DNA of 64,000 bases, from positions 1-64,000 of the IMG/VR virus record IMGVR_UViG_3300006789_000016, one strand, 5' to 3'. A program made the translations under genes and the position numbers. Position 1 is the stretch's first letter, and each line of letters begins with the position of its first letter. Positions 1-64,000 of the stretch are shown here, one piece after another. The DNA comes from an uncultured virus (IMG/VR IMGVR_UViG_3300006789_000016). Lineage: Duplodnaviria > Heunggongvirae > Uroviricota > Caudoviricetes. Under the pieces are notes generated by a model that was not told the origin of the DNA, made no database searches, and was given only the letters and a program-made list of their open reading frames with translations.

Positions 1-411
1 AAGAAGCCAAACTTCTTGACCTGTCTTTAGCTGTGCTGAAATTTTAGCAGCCTTTGTTTTCTTTGGCTTCTTTGGTAAATCAAAGATAGCCCAATCATCA
101 AAGTCATTAGGTCTTGTTACATATCCTATCGAGTCTAATGTTACACAGCCTTCTTTCTCAAGATCAAGAAAGCCACAAACTCTAGTTGCATGTTCTTTAG
201 AAATATCTGCAACATGAGCGGCTGTCAAAAGCCTATAGATTCCATGAGATTTTACAATAGTCCCAGACCCTACTGGAATCCATCCAAAGACAGCGTGATC
301 AACTTCAAAAGACACTGCAGAGACTTTCATATTTTTAACTTGAGGAACAACGTCGGGCGCTGCGTGGCATGACTGAGCGAACAACAATAACAGAGTAAAA
401 AACTTTATCAT
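1..411 (-). CDS. Secreted trypsin-like serine protease (runs off the window's left edge)
   Basis: Not in the ORF track because there is no stop inside the window. Manual translation from ATG at 411: MIKFFTLLLLFAQSCHAAP (signal-peptide-like)...VGSGTIV...LLTAAHV...DDWAIFDL, matching the chymotrypsin-fold His and Asp motifs. The Ser motif would lie outside the window. Confidence 0.8.
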   Translation of the reverse strand, partial: MIKFFTLLLLFAQSCHAAPDVVPQVKNMKVSAVSFEVDHAVFGWIPVGSGTIVKSHGIYRLLTAAHVADISKEHATRVCGFLDLEKEGCVTLDSIGYVTRPNDFDDWAIFDLPKKPKKTKAAKISAQLKTGQEVWLL

Positions 412-450
412 AAACAACACTCCCTATTACTATTATGCCATAAGGTAGCC

Positions 451-1209
451 ATGAATCCGATTCCTAACTTTGTTAAAGAAAAAACAGCTTGTTATTTTTC
501 TCTCTTTAATACTTCTTTTCTTCCTTTTAACAAAGAAGAATCATTAAGAAATACTTTTCGGCAATTAACAATCGCAATTCCTGAAATTCTAGTTACTGGT
601 GGTTACGTTAGAGATAATCTAGCAAACGCAAGTATCTTGCCAAAAGATATAGATTTAATTATTCCTTTTAAAGGGAAAACTCAGCAGATTGTTCTTCAGA
701 ATACTATTACCAACCTTCTTTCTTGTCATGGAGCTGTTCAAAATATATATGAAGATAAATATAATAATATTTTTGAAGAAAAAATTATAGTTAATAAAGT
801 TAATATTCGAATAGGCCAAACTATTGTTTTTAGTATTGACCTTATCTGGACAGAAGAACCAGAAAAATATATTAAATCTTTTGATTGGCTTTGCTGCATG
901 GGGACAATGTTTTTAAAGGATCTCGTGGATTGTAGTTCCCTATATCGAGATATATACTTTCCATCGCCTGAAGAACTTGAAGAATACAAAGAAGAGAAAA
1001 TCTCAAAATTTGGATCATCACCTCTTACACATTATTATCATTATAGAAAAACTCTTCGCCTCAATAGCGTTAAAAATCCCGAGTCAGCACTGAGGCGTGG
1101 GTTTTACTTGGCACATCGCTTAGGTAAAAAGATGAGACAAGAAGACTTCAATACATTAGTCATGATGACTAATCTCTTAGACAATAACAAATTAATCGAA
1201 AAGGATTAA
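451..1209 (+). CDS. tRNA nucleotidyltransferase / poly(A) polymerase head-domain protein
   Basis: VTGGYVRD...PKDIDL is the class II nucleotidyltransferase signature (GGxVRD...DxD). Confidence 0.7.
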   Translation: MNPIPNFVKEKTACYFSLFNTSFLPFNKEESLRNTFRQLTIAIPEILVTGGYVRDNLANASILPKDIDLIIPFKGKTQQIVLQNTITNLLSCHGAVQNIYEDKYNNIFEEKIIVNKVNIRIGQTIVFSIDLIWTEEPEKYIKSFDWLCCMGTMFLKDLVDCSSLYRDIYFPSPEELEEYKEEKISKFGSSPLTHYYHYRKTLRLNSVKNPESALRRGFYLAHRLGKKMRQEDFNTLVMMTNLLDNNKLIEKD

Positions 1210-1210
1210 C

Positions 1211-1897
1211 ATGCAAGTCCCCGAAGGTTATGAGCTAGTCTCTGACTTACAAATAGATGTACCTATCTTAAATCCTATTACATTCAGTGCGCTGGCAAAT
1301 CCCGAGGCTCTCCAACATGTTGGTAAGCACCTTATTGCAGGTCCAGCCCTTACTGCAGATGTAATGGAATTAGATACTGATGCAGACGGAGGAAAACTTT
1401 ATTGTATTTTCACAGAACATCCTAAAGAACTAGAAGATTTCTTCTCAAGCTATGGGATGACTGAGATAACTCATTCTGTTCTTCCTCGTTTATGGAAAGA
1501 CCAAGATTACGCATTATCTATTATTGTTCCTTCAGAACATAGTCTTAACAATATGAGAAAAGAGAACATGCGCATCTTTGATTGTGACTGTCTTGCTGCA
1601 GAGATGCCCTCAAGTATTGAGTTAGGAATCACTGAAGGTACTTATATTCTTAAGCCAAAAGAGATGCCCCAAAAGATTAGACTAACCAAGGTTGGAAGAA
1701 TGCTTCCAGTTGACCTGGTAAAGGTCTACACAAAAGCCTATCATCGAATGGGTTTTAAAATTGACTACTTTGTATTTCATCACTTTTGGAGACTTAGATG
1801 TGCATTCAATTTTAGAAATGATCTAATAGATGACCTAAACGCCTTTGAGGAATGGCGTAGTGATTTCCTCGATGAACCAATTACCTTTACTTACTAA
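1211..1897 (+). CDS. Hypothetical protein
   Basis: 228 aa ORF with AAGGA RBS, packed between neighbours; no motif recognised. Confidence 0.6.
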   Translation: MQVPEGYELVSDLQIDVPILNPITFSALANPEALQHVGKHLIAGPALTADVMELDTDADGGKLYCIFTEHPKELEDFFSSYGMTEITHSVLPRLWKDQDYALSIIVPSEHSLNNMRKENMRIFDCDCLAAEMPSSIELGITEGTYILKPKEMPQKIRLTKVGRMLPVDLVKVYTKAYHRMGFKIDYFVFHHFWRLRCAFNFRNDLIDDLNAFEEWRSDFLDEPITFTY

Positions 1898-1915
1898 GAA
1901 CCAGGAGAAAGAACA

Positions 1916-3100
1916 ATGGATTCAAGAAATTTTCAAAGAGTACTAGATATTTACTTCGAAGCGGATGTGCCTCTTCACGTCTGGGGCGCCGGTGGAATCG
2001 GCAAGTCTCAAATCATTGAAGCAGTTGCTGAAAGGAAAGGTCACCACATGGAAGACCTACGTCTCGCAACACAGGAAGTGGGAGACCTTATTGGTATTCC
2101 CAAACGTACAACCCAAGAAGCTTTACGCATCTCTGGACATGATGAAGAAGGCAATGCCATTATCGAAACCTACACTGCTGATGTCACTACTTGGACTCAG
2201 CCGACTTGGTTCCGTCGTATTTGGAACAAGTATGCCCTTGGGTTCCGAACCGTGCTTTTCCTCGACGAAATGGACCGTGCCAACAAAGAAGTTATTCAGG
2301 TAGCTTACCAGCTAACAACGAAAAAGCAACTTCACGAGCACGAGCTGCCCCCTGGGACCATCATCATCGCAGCAGGTAACCCTCCAACTGAAGATTACAT
2401 GGTAGAGACTTTCGACGACGCTATGTGTACTCGTTGGGCACACGTTAAGCTTGATGCTAACGTCCCTGCGTGGCTTACTGAAGTCGGACCTCGTATGGAT
2501 GAAGAAATCACAGGCTTCATTGCAACTGCAGGCAAGGAATATCTTTTCCACAAAGCAGCTGCTTGGGATATTGAAACTGTTAGAATGCCTACGCCTCGTG
2601 GTTGGGAGTTCGTAAACCGAGTTTACGGTGCTTGGAAGAAGCACGGTGGCGGCGACCAACTACTTCTTATGACTTGTGTCGGTTCTATCGTTGGCGCTGC
2701 AGCTGGTCGAGAATTCGTTCAGTCTCTTGAGACTCAGTGGATTACCAGAGATCAGATTCTTTCTGGAGCAAAGAACTACCAAGACCTTAAAGCAAGCTCT
2801 GCAGCTTCTGGTCAGATTCTTCGACTCGTTAACGAATGCTCTCTCTATCTCGAAAAGAAAGACTTTAAGAGCAAGAAGAAAGAGAAAATGGTTGTTGACG
2901 CAAGTAAGGTTCAAGCCTTTGGTGCATTCCTCGATGCCCTTACTCAGGATAAAACCGAGCTTTCTGTCTCTCTAACCAAGAGCATCATGAAGCGCGAGCG
3001 TGAAGTACTCAAGCTTATTCTCACGAAGGTTTCACCTTCCACGAGAAGTCGCTACAACGAACTCTTCACTCTCAGTCACAAGGTTAACGCATCTTATTAA
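1916..3100 (+). CDS. MoxR-family AAA+ ATPase
   Basis: Walker A GAGGIGKS, Walker B LFLDEMDR, IIAAGNPP, arginine finger DDAMCTRW, PTPRGW; CAGGAG RBS; followed by a VWA gene. Confidence 0.9.
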   Translation: MDSRNFQRVLDIYFEADVPLHVWGAGGIGKSQIIEAVAERKGHHMEDLRLATQEVGDLIGIPKRTTQEALRISGHDEEGNAIIETYTADVTTWTQPTWFRRIWNKYALGFRTVLFLDEMDRANKEVIQVAYQLTTKKQLHEHELPPGTIIIAAGNPPTEDYMVETFDDAMCTRWAHVKLDANVPAWLTEVGPRMDEEITGFIATAGKEYLFHKAAAWDIETVRMPTPRGWEFVNRVYGAWKKHGGGDQLLLMTCVGSIVGAAAGREFVQSLETQWITRDQILSGAKNYQDLKASSAASGQILRLVNECSLYLEKKDFKSKKKEKMVVDASKVQAFGAFLDALTQDKTELSVSLTKSIMKREREVLKLILTKVSPSTRSRYNELFTLSHKVNASY

Positions 3101-3105
3101 CACAC

Positions 3106-3136
3106 GAGAAGGGGAGGGTAACTCCTCCCCTTTCTC
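3106..3136 (+). terminator. GC-rich stem-loop between the MoxR and VWA genes
   Basis: GAGAAGGGGAG-GGTAACTC-CTCCCCTTTCTC inverted repeat just after the stop codon; U-tail is weak. Confidence 0.55.
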
Positions 3137-3167
3137 ATTCAAAACTACTACACAAGTAGGAGAATAA

Positions 3168-4379
3168 ATGAGTACTTTTAAAGACCTTCCTGCTGAAGAA
3201 AAAGTCAGCAAATGGCTTGCTACTGTTCTTGTAGGGAGTGATGCAAACATGCAGTGGTATGCTGCTGCACTATCTCAATTCGCCTTTGGAACAACAAGTG
3301 AAGTTCCTACGATGGCTCTTACTATGAGCTTCGAAACTTTACAACCAAAAATTGTTTACAATGTCAAGTTTGTTAAAGACCTTGACTTTCCTGAATTCGG
3401 AGCAATTCTAATTCATGAACTCTGGCACTTTCTTAATCGCTCATTTATGCGTCAAGAATTTCGTGACCCAACTGGGTGGAACTTTGCAACTGACAGTGCA
3501 ATGAACTGGCATATTGAGAGAGATTTTTCTCATAAACCTCTAGTTCAACTTCCAGACAATTGTCTTCAAGCTCCTAAGGAAATGAAGCAAGAAGACGTTT
3601 ACTCAGAAAATCTTTACAAAGTAACAACAGGCCAAGGTAAAGACAAACAATCAGGACAGCCCGGCGCGGGTTCTCCCCTAGAGCAAGCCTGGGATGATTT
3701 TCAGGCTGGAAAGACTAAGCTAGTTGATGACCACTCTCTTTGGGGTACATTCAACGACGTTCCTGAAGAAGCGATTGGAAACAAAGTTGTTGAGATTATT
3801 GACAACGCAACAAGATTTGCAGGAAGCGAACCTCATGGAGCAGCAAAGATTCTTCGTGAGTTGCTTGAGTCTAAGGTTCCTTGGGGTCAACTACTTCGTA
3901 GATTTGCAGGTGACTACCTTAAGATTGGTAGCAGGCCATCCTGGAAGCGTTATAACAGACGTATGGGAGAAAGCCAGCCCGGCAAAATTATTAAGCGTGG
4001 TGGAAAGCTTGTTATCCTTGTAGATACTTCTGGCTCTACAGCTGGAGACCAAGCACAGTTCTGGGGAGAGATTGACTTTGTTGCACGAAGTTTTGAAACC
4101 TGGGTCATCCAATGTGATGCTGCAGTTCAAGGCAAGCCCATTAGATATCATAGAGGGGTTGGGAAATCTCTTGAGATTAAAGGCTATGGCGGCACCGATA
4201 TGAATCCAGGTATTGAAGCAGCAAAGAAGTTAAAGCCAGATCTCTTTGTTTGTTTTACTGACGGATACCTTTTCGGAGAACCTGTCCCAACTGGAAAACC
4301 AGAGCTTTGGGTTATCTGTCAGAATGGCGTAGAAGTCAAAAACAGACGATGTATCTTCATCGAGAGCAAAGATAAATGA
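3168..4379 (+). CDS. Metallopeptidase-like (HExxH) plus VWA domain protein (DUF2201-type), MoxR partner
   Basis: ILIHELWH and WNFATDSAMN in the N-terminal half; MIDAS VDTSGST, GYGGTD and FTDGY in the C-terminal half. Confidence 0.9.
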   Translation: MSTFKDLPAEEKVSKWLATVLVGSDANMQWYAAALSQFAFGTTSEVPTMALTMSFETLQPKIVYNVKFVKDLDFPEFGAILIHELWHFLNRSFMRQEFRDPTGWNFATDSAMNWHIERDFSHKPLVQLPDNCLQAPKEMKQEDVYSENLYKVTTGQGKDKQSGQPGAGSPLEQAWDDFQAGKTKLVDDHSLWGTFNDVPEEAIGNKVVEIIDNATRFAGSEPHGAAKILRELLESKVPWGQLLRRFAGDYLKIGSRPSWKRYNRRMGESQPGKIIKRGGKLVILVDTSGSTAGDQAQFWGEIDFVARSFETWVIQCDAAVQGKPIRYHRGVGKSLEIKGYGGTDMNPGIEAAKKLKPDLFVCFTDGYLFGEPVPTGKPELWVICQNGVEVKNRRCIFIESKDK

Positions 4380-4820
4380 AGGCATATAGTACCAAAGAGG
4401 GAAACTTCTTTGGTATTCCTTATACAAAAAGGCAATGGAATAGTTTTCAATATAAACAAACCATGTGTCCTGATTTCTCCTTATAGAAACCCAAAAAGTT
4501 ACTAAAAAATATGACAGATTTTACAGAAAACATTTATGCCTTTTTTCAATAAATCTCTGAACTCTTTAAAGGCTCATGTAAACAAGAACAGGGTAGCTAG
4601 AATTAAATCTCATATTCAAGAAAGTCATTTCTCTTTTTCTTCTTGGGCTGGAGATTATCGCGAAGACTGCTCGTTTCTCCTTGAGAAATAAAAAGTTTAC
4701 AAAAACAACTTGATTATCAAACAATGATGACAACAAATCATAATGATTTACCCGAAAAGAATGCAGATGAGCAAAGCTCTACTGCAAAAGAATAACAAAC
4801 AAAGATAAACAGGAGTAAAT

Positions 4821-5081
4821 ATGACGTCACATCAAAGAAGTACACTTAGTCGTGTATCACGTCAGCGCTTTACCCAGCGTTATGGTTCAACCAGTTACAA
4901 TATCATCAGCTCCTATGTTGCTTCAGACCGCAGCCTTAGCTCGCAAGAGCTTGCACAGACGCTTGGCGTCGCTGTCGGTACTGTTCGTACCACTCTAGGT
5001 AATTTTACCCGTGGTGCTTATGGCAGCATCGTTGATGACTGTAACTTTACTAGCCGTCACTTCCGTCCTGCTGTACGATAA
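4821..5081 (+). CDS. Small basic helix-turn-helix DNA-binding protein
   Basis: LSSQELAQTLGVAVGTVRTTL is a typical HTH; CAGGAG RBS; many CGT codons. Confidence 0.65.
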   Translation: MTSHQRSTLSRVSRQRFTQRYGSTSYNIISSYVASDRSLSSQELAQTLGVAVGTVRTTLGNFTRGAYGSIVDDCNFTSRHFRPAVR

Positions 5082-5103
5082 ACAGCTTTCTCCAACCAAA
5101 AGA

Positions 5104-5131
5104 GAGGGGAACACAAATTTGTGTTCCCCTC
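5104..5131. repeat. Perfect 28-bp palindrome (hairpin, terminator or operator)
   Basis: GAGGGGAACACAAATTTGTGTTCCCCTC equals its own reverse complement. Confidence 0.9.
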
Positions 5132-5145
5132 GCAGGTTTATAACA

Positions 5146-6456
5146 ATGGACTCTATTGCTTTTACCCCAACATATAATCTGAAATCTAGTAATCCTATTT
5201 CAAAAATGGGAAAAAAGTATCTTCAGTCAATTCATCAACTAAGTGCTTTGTATTGTGTAACTAAATCTCAAAGAATAGATGCAGAACTATTGAAAAATGA
5301 AATGTATAGTACTTTAATATATCCAATATTATTTACAGTAACTACAGATACAGACATTTTTCATAGAGTGGTCGCTTCACAAAATGTACTTACAAAACTA
5401 ATTAAAAATACAGAACAAGGAGATATGTTTTTGAGTCTTCCTCCTTGGGTGAATGATTTAGAAGATCAAAGCGATGCCGAAATCCATGGGACAACTATTT
5501 TTACCCAAATTGAAGGGAAAAATATAGTCTTCTCTCATCCAGAGACAGTTGTGGGCCTTGCAGATTTTGGGATACAACTTACAAAAGGATGTAATTCAAA
5601 ATACTGGGCTCTTCCCATTTCTTTAAAGAAAGATTTTACAATACCTTTATCTATAGGAGAAACAGTAGCTGCATTTACAGAAGCAGAACACCAACAATTT
5701 CTTAAAATTTATCAACAAACTTTACAGGGAAATATATATGTTGGAAATCTTATTCATAATGCTGCTCCTAGTACTTTAAAATATTCTCTTTTTTCTATCA
5801 AAGAAATAGGATTATTTCTTGGGTATATCAATTATATACTTCTTTATTCAAGCAGTTACCCCACCCTTGGTGCTGAACTTCACAATGCATTGCTAGATTC
5901 GAAAAGTACTTCAGATCAGATCAATAATTTGTTTGATCAAGTTAATAAAAGAAAATCATGGATTTCCTCGATTGCTTCTTATCCTACAATTAAAACAAAT
6001 ATAATTCAAATTCAAAACATTGCAAAACAAGTATCGATAGCAAGTCTTTCTTACTCAGCCTGTATTGGACCTGTCAGTCTCCCTGAAAACTCAATGCAAA
6101 CAAAAGAAAAGAAAGATATTAAATATAATATTCAATTCAGAATTCTCGATAAAAATAGACTAAGGGTTCAGTGTAAAAAGACTGGTGGATACGCATCAGA
6201 AGCATCTTATATATTTGACCTGTCCTCATCTTCAATCCTCTTACAAGCAAAGAATCTTTCTGACTTTAAAGAAAGAGATGTTCAGTTACTTATTCAAGAA
6301 AAACAACTTCAACATCTTTCTTATGAAAAATCTTCATTTTATAAAGGCAGTGACCAATATTATTGTAAAGGAATATATGACCCAGCAAAAGGTCTTCTTG
6401 TCAGTATCAACGGAACAAAAACATTAATTGCAAAAGCAACAGAACTACAATTCTAA
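5146..6456 (+). CDS. Hypothetical protein
   Basis: Long AT-rich ORF. The track start at 5011 overlaps the HTH gene and the palindrome, so ATG 5146 is preferred. Confidence 0.6.
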   Translation: MDSIAFTPTYNLKSSNPISKMGKKYLQSIHQLSALYCVTKSQRIDAELLKNEMYSTLIYPILFTVTTDTDIFHRVVASQNVLTKLIKNTEQGDMFLSLPPWVNDLEDQSDAEIHGTTIFTQIEGKNIVFSHPETVVGLADFGIQLTKGCNSKYWALPISLKKDFTIPLSIGETVAAFTEAEHQQFLKIYQQTLQGNIYVGNLIHNAAPSTLKYSLFSIKEIGLFLGYINYILLYSSSYPTLGAELHNALLDSKSTSDQINNLFDQVNKRKSWISSIASYPTIKTNIIQIQNIAKQVSIASLSYSACIGPVSLPENSMQTKEKKDIKYNIQFRILDKNRLRVQCKKTGGYASEASYIFDLSSSSILLQAKNLSDFKERDVQLLIQEKQLQHLSYEKSSFYKGSDQYYCKGIYDPAKGLLVSINGTKTLIAKATELQF

Positions 6457-6466
6457 AGGAAAATCA

Positions 6467-7228
6467 ATGAGTAGCGGATATCATTATGGCGGATCAGGCT
6501 TTGGACAAAATATTGGTTGGTGTTTTGACACCAAAAATATAGAATTTTGGGGCTCATCAAAATCAAAATTAGATGATGTGTTAGATTCCACAGGTGAAGA
6601 CTTTGCAGATACTGACCTTATCATTAACTGCACTGGGCTCCCCTATACTATTAAACCTTTTATTAAGTCTGCTCCGACATGGCTTTTAAAAGAAAACAAA
6701 ACAGAAAAAAGTTTGTCTCTTCCGCAACCACATCAATTAGTTCTTGAATGGAAAGACTTTAGTCCTCCCCCTAGGCATTATGAAAACCTAGATTTTTGGA
6801 AAAATATAGTAACAAGAGCAGAAGAACATGGAATCAAACGAATTTTTGTTTGCTGCCAAGGAGGTAAAGGACGTACTGGGACTGCTCTTTCTGCTCTTAT
6901 GATGGCGACAAACATGGCCGAGGATCCATTCCAGGCTATTAATCGAGTTAGAGAAAACTATACAGAAAAAGCAGTAGAAACAACTAGTCAAACTAAATAT
7001 CTCATCAACTGTTTCTATCCAGAAGGAGAAGAAAGAACTGAAGTTTATGATTATTTAGATCAGTTAGAAAAACAACGCCGAGCAGCTGAAAAATCAAAGA
7101 CAACCACTAAATGGAAGCGTCCACAATCAAATCAAGCTATAGCCGATGATGATCTCTATGAGGATGTTCTTGATGATGATACAGAAGATTCTGTCTCTTT
7201 TAAAACGTCTTATTCCAGCTACAAGTAA
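6467..7228 (+). CDS. Cys-based dual-specificity / tyrosine phosphatase family protein
   Basis: CX5R P-loop VCCQGGKGRTGT, WKDFSPP acid-loop equivalent, AINRVR...AVETTSQ; ATG 6467 follows an AAGGA RBS. Confidence 0.85.
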   Translation: MSSGYHYGGSGFGQNIGWCFDTKNIEFWGSSKSKLDDVLDSTGEDFADTDLIINCTGLPYTIKPFIKSAPTWLLKENKTEKSLSLPQPHQLVLEWKDFSPPPRHYENLDFWKNIVTRAEEHGIKRIFVCCQGGKGRTGTALSALMMATNMAEDPFQAINRVRENYTEKAVETTSQTKYLINCFYPEGEERTEVYDYLDQLEKQRRAAEKSKTTTKWKRPQSNQAIADDDLYEDVLDDDTEDSVSFKTSYSSYK

Positions 7229-7256
7229 AGAAGAATTGCAACTAGGTGCAAAAACA

Positions 7257-9095
7257 ATGTCTTTTATTAAAAAGAAAAATATTGATGATGAGGTTCATCT
7301 ATATGAAGAATATGCCCAAAAGGGAAATATCTTTCAGCCATCTAAAAATGTGAAAAAGATTAAAACTCAAAAAGCAAAAGGTGTCCTTGCTATTGAAGAG
7401 TATGCAATCCATGTTCAGTCTGTTAGGTGGAGCATTAACAGACATCTCTTGTTTGAGGCTGGGAGAGAATTTACTAAAGAAAATTTTAATTACCCTGTCT
7501 TTGTAAGACCGTGTCCTACAGTACCCAGACATGGTTTTGTAGACTCAACAACATGCAAGACAGCCACACAATTAAACAAAATCTCTAAACAAACCCATAA
7601 GGTTGAACCTAAAGCAGAATTACTTATTACCAAACCTATTCCTGCTACATATAGTGCGATCATCTCTGGTGATAGAATTACTTTTGGACCAGGAAATGAT
7701 GGAGCTACTTCCGGCAAGCAATGTCAATCTTTATATATCTCTGAGCCAGATTATCTCAGGCAACATATTATTAAAGACAATTGCGGGATAACCGAAGACC
7801 AGATTCCTTATTATGAATTAGTTTGTACTCAAAGAGAAACATTTCTTGTTCAAGTACGTGGGGGACCAGAGCTTCCTACATCAAAAAACTTTGTTCCGAA
7901 TCAACTTATAGTAAACAAAGTAGTTAAAGCCGAGGGTGACCTTTTAAAATGGGAAACCATTGTAAGATCACTAAATCCTAAAACTACAGTTATTGATCAC
8001 ACTGAAGGAACCCTCTCCTCTCATTACGCTGTTCACGCTATTCTAAACAACATTCCTATTTTTACTGAAAACTGTCCTCGGGTTGGTGACTTGGTTGTTC
8101 CTACCGAGGCTGCAAATGAAATTACAGATGAAGAAAGAAAAGAATTTGCTAATGCTTACCTTTTCGGTCTCTCTAATATCAATACAGTTCTTAAAGAAAA
8201 TAATGGGGGAGTAGATTTCTTTCGCCGCTCAACCAGACAGATTGTAGAGCTTGCTGTTGCATGTTTACATAACTTTAGTGCTCTCTATCGTCACAGAGAC
8301 TGGAAGCTCTTAGGGACGACTCTAGGCTTGTTCGCAAGGGTTTGTTACTCTGTCTCTGCAGGAGAAATGAGACACGCTAACTCTAAAGCAAATAAAGAGT
8401 GGAAGAATATAAAAGCTTGTCATACACATGAAGAGCGTGGGAAAACTTACCGTAAAAATTTATGTCTTAGTGCCCCAGATGTTCAAACAAGCATTGAAGA
8501 TATTTGCAAAGGCTTTAGCATTAAAGGTTGGGAGTCAGGATTTGGAGGAAAAGCATGGGCTAATTGTACTTCTTCAATCATGGAGCTACACAATCATTGT
8601 GTTGACGGGGATATCAAAGAAGCAGTTGCTCAATTCAATAATGTTATTCATGAAGAACATAACGGTGGCCTATATCTTAACAAAGTAGTTAATTCTGGTA
8701 TCTTTGATACTGCTGCTAGAAACTCAACTCTGTTTATGTTTCAGAATTTAAAAAATAGTATTCATATTCTTGGTAGTCTTTATAATCAATCACAACCAAA
8801 AGAATATTGTCTTCGCAAACTTTTTATTTCAGCTTCTGCTCAACCAAAAACTCAACCAAAAAAGGCAGAGCCTACAGATATGACAATTAAAAGAACAGGA
8901 AAACAAACACTTCTTACTTCTCCCGATATTTGTATTGACCTTACTAATGATTACAGTTGGGATTTATGGAATACCACAGAAAAAGAAACTCCACTTTACT
9001 CTGGAAAGATTCCTTATTGGTATACAAATAGCAAAGGAAAGAAAGTTATATCTAAAGCAAAGGTAACTAAACTATGCAAACAAAACAAGTCATAA
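7257..9095 (+). CDS. PPDK/PEP-synthase-like protein: ATP-grasp-like domain, phospho-His swivel domain and unknown C-terminal domain
   Basis: QKAKGV, YPVFVRPCP...HGFVDS and YELV...FLVQVRG resemble the PPDK/PEPS nucleotide-binding domain. EGTLSSHYAVHAILNNIPIF resembles the GGxTSHAAIxARxxGIP swivel motif. Confidence 0.6.
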   Translation: MSFIKKKNIDDEVHLYEEYAQKGNIFQPSKNVKKIKTQKAKGVLAIEEYAIHVQSVRWSINRHLLFEAGREFTKENFNYPVFVRPCPTVPRHGFVDSTTCKTATQLNKISKQTHKVEPKAELLITKPIPATYSAIISGDRITFGPGNDGATSGKQCQSLYISEPDYLRQHIIKDNCGITEDQIPYYELVCTQRETFLVQVRGGPELPTSKNFVPNQLIVNKVVKAEGDLLKWETIVRSLNPKTTVIDHTEGTLSSHYAVHAILNNIPIFTENCPRVGDLVVPTEAANEITDEERKEFANAYLFGLSNINTVLKENNGGVDFFRRSTRQIVELAVACLHNFSALYRHRDWKLLGTTLGLFARVCYSVSAGEMRHANSKANKEWKNIKACHTHEERGKTYRKNLCLSAPDVQTSIEDICKGFSIKGWESGFGGKAWANCTSSIMELHNHCVDGDIKEAVAQFNNVIHEEHNGGLYLNKVVNSGIFDTAARNSTLFMFQNLKNSIHILGSLYNQSQPKEYCLRKLFISASAQPKTQPKKAEPTDMTIKRTGKQTLLTSPDICIDLTNDYSWDLWNTTEKETPLYSGKIPYWYTNSKGKKVISKAKVTKLCKQNKS

Positions 9096-9164
9096 TAGAC
9101 CTTATTAGAATAAACTATAAACAATTTTCAACACTGTTAATTAAAGATTTAATTAGGAATAAAA

Positions 9165-9593
9165 ATGAATGTAAAGCAGGTTATTGTTGTAAGAACAAAA
9201 TACCCCGATAATAAAGGGGGAACACGAAAATTAAGAACGGGAAAACTTATGGCACAAGCCGCTCATGCTTCAATGAAAGTCTTTCTCGACATGATGGCTG
9301 AAACAACTTATGAAAACAGTCCATACAGTTCCTTTTTTATGGAACTAAGCCACACAAGCCCTGTATATCACTGGCTGTCTGGTCCTTTTGCAAAGATCTG
9401 TTGTTATGTAGAGAGTGAAAAAGATCTATTGGACTTATATTACAGAGCCCGCGCAGCGGGCCTTCCTGCTAGTCTTATTAAAGACTCGGGCAAGACTGAA
9501 TTCCATGGTGTTCCTACCAATACATGTATTGCTATAGGACCAGCAGAGAATAAAGATATAGATAAGATCACTGGAGATTTGAAACTACTATGA
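9165..9593 (+). CDS. pth2: Peptidyl-tRNA hydrolase, Pth2 family
   Basis: KQVIVVR...GKLMAQAAHAS...KICC...IKDSGKTEF...TCIAIGP...IDKITGDLKLL. Confidence 0.92.
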   Translation: MNVKQVIVVRTKYPDNKGGTRKLRTGKLMAQAAHASMKVFLDMMAETTYENSPYSSFFMELSHTSPVYHWLSGPFAKICCYVESEKDLLDLYYRARAAGLPASLIKDSGKTEFHGVPTNTCIAIGPAENKDIDKITGDLKLL

Positions 9594-9847
9594 AAGAAAA
9601 TTGGAGAACAGACCCTCTTCCCAAAAGAAGGTTTTTCTTCTGGGGAAAGGGAGAAATAGATGGTGTCTTTTGTCACTCTATCTTTATAAGAGAACAAGAC
9701 TTTCATCCTGATGATCTCAAGCTTCCATATCGTCGAAGAAGAATGGTCTGGGGGCATAGAAGAATAGATATAATCTCTTGTCGTTGGAGTAGGGGAGAGC
9801 CTTACAGAATGAGGGGATGGTCTGAAATAGAAGAACCGCAGGATTAG
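9590..9847 (+). CDS. Hypothetical protein
   Basis: ATGA overlap with pth2. Confidence 0.5.
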   Translation: MKENWRTDPLPKRRFFFWGKGEIDGVFCHSIFIREQDFHPDDLKLPYRRRRMVWGHRRIDIISCRWSRGEPYRMRGWSEIEEPQD

Positions 9848-9848
9848 A

Positions 9849-10082
9849 ATGATATTAAAAAATATTATCTTAGATCTCTTGGAAAACAAGAGTAGACTTA
9901 AAAAACATAATCAATTACGTTCTCGAATAGAAAACTTTACTCCACCTGGTCAGCCAAATTATAGTTGTTCATTTCAGTTTGGTGGTTCACAATTAAGATG
10001 GAAGTGTGGTTGTGAACGAACCATCATGAACAAAACACACTATAACGAATTATGTCAGACACACCTAAATCAACTGAAGTAA
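9849..10082 (+). CDS. Hypothetical Cys-containing small protein
   Basis: Operon-like packing with neighbours. Confidence 0.45.
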   Translation: MILKNIILDLLENKSRLKKHNQLRSRIENFTPPGQPNYSCSFQFGGSQLRWKCGCERTIMNKTHYNELCQTHLNQLK

Positions 10083-10345
10083 AAGCTTACAAGAGACCAC
10101 GCCCTACACGTAGACAACTCAAGAGAGAAATACAGATAGGACGTGAACATATTGGAGAATTAGCAAGTTGGCAAAAAGGACGTGAACAACGTATAGCTAT
10201 TTGTCTTGGTCTTTCAAAGAATGCAACTCTGCCAATGATTGAAAAGGAGGCGCGGAGATTATACACTATCTCTCAGAAACAAGCACAGGGCACTTCTCTT
10301 CTTCCTAAAAAGACTAAAAAGAAAAAGACAAAATCCAAAGTATAA
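10052..10345 (+). CDS. Hypothetical basic protein
   Basis: Operon-like packing; Lys/Arg-rich. Confidence 0.5.
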   Translation: MSDTPKSTEVKAYKRPRPTRRQLKREIQIGREHIGELASWQKGREQRIAICLGLSKNATLPMIEKEARRLYTISQKQAQGTSLLPKKTKKKKTKSKV

Positions 10346-10392
10346 TATTCTTGTAGCCTTCAGGGCTCATAGACATAAAGGAGTAACTAGCT

Positions 10393-11271
10393 TTGGTTCA
10401 AGAGACTCTTCATACCGTTCACGTTGATCCCAACACATTGAATAATCTTTATAACAAGAATGCTGTTAAGATCAGTGATGTTAATTCTAACTATCCAATC
10501 CTTTCATCAGAAATTCTTTATCCTAATGCACAGCTTATCCTTAAGCATGAATCACAAAGTGCATTGGCTGTTATTGATCCCGCTTGCAATTTTATAGAGC
10601 TATGCTTTAGTAATAATGCACCGTTTGGCATTAGTCCTCGCAACACAGAACAAACAGTTCTAATGCATCAATTACAAAATGATGATATTAAGTTACAGAT
10701 TATTGCAGGAAAAGCTGGCTGCGGCAAGTCTCTGCTTGCAATGGCTTCAGGCCTTAGTAAAGTTCTAGAAGATAATCTGTATAAAAGACTAGTTATTACT
10801 AAGCCTACTTATCAAGTGGGAGAAAAGGGTGCCTTCGCCGCAGTCCCCGGTAATATTCAAGAAAAGTATGAACCTTATCTTATGAACTTCATGATGACTC
10901 TTGAAGAGTTAGGCATGGAGAGAGCTTATCTAAATATTATTAAAGAGAAAAGATTAATAGAATTTGTACCTCTGCAATTAATGAGAGGAATGTCTTTTAA
11001 AAACTGCATGGTAGTCGCTGATGAAGTACAGTCTCTATCAAGACATGAGATGCAAACTCTTTGCTCAAGAATTGGAGCTAACTCCAAGCTTGTTTTGCTT
11101 GGTGATCCAAGACAAATAGATAGAAGCATATCATTTAATGAAACAGGCCTTGCCCGTTTAATCAAATCTGACAGAATAAAATATTCTGATCTATGTGCTA
11201 TGACTCATCTAACAAAGAATGAAAGAAGTAGACTTAGTACATTATTAGATGATGTTCTTTTAGAAGACTAA
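10393..11271 (+). CDS. phoH: PhoH-family ATPase
   Basis: PRNTEQ, GKAGCGKS, VPGNIQEKYEPY, MRGMSF, ADEVQS, LGDPRQID; AAGGAG RBS before TTG. Confidence 0.92.
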   Translation: MVQETLHTVHVDPNTLNNLYNKNAVKISDVNSNYPILSSEILYPNAQLILKHESQSALAVIDPACNFIELCFSNNAPFGISPRNTEQTVLMHQLQNDDIKLQIIAGKAGCGKSLLAMASGLSKVLEDNLYKRLVITKPTYQVGEKGAFAAVPGNIQEKYEPYLMNFMMTLEELGMERAYLNIIKEKRLIEFVPLQLMRGMSFKNCMVVADEVQSLSRHEMQTLCSRIGANSKLVLLGDPRQIDRSISFNETGLARLIKSDRIKYSDLCAMTHLTKNERSRLSTLLDDVLLED

Positions 11272-11321
11272 TCTTTTTCAAAAGATTATGGGAAAGGAAG
11301 AGGGTAAAACCTCTCCCTGTT

Positions 11322-11660
11322 TTGTTTATGATTATAAAATCTTACACTGATTCAGAATGTGTTGTCCTTTGTATCTTCTGTACTATAACTTATCGTTTAA
11401 TAAGTAATTTTATTTTAGAGTGTTCTCTTGATCATGGCAATGGGGCTCATGATTATATAATCATGAGGCCTGGCGATAATATTATTCCAGGAGATCTTAT
11501 TGCCTCAAACTGGTTATACCCACTCACCAAGTGGCAAGAAAATCTTAAGAAAGAAATAATAGAAATTGAATATAAATATATAACTATAGGGAAAGAGTTT
11601 CCTAAGATACTTCAAATACTGCAGGAAAGGATTAAACGATGGGATACATCAGAGAATTAG
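11322..11660 (+). CDS. Small protein, shared C-terminal motif group A
   Basis: C-terminus EIEYKYITIGKEFPKILQIL. Confidence 0.55.
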   Translation: MFMIIKSYTDSECVVLCIFCTITYRLISNFILECSLDHGNGAHDYIIMRPGDNIIPGDLIASNWLYPLTKWQENLKKEIIEIEYKYITIGKEFPKILQILQERIKRWDTSEN

Positions 11661-11959
11661 ACCTGCCACCTGGCAGTAAATATAGATGTATATACGGTGT
11701 TCATCTTAAAATTAAAAGAAAGAGGGAGCACTATACTGGATGGACTTTTTATGCTTCTGCAGACCATCTCAACAGATGGAGACTAACACCTACTCTAGGG
11801 TATGGAAAAACATATTTGTCTTCCGAAGCACAAGAAGAATTTGTAAAAATTCTCCTTAACCTAGAGTATGAGCACCTAACTTCTGGTGATAAGACTTACT
11901 TCCCTAATCTATATCCAGTACTGAGAAAATTAGAAAATGATGCAGATAAAAAAGGTTGA
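11639..11959 (+). CDS. Small protein, group A
   Basis: C-terminus NLEYEHLTSGDKTYFPNLYPVLRKLE. Confidence 0.6.
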   Translation: MGYIRELDLPPGSKYRCIYGVHLKIKRKREHYTGWTFYASADHLNRWRLTPTLGYGKTYLSSEAQEEFVKILLNLEYEHLTSGDKTYFPNLYPVLRKLENDADKKG

Positions 11960-12188
11960 AGATATCTATGAATGGAAACCTATCCATATTCATATAGAAA
12001 AAAATAGTTATCAACTGTCAACAGAGTGGTCTCGAAATGAATCGGTAACAAACCTCTCGCCTTTTTATCGAAAAGATTTATTAAATTGCTTGCAAAACTT
12101 ACAATACAAAGCTATAATAACTGAAGATAAAGAGTTCTTTCCAGAACTCTTACCACTATTAAAAGCATTAGAAGAAATAGATCAATAA
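11937..12188 (+). CDS. Small protein, group A
   Basis: C-terminus NLQYKAIITEDKEFFPELLPLLKALEE. Confidence 0.6.
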   Translation: MMQIKKVEDIYEWKPIHIHIEKNSYQLSTEWSRNESVTNLSPFYRKDLLNCLQNLQYKAIITEDKEFFPELLPLLKALEEIDQ

Positions 12189-12191
12189 TTA

Positions 12192-12518
12192 ATGACTGAA
12201 AAATATATTCTCAAAGTAAAAACCTGGGCCCCAATTAGTTTTCATAAAAATGAAGATGATAGAATCATTGCTTTCGCAGACAAGCCGCGCAAAAAATATA
12301 TTCTATCAGAAAAACCACTCTATCTTTCAGGGTTTGACGGCTGGGCTGATCATTGGTTATGCAAAACAAAAGAAACTTTAGAAGATTCAATATATGAGTC
12401 TCTTCTTTGTGGCAATAAAGAACAATTAGATTTAATAGAAAGACTTTTATTTCTTACCAAGAAAGCAATTTATTTTCAAACTATTAGTAATCGAAAAAAT
12501 ATATATCAAAATGAATAG
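12192..12518 (+). CDS. Small protein, group A
   Basis: C-terminal region DSIYESLLCGNKEQLDLIERLL. Confidence 0.55.
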   Translation: MTEKYILKVKTWAPISFHKNEDDRIIAFADKPRKKYILSEKPLYLSGFDGWADHWLCKTKETLEDSIYESLLCGNKEQLDLIERLLFLTKKAIYFQTISNRKNIYQNE

Positions 12519-12759
12519 AGAAGAATTAATCCAAAGTATAGAACACTCCTTAAACTCATCTGGTCTATCAGACAGAGAGAAAGTACGTGCACTTAGCAAT
12601 GTCTTGATTGACTATGGATGTGCACTTGAGTCTATATCTGAACCAGTTACCACCACCACACTTAAAAAGATAGAGCAAGACTATTATCAGTCCCCAACCT
12701 TGGGTAAAGCTCTTATCATGCAAGGAAGCCTCATGCTTACATGGGGTGCAACACATTAA
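12511..12759 (+). CDS. Hypothetical protein
   Basis: Overlapping operon packing. Confidence 0.55.
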   Translation: MNREELIQSIEHSLNSSGLSDREKVRALSNVLIDYGCALESISEPVTTTTLKKIEQDYYQSPTLGKALIMQGSLMLTWGATH

Positions 12760-12788
12760 ACACAAATAAAAATAACAGGATAAATCAT

Positions 12789-13316
12789 ATGGAAACATTG
12801 TATATCAACCGTCCCAATCAGTACGCTATTTACAAAGGCATTAAAGGAAATAACGGAGCCATTCAATTTAACTTGATTCCGTTTGACCCCGCGCGTGCAA
12901 ACGTAGATGATGATCGCAAACTGCAAGAAAAAGACAAAAAAGGTTGGTTGCTTATCGATGCAGCCAGTGCTTCTGGACCCAATCAATATGATTGGAGCAC
13001 AGATATTAAATTCTCTATGTCTGAAACAGATATTGGCAAGTTTCTTGTTGGTATCGGTCGAATGGGGAGTGAAGGAGACACTTTAGTTAATATCTTTCAC
13101 AAACATGAAAAGACAGGGGCCACTAAGAAACTAATCATTACACAAGGCAGAGTGTATCAAGGTAATCCAACCTGGATGTTTGCTCTTCTTTGTACAGACA
13201 GTACAGGCACTCGAAATGTCAATGTACCTATTAGCAAAGACGAAATGCTTGTTCTGAAGCTTCTGCTTGAAGCAGCAGTTCCCTCTATTCTTGGATGGAG
13301 TGCTCGTAGTGTCTAA
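12789..13316 (+). CDS. Whirly-family (PC4-like) ssDNA-binding protein
   Basis: YAIYKG...GWLLIDAASASGPNQYDWSTDIKFSMSETDIG...IFH...NVPISKDEMLVL...AVPSILGW follows the plant Whirly domain (IYKGKAAL...G.RQYDW.RKQ.FSLS.TEIG...FFHD...IP.TKAEF...P.LLGW) along its length. ACAGGA RBS before ATG 12789. Confidence 0.8.
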   Translation: METLYINRPNQYAIYKGIKGNNGAIQFNLIPFDPARANVDDDRKLQEKDKKGWLLIDAASASGPNQYDWSTDIKFSMSETDIGKFLVGIGRMGSEGDTLVNIFHKHEKTGATKKLIITQGRVYQGNPTWMFALLCTDSTGTRNVNVPISKDEMLVLKLLLEAAVPSILGWSARSV

Positions 13317-13659
13317 GCCAATTGTAAATGCACATATCTTCGCTCAACTTTTTGACGAAATGGCTTGGGGTGGTCTAGTCTTACTAGAAAGTTCTGAATT
13401 TGAAAAACAACAAAGATTAGAATTTACACTTCCCTTACCCGCTAACGCTGATCCTTCTTATGCTGAAGAGTCAGTTGTTTATGAGGCTAGCAAAATGCTT
13501 CCCATGAGATTAAAATGGCCTGACTATATTGTCACAAATTTTATTGTCTCTTCTGAAGAAGTAAAGAAAAGAGTTGAATCTAACGAACACATAAGTAAAA
13601 ATATGAAACAATATGCCTACCAAACAACCGTCAGAAAAAACGATAGCACTGGAGAATGA
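13309..13659 (+). CDS. Hypothetical protein
   Basis: GTG 13309 with GGAG RBS, overlapping the Whirly stop codon. Confidence 0.55.
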   Translation: MSKPIVNAHIFAQLFDEMAWGGLVLLESSEFEKQQRLEFTLPLPANADPSYAEESVVYEASKMLPMRLKWPDYIVTNFIVSSEEVKKRVESNEHISKNMKQYAYQTTVRKNDSTGE

Positions 13660-13996
13660 AAAGGGAGAGATGCTTAACCTCTTAGATTTGGTCTCACAAA
13701 TCTTAGACAAAAGCACATCATCTCAAATAGATGAAAAATCTCAACTTCTTTCAGCAATTAGTGCAACTCAAATTGTTAAAGATATGGGACAACGAGGATC
13801 AGATGAGGTTATTGCCTTATATAAAATCTATCCAAACTTGATACCTTTACTGGCTGGTGTATTCCAGACAGGGCTTAAACTTGGCCTATTCATTGCACGA
13901 AAAAACATTAAGATTACATTACAGGAATCTAATGCAGAAAGTGATCAGTCAAGTAGCCAAACTAATAGTTCCAATAGTCATACCGATTCTAATTGA
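13613..13996 (+). CDS. Hypothetical protein
   Basis: Operon-like packing. Confidence 0.55.
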   Translation: MPTKQPSEKTIALENEKGEMLNLLDLVSQILDKSTSSQIDEKSQLLSAISATQIVKDMGQRGSDEVIALYKIYPNLIPLLAGVFQTGLKLGLFIARKNIKITLQESNAESDQSSSQTNSSNSHTDSN

Positions 13997-14067
13997 GATG
14001 ACTCTTAAAGAGTTCTTCGGATTATCTGAAGACAAAATAAAACAACATGTAGAAAACAGGAGAAAAA

Positions 14068-14409
14068 ATGAGTGATTTGAAAGTAACCAATGTAAAGTTC
14101 TGGCCGCGCACCGGTAACGGTGCCCTCAAGGCTTTTGCCGATGTAGAGTTTAACGGAGAGATGACCGTCAAGGGATTCTCTGTGTTCTCTGGTCAGAACG
14201 GCATCTGGGCGAAGGCCCCTTCCGACAGAGTAGAAAAGAATGGTGAGACGCAGTATTACCCGCGTATCATGTTCCGTTCTACCGGCGAGGAGAAGAGTAC
14301 TCATCCAGTGCTCAAGGCCATTGTCGATGCTTATACTGGTGGTTCGTCTGCCCAGACTAAGTCTACCCCTCAACCGGCAGATGCAGGTCTTGGTAGCGAT
14401 CCCTGGTAA
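14068..14409 (+). CDS. spoVG: SpoVG-family nucleic-acid-binding protein with flexible C-terminal tail
   Basis: LKVTNVKF...LKAFADVEFNGEMTVKGFSVFSGQNGIWAKAPS...G...Y matches SpoVG; CAGGAG RBS. Confidence 0.8.
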   Translation: MSDLKVTNVKFWPRTGNGALKAFADVEFNGEMTVKGFSVFSGQNGIWAKAPSDRVEKNGETQYYPRIMFRSTGEEKSTHPVLKAIVDAYTGGSSAQTKSTPQPADAGLGSDPW

Positions 14410-14430
14410 ACATAGAGTAACTCTCAAAAC

Positions 14431-14465
14431 AAGGGGCGGGGAGAAATCTCCGCCCCTTTGTTATT
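14431..14465 (+). terminator. Rho-independent terminator after spoVG
   Basis: AAGGGGCGG...CCGCCCCTT stem followed by TGTTATT. Confidence 0.75.
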
Positions 14466-14478
14466 GAAAAGAGAACGC

Positions 14479-14637
14479 GTGGACAAATTCAAAAATATAG
14501 AGCCCAACCTTATTGAATTGTTTAAATTTATTCGTCAGTTCTATCCTAAATTAGAGCAAGAAATTGTATACAAAGCTCTTCTTACCGACAAGAAGAGTAA
14601 ATTTGTACAATATATTCTAGAAGAAGGAGAAGAATAG
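14479..14637 (+). CDS. 52-aa protein, group A (below the ORF-track cutoff)
   Basis: Manual translation from GTG: MDKFKNIEPNLIELFKFIRQFYPKLEQEIVYKALLTDKKSKFVQYILEEGEE; its stop abuts the next GTG. Confidence 0.55.
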   Translation: MDKFKNIEPNLIELFKFIRQFYPKLEQEIVYKALLTDKKSKFVQYILEEGEE

Positions 14638-14955
14638 GTGATAAACTGGGGAAGTCCTTCCAATATAGTTTTATCCAAGATTGATTTAAGACCTGGATTC
14701 TCCTGGAGACTTACTTACAAATGTTGGGGTTGGCATATACACTTCTTTCATAAAAGCAATGGTACTTGGTATTGGCAACACAATCCAGACATACTTAGCT
14801 ACGCACGACCATTAACAATTCCCCCCGAGCCTGTACGTCGAGAGGAATTTAAAAATTGGATAAAAGATAAACTTTATATTCAGTTAATAACCCCAACAAA
14901 AAACAATGAACTTATAGAGGTTTTAGAAACAATGCTTGTTGAAGCAGAGGATTGA
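14638..14955 (+). CDS. Small protein, group A
   Basis: FKNWIKDKLYIQLITPTKNNELIEVLETML. Confidence 0.6.
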   Translation: MINWGSPSNIVLSKIDLRPGFSWRLTYKCWGWHIHFFHKSNGTWYWQHNPDILSYARPLTIPPEPVRREEFKNWIKDKLYIQLITPTKNNELIEVLETMLVEAED

Positions 14956-15298
14956 GGTGGGTTTGCCACCACCATATAAAATGAAGCTAGAGAAAGTTAA
15001 AAACACTTGGGTTTTAACTTTTCGTACATTTGGAAACCATTGTATTTCTATTAACAAATCACAAGAAGGATGGTTCTTCGAGACTATCGGCAGAGGTCTT
15101 GCCATAACAGATTCTATCGACAAGCTTCTTCTTCGAACATATCTATCTCATTATCCATATCTATATAGATTTAAAGCATGGCTAGAAGAAGAACTCTATA
15201 CAGCATGGATGACAGATAATCCCGAACACTTAGAGATTTTGGAAATTCTATTAAATAATACTAAAAAGCATATACAGCGGTGGGAAACAAAACTATGA
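14936..15298 (+). CDS. Small protein, group A
   Basis: FKAWLEEELYTAWMTDNPEHLEILEILL. Confidence 0.6.
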   Translation: MLKQRIEVGLPPPYKMKLEKVKNTWVLTFRTFGNHCISINKSQEGWFFETIGRGLAITDSIDKLLLRTYLSHYPYLYRFKAWLEEELYTAWMTDNPEHLEILEILLNNTKKHIQRWETKL

Positions 15299-15801
15299 AA
15301 GAAACACTTGAAACCCTTAAAAAAGGGAAAGAAAAACTTAAAGAATTCTCTACTCTTATTGGGACTCACTATCTTGTTGATGGGAAGACTCCCGATCAGT
15401 GGAGACAAGAATTTACTATTAACATAGGAAAAGACCCGAACATTGAAGAAGTGCGCCGGACTTCTGCCGCTCTTGTTCGGCTCATCAATATTGCATCTTT
15501 CTATAAAGCTAATGCTCAATTAGTCTTTGATGGTATTAGTCATGGTTCTCACGACCAGTACCTCAGTGCTTTTGAAAAGCAAGTAGACAAATATAAGGTT
15601 GATGGTAAACGACTTCCATCACAGAAAACACTTGAGTCTCTAGCAGAAAGCTCAATGAAAGATCTTAACTCTGCTAAAGCTAATGCTGGAATGAAGCTTC
15701 GCTTCTGGAAAGATATTGTCCAAGGTCTTGTTGAGCAAAGGAAAAGCTTAGAAATGATTATGTGGTCAATCAATATTGAAATGAAGAAAGAAACATACTG
15801 A
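15280..15801 (+). CDS. Helical hypothetical protein (possibly a UvsY-like recombination mediator)
   Basis: All-helical coiled-coil pattern and size recall UvsY-like proteins; no firm motif. The confidence reflects the CDS, and the UvsY idea is weak. Confidence 0.5.
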   Translation: MGNKTMKETLETLKKGKEKLKEFSTLIGTHYLVDGKTPDQWRQEFTINIGKDPNIEEVRRTSAALVRLINIASFYKANAQLVFDGISHGSHDQYLSAFEKQVDKYKVDGKRLPSQKTLESLAESSMKDLNSAKANAGMKLRFWKDIVQGLVEQRKSLEMIMWSINIEMKKETY

Positions 15802-15803
15802 TT

Positions 15804-16172
15804 TTGTTCAATATGTCTGTTACTTACTCATGGCCGCCACCATCACGAGTTAAATACTATTTTTTCTTTGAAGAAAAAGAACTCTCTTTAAAGAGAGTTC
15901 TTATTATCTCTTCCTCTAGAAAACCTGCTTATTTATGTAAAGTAAGCTCTCTTATCTATGGAGGAAAGAATCGCTGGCGTGCGCCTGAAGATGTTGTGTG
16001 GAGAAATCTTGAAGAAAGTCTTGCATTGAAAACATCTTTTTATTGCAAAGCTCTTCAAGAGGCAGCAAAAGAAAAATATTACAAGCTCATTATGAATAAT
16101 TTAGATAATTGGATACTTCAACCTCTTCAAGAATTGATAGATATAGACCTTAGTCAGATTGTGAGAGACTAA
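15804..16172 (+). CDS. Small protein, group A
   Basis: AAKEKYYKLIMNNLDNWILQPLQELI; N-terminal WPPPS resembles LPPGS/LPPPY of other members. Confidence 0.5.
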   Translation: MFNMSVTYSWPPPSRVKYYFFFEEKELSLKRVLIISSSRKPAYLCKVSSLIYGGKNRWRAPEDVVWRNLEESLALKTSFYCKALQEAAKEKYYKLIMNNLDNWILQPLQELIDIDLSQIVRD

Positions 16173-16274
16173 TGGGTGCTCCTATAGTCAAACCACTTAC
16201 ATCCCATATACCCATATGATGAAAGAAAAAGAAGATACATTAGAAATTTCTATTCTTACAGCTTTGTATAAAGC

Positions 16275-16303
16275 TTTACTAGAAGTTCAGCATACAGTAT
16301 AAT
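16275..16303 (+). promoter_or_regulatory. Candidate sigma70-type promoter for the redoxin-nrdJ unit
   Basis: TTTACT, 17-nt spacer, TATAAT, about 20 nt upstream of ATG 16324 with AAGGAG RBS. Confidence 0.45.
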
Positions 16304-16323
16304 AAGCACCCCAAGGAGAATAA

Positions 16324-16962
16324 ATGCCAACAACTTTTCTATTACTATTGAGCTGTACTCAAGACATTTTCGATACAGCAGCAGAAGAAGACGGTTGGCT
16401 CGGAGGATCACCGGAGACTCCTATCATTGTAGACTTTACAGAATCTGAAGTAGAAGATACCGGGGTGGTTAAAGAAAACAACCTAACTGAAATAATAGAA
16501 GAAAATTGTTATGTTCAAATGGGTACAAAACTTTGTGACTTCACCTTGACAAATCAGATGGGAACAGATATTACTCTTTCCGATTATTCAGGATCTTATA
16601 TTCTATTAGATTTCTCTGCAATGTGGTGCGGACCTTGTCAAAGTGCAGCAGCTGCAGCCCAGGATCTTCAAAATAATTATTCTGACAAGAATGTTAAATA
16701 CATTATTGTCTTACTTGAGGATTATTACAGTCAAGAGTTAGACTTAAAAGATCTTAATGATTGGTCAGACACATTTGGCCTAACAACTATAAATACATTG
16801 GGCGGATCAAGAGCATTGCTTCAGTCAAGCGGAGGACCATATCCTCTTTCATCCTGGCCCACCTTTTACTATATTAATAAGGAAGGAATTGTAGAGTATT
16901 ACCACTCTGGATATTCAGAAGAAGCTCTACAACATAACCTCGATTACTTAACCTCGCAATAA
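16324..16962 (+). CDS. TlpA/ResA-like thioredoxin-fold lipoprotein
   Basis: Lipobox-like LLLSC; DFTLTNQMG; LLDFSAMWCGPC; cis-Pro loop WPTFYYINKEG. Confidence 0.85.
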   Translation: MPTTFLLLLSCTQDIFDTAAEEDGWLGGSPETPIIVDFTESEVEDTGVVKENNLTEIIEENCYVQMGTKLCDFTLTNQMGTDITLSDYSGSYILLDFSAMWCGPCQSAAAAAQDLQNNYSDKNVKYIIVLLEDYYSQELDLKDLNDWSDTFGLTTINTLGGSRALLQSSGGPYPLSSWPTFYYINKEGIVEYYHSGYSEEALQHNLDYLTSQ

Positions 16963-16981
16963 GTCTCTATACAGGCTCGAG

Positions 16982-19390
16982 ATGACCTATACAGAAGAGC
17001 AAGCCAAGCAGGCTTGCTTAGAATACTTTAATAATGATTTTTTAGCTGCAGATACTGTTGTTAAAAAATATCTACTCAGAAACCTTAATGGTGAACTATT
17101 AGAGGTCTCTCCAACAGACATGCATCGGCGTTTGGCTAAAGAATTTGCACGAATTGAAAGTAATTACCCTAGTCCTCTTTCAGAAGAAGAGATTCTTTCA
17201 CAACTTGAAAGATTTTCTAAGATTATTCCTCAAGGTTCTCCCATGTATGGGATTGGAAATCCAAGACCTGTGTCTTTGAGTAATTGTGTTGTGATTGATA
17301 GTCCTAAAGATAATATCTCTGCAATCTTTGAAGGTGCACGAGATATTGCGAACCTAAGCAAAAGACGATGTGGAATTGGTGTAGACATTAGTCAGCTACG
17401 ACCAGACGGGACTGTTGTTAACAATGCAGCACAGACGACTACTGGAGCTTGGAGCTTTGCTGATCTTTACAGCTATACGCTAAGAAAGATTGGACAAAAA
17501 GGCCGGCGAGGTGCTGGTATGATCTCTATAGATGTACGACATCCAGATATAGAGAAGTTTATTACCATGAAAAAGGATCTAACTAAAGTTACTGGCGCTA
17601 ATATTAGCATTAGAATCAGAGATGATTTTATGGAGGCAGTAGAAGCCGACACTGACTTTACTTTACGTTGGCCTGTGGATAGTAAAAACCCAAGCATTAC
17701 AAGAATAGTAAAAGCAAAAGAGCTATGGAGTTTAATCACAACAACTGCCACGACTACAGCAGAGCCTGGACTAATGATGTGGGATAACATCATCAATCAT
17801 CTTCCAGCTCACTGTTATAAAGGATTTGAAACATTAACAACCAACCCTTGCGGCGAGGTCCCCTTGTCTGCTTATGATAGTTGCCGTTTGATCACTATAA
17901 ATCTAACTTCTTTTGTCCAGAATCCCTATACTTCACAGGCTAATTTTAATATAGATGATTTTAAAAACACAGTTCGCATTGCTATGCGTCTTTGTGATGA
18001 TCTAGTAGATCTTGAGCTTGAAAAACTTGAATTGATTTATCAATCTGCAGATACAGAAGATGAAAAAGTTTTATGGCAACAACTCAGAAATTCTTGTGAA
18101 AAAGGACGCCGCACTGGCTTAGGAACAACAGGCCTTGCAGATGCACTAGCTATGCTTAACCTTGAATATGGGTCAACAAATAGTCTTTATCATATAGAGA
18201 ATCTTTATGAAATATTTAAGTTAGAAGCTTACAAAGAATCAGCAAGTCTTGCACAAGAAAGAGGAGCATTTCCCGTTTGGAAACCAGGCGTAGAAGAAGA
18301 CTGTAAGTTCTTTGATCCTTTTCCTTTGGGGCTTGTTGAAAAGATGGAAGCTCATGGACGCCGAAACATATCTATCTTAACAAATGCTCCAACAGGATCA
18401 TGTTCTATCTTAGCTCAATGTTCATCAGGAATAGAGCCTATCTACAGATTAGAGTACACACGTAGAAAGAAATTATCTCATGACGAACTAGAAAATAGTT
18501 CAGATTTTATCGACAAAGATGGAGAGAAGTGGAAAGAGTTTACTGTCTTCCATCATGCCTATAATGAATATAGAAAACTAACAAAGAAAACTACTTCTTC
18601 AAAGTTTTTCGTTACCTCTGATCAAATAGATTGGAGTGCTCGTATTGACGTACAGGCAGCCATACAGCGGCATATTGATCACAGCATTAGCTCGACCATC
18701 AATCTACCCAAAGGAACACCTGTAGACGTCGTTAAAGAGCTTTATATGAAAGCCTGGAAGGAAGGCCTCAAGGGAGTTACCGTTTATGTAGAGGGGTCTC
18801 GAGCAGGTGTTCTGGTATCGAAAGATATTCAATCAACCAAAGACTTGATTACAGAAACAACAGCTCCTAAACGACCACAAGAACTTCCTTGTGAAATCCA
18901 TCATAGATCTGTGAAGGGCGAGAAGTGGACAATCTTACTTGGTCTATTAGACGATAAACCTTATGAAGTATTTGCCGGACCTGCAGAAAATATTGATATT
19001 GCCACTAAATTTACAACTGGAACAATCTTTAAATATCCAAGAAAAACAATTAACTCAAGATATGATTTAGAGTATGGGGAGAACGGCGGGACAACAAAGA
19101 TAAAGAACATTGTTAAGTGGTTTGAAAACGATGACTATGGAACAATGAGTCGTCTTGTCAGCATGAATTTAAGACATGGTGTACCTATCCATTACATCTG
19201 TGAACAATTACAGAAAGATCCCAACGGAGATCTTCTCAGTTTTAATAAAGTATTAGGACGTGTTCTCAAAACTCATATTCCAGACGGAACAGACAGAGAT
19301 AGAATCTGTGGCGAATGTAATAACGAAGGCCTGACTTACCAAGAAGGCTGTTTGACATGTACTTCTTGCGGCTACACTAAGTGTAATTAA
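16982..19390 (+). CDS. nrdJ: Class II (adenosylcobalamin-dependent) ribonucleotide reductase
   Basis: SLSNCVV, RRGAGM, TTNPCGEVPL, NAPTGS, SSGIEP, ISSTINLP, C-terminal Cys-rich zinc ribbon; no beta-subunit gene nearby. Confidence 0.92.
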   Translation: MTYTEEQAKQACLEYFNNDFLAADTVVKKYLLRNLNGELLEVSPTDMHRRLAKEFARIESNYPSPLSEEEILSQLERFSKIIPQGSPMYGIGNPRPVSLSNCVVIDSPKDNISAIFEGARDIANLSKRRCGIGVDISQLRPDGTVVNNAAQTTTGAWSFADLYSYTLRKIGQKGRRGAGMISIDVRHPDIEKFITMKKDLTKVTGANISIRIRDDFMEAVEADTDFTLRWPVDSKNPSITRIVKAKELWSLITTTATTTAEPGLMMWDNIINHLPAHCYKGFETLTTNPCGEVPLSAYDSCRLITINLTSFVQNPYTSQANFNIDDFKNTVRIAMRLCDDLVDLELEKLELIYQSADTEDEKVLWQQLRNSCEKGRRTGLGTTGLADALAMLNLEYGSTNSLYHIENLYEIFKLEAYKESASLAQERGAFPVWKPGVEEDCKFFDPFPLGLVEKMEAHGRRNISILTNAPTGSCSILAQCSSGIEPIYRLEYTRRKKLSHDELENSSDFIDKDGEKWKEFTVFHHAYNEYRKLTKKTTSSKFFVTSDQIDWSARIDVQAAIQRHIDHSISSTINLPKGTPVDVVKELYMKAWKEGLKGVTVYVEGSRAGVLVSKDIQSTKDLITETTAPKRPQELPCEIHHRSVKGEKWTILLGLLDDKPYEVFAGPAENIDIATKFTTGTIFKYPRKTINSRYDLEYGENGGTTKIKNIVKWFENDDYGTMSRLVSMNLRHGVPIHYICEQLQKDPNGDLLSFNKVLGRVLKTHIPDGTDRDRICGECNNEGLTYQEGCLTCTSCGYTKCN

Positions 19391-19695
19391 TGTCTCAAGA
19401 TGAATATTCAGAGATGGGCAAACAAATACTAAGAGCCGTTTTCACCTCAGCCGTTTTTGACTACAATAAATATGTTGTCAGAAAGCGCCTTAAGCCCAAA
19501 GAAGCATTAGCTTTCTCTACTGCAAGTCGTCTGTTATTTGACGATGATTATCGAATATTGTATGGGGACTGGGAGCTTTCTCTCGAAGAGCTTCTTTCTG
19601 TTATTAATGATAACAAAGAAGTAGATCTCGAAATAGTTAGAGAAAATATTATAAACAAGGCTTATCAGAGAAAATCAAGAAAAAAGAAAACATGA
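19390..19695 (+). CDS. Hypothetical protein
   Basis: TAATG coupling to nrdJ. Confidence 0.55.
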   Translation: MSQDEYSEMGKQILRAVFTSAVFDYNKYVVRKRLKPKEALAFSTASRLLFDDDYRILYGDWELSLEELLSVINDNKEVDLEIVRENIINKAYQRKSRKKKT

Positions 19696-20261
19696 TTCCT
19701 CCAGTAAAAATTCTTAAAATTAAAGACGAGACTGAACTAATCTTAGAGCTTGGCTCAACTGAAATTAGTTTTGTAAATGGATGTTTTGAATTACCTCATA
19801 TGGGGTATGCAACATTCTTTTGTGAAGTCTTAGCTCAAGCGAACATGATGTCTCTTACTTTTAAAATAACAGAATTGAGAAATGCCAAATATACATTTGG
19901 ACATACCCTACTGATAGCTGTCAATGACGACGAGTCTTTCAGAAAAGTTCGAGGAACAAAACCACTTTACAAGTGGGATGAAAGAGTTGATACATTAATA
20001 TCTTGTCTTCAGGGACTTACTTCTAGGAATACTTTGTTTTCAGATATTGATAAAATTATTTTCTTTAAAATGGAAGAGACTAATCCCTGCAAATTACTTA
20101 GAGTAGTTCAGCCAGGTTATATCTATAAAGGCTCAGAATATAAATATAAACAAATTCCTGAGAAAAAAGTTATCAAAAGTTATGGTGGAGAAATTAATTG
20201 GATTAAAAATCCAGTCACAATACATGGCTCTGATATTAAAAAAAGAATTCTAGAAGGATAA
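19692..20261 (+). CDS. RfaE domain II / HldC-like sugar-1-phosphate nucleotidyltransferase
   Basis: FVNGCFELPHMGY (cf. NGCFDILHxGH), LLIAVNDDESFRKVRG, P...ER, NPCKLLRVVQP...KGSEY, VIKSYGGEI. Confidence 0.75.
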   Translation: MIPPVKILKIKDETELILELGSTEISFVNGCFELPHMGYATFFCEVLAQANMMSLTFKITELRNAKYTFGHTLLIAVNDDESFRKVRGTKPLYKWDERVDTLISCLQGLTSRNTLFSDIDKIIFFKMEETNPCKLLRVVQPGYIYKGSEYKYKQIPEKKVIKSYGGEINWIKNPVTIHGSDIKKRILEG

Positions 20262-20263
20262 AA

Positions 20264-21310
20264 TTGGAACAACAGAATACCTACAAGAAAAAAGACCCAA
20301 CTCAAATTGATGCCCTCTTAGCTAGACTAACAAAGTCTATGGGCAAGGGAACTATTTTCAGACAAACAGAAGAAAGAGTTTCCGCCTGGCCCGCAATCAG
20401 TACTACTTCACTATCTTTAGACCATGCATTAGGTATTGGAGGAGTTCCCCAAGGAAGATTTGTTGAACTTCTGGGGATGGAGAGTAGTGGCAAAACCACA
20501 ATGGCGTTACATATGATTGCTGAAGCTCAAAAATTAGGAGCAACAGTCGCTTTCGTTGACGCAGAGCATGCTCTTGACCCCAACTATGCTGCAGCTCTTG
20601 GGGTAGATATGGACAACATGTTAATCTCTCAGCCCAATACTGGAGAAGAAGCACTGAATATAGTTGATGAGTTAGTTCGTTCTCAATTGATTGATCTTGT
20701 TGTTGTAGACTCTGTCGCCGCCCTTGTACCGAAGGCAGAACTGGAAGGCGGGATGGATGAACAGCAAATGGGGCTACAAGCAAGACTCATGAGTAAAGCT
20801 TGTCGAAAGCTTACACCACTTGCTCATAAAAACAACGTAACCGTTCTTTGGATTAATCAATACAGAAGCAAGATAGGAGTCTTCTTCGGCTCTCCTCATG
20901 TTGGGGCAGGAGGAAATGCATTGAAATACTACTGTTCAGTTCGAATGAAAGTCAGTCGAACAAAGACAGAGAAAACCCAGGGAGAAGCGACTCATAACAG
21001 GACTAAGGTAGAAATTATTAAAAACAAAATGGCACCACCATACAAGCAAGCACAGTTTGACATTCGCTTTGGCGTTGGCATAGATCAAGTTGGAGAACTT
21101 ATTGATATTGGTGTCTTGCATAAAATTATTAGAAAAGCAGGTCCTTACTTTTATCTAGAAGCGGAGAACGTTAAATTAGGTCAAGGGAAAACTAATTCCA
21201 TTAACTTCTTAAAGGAAAATCCTGAAATACAAACTCAATTGAAAACAGCTGTCATAGATGCTCTCTATCCCCAAGAGGAGGACGAGGAGATTATGGATGG
21301 CCTGGAGTAG
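20264..21310 (+). CDS. recA: Recombinase RecA
   Basis: GMESSGKTT, FVDAEHALDP, VVVDSVAALVPKAELEG, GLQARLMSKA, GGNALKYY, KNKMAPPYK. Confidence 0.97.
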   Translation: MEQQNTYKKKDPTQIDALLARLTKSMGKGTIFRQTEERVSAWPAISTTSLSLDHALGIGGVPQGRFVELLGMESSGKTTMALHMIAEAQKLGATVAFVDAEHALDPNYAAALGVDMDNMLISQPNTGEEALNIVDELVRSQLIDLVVVDSVAALVPKAELEGGMDEQQMGLQARLMSKACRKLTPLAHKNNVTVLWINQYRSKIGVFFGSPHVGAGGNALKYYCSVRMKVSRTKTEKTQGEATHNRTKVEIIKNKMAPPYKQAQFDIRFGVGIDQVGELIDIGVLHKIIRKAGPYFYLEAENVKLGQGKTNSINFLKENPEIQTQLKTAVIDALYPQEEDEEIMDGLE

Positions 21311-21857
21311 CCCAATTGAAGATAAGTTCAATCAAAAGATAAGGCCTTATCTGAAAAGATCACCAAAAGTAACACTCTCAAAAGTAACCCCAGGCGATTT
21401 AGTCTGGGGTTATTACGATAGCGCGTGGCAAACAACTGCTTTAATAATTAGACCTCTTGGCTCATTAAAAGCTTTTTGTTCTGAAGAAAATATCTCTAAA
21501 GAAATGGTTGAATATATTTATAGTGAATATCAATTTCTTTTAAAGATTAGACAAAATACAAATCCAGATATAAATATTACTCTTGATCCACAAATTTATA
21601 ATTGTCTAATTCAACATACAACTCCAGAATATATTCTAAAAGAAATCTGGAAGTTTTATGAAACAAATCAAGTAGGGTTGTACACAAAATCTTGTTTTCT
21701 TTCTCAATCAATGATTACTATAAAAGACAAACCCCAGTGGTGGTTTCATTGGATTGATAATGAAATCTTTTTACAAGTTTTAGAACATCCAGATTCATAT
21801 TCAGCATTTGCTACGAAATATGATTATTTTTTAGAACATTCACAGGATTATAGATGA
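21297..21857 (+). CDS. Hypothetical protein
   Basis: ATG 21297 with GAGGAG upstream. Confidence 0.55.
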   Translation: MAWSSPIEDKFNQKIRPYLKRSPKVTLSKVTPGDLVWGYYDSAWQTTALIIRPLGSLKAFCSEENISKEMVEYIYSEYQFLLKIRQNTNPDINITLDPQIYNCLIQHTTPEYILKEIWKFYETNQVGLYTKSCFLSQSMITIKDKPQWWFHWIDNEIFLQVLEHPDSYSAFATKYDYFLEHSQDYR

Positions 21858-22429
21858 CACTAGAAGAAATTAAGACTACACAACAATGGTATTCAAAACT
21901 TCCCAACCATAAAAGAGAAAAATACTTAGAGAATGAGTTAGCCAAACTTACAAAGTTTGATACAACACCCACTCTATGGGATGACTATATACAAAACAAT
22001 AACCTTTGGTGGCAAAAAGCTGACTCAAATCCAACAGCCTTATTTAAAACTATCTTTCTGGGAAAGACCTTTTTTGTAAAAATAAAACATAAAACAAATA
22101 TTATTGATATGCCAAAGTATCTACAAGCAAATACGCCTGGTTCCACACAGCTTTATGAGGGTCAGCCTGTCGCTTCAATAGGACCTTTTCAAGGAAAGAT
22201 CTTCTTTAATTCTAATGATAATCATTTTTACTTGGGAGCTACTGGGCGACATAAATATTTGCATCGATCATTCATAATGGAGTTCTTGCAAACACATGGA
22301 CAAGAGGATTACTCTTGGATGAAAGATATTGAATTATTTTATAAAGACTCATATCTTATTGGTGGCTATAAAGAATTAGAAGAGCCACAATCTAAACAAA
22401 CAGCACTTCAATGGAAATATATAGGATAG
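21854..22429 (+). CDS. Hypothetical protein (C-terminus KQTALQWKYIG)
   Basis: Start overlaps the upstream stop codon. Confidence 0.55.
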   Translation: MTLEEIKTTQQWYSKLPNHKREKYLENELAKLTKFDTTPTLWDDYIQNNNLWWQKADSNPTALFKTIFLGKTFFVKIKHKTNIIDMPKYLQANTPGSTQLYEGQPVASIGPFQGKIFFNSNDNHFYLGATGRHKYLHRSFIMEFLQTHGQEDYSWMKDIELFYKDSYLIGGYKELEEPQSKQTALQWKYIG

Positions 22430-22432
22430 ATT

Positions 22433-22987
22433 ATGCCAAAGAAAAAGAAAGTAATAAGTGCAGACGAACAAGCTCTGATTCTTTATAGCAAGGCTTCAAA
22501 TAAAAGAAGGCTTGACTTCCTTTCAAAGATAACAATTGACGCTATGGTTGCTGTTGGTTATGTCAAAGAAGGACAAAACTGGCATCCATTCAAATCTCAA
22601 ACAAGCAAATATGCTTGGAGTTGGAACAAAGACAAATATCAAGAATATTGTACTGTAGATCTCCCCATCCACACTCGTCCTGCCAATGTAGTTCTTGGAC
22701 ATCCATATTCTATTTTTTCTATTGAATTAATAGAAAAAGACAATTGGTCTAAAAAAGAATTAAAATACTGGGCAGGAGGAGTACTCGGCCCGAAGTCCCC
22801 TGCTATGAAACAACTTTGCGAATATATTCTATTGAAATTAATAGTAGATGAGTTTGAGATTTCCTCACTACAATACCTTAGAGAACCAATGGAATACTAT
22901 GAAATGAGTTTTTCTCTCATAGACTTAGATTCACTAACATCAAAAGACAAAACAAAGGCCTTGACTCACCAATGGAAAATATTGTAA
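22433..22987 (+). CDS. Hypothetical protein (C-terminus KTKALTHQWKIL)
   Basis: AGGA RBS; operon packing. Confidence 0.55.
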   Translation: MPKKKKVISADEQALILYSKASNKRRLDFLSKITIDAMVAVGYVKEGQNWHPFKSQTSKYAWSWNKDKYQEYCTVDLPIHTRPANVVLGHPYSIFSIELIEKDNWSKKELKYWAGGVLGPKSPAMKQLCEYILLKLIVDEFEISSLQYLREPMEYYEMSFSLIDLDSLTSKDKTKALTHQWKIL

Positions 22988-23493
22988 ATCAAATTGAACA
23001 AGCTGTTGAGCATAAAAAATGGGAGATTGCAAGCAATCTTGTCCTTACTGTTATTAAAAAATCTACAAATCTTAATAGTTTAATTTTACAAACAAAATGG
23101 ATTGGAAATAATCCAACTCTGAATATCCAGCTCAATCACCTTCATTTAGGTAATACAAATATTTCTATGCCTATTCAGTCTAAAAGTCAACAACAACTAA
23201 GGTTGAGAGAATTATTTAAGTCAGGTTATGGTAGGTGGAGAGATCATATTAGTCTTAGTACAGGAGTTAGGTATTCCAGATTCCCTATTTCACATAGTCA
23301 CGTAATTAAAGGAACTCCCAAGCTTGTAGCTTTGCTTTGCTTAGGAATCTATGGACTTAAAATCGAAAGCTTATATCCTCTTCAAGAAATACTTGAAGAA
23401 ACTTTGATGCCCCCTGAGCTAGGTTTTATTAAAGAAATACGTCCGGGTGTCTTAATTTTTGCCAAGCCACCAACAAAAGAAGATACTTTTTAA
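22972..23493 (+). CDS. Hypothetical protein
   Basis: TAATG coupling to dnaE. Confidence 0.55.
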   Translation: MENIVNQIEQAVEHKKWEIASNLVLTVIKKSTNLNSLILQTKWIGNNPTLNIQLNHLHLGNTNISMPIQSKSQQQLRLRELFKSGYGRWRDHISLSTGVRYSRFPISHSHVIKGTPKLVALLCLGIYGLKIESLYPLQEILEETLMPPELGFIKEIRPGVLIFAKPPTKEDTF

Positions 23494-26400
23494 TGAATAC
23501 ACCTAACTTTGTACATCTTCATATGCATACTGAGCATTCGCTTTTGGATGGCATCATTCGTGTGAAACAACTTCCTCAAGCTGTTAAAGAAATGGGAATG
23601 AATGCTGTTTCTATGACTGATCATGGAACTCTCAGTGGTGCCCTAGACTTCTATAAAGAGTGTACAAAAGCAAATGTTAAACCTCTTATTGGTTTAGAGT
23701 CTTATACTTCTAAAGACAGACTTCTTAAACAAGTAGATGATTTAGATCAAAAGTATTATCATTTACTCCTTTTGGCTCAAAATGAAGTAGGCTACAAAAA
23801 CTTATGTCAGCTTGTCTCTACAGGAAATAGGGATGGTTATTATTACAAGGGAAGACTTGACGATAAACTATTAGAGCAATACAGTGAAGGTTTGATTGCA
23901 ACTAGTACATGTCTTGGTGGGCGAATTGCACAACTATATAGACGTAGTTCTTCTGCAGCTGCAGAAAAGCTTATCATGTACTATGCAGATCTATTCAAAG
24001 ATAGATTCTTTTTAGAGATTCAGCATCATCCCACTGAACCAGAACAAGTTGCTTTAAATAATTTCCTCCTAGAAGTCTCTAGTAAATATAATATTCCTCC
24101 TATTTTGTCAGCTGATTGTCATTATTTGAAAAAATCAGATGGAATCACTAATGATTCTCCTCATGAACAGATGCTTGCTTTGAACGTAGGTTCTACCATT
24201 CATACAGAGGGTAGATTTTCGTTTGATCAACGTCATCATTATGTTCTTCCTCCCGAAGAGGTTCGTGAGATTTGTGAAACAAATCAATGGCCACTTGACT
24301 TAATGACAAATACACAACACATTGCAGACATGTGTACTGGAAAATACTTCACAGATTGTGGTGTTGGTTCTAAAATGCCCGAACCACTCAATATCAAAGT
24401 AGATTCTCTTACAGACCTAACTAAATTAGGTAAGTGGGGGTTAGTTAATCGATTTGGGTCTGTAAATAAAGTTCCAGAAAAATACAAAGCGCGCCTAAAC
24501 TATGAGCTTGAAGTTATCCACAGGATGGGTTACTCCAATTATTTCCTCATTGTCAAAGACCTTGTAGATGCTATTAGAAAAAAAGGAATAGCTATTGGGC
24601 CTGGAAGAGGATCAGCGGCGGGCTCTTTACTTAATTGGGCCTTGGGTATTACTTCTAAAGAAGCCGATCCTATTAAGCATGATCTTTATTTTGAACGTTT
24701 CCTTAACGCAGCAAGAACTGACGCCATGGTTGATGTTGACCTTGACTTCCCTACCTCTAAAAGACATTTAGTGTTTGACTATCTCAAAGAAACCTATGGA
24801 GAGAAGGGGTGTGCCCATCTGGGTACATATCAAAAGTTTAAAGCACGAGGACTTATGTGGGCCTTAGCTCGTGTTCAAGGACACAGTATTGAATACGGAA
24901 AGAAGTTATCTAAGCTAGTTCCTGAAGATCATAGAGGTGTTTCTCCGACACTAGAAGAGGCTATCGAGGCTTCTCCTGAATTACTAGAACATCCAAAAAT
25001 CTTATCAGTTGCAGAAAAAATAGAAGGGATGACTTCAAGAGCAGGCGTTCATGCTTCTGGTTACATCGTTTATAACGATGACCTGGGAAAGTATATGCCT
25101 GTTTATCAAAAGAAAGATGCTAAGACAAAGAAACCAATCATGGTTACCCAAATGGATATGCATGATGTTGAAGAAATGGGTTTCGTTAAGTTTGATATTC
25201 TTGGTATTCAAAATCTTGATGTTGTAAGCAGAACTTTAGATCTTGTTGAAAAGTATCATAATGTAACTATTGATTTAGACGCTATTGATTACCATGATGA
25301 TAATGTCTTTGCGTTAATGAGAGAAGGAAGATTAGCTGGTGTCTTCCAATTAGAAGACTCACTTCGAAACATTACTGTTAGAGTACAGCCAACATGCCTT
25401 AACGATATCTCTGTTGTTAACGCTATAGGACGCCCAGGACCTTTAGATGCTGGGCTCTTGGATGGATATGTCCTGGCTAAAGAACACGGCCTAGAGGGGC
25501 TTAAGAAGTGGGGGAAATACGGCTCTGACCGAATGTCTGAACTACTTTGGAACCTGTTGCCTGAAACCTATGGTCTCTTTATTTATCAAGAGTCTGTTAT
25601 GAGGCTTCTTGTAGAAATTGCTGGCTTCTCTCTTGCCGAGGCTGACCTTGCACGCCGAGCAATGGGAAAGAAAAAACCCGAAGAGATGAATAAGCTAAAG
25701 AAAAGATTTGTTCCTGGTGCTATTGAAAAAGTAAATGCTACCGAAGAAGAAGCAGAAACTTTATGGAAGCTTATTCAAGGTTATAGTCTTTATGGCTTTA
25801 ACAAATCCCACAGTCTTACCTATTCTATTCTTGGATACCAGGAAGCATGGCTCAAAAAGTATTATCCTGTCGAGTTTATGACTGCATTATTATCAGAAGA
25901 ATCTGATATTAATAAGATTACAAAATATATCTCTGAGTGTAAGATTTTGGGTATTAAGGTAGAAGGACCTAACGTTAATAAATCTTTAAGGCACTTCTCT
26001 ATTGAAGACGACACCATTGTCTTTGGCCTTGAAGCAATCAAGGGGATGGGTAGAGGCGCCGTCACAGCTTTATTAAAAGCAAGAGGCTCTCAACCATTCA
26101 AAGATATCTCAGACTTATTAAGTAGAGTAAACCTTACAAAGATTAACTCAGCAAAAGTTGAAGCATTAACTCATGCTGGCGCCCTCGATTGTTTAGGGTT
26201 AGGGCGACAAACTATTCTGGATCATTTTAAAAAGATTACTCAATACTTTAGAGATTTAGAAAAGTATGGCGAAAAGATACTACGCTACAAAGAAAGAGAA
26301 AAGGAAATCAAAATAGCTCTTGCTCTTAGAGAAGCAGGAGAGAAAGTTAATAAGCCCAGAATCCTTAAGAAACCTGAACTTCCTGAGAAGCCTACGATTC

Positions 26401-26804
26401 CAGCAGAAGAAAGACGTGAGATTACTTTCGATCTTCTTCAAAAGGAAAAAGAAGTCTTGGGGTATTACCTTTCAATTCATCCAACTGATTTTGTTACTGC
26501 AACCAACAATACATCTCTTATCTTAGATGTTTGTAGGACAAGACAAAGAGGGTTTTTGAATGGTGTAATCTTACAAGCCAAAGAGATAACCACAAAGAAA
26601 GGTACTCGCATGGCATTCCTCACTGTGGAAGATGCTACCGGCCAAGCCGAAGTAGTTGTCTTCCCAGGAAAAGTTTTTAAACAATACAAAAAGGCGGTAA
26701 GTAATTCTCCTAAAGATAAAATTGTTAGGATAGAATTTACAGCTGAAGATATACAGCAAACGCCAATCAAACTAATAGCAGAGCGTATAAGAGGAGTAAA
26801 ATGA
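23493..26804 (+). CDS. dnaE: DNA polymerase III alpha subunit (family C)
   Basis: PHP domain FVHLHMHTEHSLLDG, TDHG and SADCHY; GPGRGSAAGS; FERFLN; catalytic DVDLDF; HASG; KFDILG; YGFNKSHS; C-terminal OB fold. Confidence 0.97.
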   Translation: MNTPNFVHLHMHTEHSLLDGIIRVKQLPQAVKEMGMNAVSMTDHGTLSGALDFYKECTKANVKPLIGLESYTSKDRLLKQVDDLDQKYYHLLLLAQNEVGYKNLCQLVSTGNRDGYYYKGRLDDKLLEQYSEGLIATSTCLGGRIAQLYRRSSSAAAEKLIMYYADLFKDRFFLEIQHHPTEPEQVALNNFLLEVSSKYNIPPILSADCHYLKKSDGITNDSPHEQMLALNVGSTIHTEGRFSFDQRHHYVLPPEEVREICETNQWPLDLMTNTQHIADMCTGKYFTDCGVGSKMPEPLNIKVDSLTDLTKLGKWGLVNRFGSVNKVPEKYKARLNYELEVIHRMGYSNYFLIVKDLVDAIRKKGIAIGPGRGSAAGSLLNWALGITSKEADPIKHDLYFERFLNAARTDAMVDVDLDFPTSKRHLVFDYLKETYGEKGCAHLGTYQKFKARGLMWALARVQGHSIEYGKKLSKLVPEDHRGVSPTLEEAIEASPELLEHPKILSVAEKIEGMTSRAGVHASGYIVYNDDLGKYMPVYQKKDAKTKKPIMVTQMDMHDVEEMGFVKFDILGIQNLDVVSRTLDLVEKYHNVTIDLDAIDYHDDNVFALMREGRLAGVFQLEDSLRNITVRVQPTCLNDISVVNAIGRPGPLDAGLLDGYVLAKEHGLEGLKKWGKYGSDRMSELLWNLLPETYGLFIYQESVMRLLVEIAGFSLAEADLARRAMGKKKPEEMNKLKKRFVPGAIEKVNATEEEAETLWKLIQGYSLYGFNKSHSLTYSILGYQEAWLKKYYPVEFMTALLSEESDINKITKYISECKILGIKVEGPNVNKSLRHFSIEDDTIVFGLEAIKGMGRGAVTALLKARGSQPFKDISDLLSRVNLTKINSAKVEALTHAGALDCLGLGRQTILDHFKKITQYFRDLEKYGEKILRYKEREKEIKIALALREAGEKVNKPRILKKPELPEKPTIPAEERREITFDLLQKEKEVLGYYLSIHPTDFVTATNNTSLILDVCRTRQRGFLNGVILQAKEITTKKGTRMAFLTVEDATGQAEVVVFPGKVFKQYKKAVSNSPKDKIVRIEFTAEDIQQTPIKLIAERIRGVK

Positions 26805-28885
26805 CGACCAAGCCCTGGACTATTGAAGAAGACAATATCCTTCTGTCTCATTATGAGCCAGACCCAGGGAGTAAACCCCTGGGGATGGATGATGTTCTCG
26901 TCTCTTTACCCAGCCGAACTTACAAGGCTGTGTATTCTAGATATAAAAGAATCAAAGTGCTTCGAACAAAACTACAAGAGTGTGTTCCTAAAAGTCTCCC
27001 TACTATTAAGCTTCCTACAGAAGAAGAAAGGACAAAAGAAAATTGGGAAAAGTTAAAGAAATTCTTTAACGAAGAGGTCACAAAAAGTGCAAAACTAGAA
27101 CCAAGAGGCTTGGTTGATGGAGAGGTTAAAATCCTTTCTATGTCTGATTGGCATATTCCTTTTCATCGAGCTGAATTAGTGGAAGAAATTTTAGAAGAAC
27201 ATGGCGACGCCGATGCTGTTGTTGTTAATGGAGACTTCCTCGATATGTATGGAGTCTCTAGTTATACCAAACATAAGCACATTCCTCTTATGGATGAGTA
27301 TAAAATAGGGCTCGAGATGGTCGCTAGACTTTCAAGTATGTTCCCAAAGGTTTTTCTAACCAGAGGTAATCATGAGAATAGATTGTCTAGAATCATGCGT
27401 AGTCAACTACCATTAGAAACCAAGGGGTTTTTCGCAACCAATGTGACAGCAATGCTCGCGAATGGTATACTCATTGACAAAAATGGATTAGCTGGCGAAA
27501 GCCTTGACTTCCCGAATGTTTATCACGACCCACACCTACCTTGGGGATGCTTGATTGGGAAAACCCTCTTTGCTCACCCTCATCCTTTTAGAAAAGGGCC
27601 AGGGAGAACAGTAGAGTATGTCCATAAGCAGTTAGAGGGTGGTCACTTAGACTACGACGCAATCGTATTGGGTCATTGCTTTGATGCAGAAACAGAACTC
27701 TTGACAAAAGAAGGGTGGCAATCTATTGATAGCATTGATGAAAAACATCAAGCCGTTACATTCAATTTAGACACAGAAGAATTAGAATTTAATCATATCA
27801 AAGCCATATACAAATATAATGACTATGATAAGTTAATTCATTTTACAAACAAAGATGGACTAGAGATTGCCGTTACAGAAGACCATGGTATGGTCGGACG
27901 ATCGACCAATGCCTGTAATTGGCAGAAGAAGAAGGCAAAAAACTTTTTTAATAAAAAGTTCTATATCCCTGCAGCAGGAGAGGAAACCTCAACAAAGGAT
28001 GCTGGTATCTCCGATAATCTCCTTAGGCTTCTTGCTTGGGTAGTTACTGAAGGACACATTACTTGGACAAATAAAGATCAAACTAATGCCTATATTAGGA
28101 TTTCTCAATCACAAGACAAAAACGAATATGTAACTTATTTAGAAGAGCTTCTTCAAAAAGAAAACTTCTCCTATTCAAAAAGCCAGAGATATGTTGCCAA
28201 CTCTGTCAAACACAATCAGCATCGAAATTACGATGCATATCGTTTTGGACTTGGAGTAAAAGATACTCCACGTCTTATGAAATTCTTAACCAAAGACAAA
28301 GTATTTAAACAGTCTCTTCTTGGTCAGCTTTCTCTTCGGCAAAGGAAGCTTCTGATAGAAGAGCTATGTAAAGGAGATGGTAGTAAGTGTGGCTCAGAAT
28401 CTTGGAGAGCTTATTACACCAAAAACCCAGAACTTAAAGATCAATTTCAATATCTAGCAACCCTAGCTGGATATAGAACTAAGGCTTCCATAAGAGACGA
28501 TGGTGTTTTTGTTATCCATCTTAGTTACCAAAACGTACGACAAGTAACGAAAACAGAAGTGAAGCCTTATAGCGGAAAAGTGTTCTGTGTCTCCGTCCCT
28601 AATGGCACATTAGTTGCAAGAAGAAATGGAGTGGTCTTTGTTACTCAAAATACCCACCACTGTGCTAAGTATATTTATGAAGGCATGCTTCTTATGGAAC
28701 AAGGATGTCTTTCGGGACTTCATGGATACCAGACTTCTCCTAATTTAGGCTATAAGGCTCAAGTAAATGGGTACGCCGTAGTTTATCAAGATAAAGATGG
28801 AAATACAGACTACAACAAGAGTCGAGTATATTACCGTGGAATACAAAAAGCATACAAAACACATAGTGCTGTAGCAAAGGATTAA
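26801..28885 (+). CDS. Calcineurin-like metallophosphoesterase with N-terminal Myb-like HTH, containing an intein
   Basis: PWTIEEDNILL (Myb-like); SDWHIP, NGDFLD, GNHENR, FAHPH; the GH-TH motif is split by an intein. Confidence 0.85.
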   Translation: MTTKPWTIEEDNILLSHYEPDPGSKPLGMDDVLVSLPSRTYKAVYSRYKRIKVLRTKLQECVPKSLPTIKLPTEEERTKENWEKLKKFFNEEVTKSAKLEPRGLVDGEVKILSMSDWHIPFHRAELVEEILEEHGDADAVVVNGDFLDMYGVSSYTKHKHIPLMDEYKIGLEMVARLSSMFPKVFLTRGNHENRLSRIMRSQLPLETKGFFATNVTAMLANGILIDKNGLAGESLDFPNVYHDPHLPWGCLIGKTLFAHPHPFRKGPGRTVEYVHKQLEGGHLDYDAIVLGHCFDAETELLTKEGWQSIDSIDEKHQAVTFNLDTEELEFNHIKAIYKYNDYDKLIHFTNKDGLEIAVTEDHGMVGRSTNACNWQKKKAKNFFNKKFYIPAAGEETSTKDAGISDNLLRLLAWVVTEGHITWTNKDQTNAYIRISQSQDKNEYVTYLEELLQKENFSYSKSQRYVANSVKHNQHRNYDAYRFGLGVKDTPRLMKFLTKDKVFKQSLLGQLSLRQRKLLIEELCKGDGSKCGSESWRAYYTKNPELKDQFQYLATLAGYRTKASIRDDGVFVIHLSYQNVRQVTKTEVKPYSGKVFCVSVPNGTLVARRNGVVFVTQNTHHCAKYIYEGMLLMEQGCLSGLHGYQTSPNLGYKAQVNGYAVVYQDKDGNTDYNKSRVYYRGIQKAYKTHSAVAKD
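27677..28651 (+). mobile_element. Intein with LAGLIDADG homing endonuclease (325 aa)
   Basis: Starts CFDAETELLTKEGW; block B VTEDHGM; LAGLIDADG-like LLAWVVTEG and LIEELCKGDG; ends VFCVSVPNGTLVARRNGVVFVTQN followed by Thr. Confidence 0.9.
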
Positions 28886-29215
28886 ATGACACCACAAGAA
28901 AAACTAGAAGAGTTAATGGCCAAAGCCAATAATGGCGGAGGCCTTTCTTTAGAACAAATTGCACACATGACAAATGGCAATTACCTTGCAATCGAAGAGC
29001 TACAAAGTGCCTTTCAAAGTATGGCTCGAGATATGCTCATGATCTTAACTAATGCCCAGGGCATGCAGAAGATTCTTATCGACAAAGAATTTACCACAGA
29101 AGAAGAACTGAATAATACAATTACAAAAGTTCAGCTTGCTCTTGAAGAGGAGTGGAAAACAAAAAGACAAGAAAAAGAGACTACAGTAATAGATGATAGT
29201 GACCTGGAACTATAA
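28886..29215 (+). CDS. Hypothetical protein
   Basis: Operon coupling; AAGGA RBS. Confidence 0.55.
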   Translation: MTPQEKLEELMAKANNGGGLSLEQIAHMTNGNYLAIEELQSAFQSMARDMLMILTNAQGMQKILIDKEFTTEEELNNTITKVQLALEEEWKTKRQEKETTVIDDSDLEL

Positions 29216-30432
29216 TGAAAGCATGGGAAGCACTAGACAAAGCAATTACAGAAGTTGATCCACTAAAAGAATGCAGAACTATTAACCTTTACCCAAGTGA
29301 GGCAAGTTTGATAGATCCTACGACAAACAAAGCCGCTGGCGGGTGTGTTCGTAAGGGTTGGCTTCGTTTTAAAACTGCTATAGATCAAAATAATAAACCA
29401 AAAGATATTCATGCAAAGAAAGCAAGTCTAGATGTTCATGGTGAACCCTTAAACATTGTTGTTTCACATCATACTCCAAGATCAGAATGGATTTTTAAAG
29501 CAGGTAATACTTTTGAAAGCATGATTATCCAAGTAGCAAGACGTGGAGGTATCCTCCACTCAGGTCACAAACGTTTTAAGATCCCTGTTAAACATGATCT
29601 ATTCTTGGCTGGTGAAGTTGACGCTGTCTTTCGAGATGGCTCCACGTTGGTTGGGATTGAAATTAAATCTACTCATGGCTATATGGCCGAAAAGAAAATT
29701 ATCCATCCCAAATATGGAGAGCCAAAGCTAGAGCACTTGCTTCAAACAGCACTTTATGCCTGGTATTATCGAGATCAAATTCCATACTTTCAACTTCTCT
29801 ATATTTTAAGAGGGAAGCTCCAAAGAAGAGAGTTTAAAATCTCAATTCATGAATTAGATGATGGCGACTTCGGAATCAAGGTCGACGACATGAGAACACC
29901 CTATCGTATATCTCATGTTCTTGATCGATATACAGAATTGGCTGAATATATTCACGAAAACTATCTCCCTCCAAGAGACTTTGAACTCATCTTTGATGAT
30001 GATCAAATGAATGAGCTTAACGATAACAATGAGTTAGGCAAAACACTTGGATCTGCTTGGGAAAAGTATTGGGATAGAAAGGTCAATGGTGGCCGAAAGG
30101 TTCAACGACCAGAAAAGGGACACTTCCAATGTTCTTACTGTCAATTCAAAGATGTTTGTTACAAGAAAGATGGGACTCCATACGATATGACAAAATACAT
30201 GAATCCAAAAGATACAAATATAATGTCTCTTGAGTCAATTGCAGCTGACACTGTTTGGGATGTAGTAAAATTCTATCAATTAACATGGCCGTTTAAAGAA
30301 ACACTCATGGAAAGAATGAACGTAGATACGGTTGAAGAAGCTGCAGAACTCTTCAATCAGGACCAAAAGAAGTGGATACAAGATTCAGAGCTTGAGCAAT
30401 TCTCCCTAATAATGCGTAAGTATAGAGAATAA
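29215..30432 (+). CDS. Cas4-like PD-(D/E)XK exonuclease with probable Fe-S cluster
   Basis: YPSEA...GCVRK, GNTFE, GEVDAV...IEIKS, QTALY, C-terminal CSYCQFKDVC. Confidence 0.8.
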   Translation: MKAWEALDKAITEVDPLKECRTINLYPSEASLIDPTTNKAAGGCVRKGWLRFKTAIDQNNKPKDIHAKKASLDVHGEPLNIVVSHHTPRSEWIFKAGNTFESMIIQVARRGGILHSGHKRFKIPVKHDLFLAGEVDAVFRDGSTLVGIEIKSTHGYMAEKKIIHPKYGEPKLEHLLQTALYAWYYRDQIPYFQLLYILRGKLQRREFKISIHELDDGDFGIKVDDMRTPYRISHVLDRYTELAEYIHENYLPPRDFELIFDDDQMNELNDNNELGKTLGSAWEKYWDRKVNGGRKVQRPEKGHFQCSYCQFKDVCYKKDGTPYDMTKYMNPKDTNIMSLESIAADTVWDVVKFYQLTWPFKETLMERMNVDTVEEAAELFNQDQKKWIQDSELEQFSLIMRKYRE

Positions 30433-30938
30433 TGTCTAAGCTTCATGGTCTATTCCTCGACAGGGATGGGGTTCTTAATGTGAATACACATTACCCTCAC
30501 CTTGTCGAGGATCTTTACATTCCCGATGGTGTTTTTGAGGCCTGTACTTTATTAAAGTATTATCAAAATAAAATTCGACCAATAGTAGTGACCAATCAAA
30601 GTGGTGTTGGGCGTGGGCTTTATACTAAAGCAGAATGTTTAGAATTTGAAGAGCACCTTGCTAATGAAATCTATATACATTCTGGACTTAATATACCTAA
30701 AGAAAACTGGTACCACGCATGGGACACTGCCTCTCCTGACTATAAACCTTCTCCCAACATGATTCTACAGGGTATGAAAGATCATAACTTAAAACCCAAA
30801 AACTGTGTGCTCATTGGAGACAAACAGACTGATGTTGACGCCGCGATGGCAGCAGAACTTAGTCTTGGCTATCTCATTTACACCAATAATGGTGAACACT
30901 TCCTTGAAGCTGTAATGGAAACTTTATTAAAATTATGA
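30432..30938 (+). CDS. gmhB: GmhB-like heptose-1,7-bisphosphate phosphatase (HAD IIIA)
   Basis: LFLDRDGVLN, VVTNQSGVGRG, KPSPNMI, IGDKQTDVDAA; the zinc-binding Cys cluster is absent. Confidence 0.75.
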   Translation: MSKLHGLFLDRDGVLNVNTHYPHLVEDLYIPDGVFEACTLLKYYQNKIRPIVVTNQSGVGRGLYTKAECLEFEEHLANEIYIHSGLNIPKENWYHAWDTASPDYKPSPNMILQGMKDHNLKPKNCVLIGDKQTDVDAAMAAELSLGYLIYTNNGEHFLEAVMETLLKL

Positions 30939-31195
30939 ACAAAGGACTCCTCTGGTCTCAAATAGCCAGTCATATAGAATCATCTATAGCCCCCGCTCTC
31001 GCAACACATCAAGGCTCTTGCGAATTAAAAGATATTGAATTAACAAAAGACGAAGATCTTGTTGTTTATATTCAATACCAAGGAGCTTGTAATGGCTGTG
31101 CTTATTCAGAGACAACTACATTATCTATGATTCAAAATCTCCTTAGAGAAGAACTCAATGATCCAAGAATAGTTGTAGAGAAATGGAATGAGTAA
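30935..31195 (+). CDS. NifU/NfuA C-terminal Fe-S scaffold domain protein
   Basis: IAPALATHQGSCEL...YQGACNGCAYSETTTLSMIQNLLRE. Confidence 0.85.
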   Translation: MNKGLLWSQIASHIESSIAPALATHQGSCELKDIELTKDEDLVVYIQYQGACNGCAYSETTTLSMIQNLLREELNDPRIVVEKWNE

Positions 31196-31394
31196 GCAAA
31201 AGAAAAGCAGCTGGGAGAATATAGAGATTCTCGAGCTGGGTGGTTTTATTATTGAATACGACAAGTCTGACAATACACTTACAGTAAATACAAAGTTTGA
31301 ATGCGAGGTAGATTGCATTCATTTGAGTAACTTTATTGAAGAAATAGATGAATGCAAAACCGTCATAATTAAAGGGCCAGAATGGAACGAATAG
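31188..31394 (+). CDS. Hypothetical protein
   Basis: Operon packing. Confidence 0.45.
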   Translation: MSKQKKSSWENIEILELGGFIIEYDKSDNTLTVNTKFECEVDCIHLSNFIEEIDECKTVIIKGPEWNE

Positions 31395-31756
31395 TTACAA
31401 AACACTGGTATATCCAACTTCGTATAGCAACAGGAACACAGAAAAAGAAATGTCTTTATGCTGGAGAGGGTTGTTGTAATACAGTAACAAAACAAAGAAC
31501 AGTTCCCACTGGTAGTCATTGGACCTGTACAAATGGAAGGTGGAAACGGTCTAACACAAAGAAAGAAAAAAGAACTTACCATTCTACAGTTAAAGGAACC
31601 AAGCTTTTATGCTTTAGTATAAAGCATAAACATCATCTTGTATGCACAGCTTGTTGGCCTAGATTGATTAAAGAATTAGCAATGATGCCAACTCAAGTAA
31701 CAGAATTTGATTATGAATTAATGATGAAAGGACTAACAGATGAGCATAACGAATAA
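31382..31756 (+). CDS. Cys-rich basic protein, paralogue 1 (group B tail)
   Basis: KCLYAGEGCCNT...KGTKLL...VCTACWPRLIKEL...FDYELMM. Confidence 0.6.
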   Translation: MERIVTKHWYIQLRIATGTQKKKCLYAGEGCCNTVTKQRTVPTGSHWTCTNGRWKRSNTKKEKRTYHSTVKGTKLLCFSIKHKHHLVCTACWPRLIKELAMMPTQVTEFDYELMMKGLTDEHNE

Positions 31757-32141
31757 TAGACTATGTGTTAAAACCTTTACGGTGAATAATAAGCTTCATA
31801 AATGTGACTATGTAGAAAAGGGTTGTGTTAATACAGAGATCATAACCAAGAAAGTACCAATTAGAAAAAGAGTACAGAAACAATACAAAAAAGGATACAC
31901 TCGTTGGGGTCAAAGCCGGTATTGGACGTGGAAAACTACAGGCCACAACAAGGTTAAAAAACATTACACTAGAAAAGGCACTATGCTCTTTCAATTAAAA
32001 ACAGGTTCTTACGGTGGATATAATATTCTTAAAGTATGTCCTGACTGTTGGCCCAGGGCTATCCAAGAGATACAGGACCTGCCTTCAATTGACTTCCAAT
32101 ACACTACGACAATGAAGGAATTTGCAAGTGGCGAAGAATGA
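31740..32141 (+). CDS. Cys-rich basic protein, paralogue 2 (group B tail)
   Basis: KCDYVEKGCVNT...KGTMLF...VCPDCWPRAIQEI...IDFQYTTTM. Confidence 0.6.
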   Translation: MSITNNRLCVKTFTVNNKLHKCDYVEKGCVNTEIITKKVPIRKRVQKQYKKGYTRWGQSRYWTWKTTGHNKVKKHYTRKGTMLFQLKTGSYGGYNILKVCPDCWPRAIQEIQDLPSIDFQYTTTMKEFASGEE

Positions 32142-32454
32142 TATATTTCGTGAAGAGGACTGGGAGCTTATAAGAACTGAAAGGGAATGGATCGACCGCT
32201 GGAATAAAGTTGGCGGCGAGAACAAAAAACGCTCCCGATCTGATGTAGACTGGCCTCAAAGCTATCCTGTTCTTGTTTGGTTTCAAAGAGAATATGATGA
32301 ATATTTTGATGAGGGTTGGGCGTGGCCCAATTTCTTTTATCCTCTCAATCATATATGCACTAACTGCCAACATACAGAACCCATCTGGCCAGAAACTGGC
32401 GACGATAATATAGATTATGAATTATTAATGGAGAAAACAAATGAGATTAAGTAA
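32122..32454 (+). CDS. Hypothetical protein (group B tail)
   Basis: CTNC motif; ends NIDYELLMEK. Confidence 0.55.
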   Translation: MQVAKNDIFREEDWELIRTEREWIDRWNKVGGENKKRSRSDVDWPQSYPVLVWFQREYDEYFDEGWAWPNFFYPLNHICTNCQHTEPIWPETGDDNIDYELLMEKTNEIK

Positions 32455-32734
32455 ATGGAAAATAGGCGATATTGTAATCGCAAGAAAACTTATAACTGAA
32501 GATGGTACTTCTCAGGGCGATCATAATGCTTCTTTCCCTGCCCCCAATTACATTCATGCATGTAAGAGTGATCGAGGTGCTGTTGTGGGCATTCATGACG
32601 AAATACCAACTGTTCGTTTTCAAAAGACTAAAACTGCTACTATTGTCAGAGATGACGAAATAAAGTATATCGGATTTAACTCTAAAAATAAAGCGTCAGA
32701 TGCTTTCATGAACCCTTCATATAAAACAAAGTAA
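32441..32734 (+). CDS. SH3-like small protein, possibly NifZ-like
   Basis: WKIGDIVIARKLITEDGT...KSDRGAVVGI recalls the NifZ pattern G.RV...R.IRNDGT...G..G.V. Confidence 0.4.
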   Translation: MRLSKWKIGDIVIARKLITEDGTSQGDHNASFPAPNYIHACKSDRGAVVGIHDEIPTVRFQKTKTATIVRDDEIKYIGFNSKNKASDAFMNPSYKTK

Positions 32735-32737
32735 AAT

Positions 32738-32956
32738 ATGAAACGAATAGCAATAGCTGACATTCTCCTAGAGTCTGGAGAGACAGAAGTATCTCTCGAC
32801 CTTAGAGAACACATGAATTCATTTGAAAAAGCAAATCCTGATAAAACTCTTCACCCCTCTACTCTTAAGTTAATCACACACCCTGTTTCTGATGGAAATT
32901 TTAGATTAATCTTATCTGTAGGCTATACACAGTATGGGGAAAAATATGTTAGGTAA
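32738..32956 (+). CDS. Hypothetical protein
   Basis: Operon packing. Confidence 0.45.
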   Translation: MKRIAIADILLESGETEVSLDLREHMNSFEKANPDKTLHPSTLKLITHPVSDGNFRLILSVGYTQYGEKYVR

Positions 32957-33013
32957 ATTAAATTTAAACACAGATTTAGGACGAACAACTTATCCGCCGT
33001 CCCTGTATTATAA

Positions 33014-33283
33014 ATGAAAAAGAAACAAAAAGTAACCAAAACATATTATGTATTTACTAACAAAAACCAAACAAAGTTTATAGAAGAAATCAAAGACGAA
33101 TGGAATGACGATGTCTGTCCGTCCTATTTGCCAACAGAAGACATTCTTAAGGCCTACAGGGCAACCGCAAATGAACTCAAAGAAATAGGATGGCATTCAA
33201 ATGTTGGTAATATTAAAACAAATTGGCCAAGTTACAAACCAATGAAAATTAAATATACTCGTATAATTGAGGTGGAATATTAA
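33014..33283 (+). CDS. Hypothetical protein
   Basis: Overlaps the thyX start. Confidence 0.45.
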   Translation: MKKKQKVTKTYYVFTNKNQTKFIEEIKDEWNDDVCPSYLPTEDILKAYRATANELKEIGWHSNVGNIKTNWPSYKPMKIKYTRIIEVEY

Positions 33284-34154
33284 AATTAACATACTAGACG
33301 ATGGCTTTGTTCGTCTTGTTGACAGTATGGGGACAGATTCTTCTATAGTTAGGAGTGCTCGTGTTTCCTATGGTGACGGAACAAAGAGTAAAAGAGAAGA
33401 CGAAGGGCTAATTAGATACCTCATGCGTCATAAACACTTCTCTCCATTCGCCTCCTGTCAAGTTCAGCTTCATTTAAGACTTCCCATTTATGTACATAAC
33501 CAGCTGGTACGTCATGATCGAGTCCACTGGAATATGCTAAGTGGAAGATACTCTGTAATGCCAGATGAGAAGTGGATATGTCAGGAATGGAAAGGCCAAT
33601 CCGACCATAATAAACAAGTCGGAGACAAGGGTCTGGATGGCACTGTGACAACTGATCACCCCAAAGCTATAGCCCTGGGTCTAGAGCCAGAACAAGGCCT
33701 CCAAGAGGGCTTGCAGGACCTACAGAAAGCTGCTTATGAAGAGTCTCAAGAACACTACGAAGCTCTTCTAGAATTAGGAGCTAGTAGAGAAAAAGCGCGA
33801 TCAGTATTACCCATGGGGCAATATACTGAAGGCTATATGACTGCTAACCTTGGGGACCTTATGCTTATCCTCTCACAAAGAATGCATCCCCATGCTCAAG
33901 AAGAAACTCAAGAATATGCTAAGGCTATCTTTACTATTCTTTCAGATTTGTTTCCTGTTTCTATGCAAGCATTCGAAGACTACCAATTAAATTCTATTTC
34001 TTTAAGTGGTTATGAGATACAGTTGATTACAAGGGCCTTTAAAATAAGATATGAGGATGACATAGAGGGGCTTAAGAAAATAATGGACACGATGGGGTTT
34101 CCTAAAAACAAAAGAGAGCGGGGTGAGTTCCTGAAAAAGATGGAGTTAATATGA
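33267..34154 (+). CDS. thyX: Flavin-dependent thymidylate synthase
   Basis: GFVRLVDSMGTD..IVRSARVSY, LIRYLMRHKHFSPF, QLVRHDRVHWNMLSGRY, REKARSVLP, HAQEE. Confidence 0.88.
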   Translation: MRWNIKINILDDGFVRLVDSMGTDSSIVRSARVSYGDGTKSKREDEGLIRYLMRHKHFSPFASCQVQLHLRLPIYVHNQLVRHDRVHWNMLSGRYSVMPDEKWICQEWKGQSDHNKQVGDKGLDGTVTTDHPKAIALGLEPEQGLQEGLQDLQKAAYEESQEHYEALLELGASREKARSVLPMGQYTEGYMTANLGDLMLILSQRMHPHAQEETQEYAKAIFTILSDLFPVSMQAFEDYQLNSISLSGYEIQLITRAFKIRYEDDIEGLKKIMDTMGFPKNKRERGEFLKKMELI

Positions 34155-34366
34155 CGACAAAACAGAAAAAGATTATTGACGAGGCTGTTTCTAGAGTAGC
34201 CTCTATGATTGTAGCTACCAATCATTGTGGACACGGATCTCTAGAGGATTTATCTTGTGCAATGTATTCTCTTCAGGATTATTTAGGAAATATAGATTGC
34301 AATGAAGAAGGCCTTACTCTTCCTGGCCAAGAAACACAATCAATTACAGATCTTTGGGAATATTAA
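34151..34366 (+). CDS. Hypothetical protein
   Basis: ATGA overlap; GGAG RBS. Confidence 0.45.
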   Translation: MTTKQKKIIDEAVSRVASMIVATNHCGHGSLEDLSCAMYSLQDYLGNIDCNEEGLTLPGQETQSITDLWEY

Positions 34367-34497
34367 AATGAACTGGTTAAGGGATAAGCTAGCAGAAATC
34401 CTACATAATTGTATTGCGCATCCACTCATGCCTTTCCTTCCTCGAAAGTGGGGTAATTTTCTCCATGATTGGACTCTAAAATTCTGGCCACCTTATC

Positions 34498-34737
34498 ATG
34501 GAGACCATGATGAGTGATCCAGTCAATCATCCCGACCACTATAAAAAAGGTGGACTAGAATGCATAGATGTAATCGAGGGCCTGGGGCTTGGGTATCATT
34601 TAGGAAATGCCCTTAAATATATGTGGAGAGCAGGAGATAAAGACCCATCTAAATACGTAGAAGATTTAGAGAAATGTATTTGGTTTATACGGAGGCGCAT
34701 TGAGTATTACGAAAAAACGCATTCTAGTGATAGGTGA
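34498..34737 (+). CDS. DUF3310-family phage protein
   Basis: DPVNHPDHY..GGLECIDVI...GNALKYMWRAG.K...EDLEKC.WFI. Confidence 0.85.
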   Translation: METMMSDPVNHPDHYKKGGLECIDVIEGLGLGYHLGNALKYMWRAGDKDPSKYVEDLEKCIWFIRRRIEYYEKTHSSDR

Positions 34738-35548
34738 TGGGATACAAGACACCTATCATACAGGAGATATCCTAGGTATTGCTAACGAAGACCCTGCATT
34801 AAAATTTAGACCAACAGGAATGGTAACAAAAAAGGGTGGAGCCGCATACTGTCAAGCACTTCTTCAATCGTTTCTGCCTGACTATGAGATAGAGCTATTC
34901 TTAACTAGCCATTCTCACATTCAACGCTTTGTTGATAACAAATACAAAAGAGTTGTTCTTACTGTAGATACAGAACCAGTAGAAAAGTATCCGTATGAGG
35001 TTATTGCAAATCATGCGTTGGAAAGATTTGTAAAGTCTTGGGACCCTAGTGTTCTTTATATATGGGACGACGACAGAACTCCATCTTTACCCTCTTGGGT
35101 TTTTCGACTTTCGGGACTAGATGCTCTTCCCGTTCGAGGAATTTATTTAGACTCTTCTAGGAAAAATACTTTGGGTTACCCTGTAGTTAGTTATAGAAAA
35201 GCCTCAGAAACTGAGAATATATTACCTCAGCAAAATGACCATCTTTTAATTACAACAAGTGCCTCCAAGGTAGAAATCATTAATGCATGGGCTCTAAATC
35301 CTTTCGCACGCAAAGGAACCTTAAGGCCTATCGATTACTTAGTTCCTAAATCAAATAAAATTGTCGACACATGTGGTGCAGGAGACACATTTTTCACTGC
35401 CTTCTGTGCAGCCAAAGAACAAGGAAAAGAGTTAGAAGAAGCTATTCATTATGCTATCAGTGCAGCCTCTTTGAGTATTGAACACAATGGCTGTTTCCTC
35501 CCATCCTTACAAGAAATAGAGGATAGACAATTAGAATATTATGGTTAA
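34700..35548 (+). CDS. RfaE domain I / HldA-like heptose-7-phosphate kinase (PfkB family)
   Basis: RILVIGDGIQDTY..G...I.NEDP...GGAA (cf. HldE VGD.MLD.Y..G...RISPEAP...GGAAN); PfkB signature VDTCGAGDTF. Confidence 0.75.
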   Translation: MSITKKRILVIGDGIQDTYHTGDILGIANEDPALKFRPTGMVTKKGGAAYCQALLQSFLPDYEIELFLTSHSHIQRFVDNKYKRVVLTVDTEPVEKYPYEVIANHALERFVKSWDPSVLYIWDDDRTPSLPSWVFRLSGLDALPVRGIYLDSSRKNTLGYPVVSYRKASETENILPQQNDHLLITTSASKVEIINAWALNPFARKGTLRPIDYLVPKSNKIVDTCGAGDTFFTAFCAAKEQGKELEEAIHYAISAASLSIEHNGCFLPSLQEIEDRQLEYYG

Positions 35549-35945
35549 AGTAGTTATGACAGATAAAAAAACAGACCCTTCATATGTTCAGCGCTTTGAA
35601 AAAACAAAAAATGTTCCCAAAAGATGGGGTTATGAATTATGGATAGCCAATTCCCACCTATATTGTGGAAAGCAATTAAACATATTCCCCCTATGTCAAA
35701 CCTCCTTGCATTTTCATGTAAATAAAACAGAACACATTTATGTTTCTTCAGGAACTATGACTCTTGAAGTAGCAAAAAAGGATGGTTCTGGCTTACAGAT
35801 TACAAGATTAAAACCAGGTGATTCAGTAATTGTCACTCCTGGACTAATGCATAGACTTAAAAATGAAAACAGTACTGAAGACCTAGTTCTTATGGAATTC
35901 AGCACACAACACTTTGATGAAGATAGTTATAGAGTACAAACATGA
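35541..35945 (+). CDS. Cupin-fold sugar-phosphate isomerase-like protein
   Basis: PKRWGYELWI, SLHFHVNKTEH, PGLMHRL, EFSTQHFDEDSYR. Confidence 0.75.
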   Translation: MVKVVMTDKKTDPSYVQRFEKTKNVPKRWGYELWIANSHLYCGKQLNIFPLCQTSLHFHVNKTEHIYVSSGTMTLEVAKKDGSGLQITRLKPGDSVIVTPGLMHRLKNENSTEDLVLMEFSTQHFDEDSYRVQT

Positions 35946-36415
35946 GAATTGCACAATTGCCACATGCAAGTGGCCTCAAGTTTCCCGAGAGAGGAGACGA
36001 ATACGCAGCTGGCTTAGATTTAAGAGCTGCACATCCAAACAAAACAGAAGTTCCTCAAGATCAAACAGACACATTAGTCTGGACTCTTAAACCAGGAGAA
36101 CGAAGACTTATTTCTACTGGTTTAATTGTAGAAGTACCTGCTGGAAACTATGGAAGAATTGCGCCGCGCTCTGGCCTCGCCCTCAAACAAGGCATTGACG
36201 TTATGGCCGGCGTTGTGGACTCTAGTTATCGAGGCGAGGTAGGCGTCGTCCTGGTTAATCTAGGACAAGATGAAGTAACGCTTAAGCATGGCGACCGCAT
36301 CGCACAATTAATTGTTACTCCTTATAGGAATGTGTCTATACAACCAGCAGAAATAAAAGCCCTAACTAAAACAAGTAGACAAGATGGCGGCTTTGGTTCT
36401 ACTGGCGTACAGTGA
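35942..36415 (+). CDS. dut: Trimeric dUTPase
   Basis: AAGLDL, PRSGLA, GVVDSSYRGE, GDRIAQL, RQDGGFGSTG. Confidence 0.96.
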   Translation: MRIAQLPHASGLKFPERGDEYAAGLDLRAAHPNKTEVPQDQTDTLVWTLKPGERRLISTGLIVEVPAGNYGRIAPRSGLALKQGIDVMAGVVDSSYRGEVGVVLVNLGQDEVTLKHGDRIAQLIVTPYRNVSIQPAEIKALTKTSRQDGGFGSTGVQ

Positions 36416-36996
36416 TAATTGCAATCGTATTGATGGCGCTTGGACTCTCAATCCTAGGCTACCTACTCTTTCATGCTCAACGGTCAAACAATAAAGCAGA
36501 ACACATTATAAATAGTTATAAAAAACAGTTTGATATAAAGTCTCAAAATATTCAGCATCTGCTGAATGAAAATGAGACTTTGAATAACCATATATCTATT
36601 ATTAAGAATGTTCTTGCCAATATTGAAAAAGAAAAGACTGATTGGAAAAAACAAGAAGAGCACAAGATAAGAGCAGATGCACTAAAGAAGTCCAAGTCCA
36701 TCTTACGAGGGCAAGCTGTAGAACACCTAGCCCCTTTCCTTACTTCACATGACTTTAATCCAAAAGATATGCGATTTCTTGGTGACCCAGTAGATTATAT
36801 TATTTATGATGGCATGTCTGACCTCAAAGCTGGCAATAGAAATGATATAGAAAAGATTGTTTTTATGGATATTAAAACAGGCCAGTCCTCTTTGAATAAA
36901 ACACAAAGAAGAATTAGAGATGCTGTCAAGGCAGGCAAGGTAGAATTTATTACAGAAAGAATAGAAACGAAAAAATCAGGAGACAATAATGACTGA
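36412..36996 (+). CDS. Membrane-anchored coiled-coil PD-(D/E)XK endonuclease (Holliday-junction-resolvase-like family)
   Basis: N-terminal TM helix, coiled coil, then GQAVEHLAPF...RFLGDPVDYIIYDG...FMDIKTG..L...QRRIRD. Confidence 0.75.
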   Translation: MIIAIVLMALGLSILGYLLFHAQRSNNKAEHIINSYKKQFDIKSQNIQHLLNENETLNNHISIIKNVLANIEKEKTDWKKQEEHKIRADALKKSKSILRGQAVEHLAPFLTSHDFNPKDMRFLGDPVDYIIYDGMSDLKAGNRNDIEKIVFMDIKTGQSSLNKTQRRIRDAVKAGKVEFITERIETKKSGDNND

Positions 36997-37552
36997 CCTT
37001 CCAAAACCAAAAGCACGACGACTTTATTTAACTAAACAAATAGACCAATCTTCAATAGCTCCATTAATTCAAAGTATTCTTGATATAAATGCTAATGATA
37101 AACATCTAATCAAGTTATATAAAATATATGGTCTTGATTACACACCCCAACCAATAGAACTCTATATAGATTCTTATGGTGGTACAGTCTATCAAGCCTT
37201 TGGTCTTATTAGTGTCATGGAACAGTCAAAAGTTCCTGTTCATACTATTGTCACAGGTGTCGCTATGTCTGGAGGGTTCATGATACTTATTCATGGGCAT
37301 AAGAGATTTGCATACAAACACTCTACCCCCATGTACCATCAAGTCTCTACAGCAAAATGGGGAACCATTAAAGAGATTGAAGAAAGTCTCGAGCAAAGCC
37401 AAAAGCTACAAAAACAAATGGAAGCTATGGTTAAAGCTAAAACCAAAATCCCCAAAGCTAAACTCAAAAAGATTTTTGAGAATAAGGCTGATTGGTATAT
37501 GACTTCTAAAGAAGCTCTTGAGTACAAAGTCATTGATGAGATCATTAAATGA
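36989..37552 (+). CDS. clpP: ClpP-family protease 1
   Basis: LYIDSYGG, GVAMSGG (Ser), PMYHQ (His), DWYMTSKEALEYKVIDEII (Asp). Confidence 0.85.
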   Translation: MTDLPKPKARRLYLTKQIDQSSIAPLIQSILDINANDKHLIKLYKIYGLDYTPQPIELYIDSYGGTVYQAFGLISVMEQSKVPVHTIVTGVAMSGGFMILIHGHKRFAYKHSTPMYHQVSTAKWGTIKEIEESLEQSQKLQKQMEAMVKAKTKIPKAKLKKIFENKADWYMTSKEALEYKVIDEIIK

Positions 37553-37851
37553 TAAATGAAAACAAAACAGCTTTTACTATTGGTCACGAAAAGAATTACG
37601 ATGAAGTTCTTGAAAGAGAACCGACTGTTCAAAAAGTTGGAAGATATTTGGGCTACCCCGGAGGGTGGGTTTGGGAAAAGGCTGAAGATGCAAAAAGTTT
37701 TATAGACCAATCTTCTTTTTCATTCAGAGCTGCAGTTTATGAATTACGTCTTAGAAATGGAGTTGACGCAGACTTTTCAGCTGTACCAGGGGAAGACGGT
37801 GTATATAACTTACTCCATGATGCTGAAATAATTAAAAAAATAGAACTATGA
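37549..37851 (+). CDS. Hypothetical protein
   Basis: Start overlaps the upstream stop codon. Confidence 0.5.
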   Translation: MINENKTAFTIGHEKNYDEVLEREPTVQKVGRYLGYPGGWVWEKAEDAKSFIDQSSFSFRAAVYELRLRNGVDADFSAVPGEDGVYNLLHDAEIIKKIEL

Positions 37852-38225
37852 AAAAAGAATTAGAGCAACAACTGCTTAGTGATTATCCTGATCTATTCTT
37901 TACTTTTGAAAATAGTCTTATCCTTAGCTATGGATTTAATTGTCAAGATGGTTGGTTCGATATTATCGACACTCTTTGTAAAAATATACAACATAGAGTC
38001 AAGTGGGTTAAGCCACCTATAAATCAACCCAAAGTTGTTCAAGTCAAAGAAAAATTTGGTGGTCTTCACTTTTATCTTGATGTCTGTTTAGACGAAGAAA
38101 TAAGAGGAATGATTGGATTTGCTGAAAGCTTTAGCCTCAAAATCTGTGAAAAGTGTGGCTCACCAGGTAAACGACGTCAAGGCGGATGGATTAAAACACT
38201 TTGCGACAAATGCCATAAAGTATAA
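37848..38225 (+). CDS. Phage-type hypothetical protein with C-terminal zinc finger
   Basis: GWFDII...QVKEKFGGLHFY...CEKCG...WIKTLCDKC, a pattern recalled from phage proteins. Confidence 0.6.
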   Translation: MKKELEQQLLSDYPDLFFTFENSLILSYGFNCQDGWFDIIDTLCKNIQHRVKWVKPPINQPKVVQVKEKFGGLHFYLDVCLDEEIRGMIGFAESFSLKICEKCGSPGKRRQGGWIKTLCDKCHKV

Positions 38226-38240
38226 AGGGAAATTAGAATA

Positions 38241-38456
38241 ATGAATACATATGTAACATATTTCGAAAGCGAATCAGGCGATAATTACTTGGTTCAATAC
38301 AAACGCGAAACACTCCCCGAGTCACCACAAGAATGGCTTAGCGTAATCCAAGAAACTTTAGATGATGAATATTTTGTTGCCGAACAAGATGATTTTTCAG
38401 GCCCCGGAATTATGGGCACTTGGGTTTACCCACAAGAAACAATTGAGATAGTTTAA
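38241..38456 (+). CDS. Hypothetical acidic protein
   Basis: TAATG coupling to the next gene. Confidence 0.45.
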   Translation: MNTYVTYFESESGDNYLVQYKRETLPESPQEWLSVIQETLDDEYFVAEQDDFSGPGIMGTWVYPQETIEIV

Positions 38457-39484
38457 TGAGCACTCTATGGAGAGATCCTCTCTTCACATATGATGATCTT
38501 TTACTTATTCCACAACATTCTTGTCTTTCAACCAGGAAAGAGGCCATAACTGAAACAGCTATAGGAGATACAAAACTTAATTTTCCTATGATTTCAGCTA
38601 ATATGGATACAGTCACTGGTGTAAGAATGGCTATCGCCATGTGGAAAGCAGGTGGATTAGGAATACTCCATCGTTTTTATCCTCCAGAGCAAGAGAACCG
38701 TAGACTATCCGATGTCCAACAACTAGTTGATAGGGGTGTCCCTAGAGAATATATCTACACTAGTATCGGTGTAGGTGGAAAAGAAATAGAGTGGGCCGAA
38801 AAGTTAGTAGAAGCAGGAGCAGGGGGTCTATGTTTAGATATAGCTCATGCACACTCTGAACTAACTGGATATGTTCTTAAGCAATTACAGCACCTTAGGC
38901 CACATATCACTATTATTGGAGGGAATGTAGCCACACCCGAAGGGGCTATCTTCTTGGCTCCATTGTGTGATGCAATTAAGGTCGGGATTGGACCCGGTTC
39001 TCGCTGCACAACTCGCTCAGTAACCGGACATGGCGTTCCCCAAGCATATGCCATCCATAGTATTAGACGAACACTTCCTAATAAACCAATCATTGCTGAT
39101 GGTGGACTTAAAACTTCTGGAGATATTGCAAAAGCGCTTGCTCTAGGAGCCACAGCAGTCATGAGCGGCTCTATGCTTGCTCCTTCTACAGAAGCAGAAG
39201 GAACTCACTATACAGGACAAGACGGAAGAACCTATAAGGTTTATAGAGGCATGGCCTCTAAGCAAGCAATGGAAAAGGCAGGACGACAACCACGTGCTGC
39301 CGAGGGTGTGTCTGCACCCGTGCTTGTCCGGGGAACAGTATCTGAATTAATGTCTGAATGGAAAGATGGCTTACAGAGTGCTTTGTCTTATTCTGGTTGC
39401 ATGAGCATTACAGAATTTAGAGAAGATGCAATTCTTTCTCTAATCACGCCTACAACATTAGTAGAAAATGGAGTTAGATTATGA
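38456..39484 (+). CDS. IMP dehydrogenase / GMP reductase family enzyme lacking CBS domains
   Basis: TYDDLLLIP, SANMDTVT, IKVGIGPGSRCTTR, IIADGG, YRGMAS; the flap PRAAEG resembles GMP reductase more than IMPDH. Confidence 0.88.
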   Translation: MSTLWRDPLFTYDDLLLIPQHSCLSTRKEAITETAIGDTKLNFPMISANMDTVTGVRMAIAMWKAGGLGILHRFYPPEQENRRLSDVQQLVDRGVPREYIYTSIGVGGKEIEWAEKLVEAGAGGLCLDIAHAHSELTGYVLKQLQHLRPHITIIGGNVATPEGAIFLAPLCDAIKVGIGPGSRCTTRSVTGHGVPQAYAIHSIRRTLPNKPIIADGGLKTSGDIAKALALGATAVMSGSMLAPSTEAEGTHYTGQDGRTYKVYRGMASKQAMEKAGRQPRAAEGVSAPVLVRGTVSELMSEWKDGLQSALSYSGCMSITEFREDAILSLITPTTLVENGVRL

Positions 39485-39616
39485 ATAACTACAAAAGAAA
39501 GTTTCCGCGTTTAACCTGGGAACAAAAAGAAGCTATTAAAGAATATTTTGCTGACAAAGGCGATGTCATTTCTATATTAAAAGCAATACGAAAGAAGAAG
39601 GAAACAATTCCAGCTG

Positions 39617-42600
39617 ATGAAACTAAGTAAAGCTATTACCGAGCTTAAACTCCTCCTCCCTCAATATCTAAAAGATCAAGATATTGTCAGTAGTAAATCA
39701 AAGAAGTTTGCTTGTATCAACCCACACCATAAAGACTCAACTCCAAGTGCCTCTCTCTATCCTGGAAGTGATTACACTGAAGGAAGATGTTTTGGTTGTG
39801 TAACTAACTTTGATATTTTTACTGCAGCTCATTGGTTAGAAGGAATGCCTCAAGAAGGGCCCGAATGGGTCTCTACTACTGTCTCCACACTATGTGAGAG
39901 GTATGATATACCCTTAGAGCTTGAGCCCCTTACAGACGCCCAGAAAGCCTCTAAGGCAGCACTTGCTGCATTTCAAGAAGCAGCTCGTATTCTTACCACA
40001 CATACTGTTTGGTCAAAAGATTGTGAAGAGTATATTAATAAAAACAAATGGAAGAAAGAGGTACTTTTACACAGGGGTGTGGGCTGTCTCTCTAGAGAAA
40101 TTCTAACTTTAGAAATGTCCAAAAAAGGATACAGCGCAGAGTATCTTAGAACATTAGGTTTGCTTGGTGAGCATAATTGTCCTTTCGATGGAGAGCAACT
40201 TGTATTTACTGTGTATAACCACCGTGGGCAAGCCCTTGGCTTCTCCTATCGGACATGGGATGGGAAACAAAAGTATGTTAACCCACACATGTATGGCTAT
40301 GGCACAGAGTCTTTAAAGAAAGGGGAGACACTTTATGGGTTGGATAAAGCGCGCCGGTGCACTGACCAACCACTCATTCTAGTAGAGGGATATACAGATG
40401 TCCTAACTCTTAACCATAAAGGAATCAACAATGTTGCTGCCATTTGTGGAACTGCCCTAACTAAGGAACAGATTCTCCTCTTAGAAAGTGTAGGTTTTCA
40501 TAGTATTGTTTTGGCTCTTGACTGGGATGCAGCTGGCCAGATAGGAATCAGAAGAGCAATAGACTTGCTTATGAAAGAAAGTCAAGATCTTGATATTTCT
40601 ATCATTGGAAAGACCGACAAGACTGAGGGATTAGACCCTTCTGATTTTGTACTCCAACATGGAAAGAAAGGATGGCTAGCATTACCCAATCTAAGTGCCT
40701 TCTCTTGGTTGCTTCAAGATCGTTTGACAGGCCAAACGCCAAAGAGAAAATTAGCCGAAGACATGGTGCGAATTATTGCACTTGAATCTTCTGCAATTAC
40801 AAGAGAAGAATACACTAAGGAATTGGCAAATACAACCGGGGTGTCTATCCATGCTCTTGATATTGAGGTTGGCAAACAACTCAATAAAAGAGAAAGACAA
40901 CGCAATAAGATTGAAAAAAACATAATCGAAAGAATGGCTCTGGACTTAGACAAGTTCCCTGACCATCGCATATCTATCCTTTCTGAAGCAGCTGGCAATA
41001 TTGAAAAAGTCCGTAATGATTATGAGTCTGGCAAATACTCCTCAAGAGGAGTTCTTTCTTTACTCAGAACACAAAAGATTAAAGAGGAGTCAATTGACCC
41101 CTCTGTTGGCCTTGGATTCAAAATGAATCTAATGCCCCAATTAGCTAAATGCTTTGAAGGAGGAAAGGACTGGGCGAGTGACACGCTTATGCTTTTGGGT
41201 GGAGAAGCCAATGCGGGTAAGTCCTCGCTCATGTCCAATATCGCTTTTGATATTGCGCATTCTAACAAAGATGCAACCGTTATCTACTTCTCTATTGATG
41301 ACTCTGGTCGAGACATCTTGCCTAAATTCCTATGTAATGCACATGTCTCTAACTTAGGCAGATTACCCACAAGCAAATTCGAAGAACTATCTATCGGGGC
41401 AATCATTAACCCCGGACGATGGGCCTCTATGCTTCCATCTAAAGGACACAAGGAACGCTTCTTTGACTTTAGGCAACAGGCTTATAACTTAATAGAAAAT
41501 CTTGTAAAAGAAGATAGGTTTCTAATTAAGGATGCTACTGATGGAGCTACTCTTGAATACATGGAAGCCGTTATTCGCTTTCATAGAGGAAAATACCCAA
41601 GTCGTAGAATCTTCTGCGTCTTAGACAATACTCACAACCTTCAAGACTATGGTGGCAAAGACATGAGAGAACGCTTTAGTAAAATTGCAGATACTATGAA
41701 CAATATTTGTAACAAATACAGTGTCTGCATGCTGGCCTCTGTTGAGTATAAGAAAAGAAGTGGTGGAATGCGTGGTGGGAAGTTACTTCCCAAAAATGAA
41801 GATATTGCTGAGTGTATGACAGGAGATTCTCTTGTCTTTACAACTCAAGGGCTAAAAAGAATTGATCAAATTATCCCTGGCAATATTGTTTACACCAAAG
41901 ACGAAAACAATCGAATTGTTACCAACAAGGTGTTGGCTAAACTAGACAAAGGCGTTCAGCAAGTTTATAAGGTCATGCTTAAAGGTGGACGCACTATTAA
42001 AGTTACTGGCAATCACCCATTTTTCACAGAAAAGTATAAATGGAATAAACTTTCAGAATTATCTGTAGGGGATTTTGTTGCTTTGCCTTCTGAGATTCCT
42101 CAACCAAAATCATGCTCTAATCCAATAAATAACGACATTGCTCGTTTACTTGGATACATGGCAGGTGATGGTTGCTATGCCTTAAAAAGTACTCCTCGTT
42201 TTACAAACAGAGATAAGGGCATAATCAAAGATATAAAAACAATAGTACAGGATAGGTTTAAATTAGGAGCTTCTGAAAGACTCCATAATGGTTCTCTTCA
42301 TCTTCGTTTTACTAACGGAAGACAAGGATGTAAGGTCAAAAATCCACTAACAGAATATCTAAAAACTTTGGATATCTGGGGTCAGACGGGTATGGCAAAA
42401 AATATCCCGACTGAACTTTATTCTCAAACCAATGAAGTTATTAGCCATTATATCTCTGGCTTAATTGCCACAGACGGCTCAATAGATACAAAGAAGAAAA
42501 CAATCAGATTCTTTAATAAGAGTAATTATTTAACTCAGGGTTTAATATCTCTTTTAAGTAGACTTGGTATTTATTCCACACTAAATAATGTAAAGAATGG

Positions 42601-43324
42601 TGTTAATGCTGTTTGTATTTCAGGCGATGAAGCAATTAATCTCGCTCAGCTTTTGTTTATTCCTGGTGCAAAAGGAAACAAGTGTAAGCAATTGGCTAGT
42701 CTTTCCAGACTGAATAAAAACAAACATGATCATTTGCCAATTCTGTTTACTGAGCGCCTTAAAGAAATTACAACAAAGGCAAGAATAAATATAAATGACG
42801 GAAGAGAGCTAGGGTTTCAAGTAAGAGACGGTCATAGAGTTACAAGATCTATTGGCTCTAAATTAGCAAGCTCCTTAAAGGACAAAGGATTACAAGCCAT
42901 ACTTAATGAACAGTTAAGGTGGGTGAACATTGTCAAGATTGAAAAACTGGACAAAGAACAAGTCTGGGATTTAACAATTGATGGAACTCATAACTTTATT
43001 GCCAATAATATTATTGTTCATAACACCAGGGCCTTCAATTACCGAGCTAAGTGGATTGGACACATCTATAATGATATGCACGAACGACAGGAAGATTATG
43101 ATACTTTTCATATCGACCCAATGACGAAGAAACCAATGCCTCGCATCCTTTTACTCCACTCAAAAAATAAGATTAATGGTTTTAAAGAGATTACTGTTCA
43201 CGACTTCTTTCCTCACCTTAGTACTTTCAAATGGAAAGATGAAAGTGAGGCCAAACTAGAAGCCAAGAAATATCTAGAAGACCTTAAAGAAGAGGAAGAA
43301 TATGATCAAGACGAAAATTGGTAG
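39617..43324 (+). CDS. Fused DnaG-type primase and DnaB-type helicase, containing an intein
   Basis: Zn finger CINPHH...CFGC; TOPRIM ILVEGYTDV and LALDWDAAG; Walker A GGEANAGKS; intein in the helicase C-terminal part. Confidence 0.9.
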   Translation: MKLSKAITELKLLLPQYLKDQDIVSSKSKKFACINPHHKDSTPSASLYPGSDYTEGRCFGCVTNFDIFTAAHWLEGMPQEGPEWVSTTVSTLCERYDIPLELEPLTDAQKASKAALAAFQEAARILTTHTVWSKDCEEYINKNKWKKEVLLHRGVGCLSREILTLEMSKKGYSAEYLRTLGLLGEHNCPFDGEQLVFTVYNHRGQALGFSYRTWDGKQKYVNPHMYGYGTESLKKGETLYGLDKARRCTDQPLILVEGYTDVLTLNHKGINNVAAICGTALTKEQILLLESVGFHSIVLALDWDAAGQIGIRRAIDLLMKESQDLDISIIGKTDKTEGLDPSDFVLQHGKKGWLALPNLSAFSWLLQDRLTGQTPKRKLAEDMVRIIALESSAITREEYTKELANTTGVSIHALDIEVGKQLNKRERQRNKIEKNIIERMALDLDKFPDHRISILSEAAGNIEKVRNDYESGKYSSRGVLSLLRTQKIKEESIDPSVGLGFKMNLMPQLAKCFEGGKDWASDTLMLLGGEANAGKSSLMSNIAFDIAHSNKDATVIYFSIDDSGRDILPKFLCNAHVSNLGRLPTSKFEELSIGAIINPGRWASMLPSKGHKERFFDFRQQAYNLIENLVKEDRFLIKDATDGATLEYMEAVIRFHRGKYPSRRIFCVLDNTHNLQDYGGKDMRERFSKIADTMNNICNKYSVCMLASVEYKKRSGGMRGGKLLPKNEDIAECMTGDSLVFTTQGLKRIDQIIPGNIVYTKDENNRIVTNKVLAKLDKGVQQVYKVMLKGGRTIKVTGNHPFFTEKYKWNKLSELSVGDFVALPSEIPQPKSCSNPINNDIARLLGYMAGDGCYALKSTPRFTNRDKGIIKDIKTIVQDRFKLGASERLHNGSLHLRFTNGRQGCKVKNPLTEYLKTLDIWGQTGMAKNIPTELYSQTNEVISHYISGLIATDGSIDTKKKTIRFFNKSNYLTQGLISLLSRLGIYSTLNNVKNGVNAVCISGDEAINLAQLLFIPGAKGNKCKQLASLSRLNKNKHDHLPILFTERLKEITTKARININDGRELGFQVRDGHRVTRSIGSKLASSLKDKGLQAILNEQLRWVNIVKIEKLDKEQVWDLTIDGTHNFIANNIIVHNTRAFNYRAKWIGHIYNDMHERQEDYDTFHIDPMTKKPMPRILLLHSKNKINGFKEITVHDFFPHLSTFKWKDESEAKLEAKKYLEDLKEEEEYDQDENW
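41813..43024 (+). mobile_element. Intein with LAGLIDADG homing endonuclease (404 aa)
   Basis: EDIAE|CMTGDSLV, VTGNHPFF, LLGYMAGDG, YISGLIATDG, VWDLTIDGTHNFIANNIIVHN|T. The position matches the DnaB DLRE|SG insertion site. Confidence 0.92.
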
Positions 43325-44192
43325 CATGGCCTTGGGCATCATTGTAGGTATTATCCTAGCAATAGGACTTGCCTTTGGAGTTGCACGGCGGGCTAACGCC
43401 AGAATGATTATGCTTGATGATCAACTGACAGCAGAGAAACAGCTTTCTCAAGAAGTCTTGCGTACTAAAAACAAAGAAGTCTATAATCTTGAAAAACATA
43501 TTAAAGATTTAGTAAAATCAAATGATGGTTTGAAAGAAGATATCAAAGAACTCGAGGCCAATCCTGTTGTTGTGACGCATACAGAGGTCATCATTAAAGG
43601 GGAGACAACAGAAGAAACTGTGGACCACTTTCCTGAAGAGTGGGACTATCGAAATGCAAACAATCTTCTTGTTGCTTCTCACCTCTATAATGAGGATCTT
43701 TCTTCTTTCTCTGCAACTACTTATGACTTAACAGTGAGTGTTCAAAACCTTATCGCAACGATACCAACAGGAGAATCAGTAACATACAGCACTGTTACTG
43801 TTACTTCTTCTGGTGATGATAGTAGTGTTCAGTTAGTACCAAAGTCAGTCGAAACCATTTATGAAGACCAAACACAATCTAGATGGCACTGGTGGGCGCC
43901 GCACATTGATGGCGGCATTAGTGCCACCCCCATGTCCTATGGACCAACTCTTGGTTTCTCTCCAACAGCAATAGGGAAGACTAAAGACGACAATACCATC
44001 AGGCTCTTTCATGTCAGAGGTGTTGTCACCAATGACGAAAACCTTCATGTCGGTTTTGACCCCGGCGGAATCCCTGTATTTAAACAAATAAATTTTATCC
44101 CATTAAATGACACATGGTTATGGGTAGGAGTAGACTACAATGTCAGAACTGGGGGAATTTTACCAGCAGCTGCTGTCACATCAACATTCTAG
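43302..44192 (+). CDS. Membrane-anchored coiled-coil protein with beta-rich C-terminus
   Basis: N-terminal TM helix, coiled coil, then alternating beta-strand pattern ending in Phe. Confidence 0.6.
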   Translation: MIKTKIGSMALGIIVGIILAIGLAFGVARRANARMIMLDDQLTAEKQLSQEVLRTKNKEVYNLEKHIKDLVKSNDGLKEDIKELEANPVVVTHTEVIIKGETTEETVDHFPEEWDYRNANNLLVASHLYNEDLSSFSATTYDLTVSVQNLIATIPTGESVTYSTVTVTSSGDDSSVQLVPKSVETIYEDQTQSRWHWWAPHIDGGISATPMSYGPTLGFSPTAIGKTKDDNTIRLFHVRGVVTNDENLHVGFDPGGIPVFKQINFIPLNDTWLWVGVDYNVRTGGILPAAAVTSTF

Positions 44193-44652
44193 TTCTTTGG
44201 AGTTTGATACAAACATTGAGGTCGATTTAATTCAAGCGTTGATCAGAAATGGATCAAACTACATTACAGAATCTATCATCCTAAAAAGGGGATCGATTAC
44301 TCCCCTAATAAATTATTTTCTTGTTTGGCCTGAAACTCATTTATTTCAAAACCTTTATCAAGAAGAAAGATGCTTAATTATTCCAACACCAATTTGTAAA
44401 ATTTACTCAGTAAAATCTCAAAGAGATGTGAAGTCAATATATCAAATGGGAAGGAGAACTCCTTTTTCTTTCTCTACAGGGATGACTCAAACTACTTTTA
44501 GTATGAGTATTTCTCAAGACCTAGCCAGACAACCATATATCATTGAAGTTCAAAACATTCTTTATCTCAAAACTCCTAGTAATGTTATAGATCTTTATAA
44601 AGATGATATATATAAACACATGATGACTGGAGAGACCCATGCCAATCTTTGA
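44140..44652 (+). CDS. Hypothetical protein with group-A-like tail
   Basis: Ends KDDIYKHMMTGE; start uncertain. Confidence 0.45.
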   Translation: MSELGEFYQQLLSHQHSSSLEFDTNIEVDLIQALIRNGSNYITESIILKRGSITPLINYFLVWPETHLFQNLYQEERCLIIPTPICKIYSVKSQRDVKSIYQMGRRTPFSFSTGMTQTTFSMSISQDLARQPYIIEVQNILYLKTPSNVIDLYKDDIYKHMMTGETHANL

Positions 44653-44842
44653 ATACGAATGCCAGGAATGCAAACATAAGTTTGAACAACTTGTTCTTCC
44701 TCGAGATCTGAAGAATGAAAACTTTAAAATCCAATGTCCACATGAGCACGAACACCAACTAGGCAAAGATTATGAAATCAGAAAACTTATCAGTCAACAT
44801 GCACAGCATTTGTCTTGGAGCAAGTGGAGAGCAATAGATTAA
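44639..44842 (+). CDS. FmdB-family zinc-ribbon protein
   Basis: MPIFEYECQECKHKFEQL...CP...IRKLIS. Confidence 0.8.
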   Translation: MPIFEYECQECKHKFEQLVLPRDLKNENFKIQCPHEHEHQLGKDYEIRKLISQHAQHLSWSKWRAID

Positions 44843-45543
44843 TGCTTATTCACGGGCACGACCTTGATACATTCCAAAAGTGTCCACGACTACTAAGCTT
44901 CTCTAAGAAAGATCCCCAACCCTCACCACCACAGTTTAAAGATCTTTATCTTTATATGGCTAGGTGGATGTGGGCTGCAGAAGTGCAGCATGAATGCAAA
45001 ACAACAGAGAAAAGACTTAAAGAAAAATGGGCACAGTTAGTTGTGACAGAAACTAATAAGAGAGTCAAGGCAGGCGCCACCTCCCTTAAGTCAACTCAAG
45101 AAGTAATTGCTATAGGATATCCAAGAGTAAAGGATATCTATGCTCATTATCTTAATTACAGCTTAGTCCCCATGGCAGGTACTATTCCTATAGTTTATAA
45201 ACTTAATAAAGATTATAGATTAAAGGTTTATATAGATGCTATCGGAGTGAGTACAAATGGAAAAACAAAAGTTTTGTTGTATACAGAATCCAAGCACAAC
45301 CAACACATACCCACAAGACTAAAGATTATTGCTCAGGCATTTGCAGCCAAAGAGACTTTGGGTATAAAAGAATTTGATGTATATAAGCTAACTCGTCGCG
45401 GCGACCAAACTGTTTACTCATTCAAACCTCAATCTAGACATAAACAATGGCTTTTAAATGCATGTCAACAAATAGAATCTAAAATAGATATTCCTATTCT
45501 TAATTGTCATCACAAGTGTCCTTATAAACAAAAATGCAAATAA
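44842..45543 (+). CDS. Degenerate Cas4/PD-(D/E)XK-like protein
   Basis: LDTFQKCPR, YIDAI, C-terminal CHHKCPYKQKC; the (D/E)xK motif is not evident. Confidence 0.55.
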   Translation: MLIHGHDLDTFQKCPRLLSFSKKDPQPSPPQFKDLYLYMARWMWAAEVQHECKTTEKRLKEKWAQLVVTETNKRVKAGATSLKSTQEVIAIGYPRVKDIYAHYLNYSLVPMAGTIPIVYKLNKDYRLKVYIDAIGVSTNGKTKVLLYTESKHNQHIPTRLKIIAQAFAAKETLGIKEFDVYKLTRRGDQTVYSFKPQSRHKQWLLNACQQIESKIDIPILNCHHKCPYKQKCK

Positions 45544-45809
45544 ACACCAACTTTAAAATATCCAATCCTAATCGAAAGGCTCTTCCTAAACATGCTCAAC
45601 CACTAGGGAGGGAGATTTGGCATATCTGTACAATCACTGGTGGTTTGAGAGAGTATGTTCTTCTACAAGACCGTATTAATCCGAAAGATATATGGCTAAA
45701 CGAAGTAGATGGGATTAGCAACGTTAAAGAAATAGAGGACGAGGAACTTTTTAAAGACCTATGGAAGTATTTATATGACTTGGGATTTATCACAGCAACA
45801 GCGATTTGA
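45534..45809 (+). CDS. Hypothetical protein
   Basis: Operon packing. Confidence 0.5.
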   Translation: MQINTNFKISNPNRKALPKHAQPLGREIWHICTITGGLREYVLLQDRINPKDIWLNEVDGISNVKEIEDEELFKDLWKYLYDLGFITATAI

Positions 45810-46893
45810 CTTAATAGCAAAAGCGCTAGGTAGCCGAAAATTCGGCAAGATTCTTTCTCTTTACAGCACTATGTCTATTTGCGACCTTGCTGATAAATAC
45901 CTTATTTCTCCGATGGCTGTATATCTTATATATGATATGAGTTTAGAAGCAGACATCCATATGTCTCATTGGACAAGCAAACAAGATAAACTATTAGAAA
46001 ATTCATATCCCTATTACACATCTGCTCTAGAACACTCTCGTGAAGAGGGGCTTCAGCGAGCATTGCAACTGAAATTAATAAGCACAGGGTGGGATGTTCA
46101 AAACCTGAAATATCTAACTCATTATAGAAATAGTAATTATTCTATTAAAACTTGCGCGGCATTTCTCCATAAAAATGTTTCTGATGTGCAAGCAAAAGCA
46201 AAAGAATTAGGGCTTCTTAAAAGATACACCCCAACGAAAATACAACTCTCTAATCTTAAGAAACTTATTGATGCCCAACCCCACTCTCTGAACATTTATG
46301 ACTTAAGTTCTCTAACACAAATTCCCCCAGAAACTATTTCTGCTGTGTGTTTTAATAAAAAATGGACTAATAAATTAGAGAGAACAAACTCAAAAGGATG
46401 TGCTCAACTTAAGCATATCTTGCAAAATATTTACCCAAATACTACCATTATTGAAGAGTATCAAGTCGGCGAAAAGCTGCGTCTAGACCTCTATATCCCT
46501 GATCTTAATATAGGTTTTGAATATGATGGAATTCAGCATTTTGAATTCACTCCAATGTTTCACAATTGTGTAGAAGACTTCTTAGAGGGAGTCCGTAAAG
46601 ACACTCTTAAAGAAAAGCTGTGTACAAAACGTGGTATAACTTTAGTTAGGTTTTCCTACAAAGAAGTTTTAACCAAAGGTACTGTTACCAACAAGATCAA
46701 AGATATTGGTTATGGGACAGGTATAATAGAAGATGCGTCTGTTCTTACTGCTAAAGAAAAGAAAGCACAAGAACAAAACAACTATAAGCACAGTCAGAAA
46801 CAGAAACAAAAAGAATGGAGAAAGAAACAATATGAAAAGCTGCGCGAATTCAAAAAGAAAAAACGAGGTGTCGATGTCTCAAGCTCCAGCTGA
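45775..46893 (+). CDS. HTH/Myb-repeat protein with C-terminal DUF559/Vsr-like endonuclease domain
   Basis: WTSKQDKLL and WDVQNLKYL repeats; EEYQVG...LRLDLYIP...FEYDGIQHF...D..KEKLC...GITLVRF. Confidence 0.65.
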   Translation: MTWDLSQQQRFDLIAKALGSRKFGKILSLYSTMSICDLADKYLISPMAVYLIYDMSLEADIHMSHWTSKQDKLLENSYPYYTSALEHSREEGLQRALQLKLISTGWDVQNLKYLTHYRNSNYSIKTCAAFLHKNVSDVQAKAKELGLLKRYTPTKIQLSNLKKLIDAQPHSLNIYDLSSLTQIPPETISAVCFNKKWTNKLERTNSKGCAQLKHILQNIYPNTTIIEEYQVGEKLRLDLYIPDLNIGFEYDGIQHFEFTPMFHNCVEDFLEGVRKDTLKEKLCTKRGITLVRFSYKEVLTKGTVTNKIKDIGYGTGIIEDASVLTAKEKKAQEQNNYKHSQKQKQKEWRKKQYEKLREFKKKKRGVDVSSSS

Positions 46894-47440
46894 AGAGCCT
46901 ACCCCTTTAATGTATGATCCATTTTTAGCTGCTCGAACCATTAGAGTTTTTGGTGAAATAGATAGTGACGTAGCCCAAAGTGTCTTTGAACATATTTATA
47001 TATTAGAGGTACTAGACCCCGACGAACCCATTAAGCTTTATATCAACAGCCCAGGAGGAGATGTTTACGCTATGTTCGCGATTGTAGATACAATCAAAAG
47101 TACAACTTGTCCTGTATATACTATCGGATCTGGACAAGTCATGAGTGCTGCAACTTTGATTTTAGCTGCTGGCACTCCTGGCCATCGCTCTCTTTTTCCA
47201 AACACTACCCTAATGCTCCACGAAGCATTTTCTGCTGTTTCAGGGAAGTTAACTGATATCACTATTCATCATAAAGAAACAACTAGATTACAAAAATTAT
47301 ATATAAAACTTCTTGAAAAATACACAGGAACGGCTAAAGCCGATCTGGTGTCTTATATTCTTGGAAGTGATTACTACTTTAGCCCAACACAAGCTTTAAA
47401 GCTTGGTTTGGCTGATAAGATTACAAAGAAATTAATTTAA
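46874..47440 (+). CDS. clpP: ClpP-family protease 2
   Basis: IKLYINSPGGDV, GQVMSAA (Ser), LMLHEA (His), DYYFSPTQALKLGLADKI; GAGG RBS before ATG 46874. Confidence 0.88.
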   Translation: MSQAPAEEPTPLMYDPFLAARTIRVFGEIDSDVAQSVFEHIYILEVLDPDEPIKLYINSPGGDVYAMFAIVDTIKSTTCPVYTIGSGQVMSAATLILAAGTPGHRSLFPNTTLMLHEAFSAVSGKLTDITIHHKETTRLQKLYIKLLEKYTGTAKADLVSYILGSDYYFSPTQALKLGLADKITKKLI

Positions 47441-47444
47441 TATT

Positions 47445-47762
47445 ATGTCTGTAGACGATAGGCTTTTGAAAATCCAACATGATGTGGACGAGATAAAAAG
47501 AGTACAGACATACACTACTGCACATCTAGACAATCTTTCAAGAGAATACAATAGAACTTCAGCTGCCTTAGAGAAAATGGCACAGATTCAACAAGACAAA
47601 TCTAATGCTAAAAAAGAGGCTATTAAAGAAATCTGGGCTGTTCTAAAGAAACCATTAACGATCTTTTTGTTAGCATGGGCAACTTCAATGAGTTATCTCT
47701 ACTTTTCAAAAGGAGAAAGCCCTGCCCCTGAGGCAGTAGAGTATCACAACAAGGGGGACTAA
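47445..47762 (+). CDS. Coiled-coil protein with C-terminal TM helix
   Basis: Hydrophobic segment PLTIFLLAWATSMSYLYF. Confidence 0.5.
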   Translation: MSVDDRLLKIQHDVDEIKRVQTYTTAHLDNLSREYNRTSAALEKMAQIQQDKSNAKKEAIKEIWAVLKKPLTIFLLAWATSMSYLYFSKGESPAPEAVEYHNKGD

Positions 47763-48157
47763 TGTACACTTTTCTTTTAGCAGAAGACTATCACCCTGAT
47801 ATTCTTCTATTTAGAAAAGCCATCAAGGAACTTGGATTGCCTGTTCGTTTGATAGAAGTGCGGAATGGCGAAGAAGCCTGGACTAAATTACAAACAGAGT
47901 CTATAGATTTAATTATCTCAGATTTAAAAATGCCAGAGCTTGGTGGTGTAGACTTATTAAAAAGAATCAATCAAGACTCTAGGCTTAAAATGATTCCATT
48001 TATTATCTTTTCAAATTCAATCAATCCAGAAGATATACAGAAAGCTTATGAGCATTACGCAAATAGCTACTTACAAAAACCAGGCTTGTTTGAAGACTTG
48101 AAAGAACTCCTTGCTAAAGTTCATGACTATTGGTTGAATACAAATGAGAGAATTTAG
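47762..48157 (+). CDS. Single-domain response regulator (receiver domain)
   Basis: FLLAED, LIISDLKMPELGG (phospho-Asp), IIFSNS, ANSYLQKP. Confidence 0.9.
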   Translation: MYTFLLAEDYHPDILLFRKAIKELGLPVRLIEVRNGEEAWTKLQTESIDLIISDLKMPELGGVDLLKRINQDSRLKMIPFIIFSNSINPEDIQKAYEHYANSYLQKPGLFEDLKELLAKVHDYWLNTNERI

Positions 48158-48951
48158 TGACCAAGAAACAATGCACAAAGTGCAAGGCCACGAAAACCTT
48201 ACGTAGTTTTCATAAAGATGCCAATAAACCAGATGGCTATGCCTCTAACTGTAAACTTTGTCGAAAAAAGCACAAAGAAAAAGCTACAGCAGAAGGCAAT
48301 GCATATCATCAGACACCTATAGCTAGATATAAATCATATCAAAGAGGTGCTAAACAAAGATCTTTAAAATGGGAATTAACAGAAGAGGAATTTCTTCAAT
48401 TCTGGCAAAGACCTTGTTTCTATTGTACGGCACAGATAAGCACAATTGGCCTTGATCGTTTAGATAATAATTTAGGCTACACGATGACAAATGTAGTGCC
48501 ATGCTGCACATCATGCAACTTCTTAAAGGGTCCTCGTGGGGCTGATGATTTTATTTCAAAATGCTTCAAGATTGGACAGAATAAAATTCCTTACAAACTA
48601 TTAACTAGCTTTACTGTTGACTCCAAGCCTATCTCTACAAACAAAGGTTATTTCATAGGAAATAAACGTATGTTTAAAACTAAAGAAGCAGTGCATTGGC
48701 AAGCGGCAATCAAAGAAGCCTGTCCGTATACAGGTGAGGTAATTCAGGGAAAGAAGATTCATGTAGAAATAGACTTCTTCTTTAAAACAACCGCTAGTGA
48801 CGTTGACGGACCCACCAAGTTCACCATGGATGCCCTGGAAAAAATTGTCTACTTCAATGATAAGCAAATTTATTCGGTCAAGCTTACCAAAAACAAAGAT
48901 AAAGATAATCCCCATGCTAAAATTCGAGTATATGAAATCATTGAACTCTAA
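48157..48951 (+). CDS. HNH-type endonuclease fused to RusA-like resolvase
   Basis: CTKC...CKLC; CFYC...GLDRLDNNLGY...NVVPCCTSCN..K; C-terminal KPISTN...DVDGPTKFTMDAL...NDKQI. Confidence 0.8.
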   Translation: MTKKQCTKCKATKTLRSFHKDANKPDGYASNCKLCRKKHKEKATAEGNAYHQTPIARYKSYQRGAKQRSLKWELTEEEFLQFWQRPCFYCTAQISTIGLDRLDNNLGYTMTNVVPCCTSCNFLKGPRGADDFISKCFKIGQNKIPYKLLTSFTVDSKPISTNKGYFIGNKRMFKTKEAVHWQAAIKEACPYTGEVIQGKKIHVEIDFFFKTTASDVDGPTKFTMDALEKIVYFNDKQIYSVKLTKNKDKDNPHAKIRVYEIIEL

Positions 48952-49194
48952 AACACGGACAACTTCTAATCCCTCCAAAATAAAGAAAAAAAAAGGAAGG
49001 AAGAAGAAATCCAAATACTAGAAACCACCTACAAAAGACAAGTGTGGTATAAACTAACTAACTGGGAAAGATACATCTTGTATCTCCACTCATACTGCGG
49101 CTTAACGGCTAGAGATATTAGCAGGATTACAGGAGTGGCGAAGACAGATATAGCAAAAGATATAAAAGGAGTATTAGATGGCATTCGCTGTTAA
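48932..49194 (+). other. Sigma-region-4-like HTH gene split by a -1 frameshift at an A9 tract
   Basis: The ATG 48932 frame stops at 49021. The -1 frame (48970-49194, no ATG) encodes ...KLTNWERYILYLHSYCGLTARDISRITGVAKTDIAKDIK. The A9 run is at 48986-48994. Confidence 0.5.
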
Positions 49195-49642
49195 GGGCAG
49201 ACCAGACACTTATGGTGCTACAAACCAAGGTGACATTGTGGATAATACATTTCCACACGAAAACTTTAAGACAGTTGTCTGGGATGATCCTAAGGATTGC
49301 CCGGGTTTAACTATTGACTTCGCAGACCGAGAGAAGGAAGAGTCTATCAGTACCTTTATTTACAACTCTCTTAGAACAAGAACCCTTCCCCAGGTTTGGG
49401 AGCTTGAATTAAGCAGCAACATGAAGACAACAAATACACGGTGGACAGGTATCATCGATGACAGAAAAATGTACAAGCGTCCTCTTCGAGACTCATGTAC
49501 AGAAATAGCTCGTCAAATACTAGGCACAGACAATGTCGTTGGTATTCGTATTACCCAACAACATGGTGCTCAGCTCGCCATCAATCCAGATGGCCCTGCG
49601 GATACAAAGAGAAGTCTAACCATGGTCTACAAGGCACTGTAA
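49178..49642 (+). CDS. Hypothetical protein
   Basis: AAGGAG RBS; followed by a terminator. Confidence 0.65.
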   Translation: MAFAVKGRPDTYGATNQGDIVDNTFPHENFKTVVWDDPKDCPGLTIDFADREKEESISTFIYNSLRTRTLPQVWELELSSNMKTTNTRWTGIIDDRKMYKRPLRDSCTEIARQILGTDNVVGIRITQQHGAQLAINPDGPADTKRSLTMVYKAL

Positions 49643-49664
49643 GTACTTGTTTCATAAGAAGACT

Positions 49665-49694
49665 AAGAGGGAGCCTGAGTGCTCCCTCTTTTTA
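49665..49694 (+). terminator. Rho-independent terminator
   Basis: AAGAGGGAGC-CTGAGT-GCTCCCTCTT followed by TTT. Confidence 0.8.
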
Positions 49695-49698
49695 TGTT

Positions 49699-50253
49699 AT
49701 GACTGATGCCTTGGACAGATACATATTCCCTCTTGGGACTATTCAGAGAGCGCCCGCGGCTATCTCTTTGTTGAATAATATTTATAATAAATATGAAGTC
49801 AATTGCCCAACGAGAGAAGAACAACAAGAATATGTTGATCATATAAAAACTTTCTTATCATTATCAACAGCTGTTGCTCGTGGTTATCTTTTCTTACCAA
49901 TTCCCCACATTCCCGCCTTGGGAATGTTAGGGGTAGTCCAGTTACCTGTTAATCCTATTTATTTTAGAGGAGTTTCTTCTCCATTTGGAATACATACCAC
50001 CAACCCAATTGGCCAAGATGTTCTTGACATTAGTGTATTGTGGCAACAAAAACTAACGACAAAACCAGAGAGAAGAAAAAGCGAAGTAATAAAAAATAGG
50101 CCTATCGGAGAAGAAGGCTTTGCCTTTAAGTGTCTCCCAGATAGAACCTATTTATTACAAGACTGCGAATGGGTTGCAACGAACCCACCCACTTTAATTG
50201 GAAATAAATCCCTCTTGCTGATTAAGACTGATGATAAGATTCAAGCTGAGTAG
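49699..50253 (+). CDS. Hypothetical protein
   Basis: ATG after the terminator; last + strand gene before the convergence point. Confidence 0.5.
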   Translation: MTDALDRYIFPLGTIQRAPAAISLLNNIYNKYEVNCPTREEQQEYVDHIKTFLSLSTAVARGYLFLPIPHIPALGMLGVVQLPVNPIYFRGVSSPFGIHTTNPIGQDVLDISVLWQQKLTTKPERRKSEVIKNRPIGEEGFAFKCLPDRTYLLQDCEWVATNPPTLIGNKSLLLIKTDDKIQAE

Positions 50254-50467
50254 CTCTTGACTCTACACCATCCATACGGGTCTTCAGTTGCTCAACATCT
50301 GTTTGTTTGAGAAGACCCAACTGTGTTATCTGATCAATTGTGATAGTACGCCCGAGAGCAGTGATAACATCATTCATCTTATTCTCAAGTGCCTTGACTC
50401 TAGCCAACAGGGATTGATACTCCACAGAACTAACAGGCATATTACATCGCCTCCTCTTCGAAACCAT
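50222..50467 (-). CDS. Small coiled-coil protein
   Basis: Last gene of the minus-strand block; heptad pattern. Confidence 0.5.
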   Translation of the reverse strand: MVSKRRRCNMPVSSVEYQSLLARVKALENKMNDVITALGRTITIDQITQLGLLKQTDVEQLKTRMDGVESRATQLESYHQS

Positions 50468-50693
50468 TTTGTTTTTTCTCTACAGGAGAGAACTTGGCCG
50501 CTACATTGGATGCAAAATAAGCACCCCAAATCATACTTAGAAAAGCAACCCATTGCTCACCTGCAATTAGCACCCACTGAACAGCACCAAAAGCCGTCCA
50601 GGTTAAAGGAACTGCAAACAATAAGGTAACCAATATTGTTAGTCCTACGGCTGCAGAGAATTTACGGGAAACCCATTTATTATGTTGTTCCAT
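50442..50693 (-). CDS. Two-TM membrane protein, holin-like
   Basis: SRKF motif followed by two hydrophobic helices and a charged tail. Confidence 0.5.
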   Translation of the reverse strand: MEQHNKWVSRKFSAAVGLTILVTLLFAVPLTWTAFGAVQWVLIAGEQWVAFLSMIWGAYFASNVAAKFSPVEKKQNGFEEEAM

Positions 50694-50696
50694 TTT

Positions 50697-51686
50697 CTAA
50701 GTATAGCATCCTAACTGTAATGCCGTTAAATCGCTGAGATACATTTCTCGAAGAAGATCTCTCCAACTATAGCTAGGAGTCCAATCCAGGATAGCTTCTG
50801 CTTTAGAACCATCGCCTTTAAGATATGGAACATCAGACGGCCGCATGTATCGCTTATCCATCCGATATACATCTTCATATTTGAGTTCTGCAAGTTCACA
50901 AACATACGCTAACATCTCCCTGATTGATACTGATTCACCAGTTGCAATCACAAAATCTTGAGGTTTATCTTCTTGAAGCATTAGGTGCATAGCTCTAACA
51001 TAATCTTTACTATGCCCTATGTCTCTGTATGCATCCATGTTACCCATATCTAGGCGATCTTGCAAGCCTAATTTTACAGAAGCAACACCTTTTGTGATCT
51101 TCCTTGGAGCAAAGTCTAATCCTCGTCTAGGTGACTCATGATTAAAAAGGATACCAGAACAGCAGTGAAGATCGTAGGCTTCACGATAGTTACGAACAGC
51201 ATAAAAGCTAGCAGCTTTAGCAACAGCATAAGGGGACCGGGGGTCGATGGGTGATTCTTCATTGTAGCCAGACTCAGGACATTTCATTCCTCCAAACAAT
51301 TCACTTGTTGCGGCAAAGTAAACCCTGGTCATAGGGCTCTCTTGTCTTACCGCTTCTAGTGCTCCAATAGTGGCCTCTGCGTCCACCCTGAAGGTCTGTA
51401 TTGGCTCTTTGAAGGACTGGCCGACATGGGACATGGCTGCAAGCAAATAAAGCTCTGTGGGCTGTATCTGGCGCATTAGAGACTGCATCTGAGCATGGTC
51501 ACATATATCACCAGGAACTAAATGAAGTTTAGGGTGTTCTTTAATAAGTTTAATATTATTAAAGTTATTCCCTGTGCTCACTCTGCGATATAATCCATAA
51601 ACATCGTAATCTTGTCCAATAAGATACTCTGCAAGATAACTGCCATCCTGGCCCGTCACCCCGGTAATCAACGCACGCTTCTTCAT
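50697..51686 (-). CDS. gmd: GDP-mannose 4,6-dehydratase
   Basis: ALITGVTGQDGSYLAE, AAMSHVGQSF, TSELFG, PRSPYAVAK, GILFNHESPRRG. Confidence 0.95.
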   Translation of the reverse strand: MKKRALITGVTGQDGSYLAEYLIGQDYDVYGLYRRVSTGNNFNNIKLIKEHPKLHLVPGDICDHAQMQSLMRQIQPTELYLLAAMSHVGQSFKEPIQTFRVDAEATIGALEAVRQESPMTRVYFAATSELFGGMKCPESGYNEESPIDPRSPYAVAKAASFYAVRNYREAYDLHCCSGILFNHESPRRGLDFAPRKITKGVASVKLGLQDRLDMGNMDAYRDIGHSKDYVRAMHLMLQEDKPQDFVIATGESVSIREMLAYVCELAELKYEDVYRMDKRYMRPSDVPYLKGDGSKAEAILDWTPSYSWRDLLREMYLSDLTALQLGCYT

Positions 51687-52783
51687 TCTGCCTCCACAGA
51701 GTTTACTGCTTCAACAACAAGATTTGCTTGTTCTTTTGTCATACAGGGATGAATTGGAAGAGAGATAAGGCGCTCAGATAGAGCTTCACAAACAGGTGTA
51801 GTTGCCGAACCAAAGAGCCCAGTCTCAGATAATGCCTCAGGATAATGATAGCCAAAAGCAATGTCAGCATTTGTCAAAGCAATTGCCACATGGTCACGAT
51901 GCTTAGGGCTATCACAGCGATATTCATAGAGATGATAAACATGAGTTGATCCTACTTGTTTCCCAGGCGACCGGTGTTCAAATGCATTGTCATATATCTT
52001 CGCCACTTCTTGTCTCTTCTTGTTCCATCCATCTAGAGCCCCCAGAGCATGGAATAACTGAGCTGCCTTGATTGTGTCAAGTCGAGAATTGCCTCCTAGG
52101 ATTTTATGCTCATATTTCTTTTGGGCGCCCTGGTTGATCCAGGTACGAACATAATTAGCAATCTCTGTATTGTCTGTTAAAACAGCTCCACCCTGTCCTA
52201 TAGTACCAAGGTTCTTGGCAGGATAAAAGGATGTTGTGGCGGCATCTGCATAAGCTCCTAGGTGTTGTTTATTAAAAGTTGCTCCCAGTGACTGCGCGCC
52301 ATCTTCTATTAAATAAACTCCATGAGCCCAACACAGATCTTTTAGTTTAGCCATGTCTGGCCTTTGACCATAAAGAGATACAGCGACAACAGCAAGAAAT
52401 TCACCTTTCCTAAAAGCAAGATGATTTCTTACAGAATCTATATTAATTAGATATGTATTCGGATCAACGTCAACAAAGACAGGCTCTAGTCCAGCCTGTA
52501 CAGCAGCGTAGGCAGTTGCAATAAAAGTATTATTTGGCATTAATACTTTTTTTCGCTTAAGACTACCAGGAAGAGAAGAGAACACAATCCGCAAGGCATC
52601 CGTTCCATTTCCTACACCAACTACATGTTTGCATCCAGTATAGTCTTCAAGAGCATTCTCAAAACGTTTAAGATATGATCCTCCAACAAACTGACAAGTA
52701 TGAAGAATATCTAGAACATCTTTATCAATTGCATCCTGTATCTCTTTATACTGTCCGGGTAGATTTACAAAGTTAACTTTCAT
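51683..52783 (-). CDS. DegT/DnrJ/EryC1/StrS sugar aminotransferase (WbpE-like)
   Basis: GNGTDAL, NTFIATA, IEDGAQSLGA, SFYPAKNLG (PLP Lys), GNSRLD, SLPIHP. Confidence 0.93.
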   Translation of the reverse strand: MKVNFVNLPGQYKEIQDAIDKDVLDILHTCQFVGGSYLKRFENALEDYTGCKHVVGVGNGTDALRIVFSSLPGSLKRKKVLMPNNTFIATAYAAVQAGLEPVFVDVDPNTYLINIDSVRNHLAFRKGEFLAVVAVSLYGQRPDMAKLKDLCWAHGVYLIEDGAQSLGATFNKQHLGAYADAATTSFYPAKNLGTIGQGGAVLTDNTEIANYVRTWINQGAQKKYEHKILGGNSRLDTIKAAQLFHALGALDGWNKKRQEVAKIYDNAFEHRSPGKQVGSTHVYHLYEYRCDSPKHRDHVAIALTNADIAFGYHYPEALSETGLFGSATTPVCEALSERLISLPIHPCMTKEQANLVVEAVNSVEAE

Positions 52784-52798
52784 TTTGATTATAGAATC

Positions 52799-53206
52799 CT
52801 ATTCTCGAAGAAATCCAGTTTTTTGGGTTCTTCCTTTTAGATGTTTATTAAAAAATACCAAGTCTGTTCTGTTCCACTTCTTATAACGTCCATGATTTAC
52901 CAATCTCATCTTCTTTATTACTTTGTCTTGACCGCCATGCTTTTTAATTATATTTTTATTAAGATGGACTATATAGTTTCTTACTAATAGTTTTCCTAAC
53001 CTTTCGTATTCTACAAAAGGAATGCTTCTTTGATATCTGCTCGAAACAAGATCTATCAGTCGTAAAAAACTATGATGTTTTGTAAAGATATATGATTCGC
53101 CTCGCTGACCAACAATTTTTGGATGACTAAAGATTACATTTGCCATGTATGTAGTCCCTGATCGCCCGTGGCCGCCAATAATAATTGGTGCTTTTGGTGG
53201 CATCAC
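52799..53206 (-). CDS. Short, probably internally deleted sulfotransferase-like protein
   Basis: 5'-PSB motif IIIGGHGRSGTT..ANVIFSHP; only 135 aa, and no 3'-PB motif recognised. Confidence 0.6.
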   Translation of the reverse strand: MMPPKAPIIIGGHGRSGTTYMANVIFSHPKIVGQRGESYIFTKHHSFLRLIDLVSSRYQRSIPFVEYERLGKLLVRNYIVHLNKNIIKKHGGQDKVIKKMRLVNHGRYKKWNRTDLVFFNKHLKGRTQKTGFLRE

Positions 53207-54117
53207 TTACTCCTTGCTGCTTTTAATACTTGTTCTTTGTGAGCATAATCTCTTTCATTTACAATTCTTATATCACATAATTGTCCAGATTCTGGAAGTA
53301 CCAATACATCTAAAAGATTAAAGTCTTTGTCATATAGATTGATAGCAGAATCTCCACTCTCTCGATCTTCTCTAGATTTGCACTCTGAAACTCCGACGAT
53401 GTAGCAATCTCTTGTGACAGCAAAACCACGTAACCAGGCGCCCTTGCCCAAGAATCTTTCTCTTTGTTTCTTTGTGTTTTGCTCAGTCCATAAAACTCTC
53501 CCATCATGAGAGCTAAAGGTTAAAATCTCACTACCTTCTCTGTAAACATTATGAGCTGCATAGCCAGCTGTAAAGCTATCTACTTCAGTCAAATTCTTGT
53601 CAAGAATAACTATACGGCTTTTACGCTTAAGCTTCTTTTCTGTTCTTGTATTGAAATGAAGTCCAGCAGGACAATAGCCTACTTGGTTATGTTCAACAAC
53701 ATAAAAAAGTTCTTCTTCTTTGTCATACCAAATGGAATTAAAATGATTAAGGTCATTGCCTGTTGGTCGCCAACTAACTGGATCAAAAGCGCCATGCCGA
53801 TATATGTAAAGAGAATTCGTCCCACTGTCTACTACTATTAGACTTCCTTCAAGATGAATCACTTGGTGATGGTGAGTTCCAGGTAAGTCTAATTCGTGTT
53901 TCTTTTTAAAGCTATGGTCCATGACCAAAAGCTTTTCGCTTTTTGTGGCTATTTTATCTTGGTTCTCTCTTGCAACAACATAAAGATTATCTTTATCCCA
54001 AGACATACCATAATAAAGCCCCTGTCCTGTTAAGACAGGAACTATCTGTTTGTCCTGAATATGATAAACAGCTTGAGCCGTTGACACTAAAAAACTAGGC
54101 CACTTCATCCTTATCAA
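53203..54117 (-). CDS. Beta-propeller-like protein
   Basis: GLYYGMSW, HHQV, NHFNSI, AHNV, WLRGFAV...IVGVS repeat pattern. Confidence 0.55.
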   Translation of the reverse strand: MIRMKWPSFLVSTAQAVYHIQDKQIVPVLTGQGLYYGMSWDKDNLYVVARENQDKIATKSEKLLVMDHSFKKKHELDLPGTHHHQVIHLEGSLIVVDSGTNSLYIYRHGAFDPVSWRPTGNDLNHFNSIWYDKEEELFYVVEHNQVGYCPAGLHFNTRTEKKLKRKSRIVILDKNLTEVDSFTAGYAAHNVYREGSEILTFSSHDGRVLWTEQNTKKQRERFLGKGAWLRGFAVTRDCYIVGVSECKSREDRESGDSAINLYDKDFNLLDVLVLPESGQLCDIRIVNERDYAHKEQVLKAARSK

Positions 54118-54706
54118 ACCTCTTGTTCACTAGAAGCTTACCTGTTGATTCCATCTCAGAAAGATATTTTTCTACAATATCATCTGTAAAATTGAGATTG
54201 CAGTCAATTCCAATTCTATCTTCCAGCGGTACTTCGCCAACCCTGACTGCTGGACAGCCAAGATAAATGCCACCCTCTTCGCAATCTTTAACCACTACCG
54301 CGCCCGCACCAACGATAACGTCCTTGCCAATAGTAATACCAGACACAAGGGTTACACTGCCACCAATGATAGCACCTGATTTAATGTGAACACCACGAGA
54401 AATTTTCTTTACATTGCGTTGAAAAGAAACATTCTTCTCATGAATAATCATTATGCCAGGACCAATAAAAACTTTGTCTTCTATGACAGTCCCTTGTGTA
54501 ATGCAAGACATTCTTTTGATATGAACATCATTTCCAATCAATACAGTTTCTGAGGTGTTGCAGTAGTCGTCAAATTTTACATTGTTCCCAATGCGAGTTC
54601 CAGAATGAAGCTTACAAAAGTCTCCAATCTTTACATCGTCACCAAGAACAACATCATTGTCGATAACTGTATATTTTCCTGCTCTTGTATTCTTTCCTAT
54701 TTTCAT
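54095..54706 (-). CDS. Hexapeptide-repeat (left-handed beta-helix) acyltransferase
   Basis: [LIV]G.. hexapeptides, IEDKVFIGPG, VGAGAVVVKD...G.PA. Confidence 0.85.
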   Translation of the reverse strand: MKIGKNTRAGKYTVIDNDVVLGDDVKIGDFCKLHSGTRIGNNVKFDDYCNTSETVLIGNDVHIKRMSCITQGTVIEDKVFIGPGIMIIHEKNVSFQRNVKKISRGVHIKSGAIIGGSVTLVSGITIGKDVIVGAGAVVVKDCEEGGIYLGCPAVRVGEVPLEDRIGIDCNLNFTDDIVEKYLSEMESTGKLLVNKRFDKDEVA

Positions 54707-55350
54707 TCAAACACCCACCTTTTAAGCACTGCCGGAACACCAGCAACAAGAGTTCTTGAAGCAACCGACTTAGTGACAACAGCACCAGCTGCTACTATTG
54801 CATTTTCTCCTATTTCAACACCAGGGAGAAGCGAACTGTTTTGTCCAATTCTAGCCCCTTTTTTAATAACAGGGCCAGCACTAGTCCATTCTTTTCCTTG
54901 AGGCGCTAACCTACCCATAGAGTTGTCGTTGGCACACATCGTTCCTTGTCCAATGAAGACACCATCTTCAATAGTCATGTTGCCAGAAATATTGCATAAA
55001 TCCATGATTTTTACTTTGTTGCCAACAGTAGTTTTGAATCCAATTTTTGCATTCATTCCAACAATACAAAATTTACCAAGAACACAATGATCTCGGAGCT
55101 TGGCGCCATCACCGATAAGAGTATTAGCTCCTACATAACAACCATGGTAAATAGTTGCTCCAGCCCCGATTACACAGTTCTCTTCAATATAAGTAGAAGT
55201 TAATTCTGTGCTGGGCTTTCGGCTAGTTGCACCAGAGGGAACTTTCGGCGGCTTTCCAATTACAGCAAAAGGACCGACTGACACGTTCTCACCCATAACA
55301 ACACCTTCATAAATATAACAAGGAATCCCTTTCCATTCTGTTAGTATCAT
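54703..55350 (-). CDS. Hexapeptide-repeat N-acetyltransferase (WbpD-like)
   Basis: IEDGVFIGQGTMCAND, IGENAIVAAGAVVTKSV...GVPA. Confidence 0.88.
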   Translation of the reverse strand: MILTEWKGIPCYIYEGVVMGENVSVGPFAVIGKPPKVPSGATSRKPSTELTSTYIEENCVIGAGATIYHGCYVGANTLIGDGAKLRDHCVLGKFCIVGMNAKIGFKTTVGNKVKIMDLCNISGNMTIEDGVFIGQGTMCANDNSMGRLAPQGKEWTSAGPVIKKGARIGQNSSLLPGVEIGENAIVAAGAVVTKSVASRTLVAGVPAVLKRWVFE

Positions 55351-56207
55351 TAAATTTCTCCATGAGCTTTTAGTACTTCTAATATAAATTCAGCACGTTG
55401 TAGATAGGTGTGGTGGCACAACATATGCTTATAAGCCTTTTGTCCTAACTCTATTAAATCTTTTGGATATCTAGAATAATATTCTAAAGCGGGCTTTAGT
55501 TTAACAGATTCAATATAGTGTTCGTTTGGAGTAAAAAGTTCGCGTAAACCTTTGTGTGGGTATGTCAACACAGAAACTTGGCAACTAAAACTATCAAAAT
55601 ATCTTATTGGAACACCTGGCTTGCCCTCTTTCCAGAGATAATCATTCCAAATACCTATAGAGGCTAAGCTTTTAGATAAATGCCTGAATCTTTCTCTGTG
55701 GTAAAGATGGGGAGGAATGTTTCCCATAAGTTTATACATCCCTCCAATATCTTTCTTTATTTCTCTGTGAAGTACTCCGCGCAATGTGTCTTCTTTGCTT
55801 TTATCCTTAGCAAGGAGAACAAAATCAGATCTTTTTTTAGCGACCATCCATCCTCGCTGTAGACCAGCAAAGGGAAGGTAAAAACTATTTTTGACTTCGC
55901 GACGAGTTGTAAAATAATACTTTATTCCTCGTCGCCCACGAGCTAATTCGTGGCTAGCTTCCTTCTCCCAAAATATACAGATATGTTTTTTCTTTAATTT
56001 CTTTAAAATATTTGTAGGAGGTAATGTCGAAGGACAGGGGAATATAATTAGATCAATATTTCTTGCTTTGAGCCATCTTGATAATTTCTCATAAGGAAGT
56101 CCTAGCACTTCGTTGTGGCAGTGATAAACATTGTGCCCAAGAAGAGTAAAGCCACAACCTAATGCCTTCTCCAAAGGTCTTGTATGGCCAATAAGTATAT
56201 TTAACAT
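55350..56207 (-). CDS. CgeB-like glycosyltransferase (GT-B)
   Basis: YLPFA, RYFD...LRELFTPNEHY...Y...HHTYLQRAEFIL. Confidence 0.7.
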   Translation of the reverse strand: MLNILIGHTRPLEKALGCGFTLLGHNVYHCHNEVLGLPYEKLSRWLKARNIDLIIFPCPSTLPPTNILKKLKKKHICIFWEKEASHELARGRRGIKYYFTTRREVKNSFYLPFAGLQRGWMVAKKRSDFVLLAKDKSKEDTLRGVLHREIKKDIGGMYKLMGNIPPHLYHRERFRHLSKSLASIGIWNDYLWKEGKPGVPIRYFDSFSCQVSVLTYPHKGLRELFTPNEHYIESVKLKPALEYYSRYPKDLIELGQKAYKHMLCHHTYLQRAEFILEVLKAHGEI

Positions 56208-57130
56208 TTCTTTAATATATCTTCAATATCTCCAACAACCCTCATTCCAAGACTCCCTGGAGAAACAAAAGGTTTATCTAATAAAATCCAATCTGCAAAT
56301 TCATCAACAAGCAAAGCCAATGGCTCTTTAACTTCTCCTTCATAAATAGACATCCAACTATAACGATGGGCCATGTCTCTATCAATACCAACAATGGCTT
56401 TGTCGTAAATAATAAGAGGAGAGTCAGACAACATGTCATACTCAATCATCCCATTAGTTCCGACTACAGTTGTTGTTCTGTCTTTCTTCGGGTTTAACCA
56501 GCTTAAATCTAATCCATAAGTCATCCCAGTTTTGTATTCTATATGGATAGTTGCTGTATCAACAACATCATTCTGTAGATGAGTTCCAGAAACTACAGCC
56601 GAGACTTGAAAGTCAGAACCAAAAAGATAATCCATAACGGCTAAGTCATGTGGTGCTAAATCCCAGATAACTCCAGACAATTGGAACTTACCAAAATTAA
56701 GACGTCTAGAAACTACATGAAGAATATCCCCAATTTTTCCAGCTTGAATTAATTTTCTAAGTTGTCTTATATGTGAACTAAACAAAAATGTATGATCTAC
56801 GCCTAATTTAAGATTCTTTTCAGCGGCCAGCCGGACAAGGGCTTGTGCATCTTTTAGGGTTGTTGTTAGTGGCTTTTCTACAAGGACATGTTTTCCTGCC
56901 AACAAGGCTTCTTTTGCCACACTATAGTGGGTTTCGGGAGGAGTAGCAATAACAACAGCATCGAAGTCTCTCATGGCCAATGCATCTTTTAAAGACTTTT
57001 CTTCCCTCTCTTCTTCGCCTGCTTGCATATCAACCAAAGCAGTCACTTTTATTCTGCTATTTTTTTCTAAATTTCTAAGTAACTTTGGGCCCCAATATCC
57101 TTTATGTCCTACAAGACATATACTTAACAT
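56201..57130 (-). CDS. Gfo/Idh/MocA oxidoreductase (WbpB-like)
   Basis: VG.KGYWG, AVVIATPPETH, GKHVLVEKPL, IWDLAPHD. Confidence 0.92.
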   Translation of the reverse strand: MLSICLVGHKGYWGPKLLRNLEKNSRIKVTALVDMQAGEEEREEKSLKDALAMRDFDAVVIATPPETHYSVAKEALLAGKHVLVEKPLTTTLKDAQALVRLAAEKNLKLGVDHTFLFSSHIRQLRKLIQAGKIGDILHVVSRRLNFGKFQLSGVIWDLAPHDLAVMDYLFGSDFQVSAVVSGTHLQNDVVDTATIHIEYKTGMTYGLDLSWLNPKKDRTTTVVGTNGMIEYDMLSDSPLIIYDKAIVGIDRDMAHRYSWMSIYEGEVKEPLALLVDEFADWILLDKPFVSPGSLGMRVVGDIEDILKKC

Positions 57131-57979
57131 TTAAACTCCTAACTTATAGTTTTCGATTATTTTTAAATAAGCTTTAGCCATTTTGAATGCCGACCATTTT
57201 TTATAGACTAACTCTAAACATTTATTAGAGCAGTAAGTATAAAAATCTTTATCTGTACTCAGTTCTTCTAAACAAACAACAGCGTCTTCTATTTTCTTGA
57301 AAGCAAGACTATTGAGTATAGGATGAAGAGAAATTAACTTTTTGTTTCTGGGATGAAGTAGTGTTACTACAGGCAAACCACAAGCCATGGCTTCTTTTGG
57401 AGCTAAACCAAGAGAGTAGCTTAGAACAAATACTTTGCTTTTCCAATAAAAATTCCTCACTCCATCTTTCTCTACTGCGGGTATATCATACCCTACCAAA
57501 GGAATTTCCTTAAATTTTTGCATTTCTTTTAAAAGATCAATTCTCTTTTGGTCATAGCGTGCTTTGTTCCAAATATCAGCACAAGAAATAAACCCAAATC
57601 TCGAAGTCACCGAAGGTCTCCAAAAGTTTAGATCTATACCATTGGGAATGTGATGGATACCTTTTTTGGGCTGACAAAGCATACCACCCTCAAGGGATGA
57701 ACGCTCATCAACAATGATAATTGGTCGATGAGTTGTAGGCAATCGATGATCAAGAGACCATCGGTTATGATCAATTAACAAAACATTTTGCAGATCAATT
57801 AACTTTCCTGCCTCTACAAAAGTAATAGAAGCAATGATTAAGTCATAAGGAGAGAGGTCTAAATCAAAATCTTTCGGAGTGGCAGGGTTGACAGTTATGT
57901 CCATTAGTCCAAGAGAATAAAAACCTTTAGCTAAATAATCACCCCAGGTGGGATGATGCGGAAGAATCAATATATTCAT
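57131..57979 (-). CDS. Glycosyltransferase, GT4-like
   Basis: IPNGIDLNFW, VFVLSYSLGLAPKEAMACGLPVV. Confidence 0.8.
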   Translation of the reverse strand: MNILILPHHPTWGDYLAKGFYSLGLMDITVNPATPKDFDLDLSPYDLIIASITFVEAGKLIDLQNVLLIDHNRWSLDHRLPTTHRPIIIVDERSSLEGGMLCQPKKGIHHIPNGIDLNFWRPSVTSRFGFISCADIWNKARYDQKRIDLLKEMQKFKEIPLVGYDIPAVEKDGVRNFYWKSKVFVLSYSLGLAPKEAMACGLPVVTLLHPRNKKLISLHPILNSLAFKKIEDAVVCLEELSTDKDFYTYCSNKCLELVYKKWSAFKMAKAYLKIIENYKLGV

Positions 57980-58788
57980 ACATTAAACTTCCACTTCTTT
58001 TTTCTTTTAATCCAAGAAACGATAACCTTTGGGTGAGATCCTGCAAAAGTCTGTGTTTTAAGACTACCTGGATTATAGACAAAACTTGACTGAATGTATC
58101 TTTTATTGCGAAAAGAACGATAGTTCGCATTCTCTACAGCAAACTGTTTCTTTAGTTTTTTCCCCATAGCTTCCGCGTCTCTGCACCAACCGTAATGGTT
58201 TACAAAAGCAGATACTTTTTGTACATCGGCGCGAGCATAAAACTTTTCTGTATTGATATCAATATTATCAACACCAACAGCTACATGAGAACAGCCAGGC
58301 CTAGCAATAAACCTTACTTTTTGATTTCGACGAGTAAGCTTTGAACGCTCTTGATACCATTTAGTGTCTATCACTTGTTTTTGTGCTTTCACCCCAAAGA
58401 AATGCCTAAACTTAAATACAAAATAATTTTTATCTCTTCTTTTACTTATCTCTATTATCTTTTTTGCTGTCTTTGAGGGCACTACTTCGTCAGCATCTGC
58501 TCTCCAAATCCATTCGCTTGTACAGGCCCGCAAAATCCGAGTTCTTAGTTTAGATTCAGTAGAGCGGTTTAACGCCCAAGGATGCCGCAAAATAACAAAT
58601 CGTCCATTTGGCTGAACTTGATAAAACTCTTCTTGAAGATCTAACAACAACTCTAATGTATTATCAATAGAGTGTGCTTCCAAAATGACTATCTCATTAG
58701 AAAAAGCAAAAAGAGATCGTATAGCTGCTTGCATTGGATAGTCAAGAATCTCCACATCCCTAACCCACATTACTGAACTAACAGACAT
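57976..58788 (-). CDS. Glycosyltransferase, GT2-like
   Basis: EIVILEAHSIDNT, WIWRADADEVV (DxD), NHYGW. Confidence 0.8.
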   Translation of the reverse strand: MSVSSVMWVRDVEILDYPMQAAIRSLFAFSNEIVILEAHSIDNTLELLLDLQEEFYQVQPNGRFVILRHPWALNRSTESKLRTRILRACTSEWIWRADADEVVPSKTAKKIIEISKRRDKNYFVFKFRHFFGVKAQKQVIDTKWYQERSKLTRRNQKVRFIARPGCSHVAVGVDNIDINTEKFYARADVQKVSAFVNHYGWCRDAEAMGKKLKKQFAVENANYRSFRNKRYIQSSFVYNPGSLKTQTFAGSHPKVIVSWIKRKKKWKFNV

Positions 58789-58794
58789 AAGTGA

Positions 58795-59133
58795 TTACTT
58801 TACTTCAAATTCAGCATCAACCTTGTCATACCAAGTCACTCCTTCACGAACTAAACCAAATCTTATTTCGTATTTTCCTGACAATAAAGAAAGATCAGCT
58901 GCTTCAAAAGAAGTGCGATAAACCACTGTTTCTCCAGCAGGAACAGTATCTGCCCTAACTAGCCCTACCCTATAAGGTATCTTTATTTCCTTGTCTCCAA
59001 CAAGATGTCTTATACGACAAGGCCTAATCAGTAATTTACTTTTGCTCTGATCTTGACCAGTAGTATTGTCTAGCTCAAGAATAAAGAAGAATTTATTCTT
59101 TCGACGATAAGCTTTGATTACTTTGAGTTTCAT
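58795..59133 (-). CDS. Small Ig-like beta-sandwich protein
   Basis: LDNTTG...VPAGET...GKYEIRFGLVREGVTWY, a pattern often appended to glycosyltransferases. Confidence 0.5.
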   Translation of the reverse strand: MKLKVIKAYRRKNKFFFILELDNTTGQDQSKSKLLIRPCRIRHLVGDKEIKIPYRVGLVRADTVPAGETVVYRTSFEAADLSLLSGKYEIRFGLVREGVTWYDKVDAEFEVK

Positions 59134-60512
59134 AAGTCCATAACCTCGATAAGCCTCTTGGCAGAAAGATCATAATTCTCATTCTTCCTAACCCATTGAG
59201 CGGCTTTCTTTCCTTTTTTAAATGCCTCTCTTTTGTGAGAGACAATATGACGCATTTGTTCTACTAAATCATCAGTATTAATTTTAGCATACTGACCAAA
59301 ATCATCTGATCCATTATTGTGTGATCTTAAGAATTTAGGCAAGTCAGCTCGTTGTAAGCCACTTGGATTCACCCAATAAGCGATATCATCCTTGCATATT
59401 TCTGTAAGAGAAGACCAGTTACAAAGAATAACGGGGAGTCCCGTGCACATAGCCTCTCGTGGAGGTAGGCCATAGCCCTCTCCGTTAGAGGGAAATAGGA
59501 AACAGTCGGCCCGGTGCATTAGACTCACCAATTCTTTATGCGGCAACCTTGCATCTATAACCTCAACATTGCTTGGCAAGTTAGGCTTGTTTCCTCCCCA
59601 CCCTCCGCTGATTTTTAAAATAAGCTTCACATCTGTTCTATTCCCAAAAGCTCTTTTGAATGCTGCCAACGTCAGAGGGTAGTTCTTCCTAGAGTTAGAC
59701 CAATGCGCATTAGCTAGCAAGAGAAACTCAAAGGGTTTATCTCTCTTTGCTCTATTCTCACACATAGGCCATATCTTATGATTTACCCCCAAGGGAACTT
59801 TGTGGATAGGAACTTTTACCCCTGCGTCTTTGAAAATCTTTTTACAAAAGTCAGAAGGAACAATAAGGTGATTAAACTTATTGTTAATTCTACCGGCCCA
59901 GGCGCTAGGAACCTTTGTCGTTTCGAACATTGTGAGAATATATTTCTCTGCTCTTTGACATTTTCCATGCGTCCTGGTTATAGCTGGAGTATGATATAAA
60001 AGATATTTCTTGTAAAGGAAGTTTCTTTCATTAACCAACTCATGGAATTTTGCACTAGCTAAATGATTGTTATTCCTACGTGTAGGGACAAATGACATAG
60101 AGATATGTGCACGATCCAGAGCGAGAACTAATTGCTCTGTACTATTTCCATAACCATCACAAGGGTCGAACACTCCTTCAAATACCAATCCTTTCTCCAG
60201 AGGAGCTACAGATTGATCCATAAAGGCGTGGCCTAGTTCTTTACACAAAGCCGTATAGACATCCTCTACATCTTTTCCATTCTTCAAGCATCTTGAATAG
60301 TCAATTACATATCCAAAACGTTGTCTTTTGAATCCCATAAGAGGGATAATCCCTATCCCAGGATATTTTTGAGGTAAGCCCGGTGCTGGGTTGGCGAGAG
60401 CAAAATGCCAACTATACCTAGAGGTTTCCTCTTTTATCTTGTTAATAGCTGCAAAATAAATTTTATATAGTTCTGGGTTTTGTTTAGGAAATTGAATAAC
60501 TACTTTTTTCAT
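59130..60512 (-). CDS. Glycosyltransferase, GT4-like
   Basis: DGYGN, TMFETT, VPS.FCK, PLGVN, RKN, DCFLFPSNGEGYGLPPREAMCTGLPVI. Confidence 0.88.
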   Translation of the reverse strand: MKKVVIQFPKQNPELYKIYFAAINKIKEETSRYSWHFALANPAPGLPQKYPGIGIIPLMGFKRQRFGYVIDYSRCLKNGKDVEDVYTALCKELGHAFMDQSVAPLEKGLVFEGVFDPCDGYGNSTEQLVLALDRAHISMSFVPTRRNNNHLASAKFHELVNERNFLYKKYLLYHTPAITRTHGKCQRAEKYILTMFETTKVPSAWAGRINNKFNHLIVPSDFCKKIFKDAGVKVPIHKVPLGVNHKIWPMCENRAKRDKPFEFLLLANAHWSNSRKNYPLTLAAFKRAFGNRTDVKLILKISGGWGGNKPNLPSNVEVIDARLPHKELVSLMHRADCFLFPSNGEGYGLPPREAMCTGLPVILCNWSSLTEICKDDIAYWVNPSGLQRADLPKFLRSHNNGSDDFGQYAKINTDDLVEQMRHIVSHKREAFKKGKKAAQWVRKNENYDLSAKRLIEVMDL

Positions 60513-62542
60513 TTTAAAGTCAAAAGCTTTTGAGCTGTAACAACAAAGGTCTCTGCCACTGCAGAGTCTACTGTTTGCAACAACTCTTTCTTAATTGTAA
60601 CGAGTTCATCATTATAAAGATATCCTTCAGAGGCAATGTCAAAAGCTGTCCCCAATTCTTCGAGATCAAATCCCTCGACTTGACCAAGGACTTTCTTTGT
60701 TTCAGAATAAAAAACATTATGAAGTTCTGTATTTCCCTGTAAGAAATAAGAAGCGTTAAAGGGCATGTCCAGCTTTTTGAGTGCTGGAGAACTTATCGTA
60801 GGCTTTCCATATAGCATTGCTTCTTTCAAGTAAGTACCCAAGTGAACATCATCTAATTGAATGTAAACATCAATCCCCCTAAACCATTTATGCATAACTG
60901 CTCTATTGGTCAAAGGAACAACATTAACAGAAGGACTTACAAAAGGTGCTTCGCCCGATGCCAAATCCTGTAATAGTGTTAACTGAAGGTCTTTCCATCC
61001 ACACTTTTTTGTTCCCTTTATTAAATCCTGTAACCTTGATCTTGAAACATTCTTAACAACACTACCCACTACAAGCTTGTTTTTGGTTGGGTTGTGAATT
61101 CGAGAAAGACTAACATTTAAAGGTAGGTCTACTACATAGATTGGCTTAGAAACTCCTGCGTCGATAATTAAAGACTCTGCATATTTAGATGTCACAAACA
61201 ATGCATCATAGTCTCGAGTTAATCGATTGATTGCTTCTCGAGAAAGCTTCCTCTCTTCTATTAGTACAAAAGCAAATCGCAGTAATCCCTGCGCTGGCAT
61301 TGCATAGTTCGTACGAACAAGAGTGGAGGTTTTAAACACATCAACAACCAAGGCATCCTTGTTGTTTTGGGATGGATTAAGAGAAGCCTTGAAGCCTATC
61401 TTCTTGAAGATCTCCTTTAGAGATTCTGCAAGATAACCTGTTTCAAAATCTGGCTCAATCAGAGTGAAGATATCGATAGGTATTTTCTTATCAAGAATAG
61501 TTACTAGATCTTTATCTAGTCTAGATTCAATCGCCTGGCCGACTTCTTGATAGGTAATTCCTTTCATACAAGCAATATTGATTGAGCACGGCTTGTAGAA
61601 ACACCCAGCACATGGAAGGTCACTAAATACAGCAGTTGCATTTTTGTAATGATTCAGCCGAGCCATGGGAGGAGTAGAACCGAAGACCCCTACAATATCT
61701 TTTTCAAGCGCACCTGCGATATGAAGCATCCCTGAGTCAGGGCCAACAAAAAGACTACAGGCATTTACTAATGCAGACTTCGCTCTTAGGTCAAACTGAG
61801 AAACATCCCATGTGTTCTTATAGTCCCAGGTCCTACCCAGTCTTTTATTATGATCGTTAACAAGGAATTTTAAATCATTTCTGATGCTATTCAAATAACC
61901 AATAAGATGGACATACTTTCCAACAGGCCATGTCCGGCGAGGGTCAACAGAAGCAATATCTAAGAAAACTAATTTAGTGCCATTGAGTTTGCCAAACTGT
62001 TTCTTCAGGATTTTCCCCACCCATTCCTTTTCTTTTTTAGATACAATGTAAGTAGGCTTCTTGTTCGGAAGCCTAATCCCTACATAATCTGCAAACAAAT
62101 CAATACGATTGCGAGGATATAAATTCTTGTTTTCATGGGTAAGGCCCGCTGTCGTAATATCAGAAAAGAAATGGTAATCTTCTCTATTGACTTTTTGGAA
62201 ATCAACAACATGATCTATATGAGGATTCTCTTTAAGAAGATCGCTCAAAACTCCAGGCTGTGTAGCATATGTCGTTTCACAGTTGGGGTAGAAATGCTTA
62301 AAAGCCTCCAAGACAGGAGTTGACATAATGATATCACCGATACCGCCTAGCTTTCTCTGAATACAAACCTTAACAATAGATTGATCTCCTCCTAGTTGAG
62401 GAACAGAATTCTTTTGTTGAAAGTTCGGACGCTTTTGAGCCTTTCCTCTTCCACCATTTGTGACAACGGGGATTTGCTTTCTTGTTGGACGAGCTACTCC
62501 TCGACCACCGATACGTCTATTCTTTCTAAATACATTTCCCAT
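60509..62542 (-). CDS. GT9 heptosyltransferase-like domain fused to a second GT-B-like domain, with basic N-terminal tail
   Basis: GGIGDIIMSTP, NPHID, RTWP, FVGPDSGMLHIAGAL...VFGST, CAGCFYKPC...C; C-terminal EAMLYGKP. Confidence 0.85.
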   Translation of the reverse strand: MGNVFRKNRRIGGRGVARPTRKQIPVVTNGGRGKAQKRPNFQQKNSVPQLGGDQSIVKVCIQRKLGGIGDIIMSTPVLEAFKHFYPNCETTYATQPGVLSDLLKENPHIDHVVDFQKVNREDYHFFSDITTAGLTHENKNLYPRNRIDLFADYVGIRLPNKKPTYIVSKKEKEWVGKILKKQFGKLNGTKLVFLDIASVDPRRTWPVGKYVHLIGYLNSIRNDLKFLVNDHNKRLGRTWDYKNTWDVSQFDLRAKSALVNACSLFVGPDSGMLHIAGALEKDIVGVFGSTPPMARLNHYKNATAVFSDLPCAGCFYKPCSINIACMKGITYQEVGQAIESRLDKDLVTILDKKIPIDIFTLIEPDFETGYLAESLKEIFKKIGFKASLNPSQNNKDALVVDVFKTSTLVRTNYAMPAQGLLRFAFVLIEERKLSREAINRLTRDYDALFVTSKYAESLIIDAGVSKPIYVVDLPLNVSLSRIHNPTKNKLVVGSVVKNVSRSRLQDLIKGTKKCGWKDLQLTLLQDLASGEAPFVSPSVNVVPLTNRAVMHKWFRGIDVYIQLDDVHLGTYLKEAMLYGKPTISSPALKKLDMPFNASYFLQGNTELHNVFYSETKKVLGQVEGFDLEELGTAFDIASEGYLYNDELVTIKKELLQTVDSAVAETFVVTAQKLLTLK

Positions 62543-62563
62543 AATCCACGTTTTTAAGACTTA

Positions 62564-64000
62564 CTATCTATACCAGCAAACATTGATTGCTACGACACCA
62601 ACATCACCATCCCAATCATCGTCGGCATGTCCAACAACTCTTGTTAACTTCAACAAGAGTGGTCCCATTTTAGGACTCTCAAGGTCTTGAATACCAAAAT
62701 CAACAGTATATATTAAATCTTCAGACGTTCCCATTACCCAACCTGTTTTTGAAATGCTATCTACATTTACCCATACAGGATTTGCCGTCTGAGCATCTCC
62801 TACTGTATCATAGTTTCCACTAGCATGAGGATCCGAAGCATCTAGTTGCCAACGACTACCAGTGCCCCCAGCGGGCGCTTCAGGCTTTAGGGTAATGTAG
62901 ACTCTAAACCTAGAAGGATAGTTGTCATCTTCATCCATTGGGACTGTACTATATACATATCCTGACTCTGCGACTGTTTGGTCATATAGACAGCTTCTCC
63001 AAACCATTGCAGGTGGACCGGTGTATTCTGAGTTTGCTGGAGCCGGTCCGGCGGCTGCTGCAGGCTTCATAATTTGATCAGCATGAATTGTATTGTTGGC
63101 AATAAGTTTTTCAAAGACAAAGCCATCTCTTGTAATTTGAACTACATTTCCATTTTCATCTTGTGTGTATAGTTCAGAATCTCCACTGTCATCTTTTGAA
63201 TATACTTTTACAGAACCTGTTGTGGCACCAGGATCACCGCTAGATTCTTCTAAGACAATAGGGACATCTCCCTTCGTAACAAGTTCGTCAATATGAACTT
63301 CTACTTTTGCAGATCCGCCATTGTCTGCAACAGAGAATAAAGAAGAGCCTAGTCCAGCAACAGTATCTCTGATTTGTACTTGACCGATACCACCAAGAAG
63401 ACTAATACGGCCATTTGATCCAGCCTGATATGCAGTATTAAGAGACCAACCATTTAGTTCTGCATCAAGTGCCTGGATGGCTGCTTCGAGGGTTGTCCCA
63501 TCAGAGACAGTTGCGATTGGGCCAGAGTCACTATAAGTACCAAGGATGTCATCAGCATCAAGACCATGAGGGTTTATTGCTGTTTGGGCCGCGGACCCCT
63601 TAGAGTCAATATGAGCTGCAAGAGAAATAATATTGGAATCATATCCTGGAGCAACTCCTGCATCTGTATTCCACACCCCACCTCTTAACCGAGCCAGCTC
63701 CCACCGAAGTCTATTGAGATCATCTTCGAGTGTTGTTACTGTACCAACCCTATTTAAAATAGTATAATCTACAGAATTATCTACACCCGTTTGGGGAATC
63801 AACTCATCGTAAACAAGGTCACTAGTATTGGTCGTATGAGACAAGGTAATATCATTAGATGAAATTAGGCCTGTTGCATAGCTAGAACCACCATGAACTG
63901 CTAAAAGTGCTTCAACCATCTCTAGAACAGAGTTTGATAAGTCTCTATTCCCATCACAGTCAAGGACATAGTCATTTCCAAAGACATCTTTGCTCAACTG
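62564..64000 (-). CDS. Probable virion structural / tail-fibre-associated protein (5' end probably outside the window)
   Basis: The reading frame is open to the window edge. Acidic, Gly/Thr/Asp-rich; LEAAIQALDAEL and P...G..KVYSKD..G..ELY..D..G...QIT segments are typical of fibre proteins. Confidence 0.55.
   Translation of the reverse strand, partial: QLSKDVFGNDYVLDCDGNRDLSNSVLEMVEALLAVHGGSSYATGLISSNDITLSHTTNTSDLVYDELIPQTGVDNSVDYTILNRVGTVTTLEDDLNRLRWELARLRGGVWNTDAGVAPGYDSNIISLAAHIDSKGSAAQTAINPHGLDADDILGTYSDSGPIATVSDGTTLEAAIQALDAELNGWSLNTAYQAGSNGRISLLGGIGQVQIRDTVAGLGSSLFSVADNGGSAKVEVHIDELVTKGDVPIVLEESSGDPGATTGSVKVYSKDDSGDSELYTQDENGNVVQITRDGFVFEKLIANNTIHADQIMKPAAAAGPAPANSEYTGPPAMVWRSCLYDQTVAESGYVYSTVPMDEDDNYPSRFRVYITLKPEAPAGGTGSRWQLDASDPHASGNYDTVGDAQTANPVWVNVDSISKTGWVMGTSEDLIYTVDFGIQDLESPKMGPLLLKLTRVVGHADDDWDGDVGVVAINVCWYR

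Follow-up and report, generated by a model that had tools for sequence, protein, structure and literature searches.

The window, by which we mean the whole stretch of 64,000 bases analysed here, encodes on its + strand at 12789-13316 a phage protein of 175 amino acids (P0001) that belongs to the Whirly family by both sequence and fold. The same phage encodes a canonical OB-fold single-stranded DNA-binding protein (SSB), and the Whirly gene is always accompanied by a bacterial-type RecA in the 10 viral genomes examined. P0001 itself is one further member of the Whirly radiation and most likely not the SSB of the phage; we infer that it binds ssDNA and acts as a helper of RecA. The linkage of Whirly to RecA and the hypothesis of a RecA helper are the parts worth taking to the bench.

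Sequence and predicted structure of the phage Whirly

The homology to plant Whirlies that a sequence-only reading of this DNA had claimed is borne out by profile, sequence, fold and predicted tetramer. The landmarks on which that reading drew are all present and in order, namely IYKG (residues 14-17), GPNQYDW (63-69), FSMSETDIG (75-83), FH (103-104), VPISKDE (146-152) and PSILGW (165-170). The search with the Pfam profile, which it had named as a check, matched P0001 to Whirly (PF08536) with an E-value of 4.7e-11 and 43.1 bits against a cut-off of 23. Residues 45-157 of P0001 align to model positions 24-134 of 136, and a six-frame search of the record with PF08536 returned the same match. When P0001 was compared by phmmer with all PDB chains, the only significant matches were plant Whirlies, with E-values of 1.7e-8 for AtWHY3 and AtWHY2, 5.6e-7 for AtWHY1, 7.9e-7 for potato p24 and about 8e-4 for StWHY2. 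Eleven residues (Y15, K16, G52, Y67, D68, W69, F75, H104, K113, E152 and W170) are invariant in an alignment of 12 rows, of which 7 are from phages or metagenomes and 5 are eukaryotic. PHROGs provided no family for P0001, and tblastn and megablast searches of 50,697 phage records gave no match for P0001 or for positions 10000-30000 of the window.

The AF2 model of P0001, built on an alignment of 116 sequences, has a mean pLDDT of 94.5 and a pTM of 0.87, with no stretch of pLDDT below 50. The predicted elements follow the order β4-α-β4-α, with strands at 12-15, 24-30, 53-63 and 73-77, a helix at 79-90, the second set of strands within 98-148 and a final helix at 150-168. Structure prediction had likewise been proposed as a check, and the top Foldseek matches of the model are plant Whirly chains, which occupy the best 16 PDB rows (E 1e-9 to 1.5e-8, TM 0.64-0.75). 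These are followed by PUR-α and trypanosome MRP1/2 with E-values of 1e-4 to 4e-3.

The plant organellar Whirlies, i.e. potato p24/PBF-2 (StWHY1), StWHY2 and Arabidopsis WHY1-3 (PDB 1l3a, 3n1h, 4koo, 4kop and 4koq), share with P0001 a PF08536 match above cut-off, the β4-α-β4-α fold at the TM values given above, and the motifs YKG, YDW, the H of FFHDP, VP..E and LGW. P0001 differs from them in its 20-27% sequence identity, in having neither transit peptide nor C-terminal extension, in a four-residue insertion in the KGKAAL hairpin, in a helical insert (residues 31-52 of the AF2 model) between strands 2 and 3, and in being encoded by a phage and not by a nuclear genome.

The Whirly gene and its neighbourhood

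According to the ORF list and translation, the Whirly ORF opens with an ATG at 12789 and its stop codon ends at 13316. Inspection of the sequence revealed a Shine-Dalgarno-like AGGA (12777-12780, + strand) 8 nt 5' of this ATG, which supports 12789 as the start. A longer frame from an in-frame ATG at 12741 is less likely; the start at 12789 is favoured because close homologues begin at equivalent residues (M..YI.RP).

The gene is one of nine small, tightly packed genes that, from the spacing of the ORFs, form a putative transcription unit (11322-14409, + strand). Consensus scans placed a terminator-like site at 11299-11315, bracketing the unit on its 5' side, and a terminator-like hairpin of 12 pairs (8 G-C) with a T-rich tail at 14431-14458 (+ strand) on its 3' side; gene spacing and consensus hairpins together suggest an operon. 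Its last gene (14068-14409, + strand) is SpoVG-like, with a match to PF04026 at E 8.1e-8 and 32.7 bits against a cut-off of 29.6, while the NCBIfam SpoVG match (E 6.8e-6) is under the NCBIfam cut-off. The other seven genes of the unit gave no Pfam (to E = 1), PHROG or NCBIfam match. A second SpoVG-like gene was noticed in another viral contig, 3.7 kb upstream of Whirly (L033:1976-2284).

SpoVG proteins bind nucleic acids, and a SpoVG-like gene at the end of the same putative operon would suit a Whirly that is mainly an RNA binder in the manner of ChmC or trypanosome MRP1/2, for instance one that chaperones mRNA or organises translation or transport. MRP1/2 chains are among the fold matches of P0001 (E 5e-4 to 4e-3, TM 0.50-0.64). 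ChmC, from the nucleus-forming jumbo phages of the Chimalliviridae, is likewise a phage-encoded protein of Whirly fold, described as a homotetramer that binds single-stranded nucleic acid and prefers ssRNA (Kd 58 nM) to ssDNA (184 nM) (PMC11077065). By sequence and fold, however, P0001 groups with the ssDNA-binding plant Whirlies and not with MRP or PUR, and the gene context is one of DNA metabolism. P0001 is also set apart by the description of ChmC itself, according to which no similarity in sequence between that protein and known ones is detectable, its repeat is β-β-β-α and its N/G-rich C-terminal region is disordered (PMC11077065), whereas P0001 is a sequence-level member of PF08536 and has no disordered C-terminal region. 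A role mainly in RNA binding is thus considered unlikely.

The source phage

The IMG/VR virus record from which the window is taken is 74.5 kb long and rated 30% complete, and the window covers its first 64,000 bases. An identical Whirly protein occurs in two other IMG/VR records, the larger of which (G001; 151,482 bases, rated 85% complete) is 100% identical to the window over positions 1-20000 and contains collinear matches to eight 200-base probes taken across the window. G001 is a fuller assembly of the same phage. Among its products are matches to PHROG families of virion structural proteins, a protein of 2,088 residues that has an M23 peptidase domain as well as tape-measure or endolysin-like matches, and one of 688 residues that is 42% identical to proteins of the Xanthomonas jumbo phages XacN1 and Xoo-sp13. 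The stretch is present in sequencing runs labelled marine metagenome, and no RNA run is among the listed runs that contain it.

Pfam matches on the + strand of the window include PhoH, ribonucleotide reductase (RNR), ThyX, dUTPase, two resolvases, two ClpP and a primase-helicase with an intein. The bacterial-type RecA lies at 20264-21310 (PF00154, E 2.2e-107), followed on the same strand by a DnaE-type DNA polymerase III α subunit (23493-26804; PF07733, PF02811 and PF17657), a metallophosphoesterase of SbcD/Mre11-like type split by an intein (26801-28885; PF00149, PF14890, phrog_221 and phrog_7339) and a PD-(D/E)XK or Cas4-like exonuclease (29215-30432; PF12705, phrog_1706 and phrog_1990). The intein of the primase-DnaB-like helicase (39617-43324) carries a LAGLIDADG homing endonuclease.

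Several other features of this genome were recorded. A sugar-nucleotide and glycosyltransferase block of about 14 genes occupies 50697-63997 on the - strand, and includes a GDP-mannose 4,6-dehydratase-like protein, a DegT-type aminotransferase, two hexapeptide acyltransferases, a GFO/IDH/MocA oxidoreductase and glycosyltransferases of families 1, 2, 4 and 9. Since virion structural genes come next in G001, this block is phage DNA and not host flank. Cargo unusual for a phage comprises a PTH2-type peptidyl-tRNA hydrolase (9165-9593), the two ClpP-like proteases (36989-37552 and 46733-47440), a stand-alone response-regulator receiver domain (47762-48157) and an enzyme of the GMP reductase/IMPDH family (38456-39484). 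Beyond the window, G001 encodes a protein with a Tad2-like (anti-Thoeris) domain (L019:3035-3415), a PP2C/SpoIIE-type phosphatase (L019:2145-2783) and an M50-family peptidase fragment (L019:9738-10280).

A canonical SSB in the same phage

The sequence-only reading had noted that no OB-fold SSB is visible, which is true of the window and of the 74.5-kb record (no PF00436 match), and had gone on to suggest that Whirly may be the SSB of the phage. This second step did not survive the analysis of G001, which encodes a canonical OB-fold SSB (P0163) at 143423-143812, about 40 kb outside the window. P0163 matches PF00436 (1.5e-37), TIGR00621 (5.5e-39, above cut-off) and phrog_44 (3e-49), and its C-terminus (...SDEIPF) is the usual acidic-tip docking motif. 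P0001 itself has no SSB match in Pfam or NCBIfam. As the same phage encodes a canonical SSB, the premise of the earlier suggestion falls, and the phage having its own SSB makes Whirly most likely something other than the replicative one.

P0001 resembles an OB-fold SSB (PF00436, TIGR00621) in being a presumed ssDNA binder and a predicted tetramer encoded among replication genes, but its fold is unrelated and it has neither the linker nor the acidic tip through which partners are recruited. If Whirly were the main replicative SSB in place of an OB-fold protein, its location in a replication and nucleotide-metabolism arm, within a record devoid of a PF00436 match, would be expected. The 9 other Whirly-bearing viral records also gave no PF00436 match above cut-off (0 of 9), although 8 of them are fragments rated 26-65% complete and the search covered SSBs of the PF00436 type. 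The ninth (G005, the record of L025) is a 197.7-kb genome with terminal repeats, rated 100% complete, which encodes Whirly and RecA and has no PF00436 SSB. Replacement of the SSB by Whirly may therefore have occurred in other lineages; for the phage of the window, with its acidic-tipped P0163, a main-SSB role for Whirly is improbable. The Whirly of G005 was also seen to carry a coiled-coil-like C-terminal extension.

Predicted tetramer and the KGKAAL hairpin

P0001 predicted as four copies gave an assembly score of 0.92 against 0.01 for the best control. Of 30 proteins solved as one-chain pairs, 20 reach the mark set for this score, as does 1 of 23 solved as single chains. At least 90% of the contacts were common to all three runs, and the pLDDT of the partners was at least 88. 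The predicted interface is formed by the C-terminal helix (150-172), the helix at 79-87 and the N-terminus (5-12), so that P0001, like the plant Whirlies, is predicted to be a tetramer held through its C-terminal helix. Prediction thus speaks for the tetramer that the sequence-only reading had put forward for testing. Plant Whirly tetramers have been solved, and the high score may come from likeness to, or memory of, these structures.

The first hairpin of P0001 carries the four-residue insertion mentioned above (YKGIKGNNGAIQF versus plant YKG----KAAL). In the 12-row alignment, N22 of P0001 stands opposite the second lysine of the plant KGKAAL, and K19 falls within the loop. The YKG and GA[ILV] parts of the plant motif are therefore kept and the second lysine is not; KGKAAL defines the plant Whirlies and not the Pfam family PF08536, to which P0001 belongs. 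That second lysine has been linked to cooperative higher-order assembly of plant Whirly (PMC3245945). Since it is not conserved in position in P0001, higher-order assembly of the plant kind cannot be assumed for the phage protein. At its other end P0001 terminates in ...GWSARSV, five residues past the final GW, with no linker or acidic tip. P0001 is the domain alone, having neither transit peptide nor acidic tail, and its computed pI is 8.6.

This basic character would agree with an architectural or regulatory DNA binder that compacts phage or host DNA or acts as a transcription factor, and in plants WHIRLY1 has been described both as an abundant protein that compacts plastid nucleoids and as a transcription factor in the nucleus (PMC9070903). 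Against this, P0001 contains no helix-turn-helix or other sequence-specific module, the lysine of cooperative assembly is not conserved in position, and the recurrent gene context is one of nucleases, RecA and polymerase. We regard such a role as having little likelihood.

Linkage of Whirly to RecA and proposed function

RecA lies 7 kb downstream of Whirly in the window, on the same strand and in the same gene array as DnaE, the SbcD-like nuclease, the Cas4-like nuclease and two Holliday-junction resolvases. Every one of the 9 further viral records with a Whirly encodes RecA above the Pfam cut-off (E 1e-90 to 1e-128), although most of them are fragments rated 26-65% complete, and in all 9 it is located downstream of Whirly on the same strand. 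Nine of the 10 genomes have the two genes 7-15 kb apart, and in the tenth the distance is 30 kb. By comparison, a RecA-like gene at E ≤ 1e-30 is present in 234 of 50,697 records of the deposited phage reference collection, which is a different population of mostly cultured, smaller phages.

The 10 Whirly genomes have a common gene order, i.e. ClpP, Whirly, exonuclease, AAA ATPase or RNR, and RecA. This indicates that they probably represent one broad lineage, so the co-occurrence in 10 of 10 does not amount to 10 independent events. Details of the module vary: in six or seven of the genomes (L024 and L028-L033) it runs from ClpP through a Top1-type zinc-ribbon protein, a small ORF, Whirly, a 3'-5' exonuclease or RNase H and a HIRAN-like protein to an AAA ATPase of about 590 residues. 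L023 has Whirly followed by RNR, as in the window. A reverse transcriptase (RVT_1) is located upstream in L028, L031 and L032, and an HNH gene stands beside it in L028 and L032.

A division of labour between Whirlies and canonical SSBs has been reported for plant organelles in an October 2026 preprint, where WHY1, WHY2 and WHY3, and not the canonical mtSSB1/2, stimulate strand exchange by Arabidopsis RecA in vitro (10.64898/2026.10.24.761589). The nicked-circle product of AtRecA1 rose from under 10% to 41-51% with Arabidopsis WHY1 and WHY3, and WHY2 supports AtRecA3, whereas the canonical mitochondrial SSBs even inhibit (10.64898/2026.10.24.761589). Plant Whirlies reportedly stimulate RecA of bacterial type, and the phage Whirly resembles them further in being encoded together with such a partner. 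A phage equipped with all three, canonical SSB, bacterial-type RecA and Whirly, fits, by analogy, the division seen between plant Whirlies and mtSSB.

The function we lean towards is that of a tetrameric ssDNA binder which helps RecA in recombination-dependent replication or repair, and this role of a RecA helper is more likely than that of main SSB. Mechanistically, the minimal Whirly would assemble via its C-terminal helix into a whirligig-like homotetramer and bind single-stranded nucleic acid on the blades of its β-sheets. As a second, specialised ssDNA binder of a module for recombination or recombination-dependent replication, it could coat resected or displaced ssDNA and help the bacterial-type RecA of the phage in strand exchange, in the way reported for plant Whirlies and organellar RecAs. 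A caveat to the RecA-helper reading is that the immediate neighbours of Whirly are all without a family match, save the SpoVG-like gene, and that RecA is not adjacent. Phage Whirlies with their RecA offer a simple bacterial or phage system for testing the cooperation of the two proteins, a question newly raised for plant organelles (10.64898/2026.10.24.761589).

Relatives outside plants and the origin of the family

Plant Whirlies are termed plant-specific in a 2022 review (PMC9070903) and were counted among the eukaryotic components of plastid nucleoids in a 2015 study (PMC4758235). A search with a HMMER profile, built from the three closest sequences, of 1.84 billion cluster representatives (clustered at 50% identity) found 503 relatives at E ≤ 1e-3, of which 160 reach ≤ 1e-10 and 8 reach ≤ 1e-30. 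Among the 150 best of these 503, most are 140-200 amino acids long, a length that leaves no room for a transit peptide. A word-indexed search of 5.8 billion proteins retrieved only 3 relatives.

Motif-seeded scans of IMG/VR yielded the 9 further viral records with a Whirly copy, at 29-37% identity. The Whirly ORFs of 9 of the 10 scanned loci match PF08536 (E 5e-11 to 9.5e-21) and that of L031 was detected by tblastn only; L027 and L028 are one contig, and L027 was left out of the locus scan for this reason. Two motif scans of 185,579 genomes, each standing for one prokaryotic species, confirmed 0 and 2 loci, and as narrow motifs were used these counts do not show absence from bacteria. Both loci are on contigs of archaeal metagenome-assembled genomes (MAGs). 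One such contig, of 61,922 bp from a Pacearchaeota MAG (NZCX01000010.1, L027/L028), has the length and the matched range of an IMG/VR viral record, and probably represents either viral sequence that was binned with an archaeal MAG or a virus infecting that host.

Whirly relatives of known source are mostly phage. The best viral fold match of P0001 in BFVD is UniProt A0A6J5NR37 (Foldseek E 1.8e-10, 30% identity, TM 0.83 by target), which bears the automatic name 'Whirly transcription factor [uncultured Caudovirales phage]'. In ESM Atlas, the nearest clusters are automatically named 'Whirly transcription factor domain-containing protein', and those of known taxon belong mostly to Viruses/Uroviricota. 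Phage Whirlies are therefore already known as automatic names in UniProt/BFVD and ESM Atlas; within the accessible part of the literature, no experimental or published description of these database-named proteins was found, and no paper on sequence-level phage Whirlies among those on phage, prokaryotic, PC4-like and algal Whirlies. Published fold-level relatives from phages and bacteria comprise ChmC, the PC4-like protein of T5, YdbC and the sensor domains of Shedu and Menshen. The last two were considered as sequence-level relatives and rejected, as their papers mention sensor domains of sPC4/Whirly fold only and not PF08536 members.

Phage Whirlies are material for tracing the origin of the plant proteins. 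A tree of 163 rows was built from P0001, 144 metagenomic representatives, the 9 viral-contig copies and 9 eukaryotic rows, the last being 6 angiosperm WHY1, two of GC-rich algal type and one other. WHY2 is absent from this set and algae are few; P0003 was left out, as were representatives of fewer than 135 residues. The 9 eukaryotic rows fall on one side of a branch with an SH-aLRT of 97 in this unrooted tree. P0001 is placed within a 12-row clade (SH-aLRT 99) that excludes the other 9 viral-contig copies. As 85 of 160 forks are open and the root is arbitrary, neither a direction of transfer nor a donor can be read from the tree. An origin of the plant proteins in phages or prokaryotes would fit it, and the reverse would fit it equally well. 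The sequence-only reading had placed the gene in a pattern of organellar replication proteins with phage relatives; the tree agrees with such kinship and lends no support to a direction of transfer.

Twinkle, the T-odd-like RNA polymerase and organellar PolI-like polymerases are organelle parts with phage kin. A wider proposal would see in Whirly and bacterial-type RecA an ancient, conserved pair that serves recombination in a large group of uncultured tailed phages. The Whirly-RecA partnership of plant plastids and mitochondria would then have been inherited from phages or prokaryotes, and would not have been invented by plants or eukaryotes. This we hold to be conceivable but rather doubtful; if true, Whirly would join these three among the genome-maintenance parts with phage kin.

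Searches from the eukaryotic side were also made. A region-restricted search with plant WHY1 returned only angiosperm WHY1s among the 120 matches listed, and a search with the algal-type P0114 gave 5 matches, with low-complexity words dominating. P0114, together with P0100 and P0164, is a GC-rich metagenomic Whirly of algal type; the three are 274-295 amino acids long with transit-peptide-like N-termini, carry the plant-type YKGKAAL/V, and end in ...DPPPF or ...ETPPF, recalling the tip of bacterial SSB.
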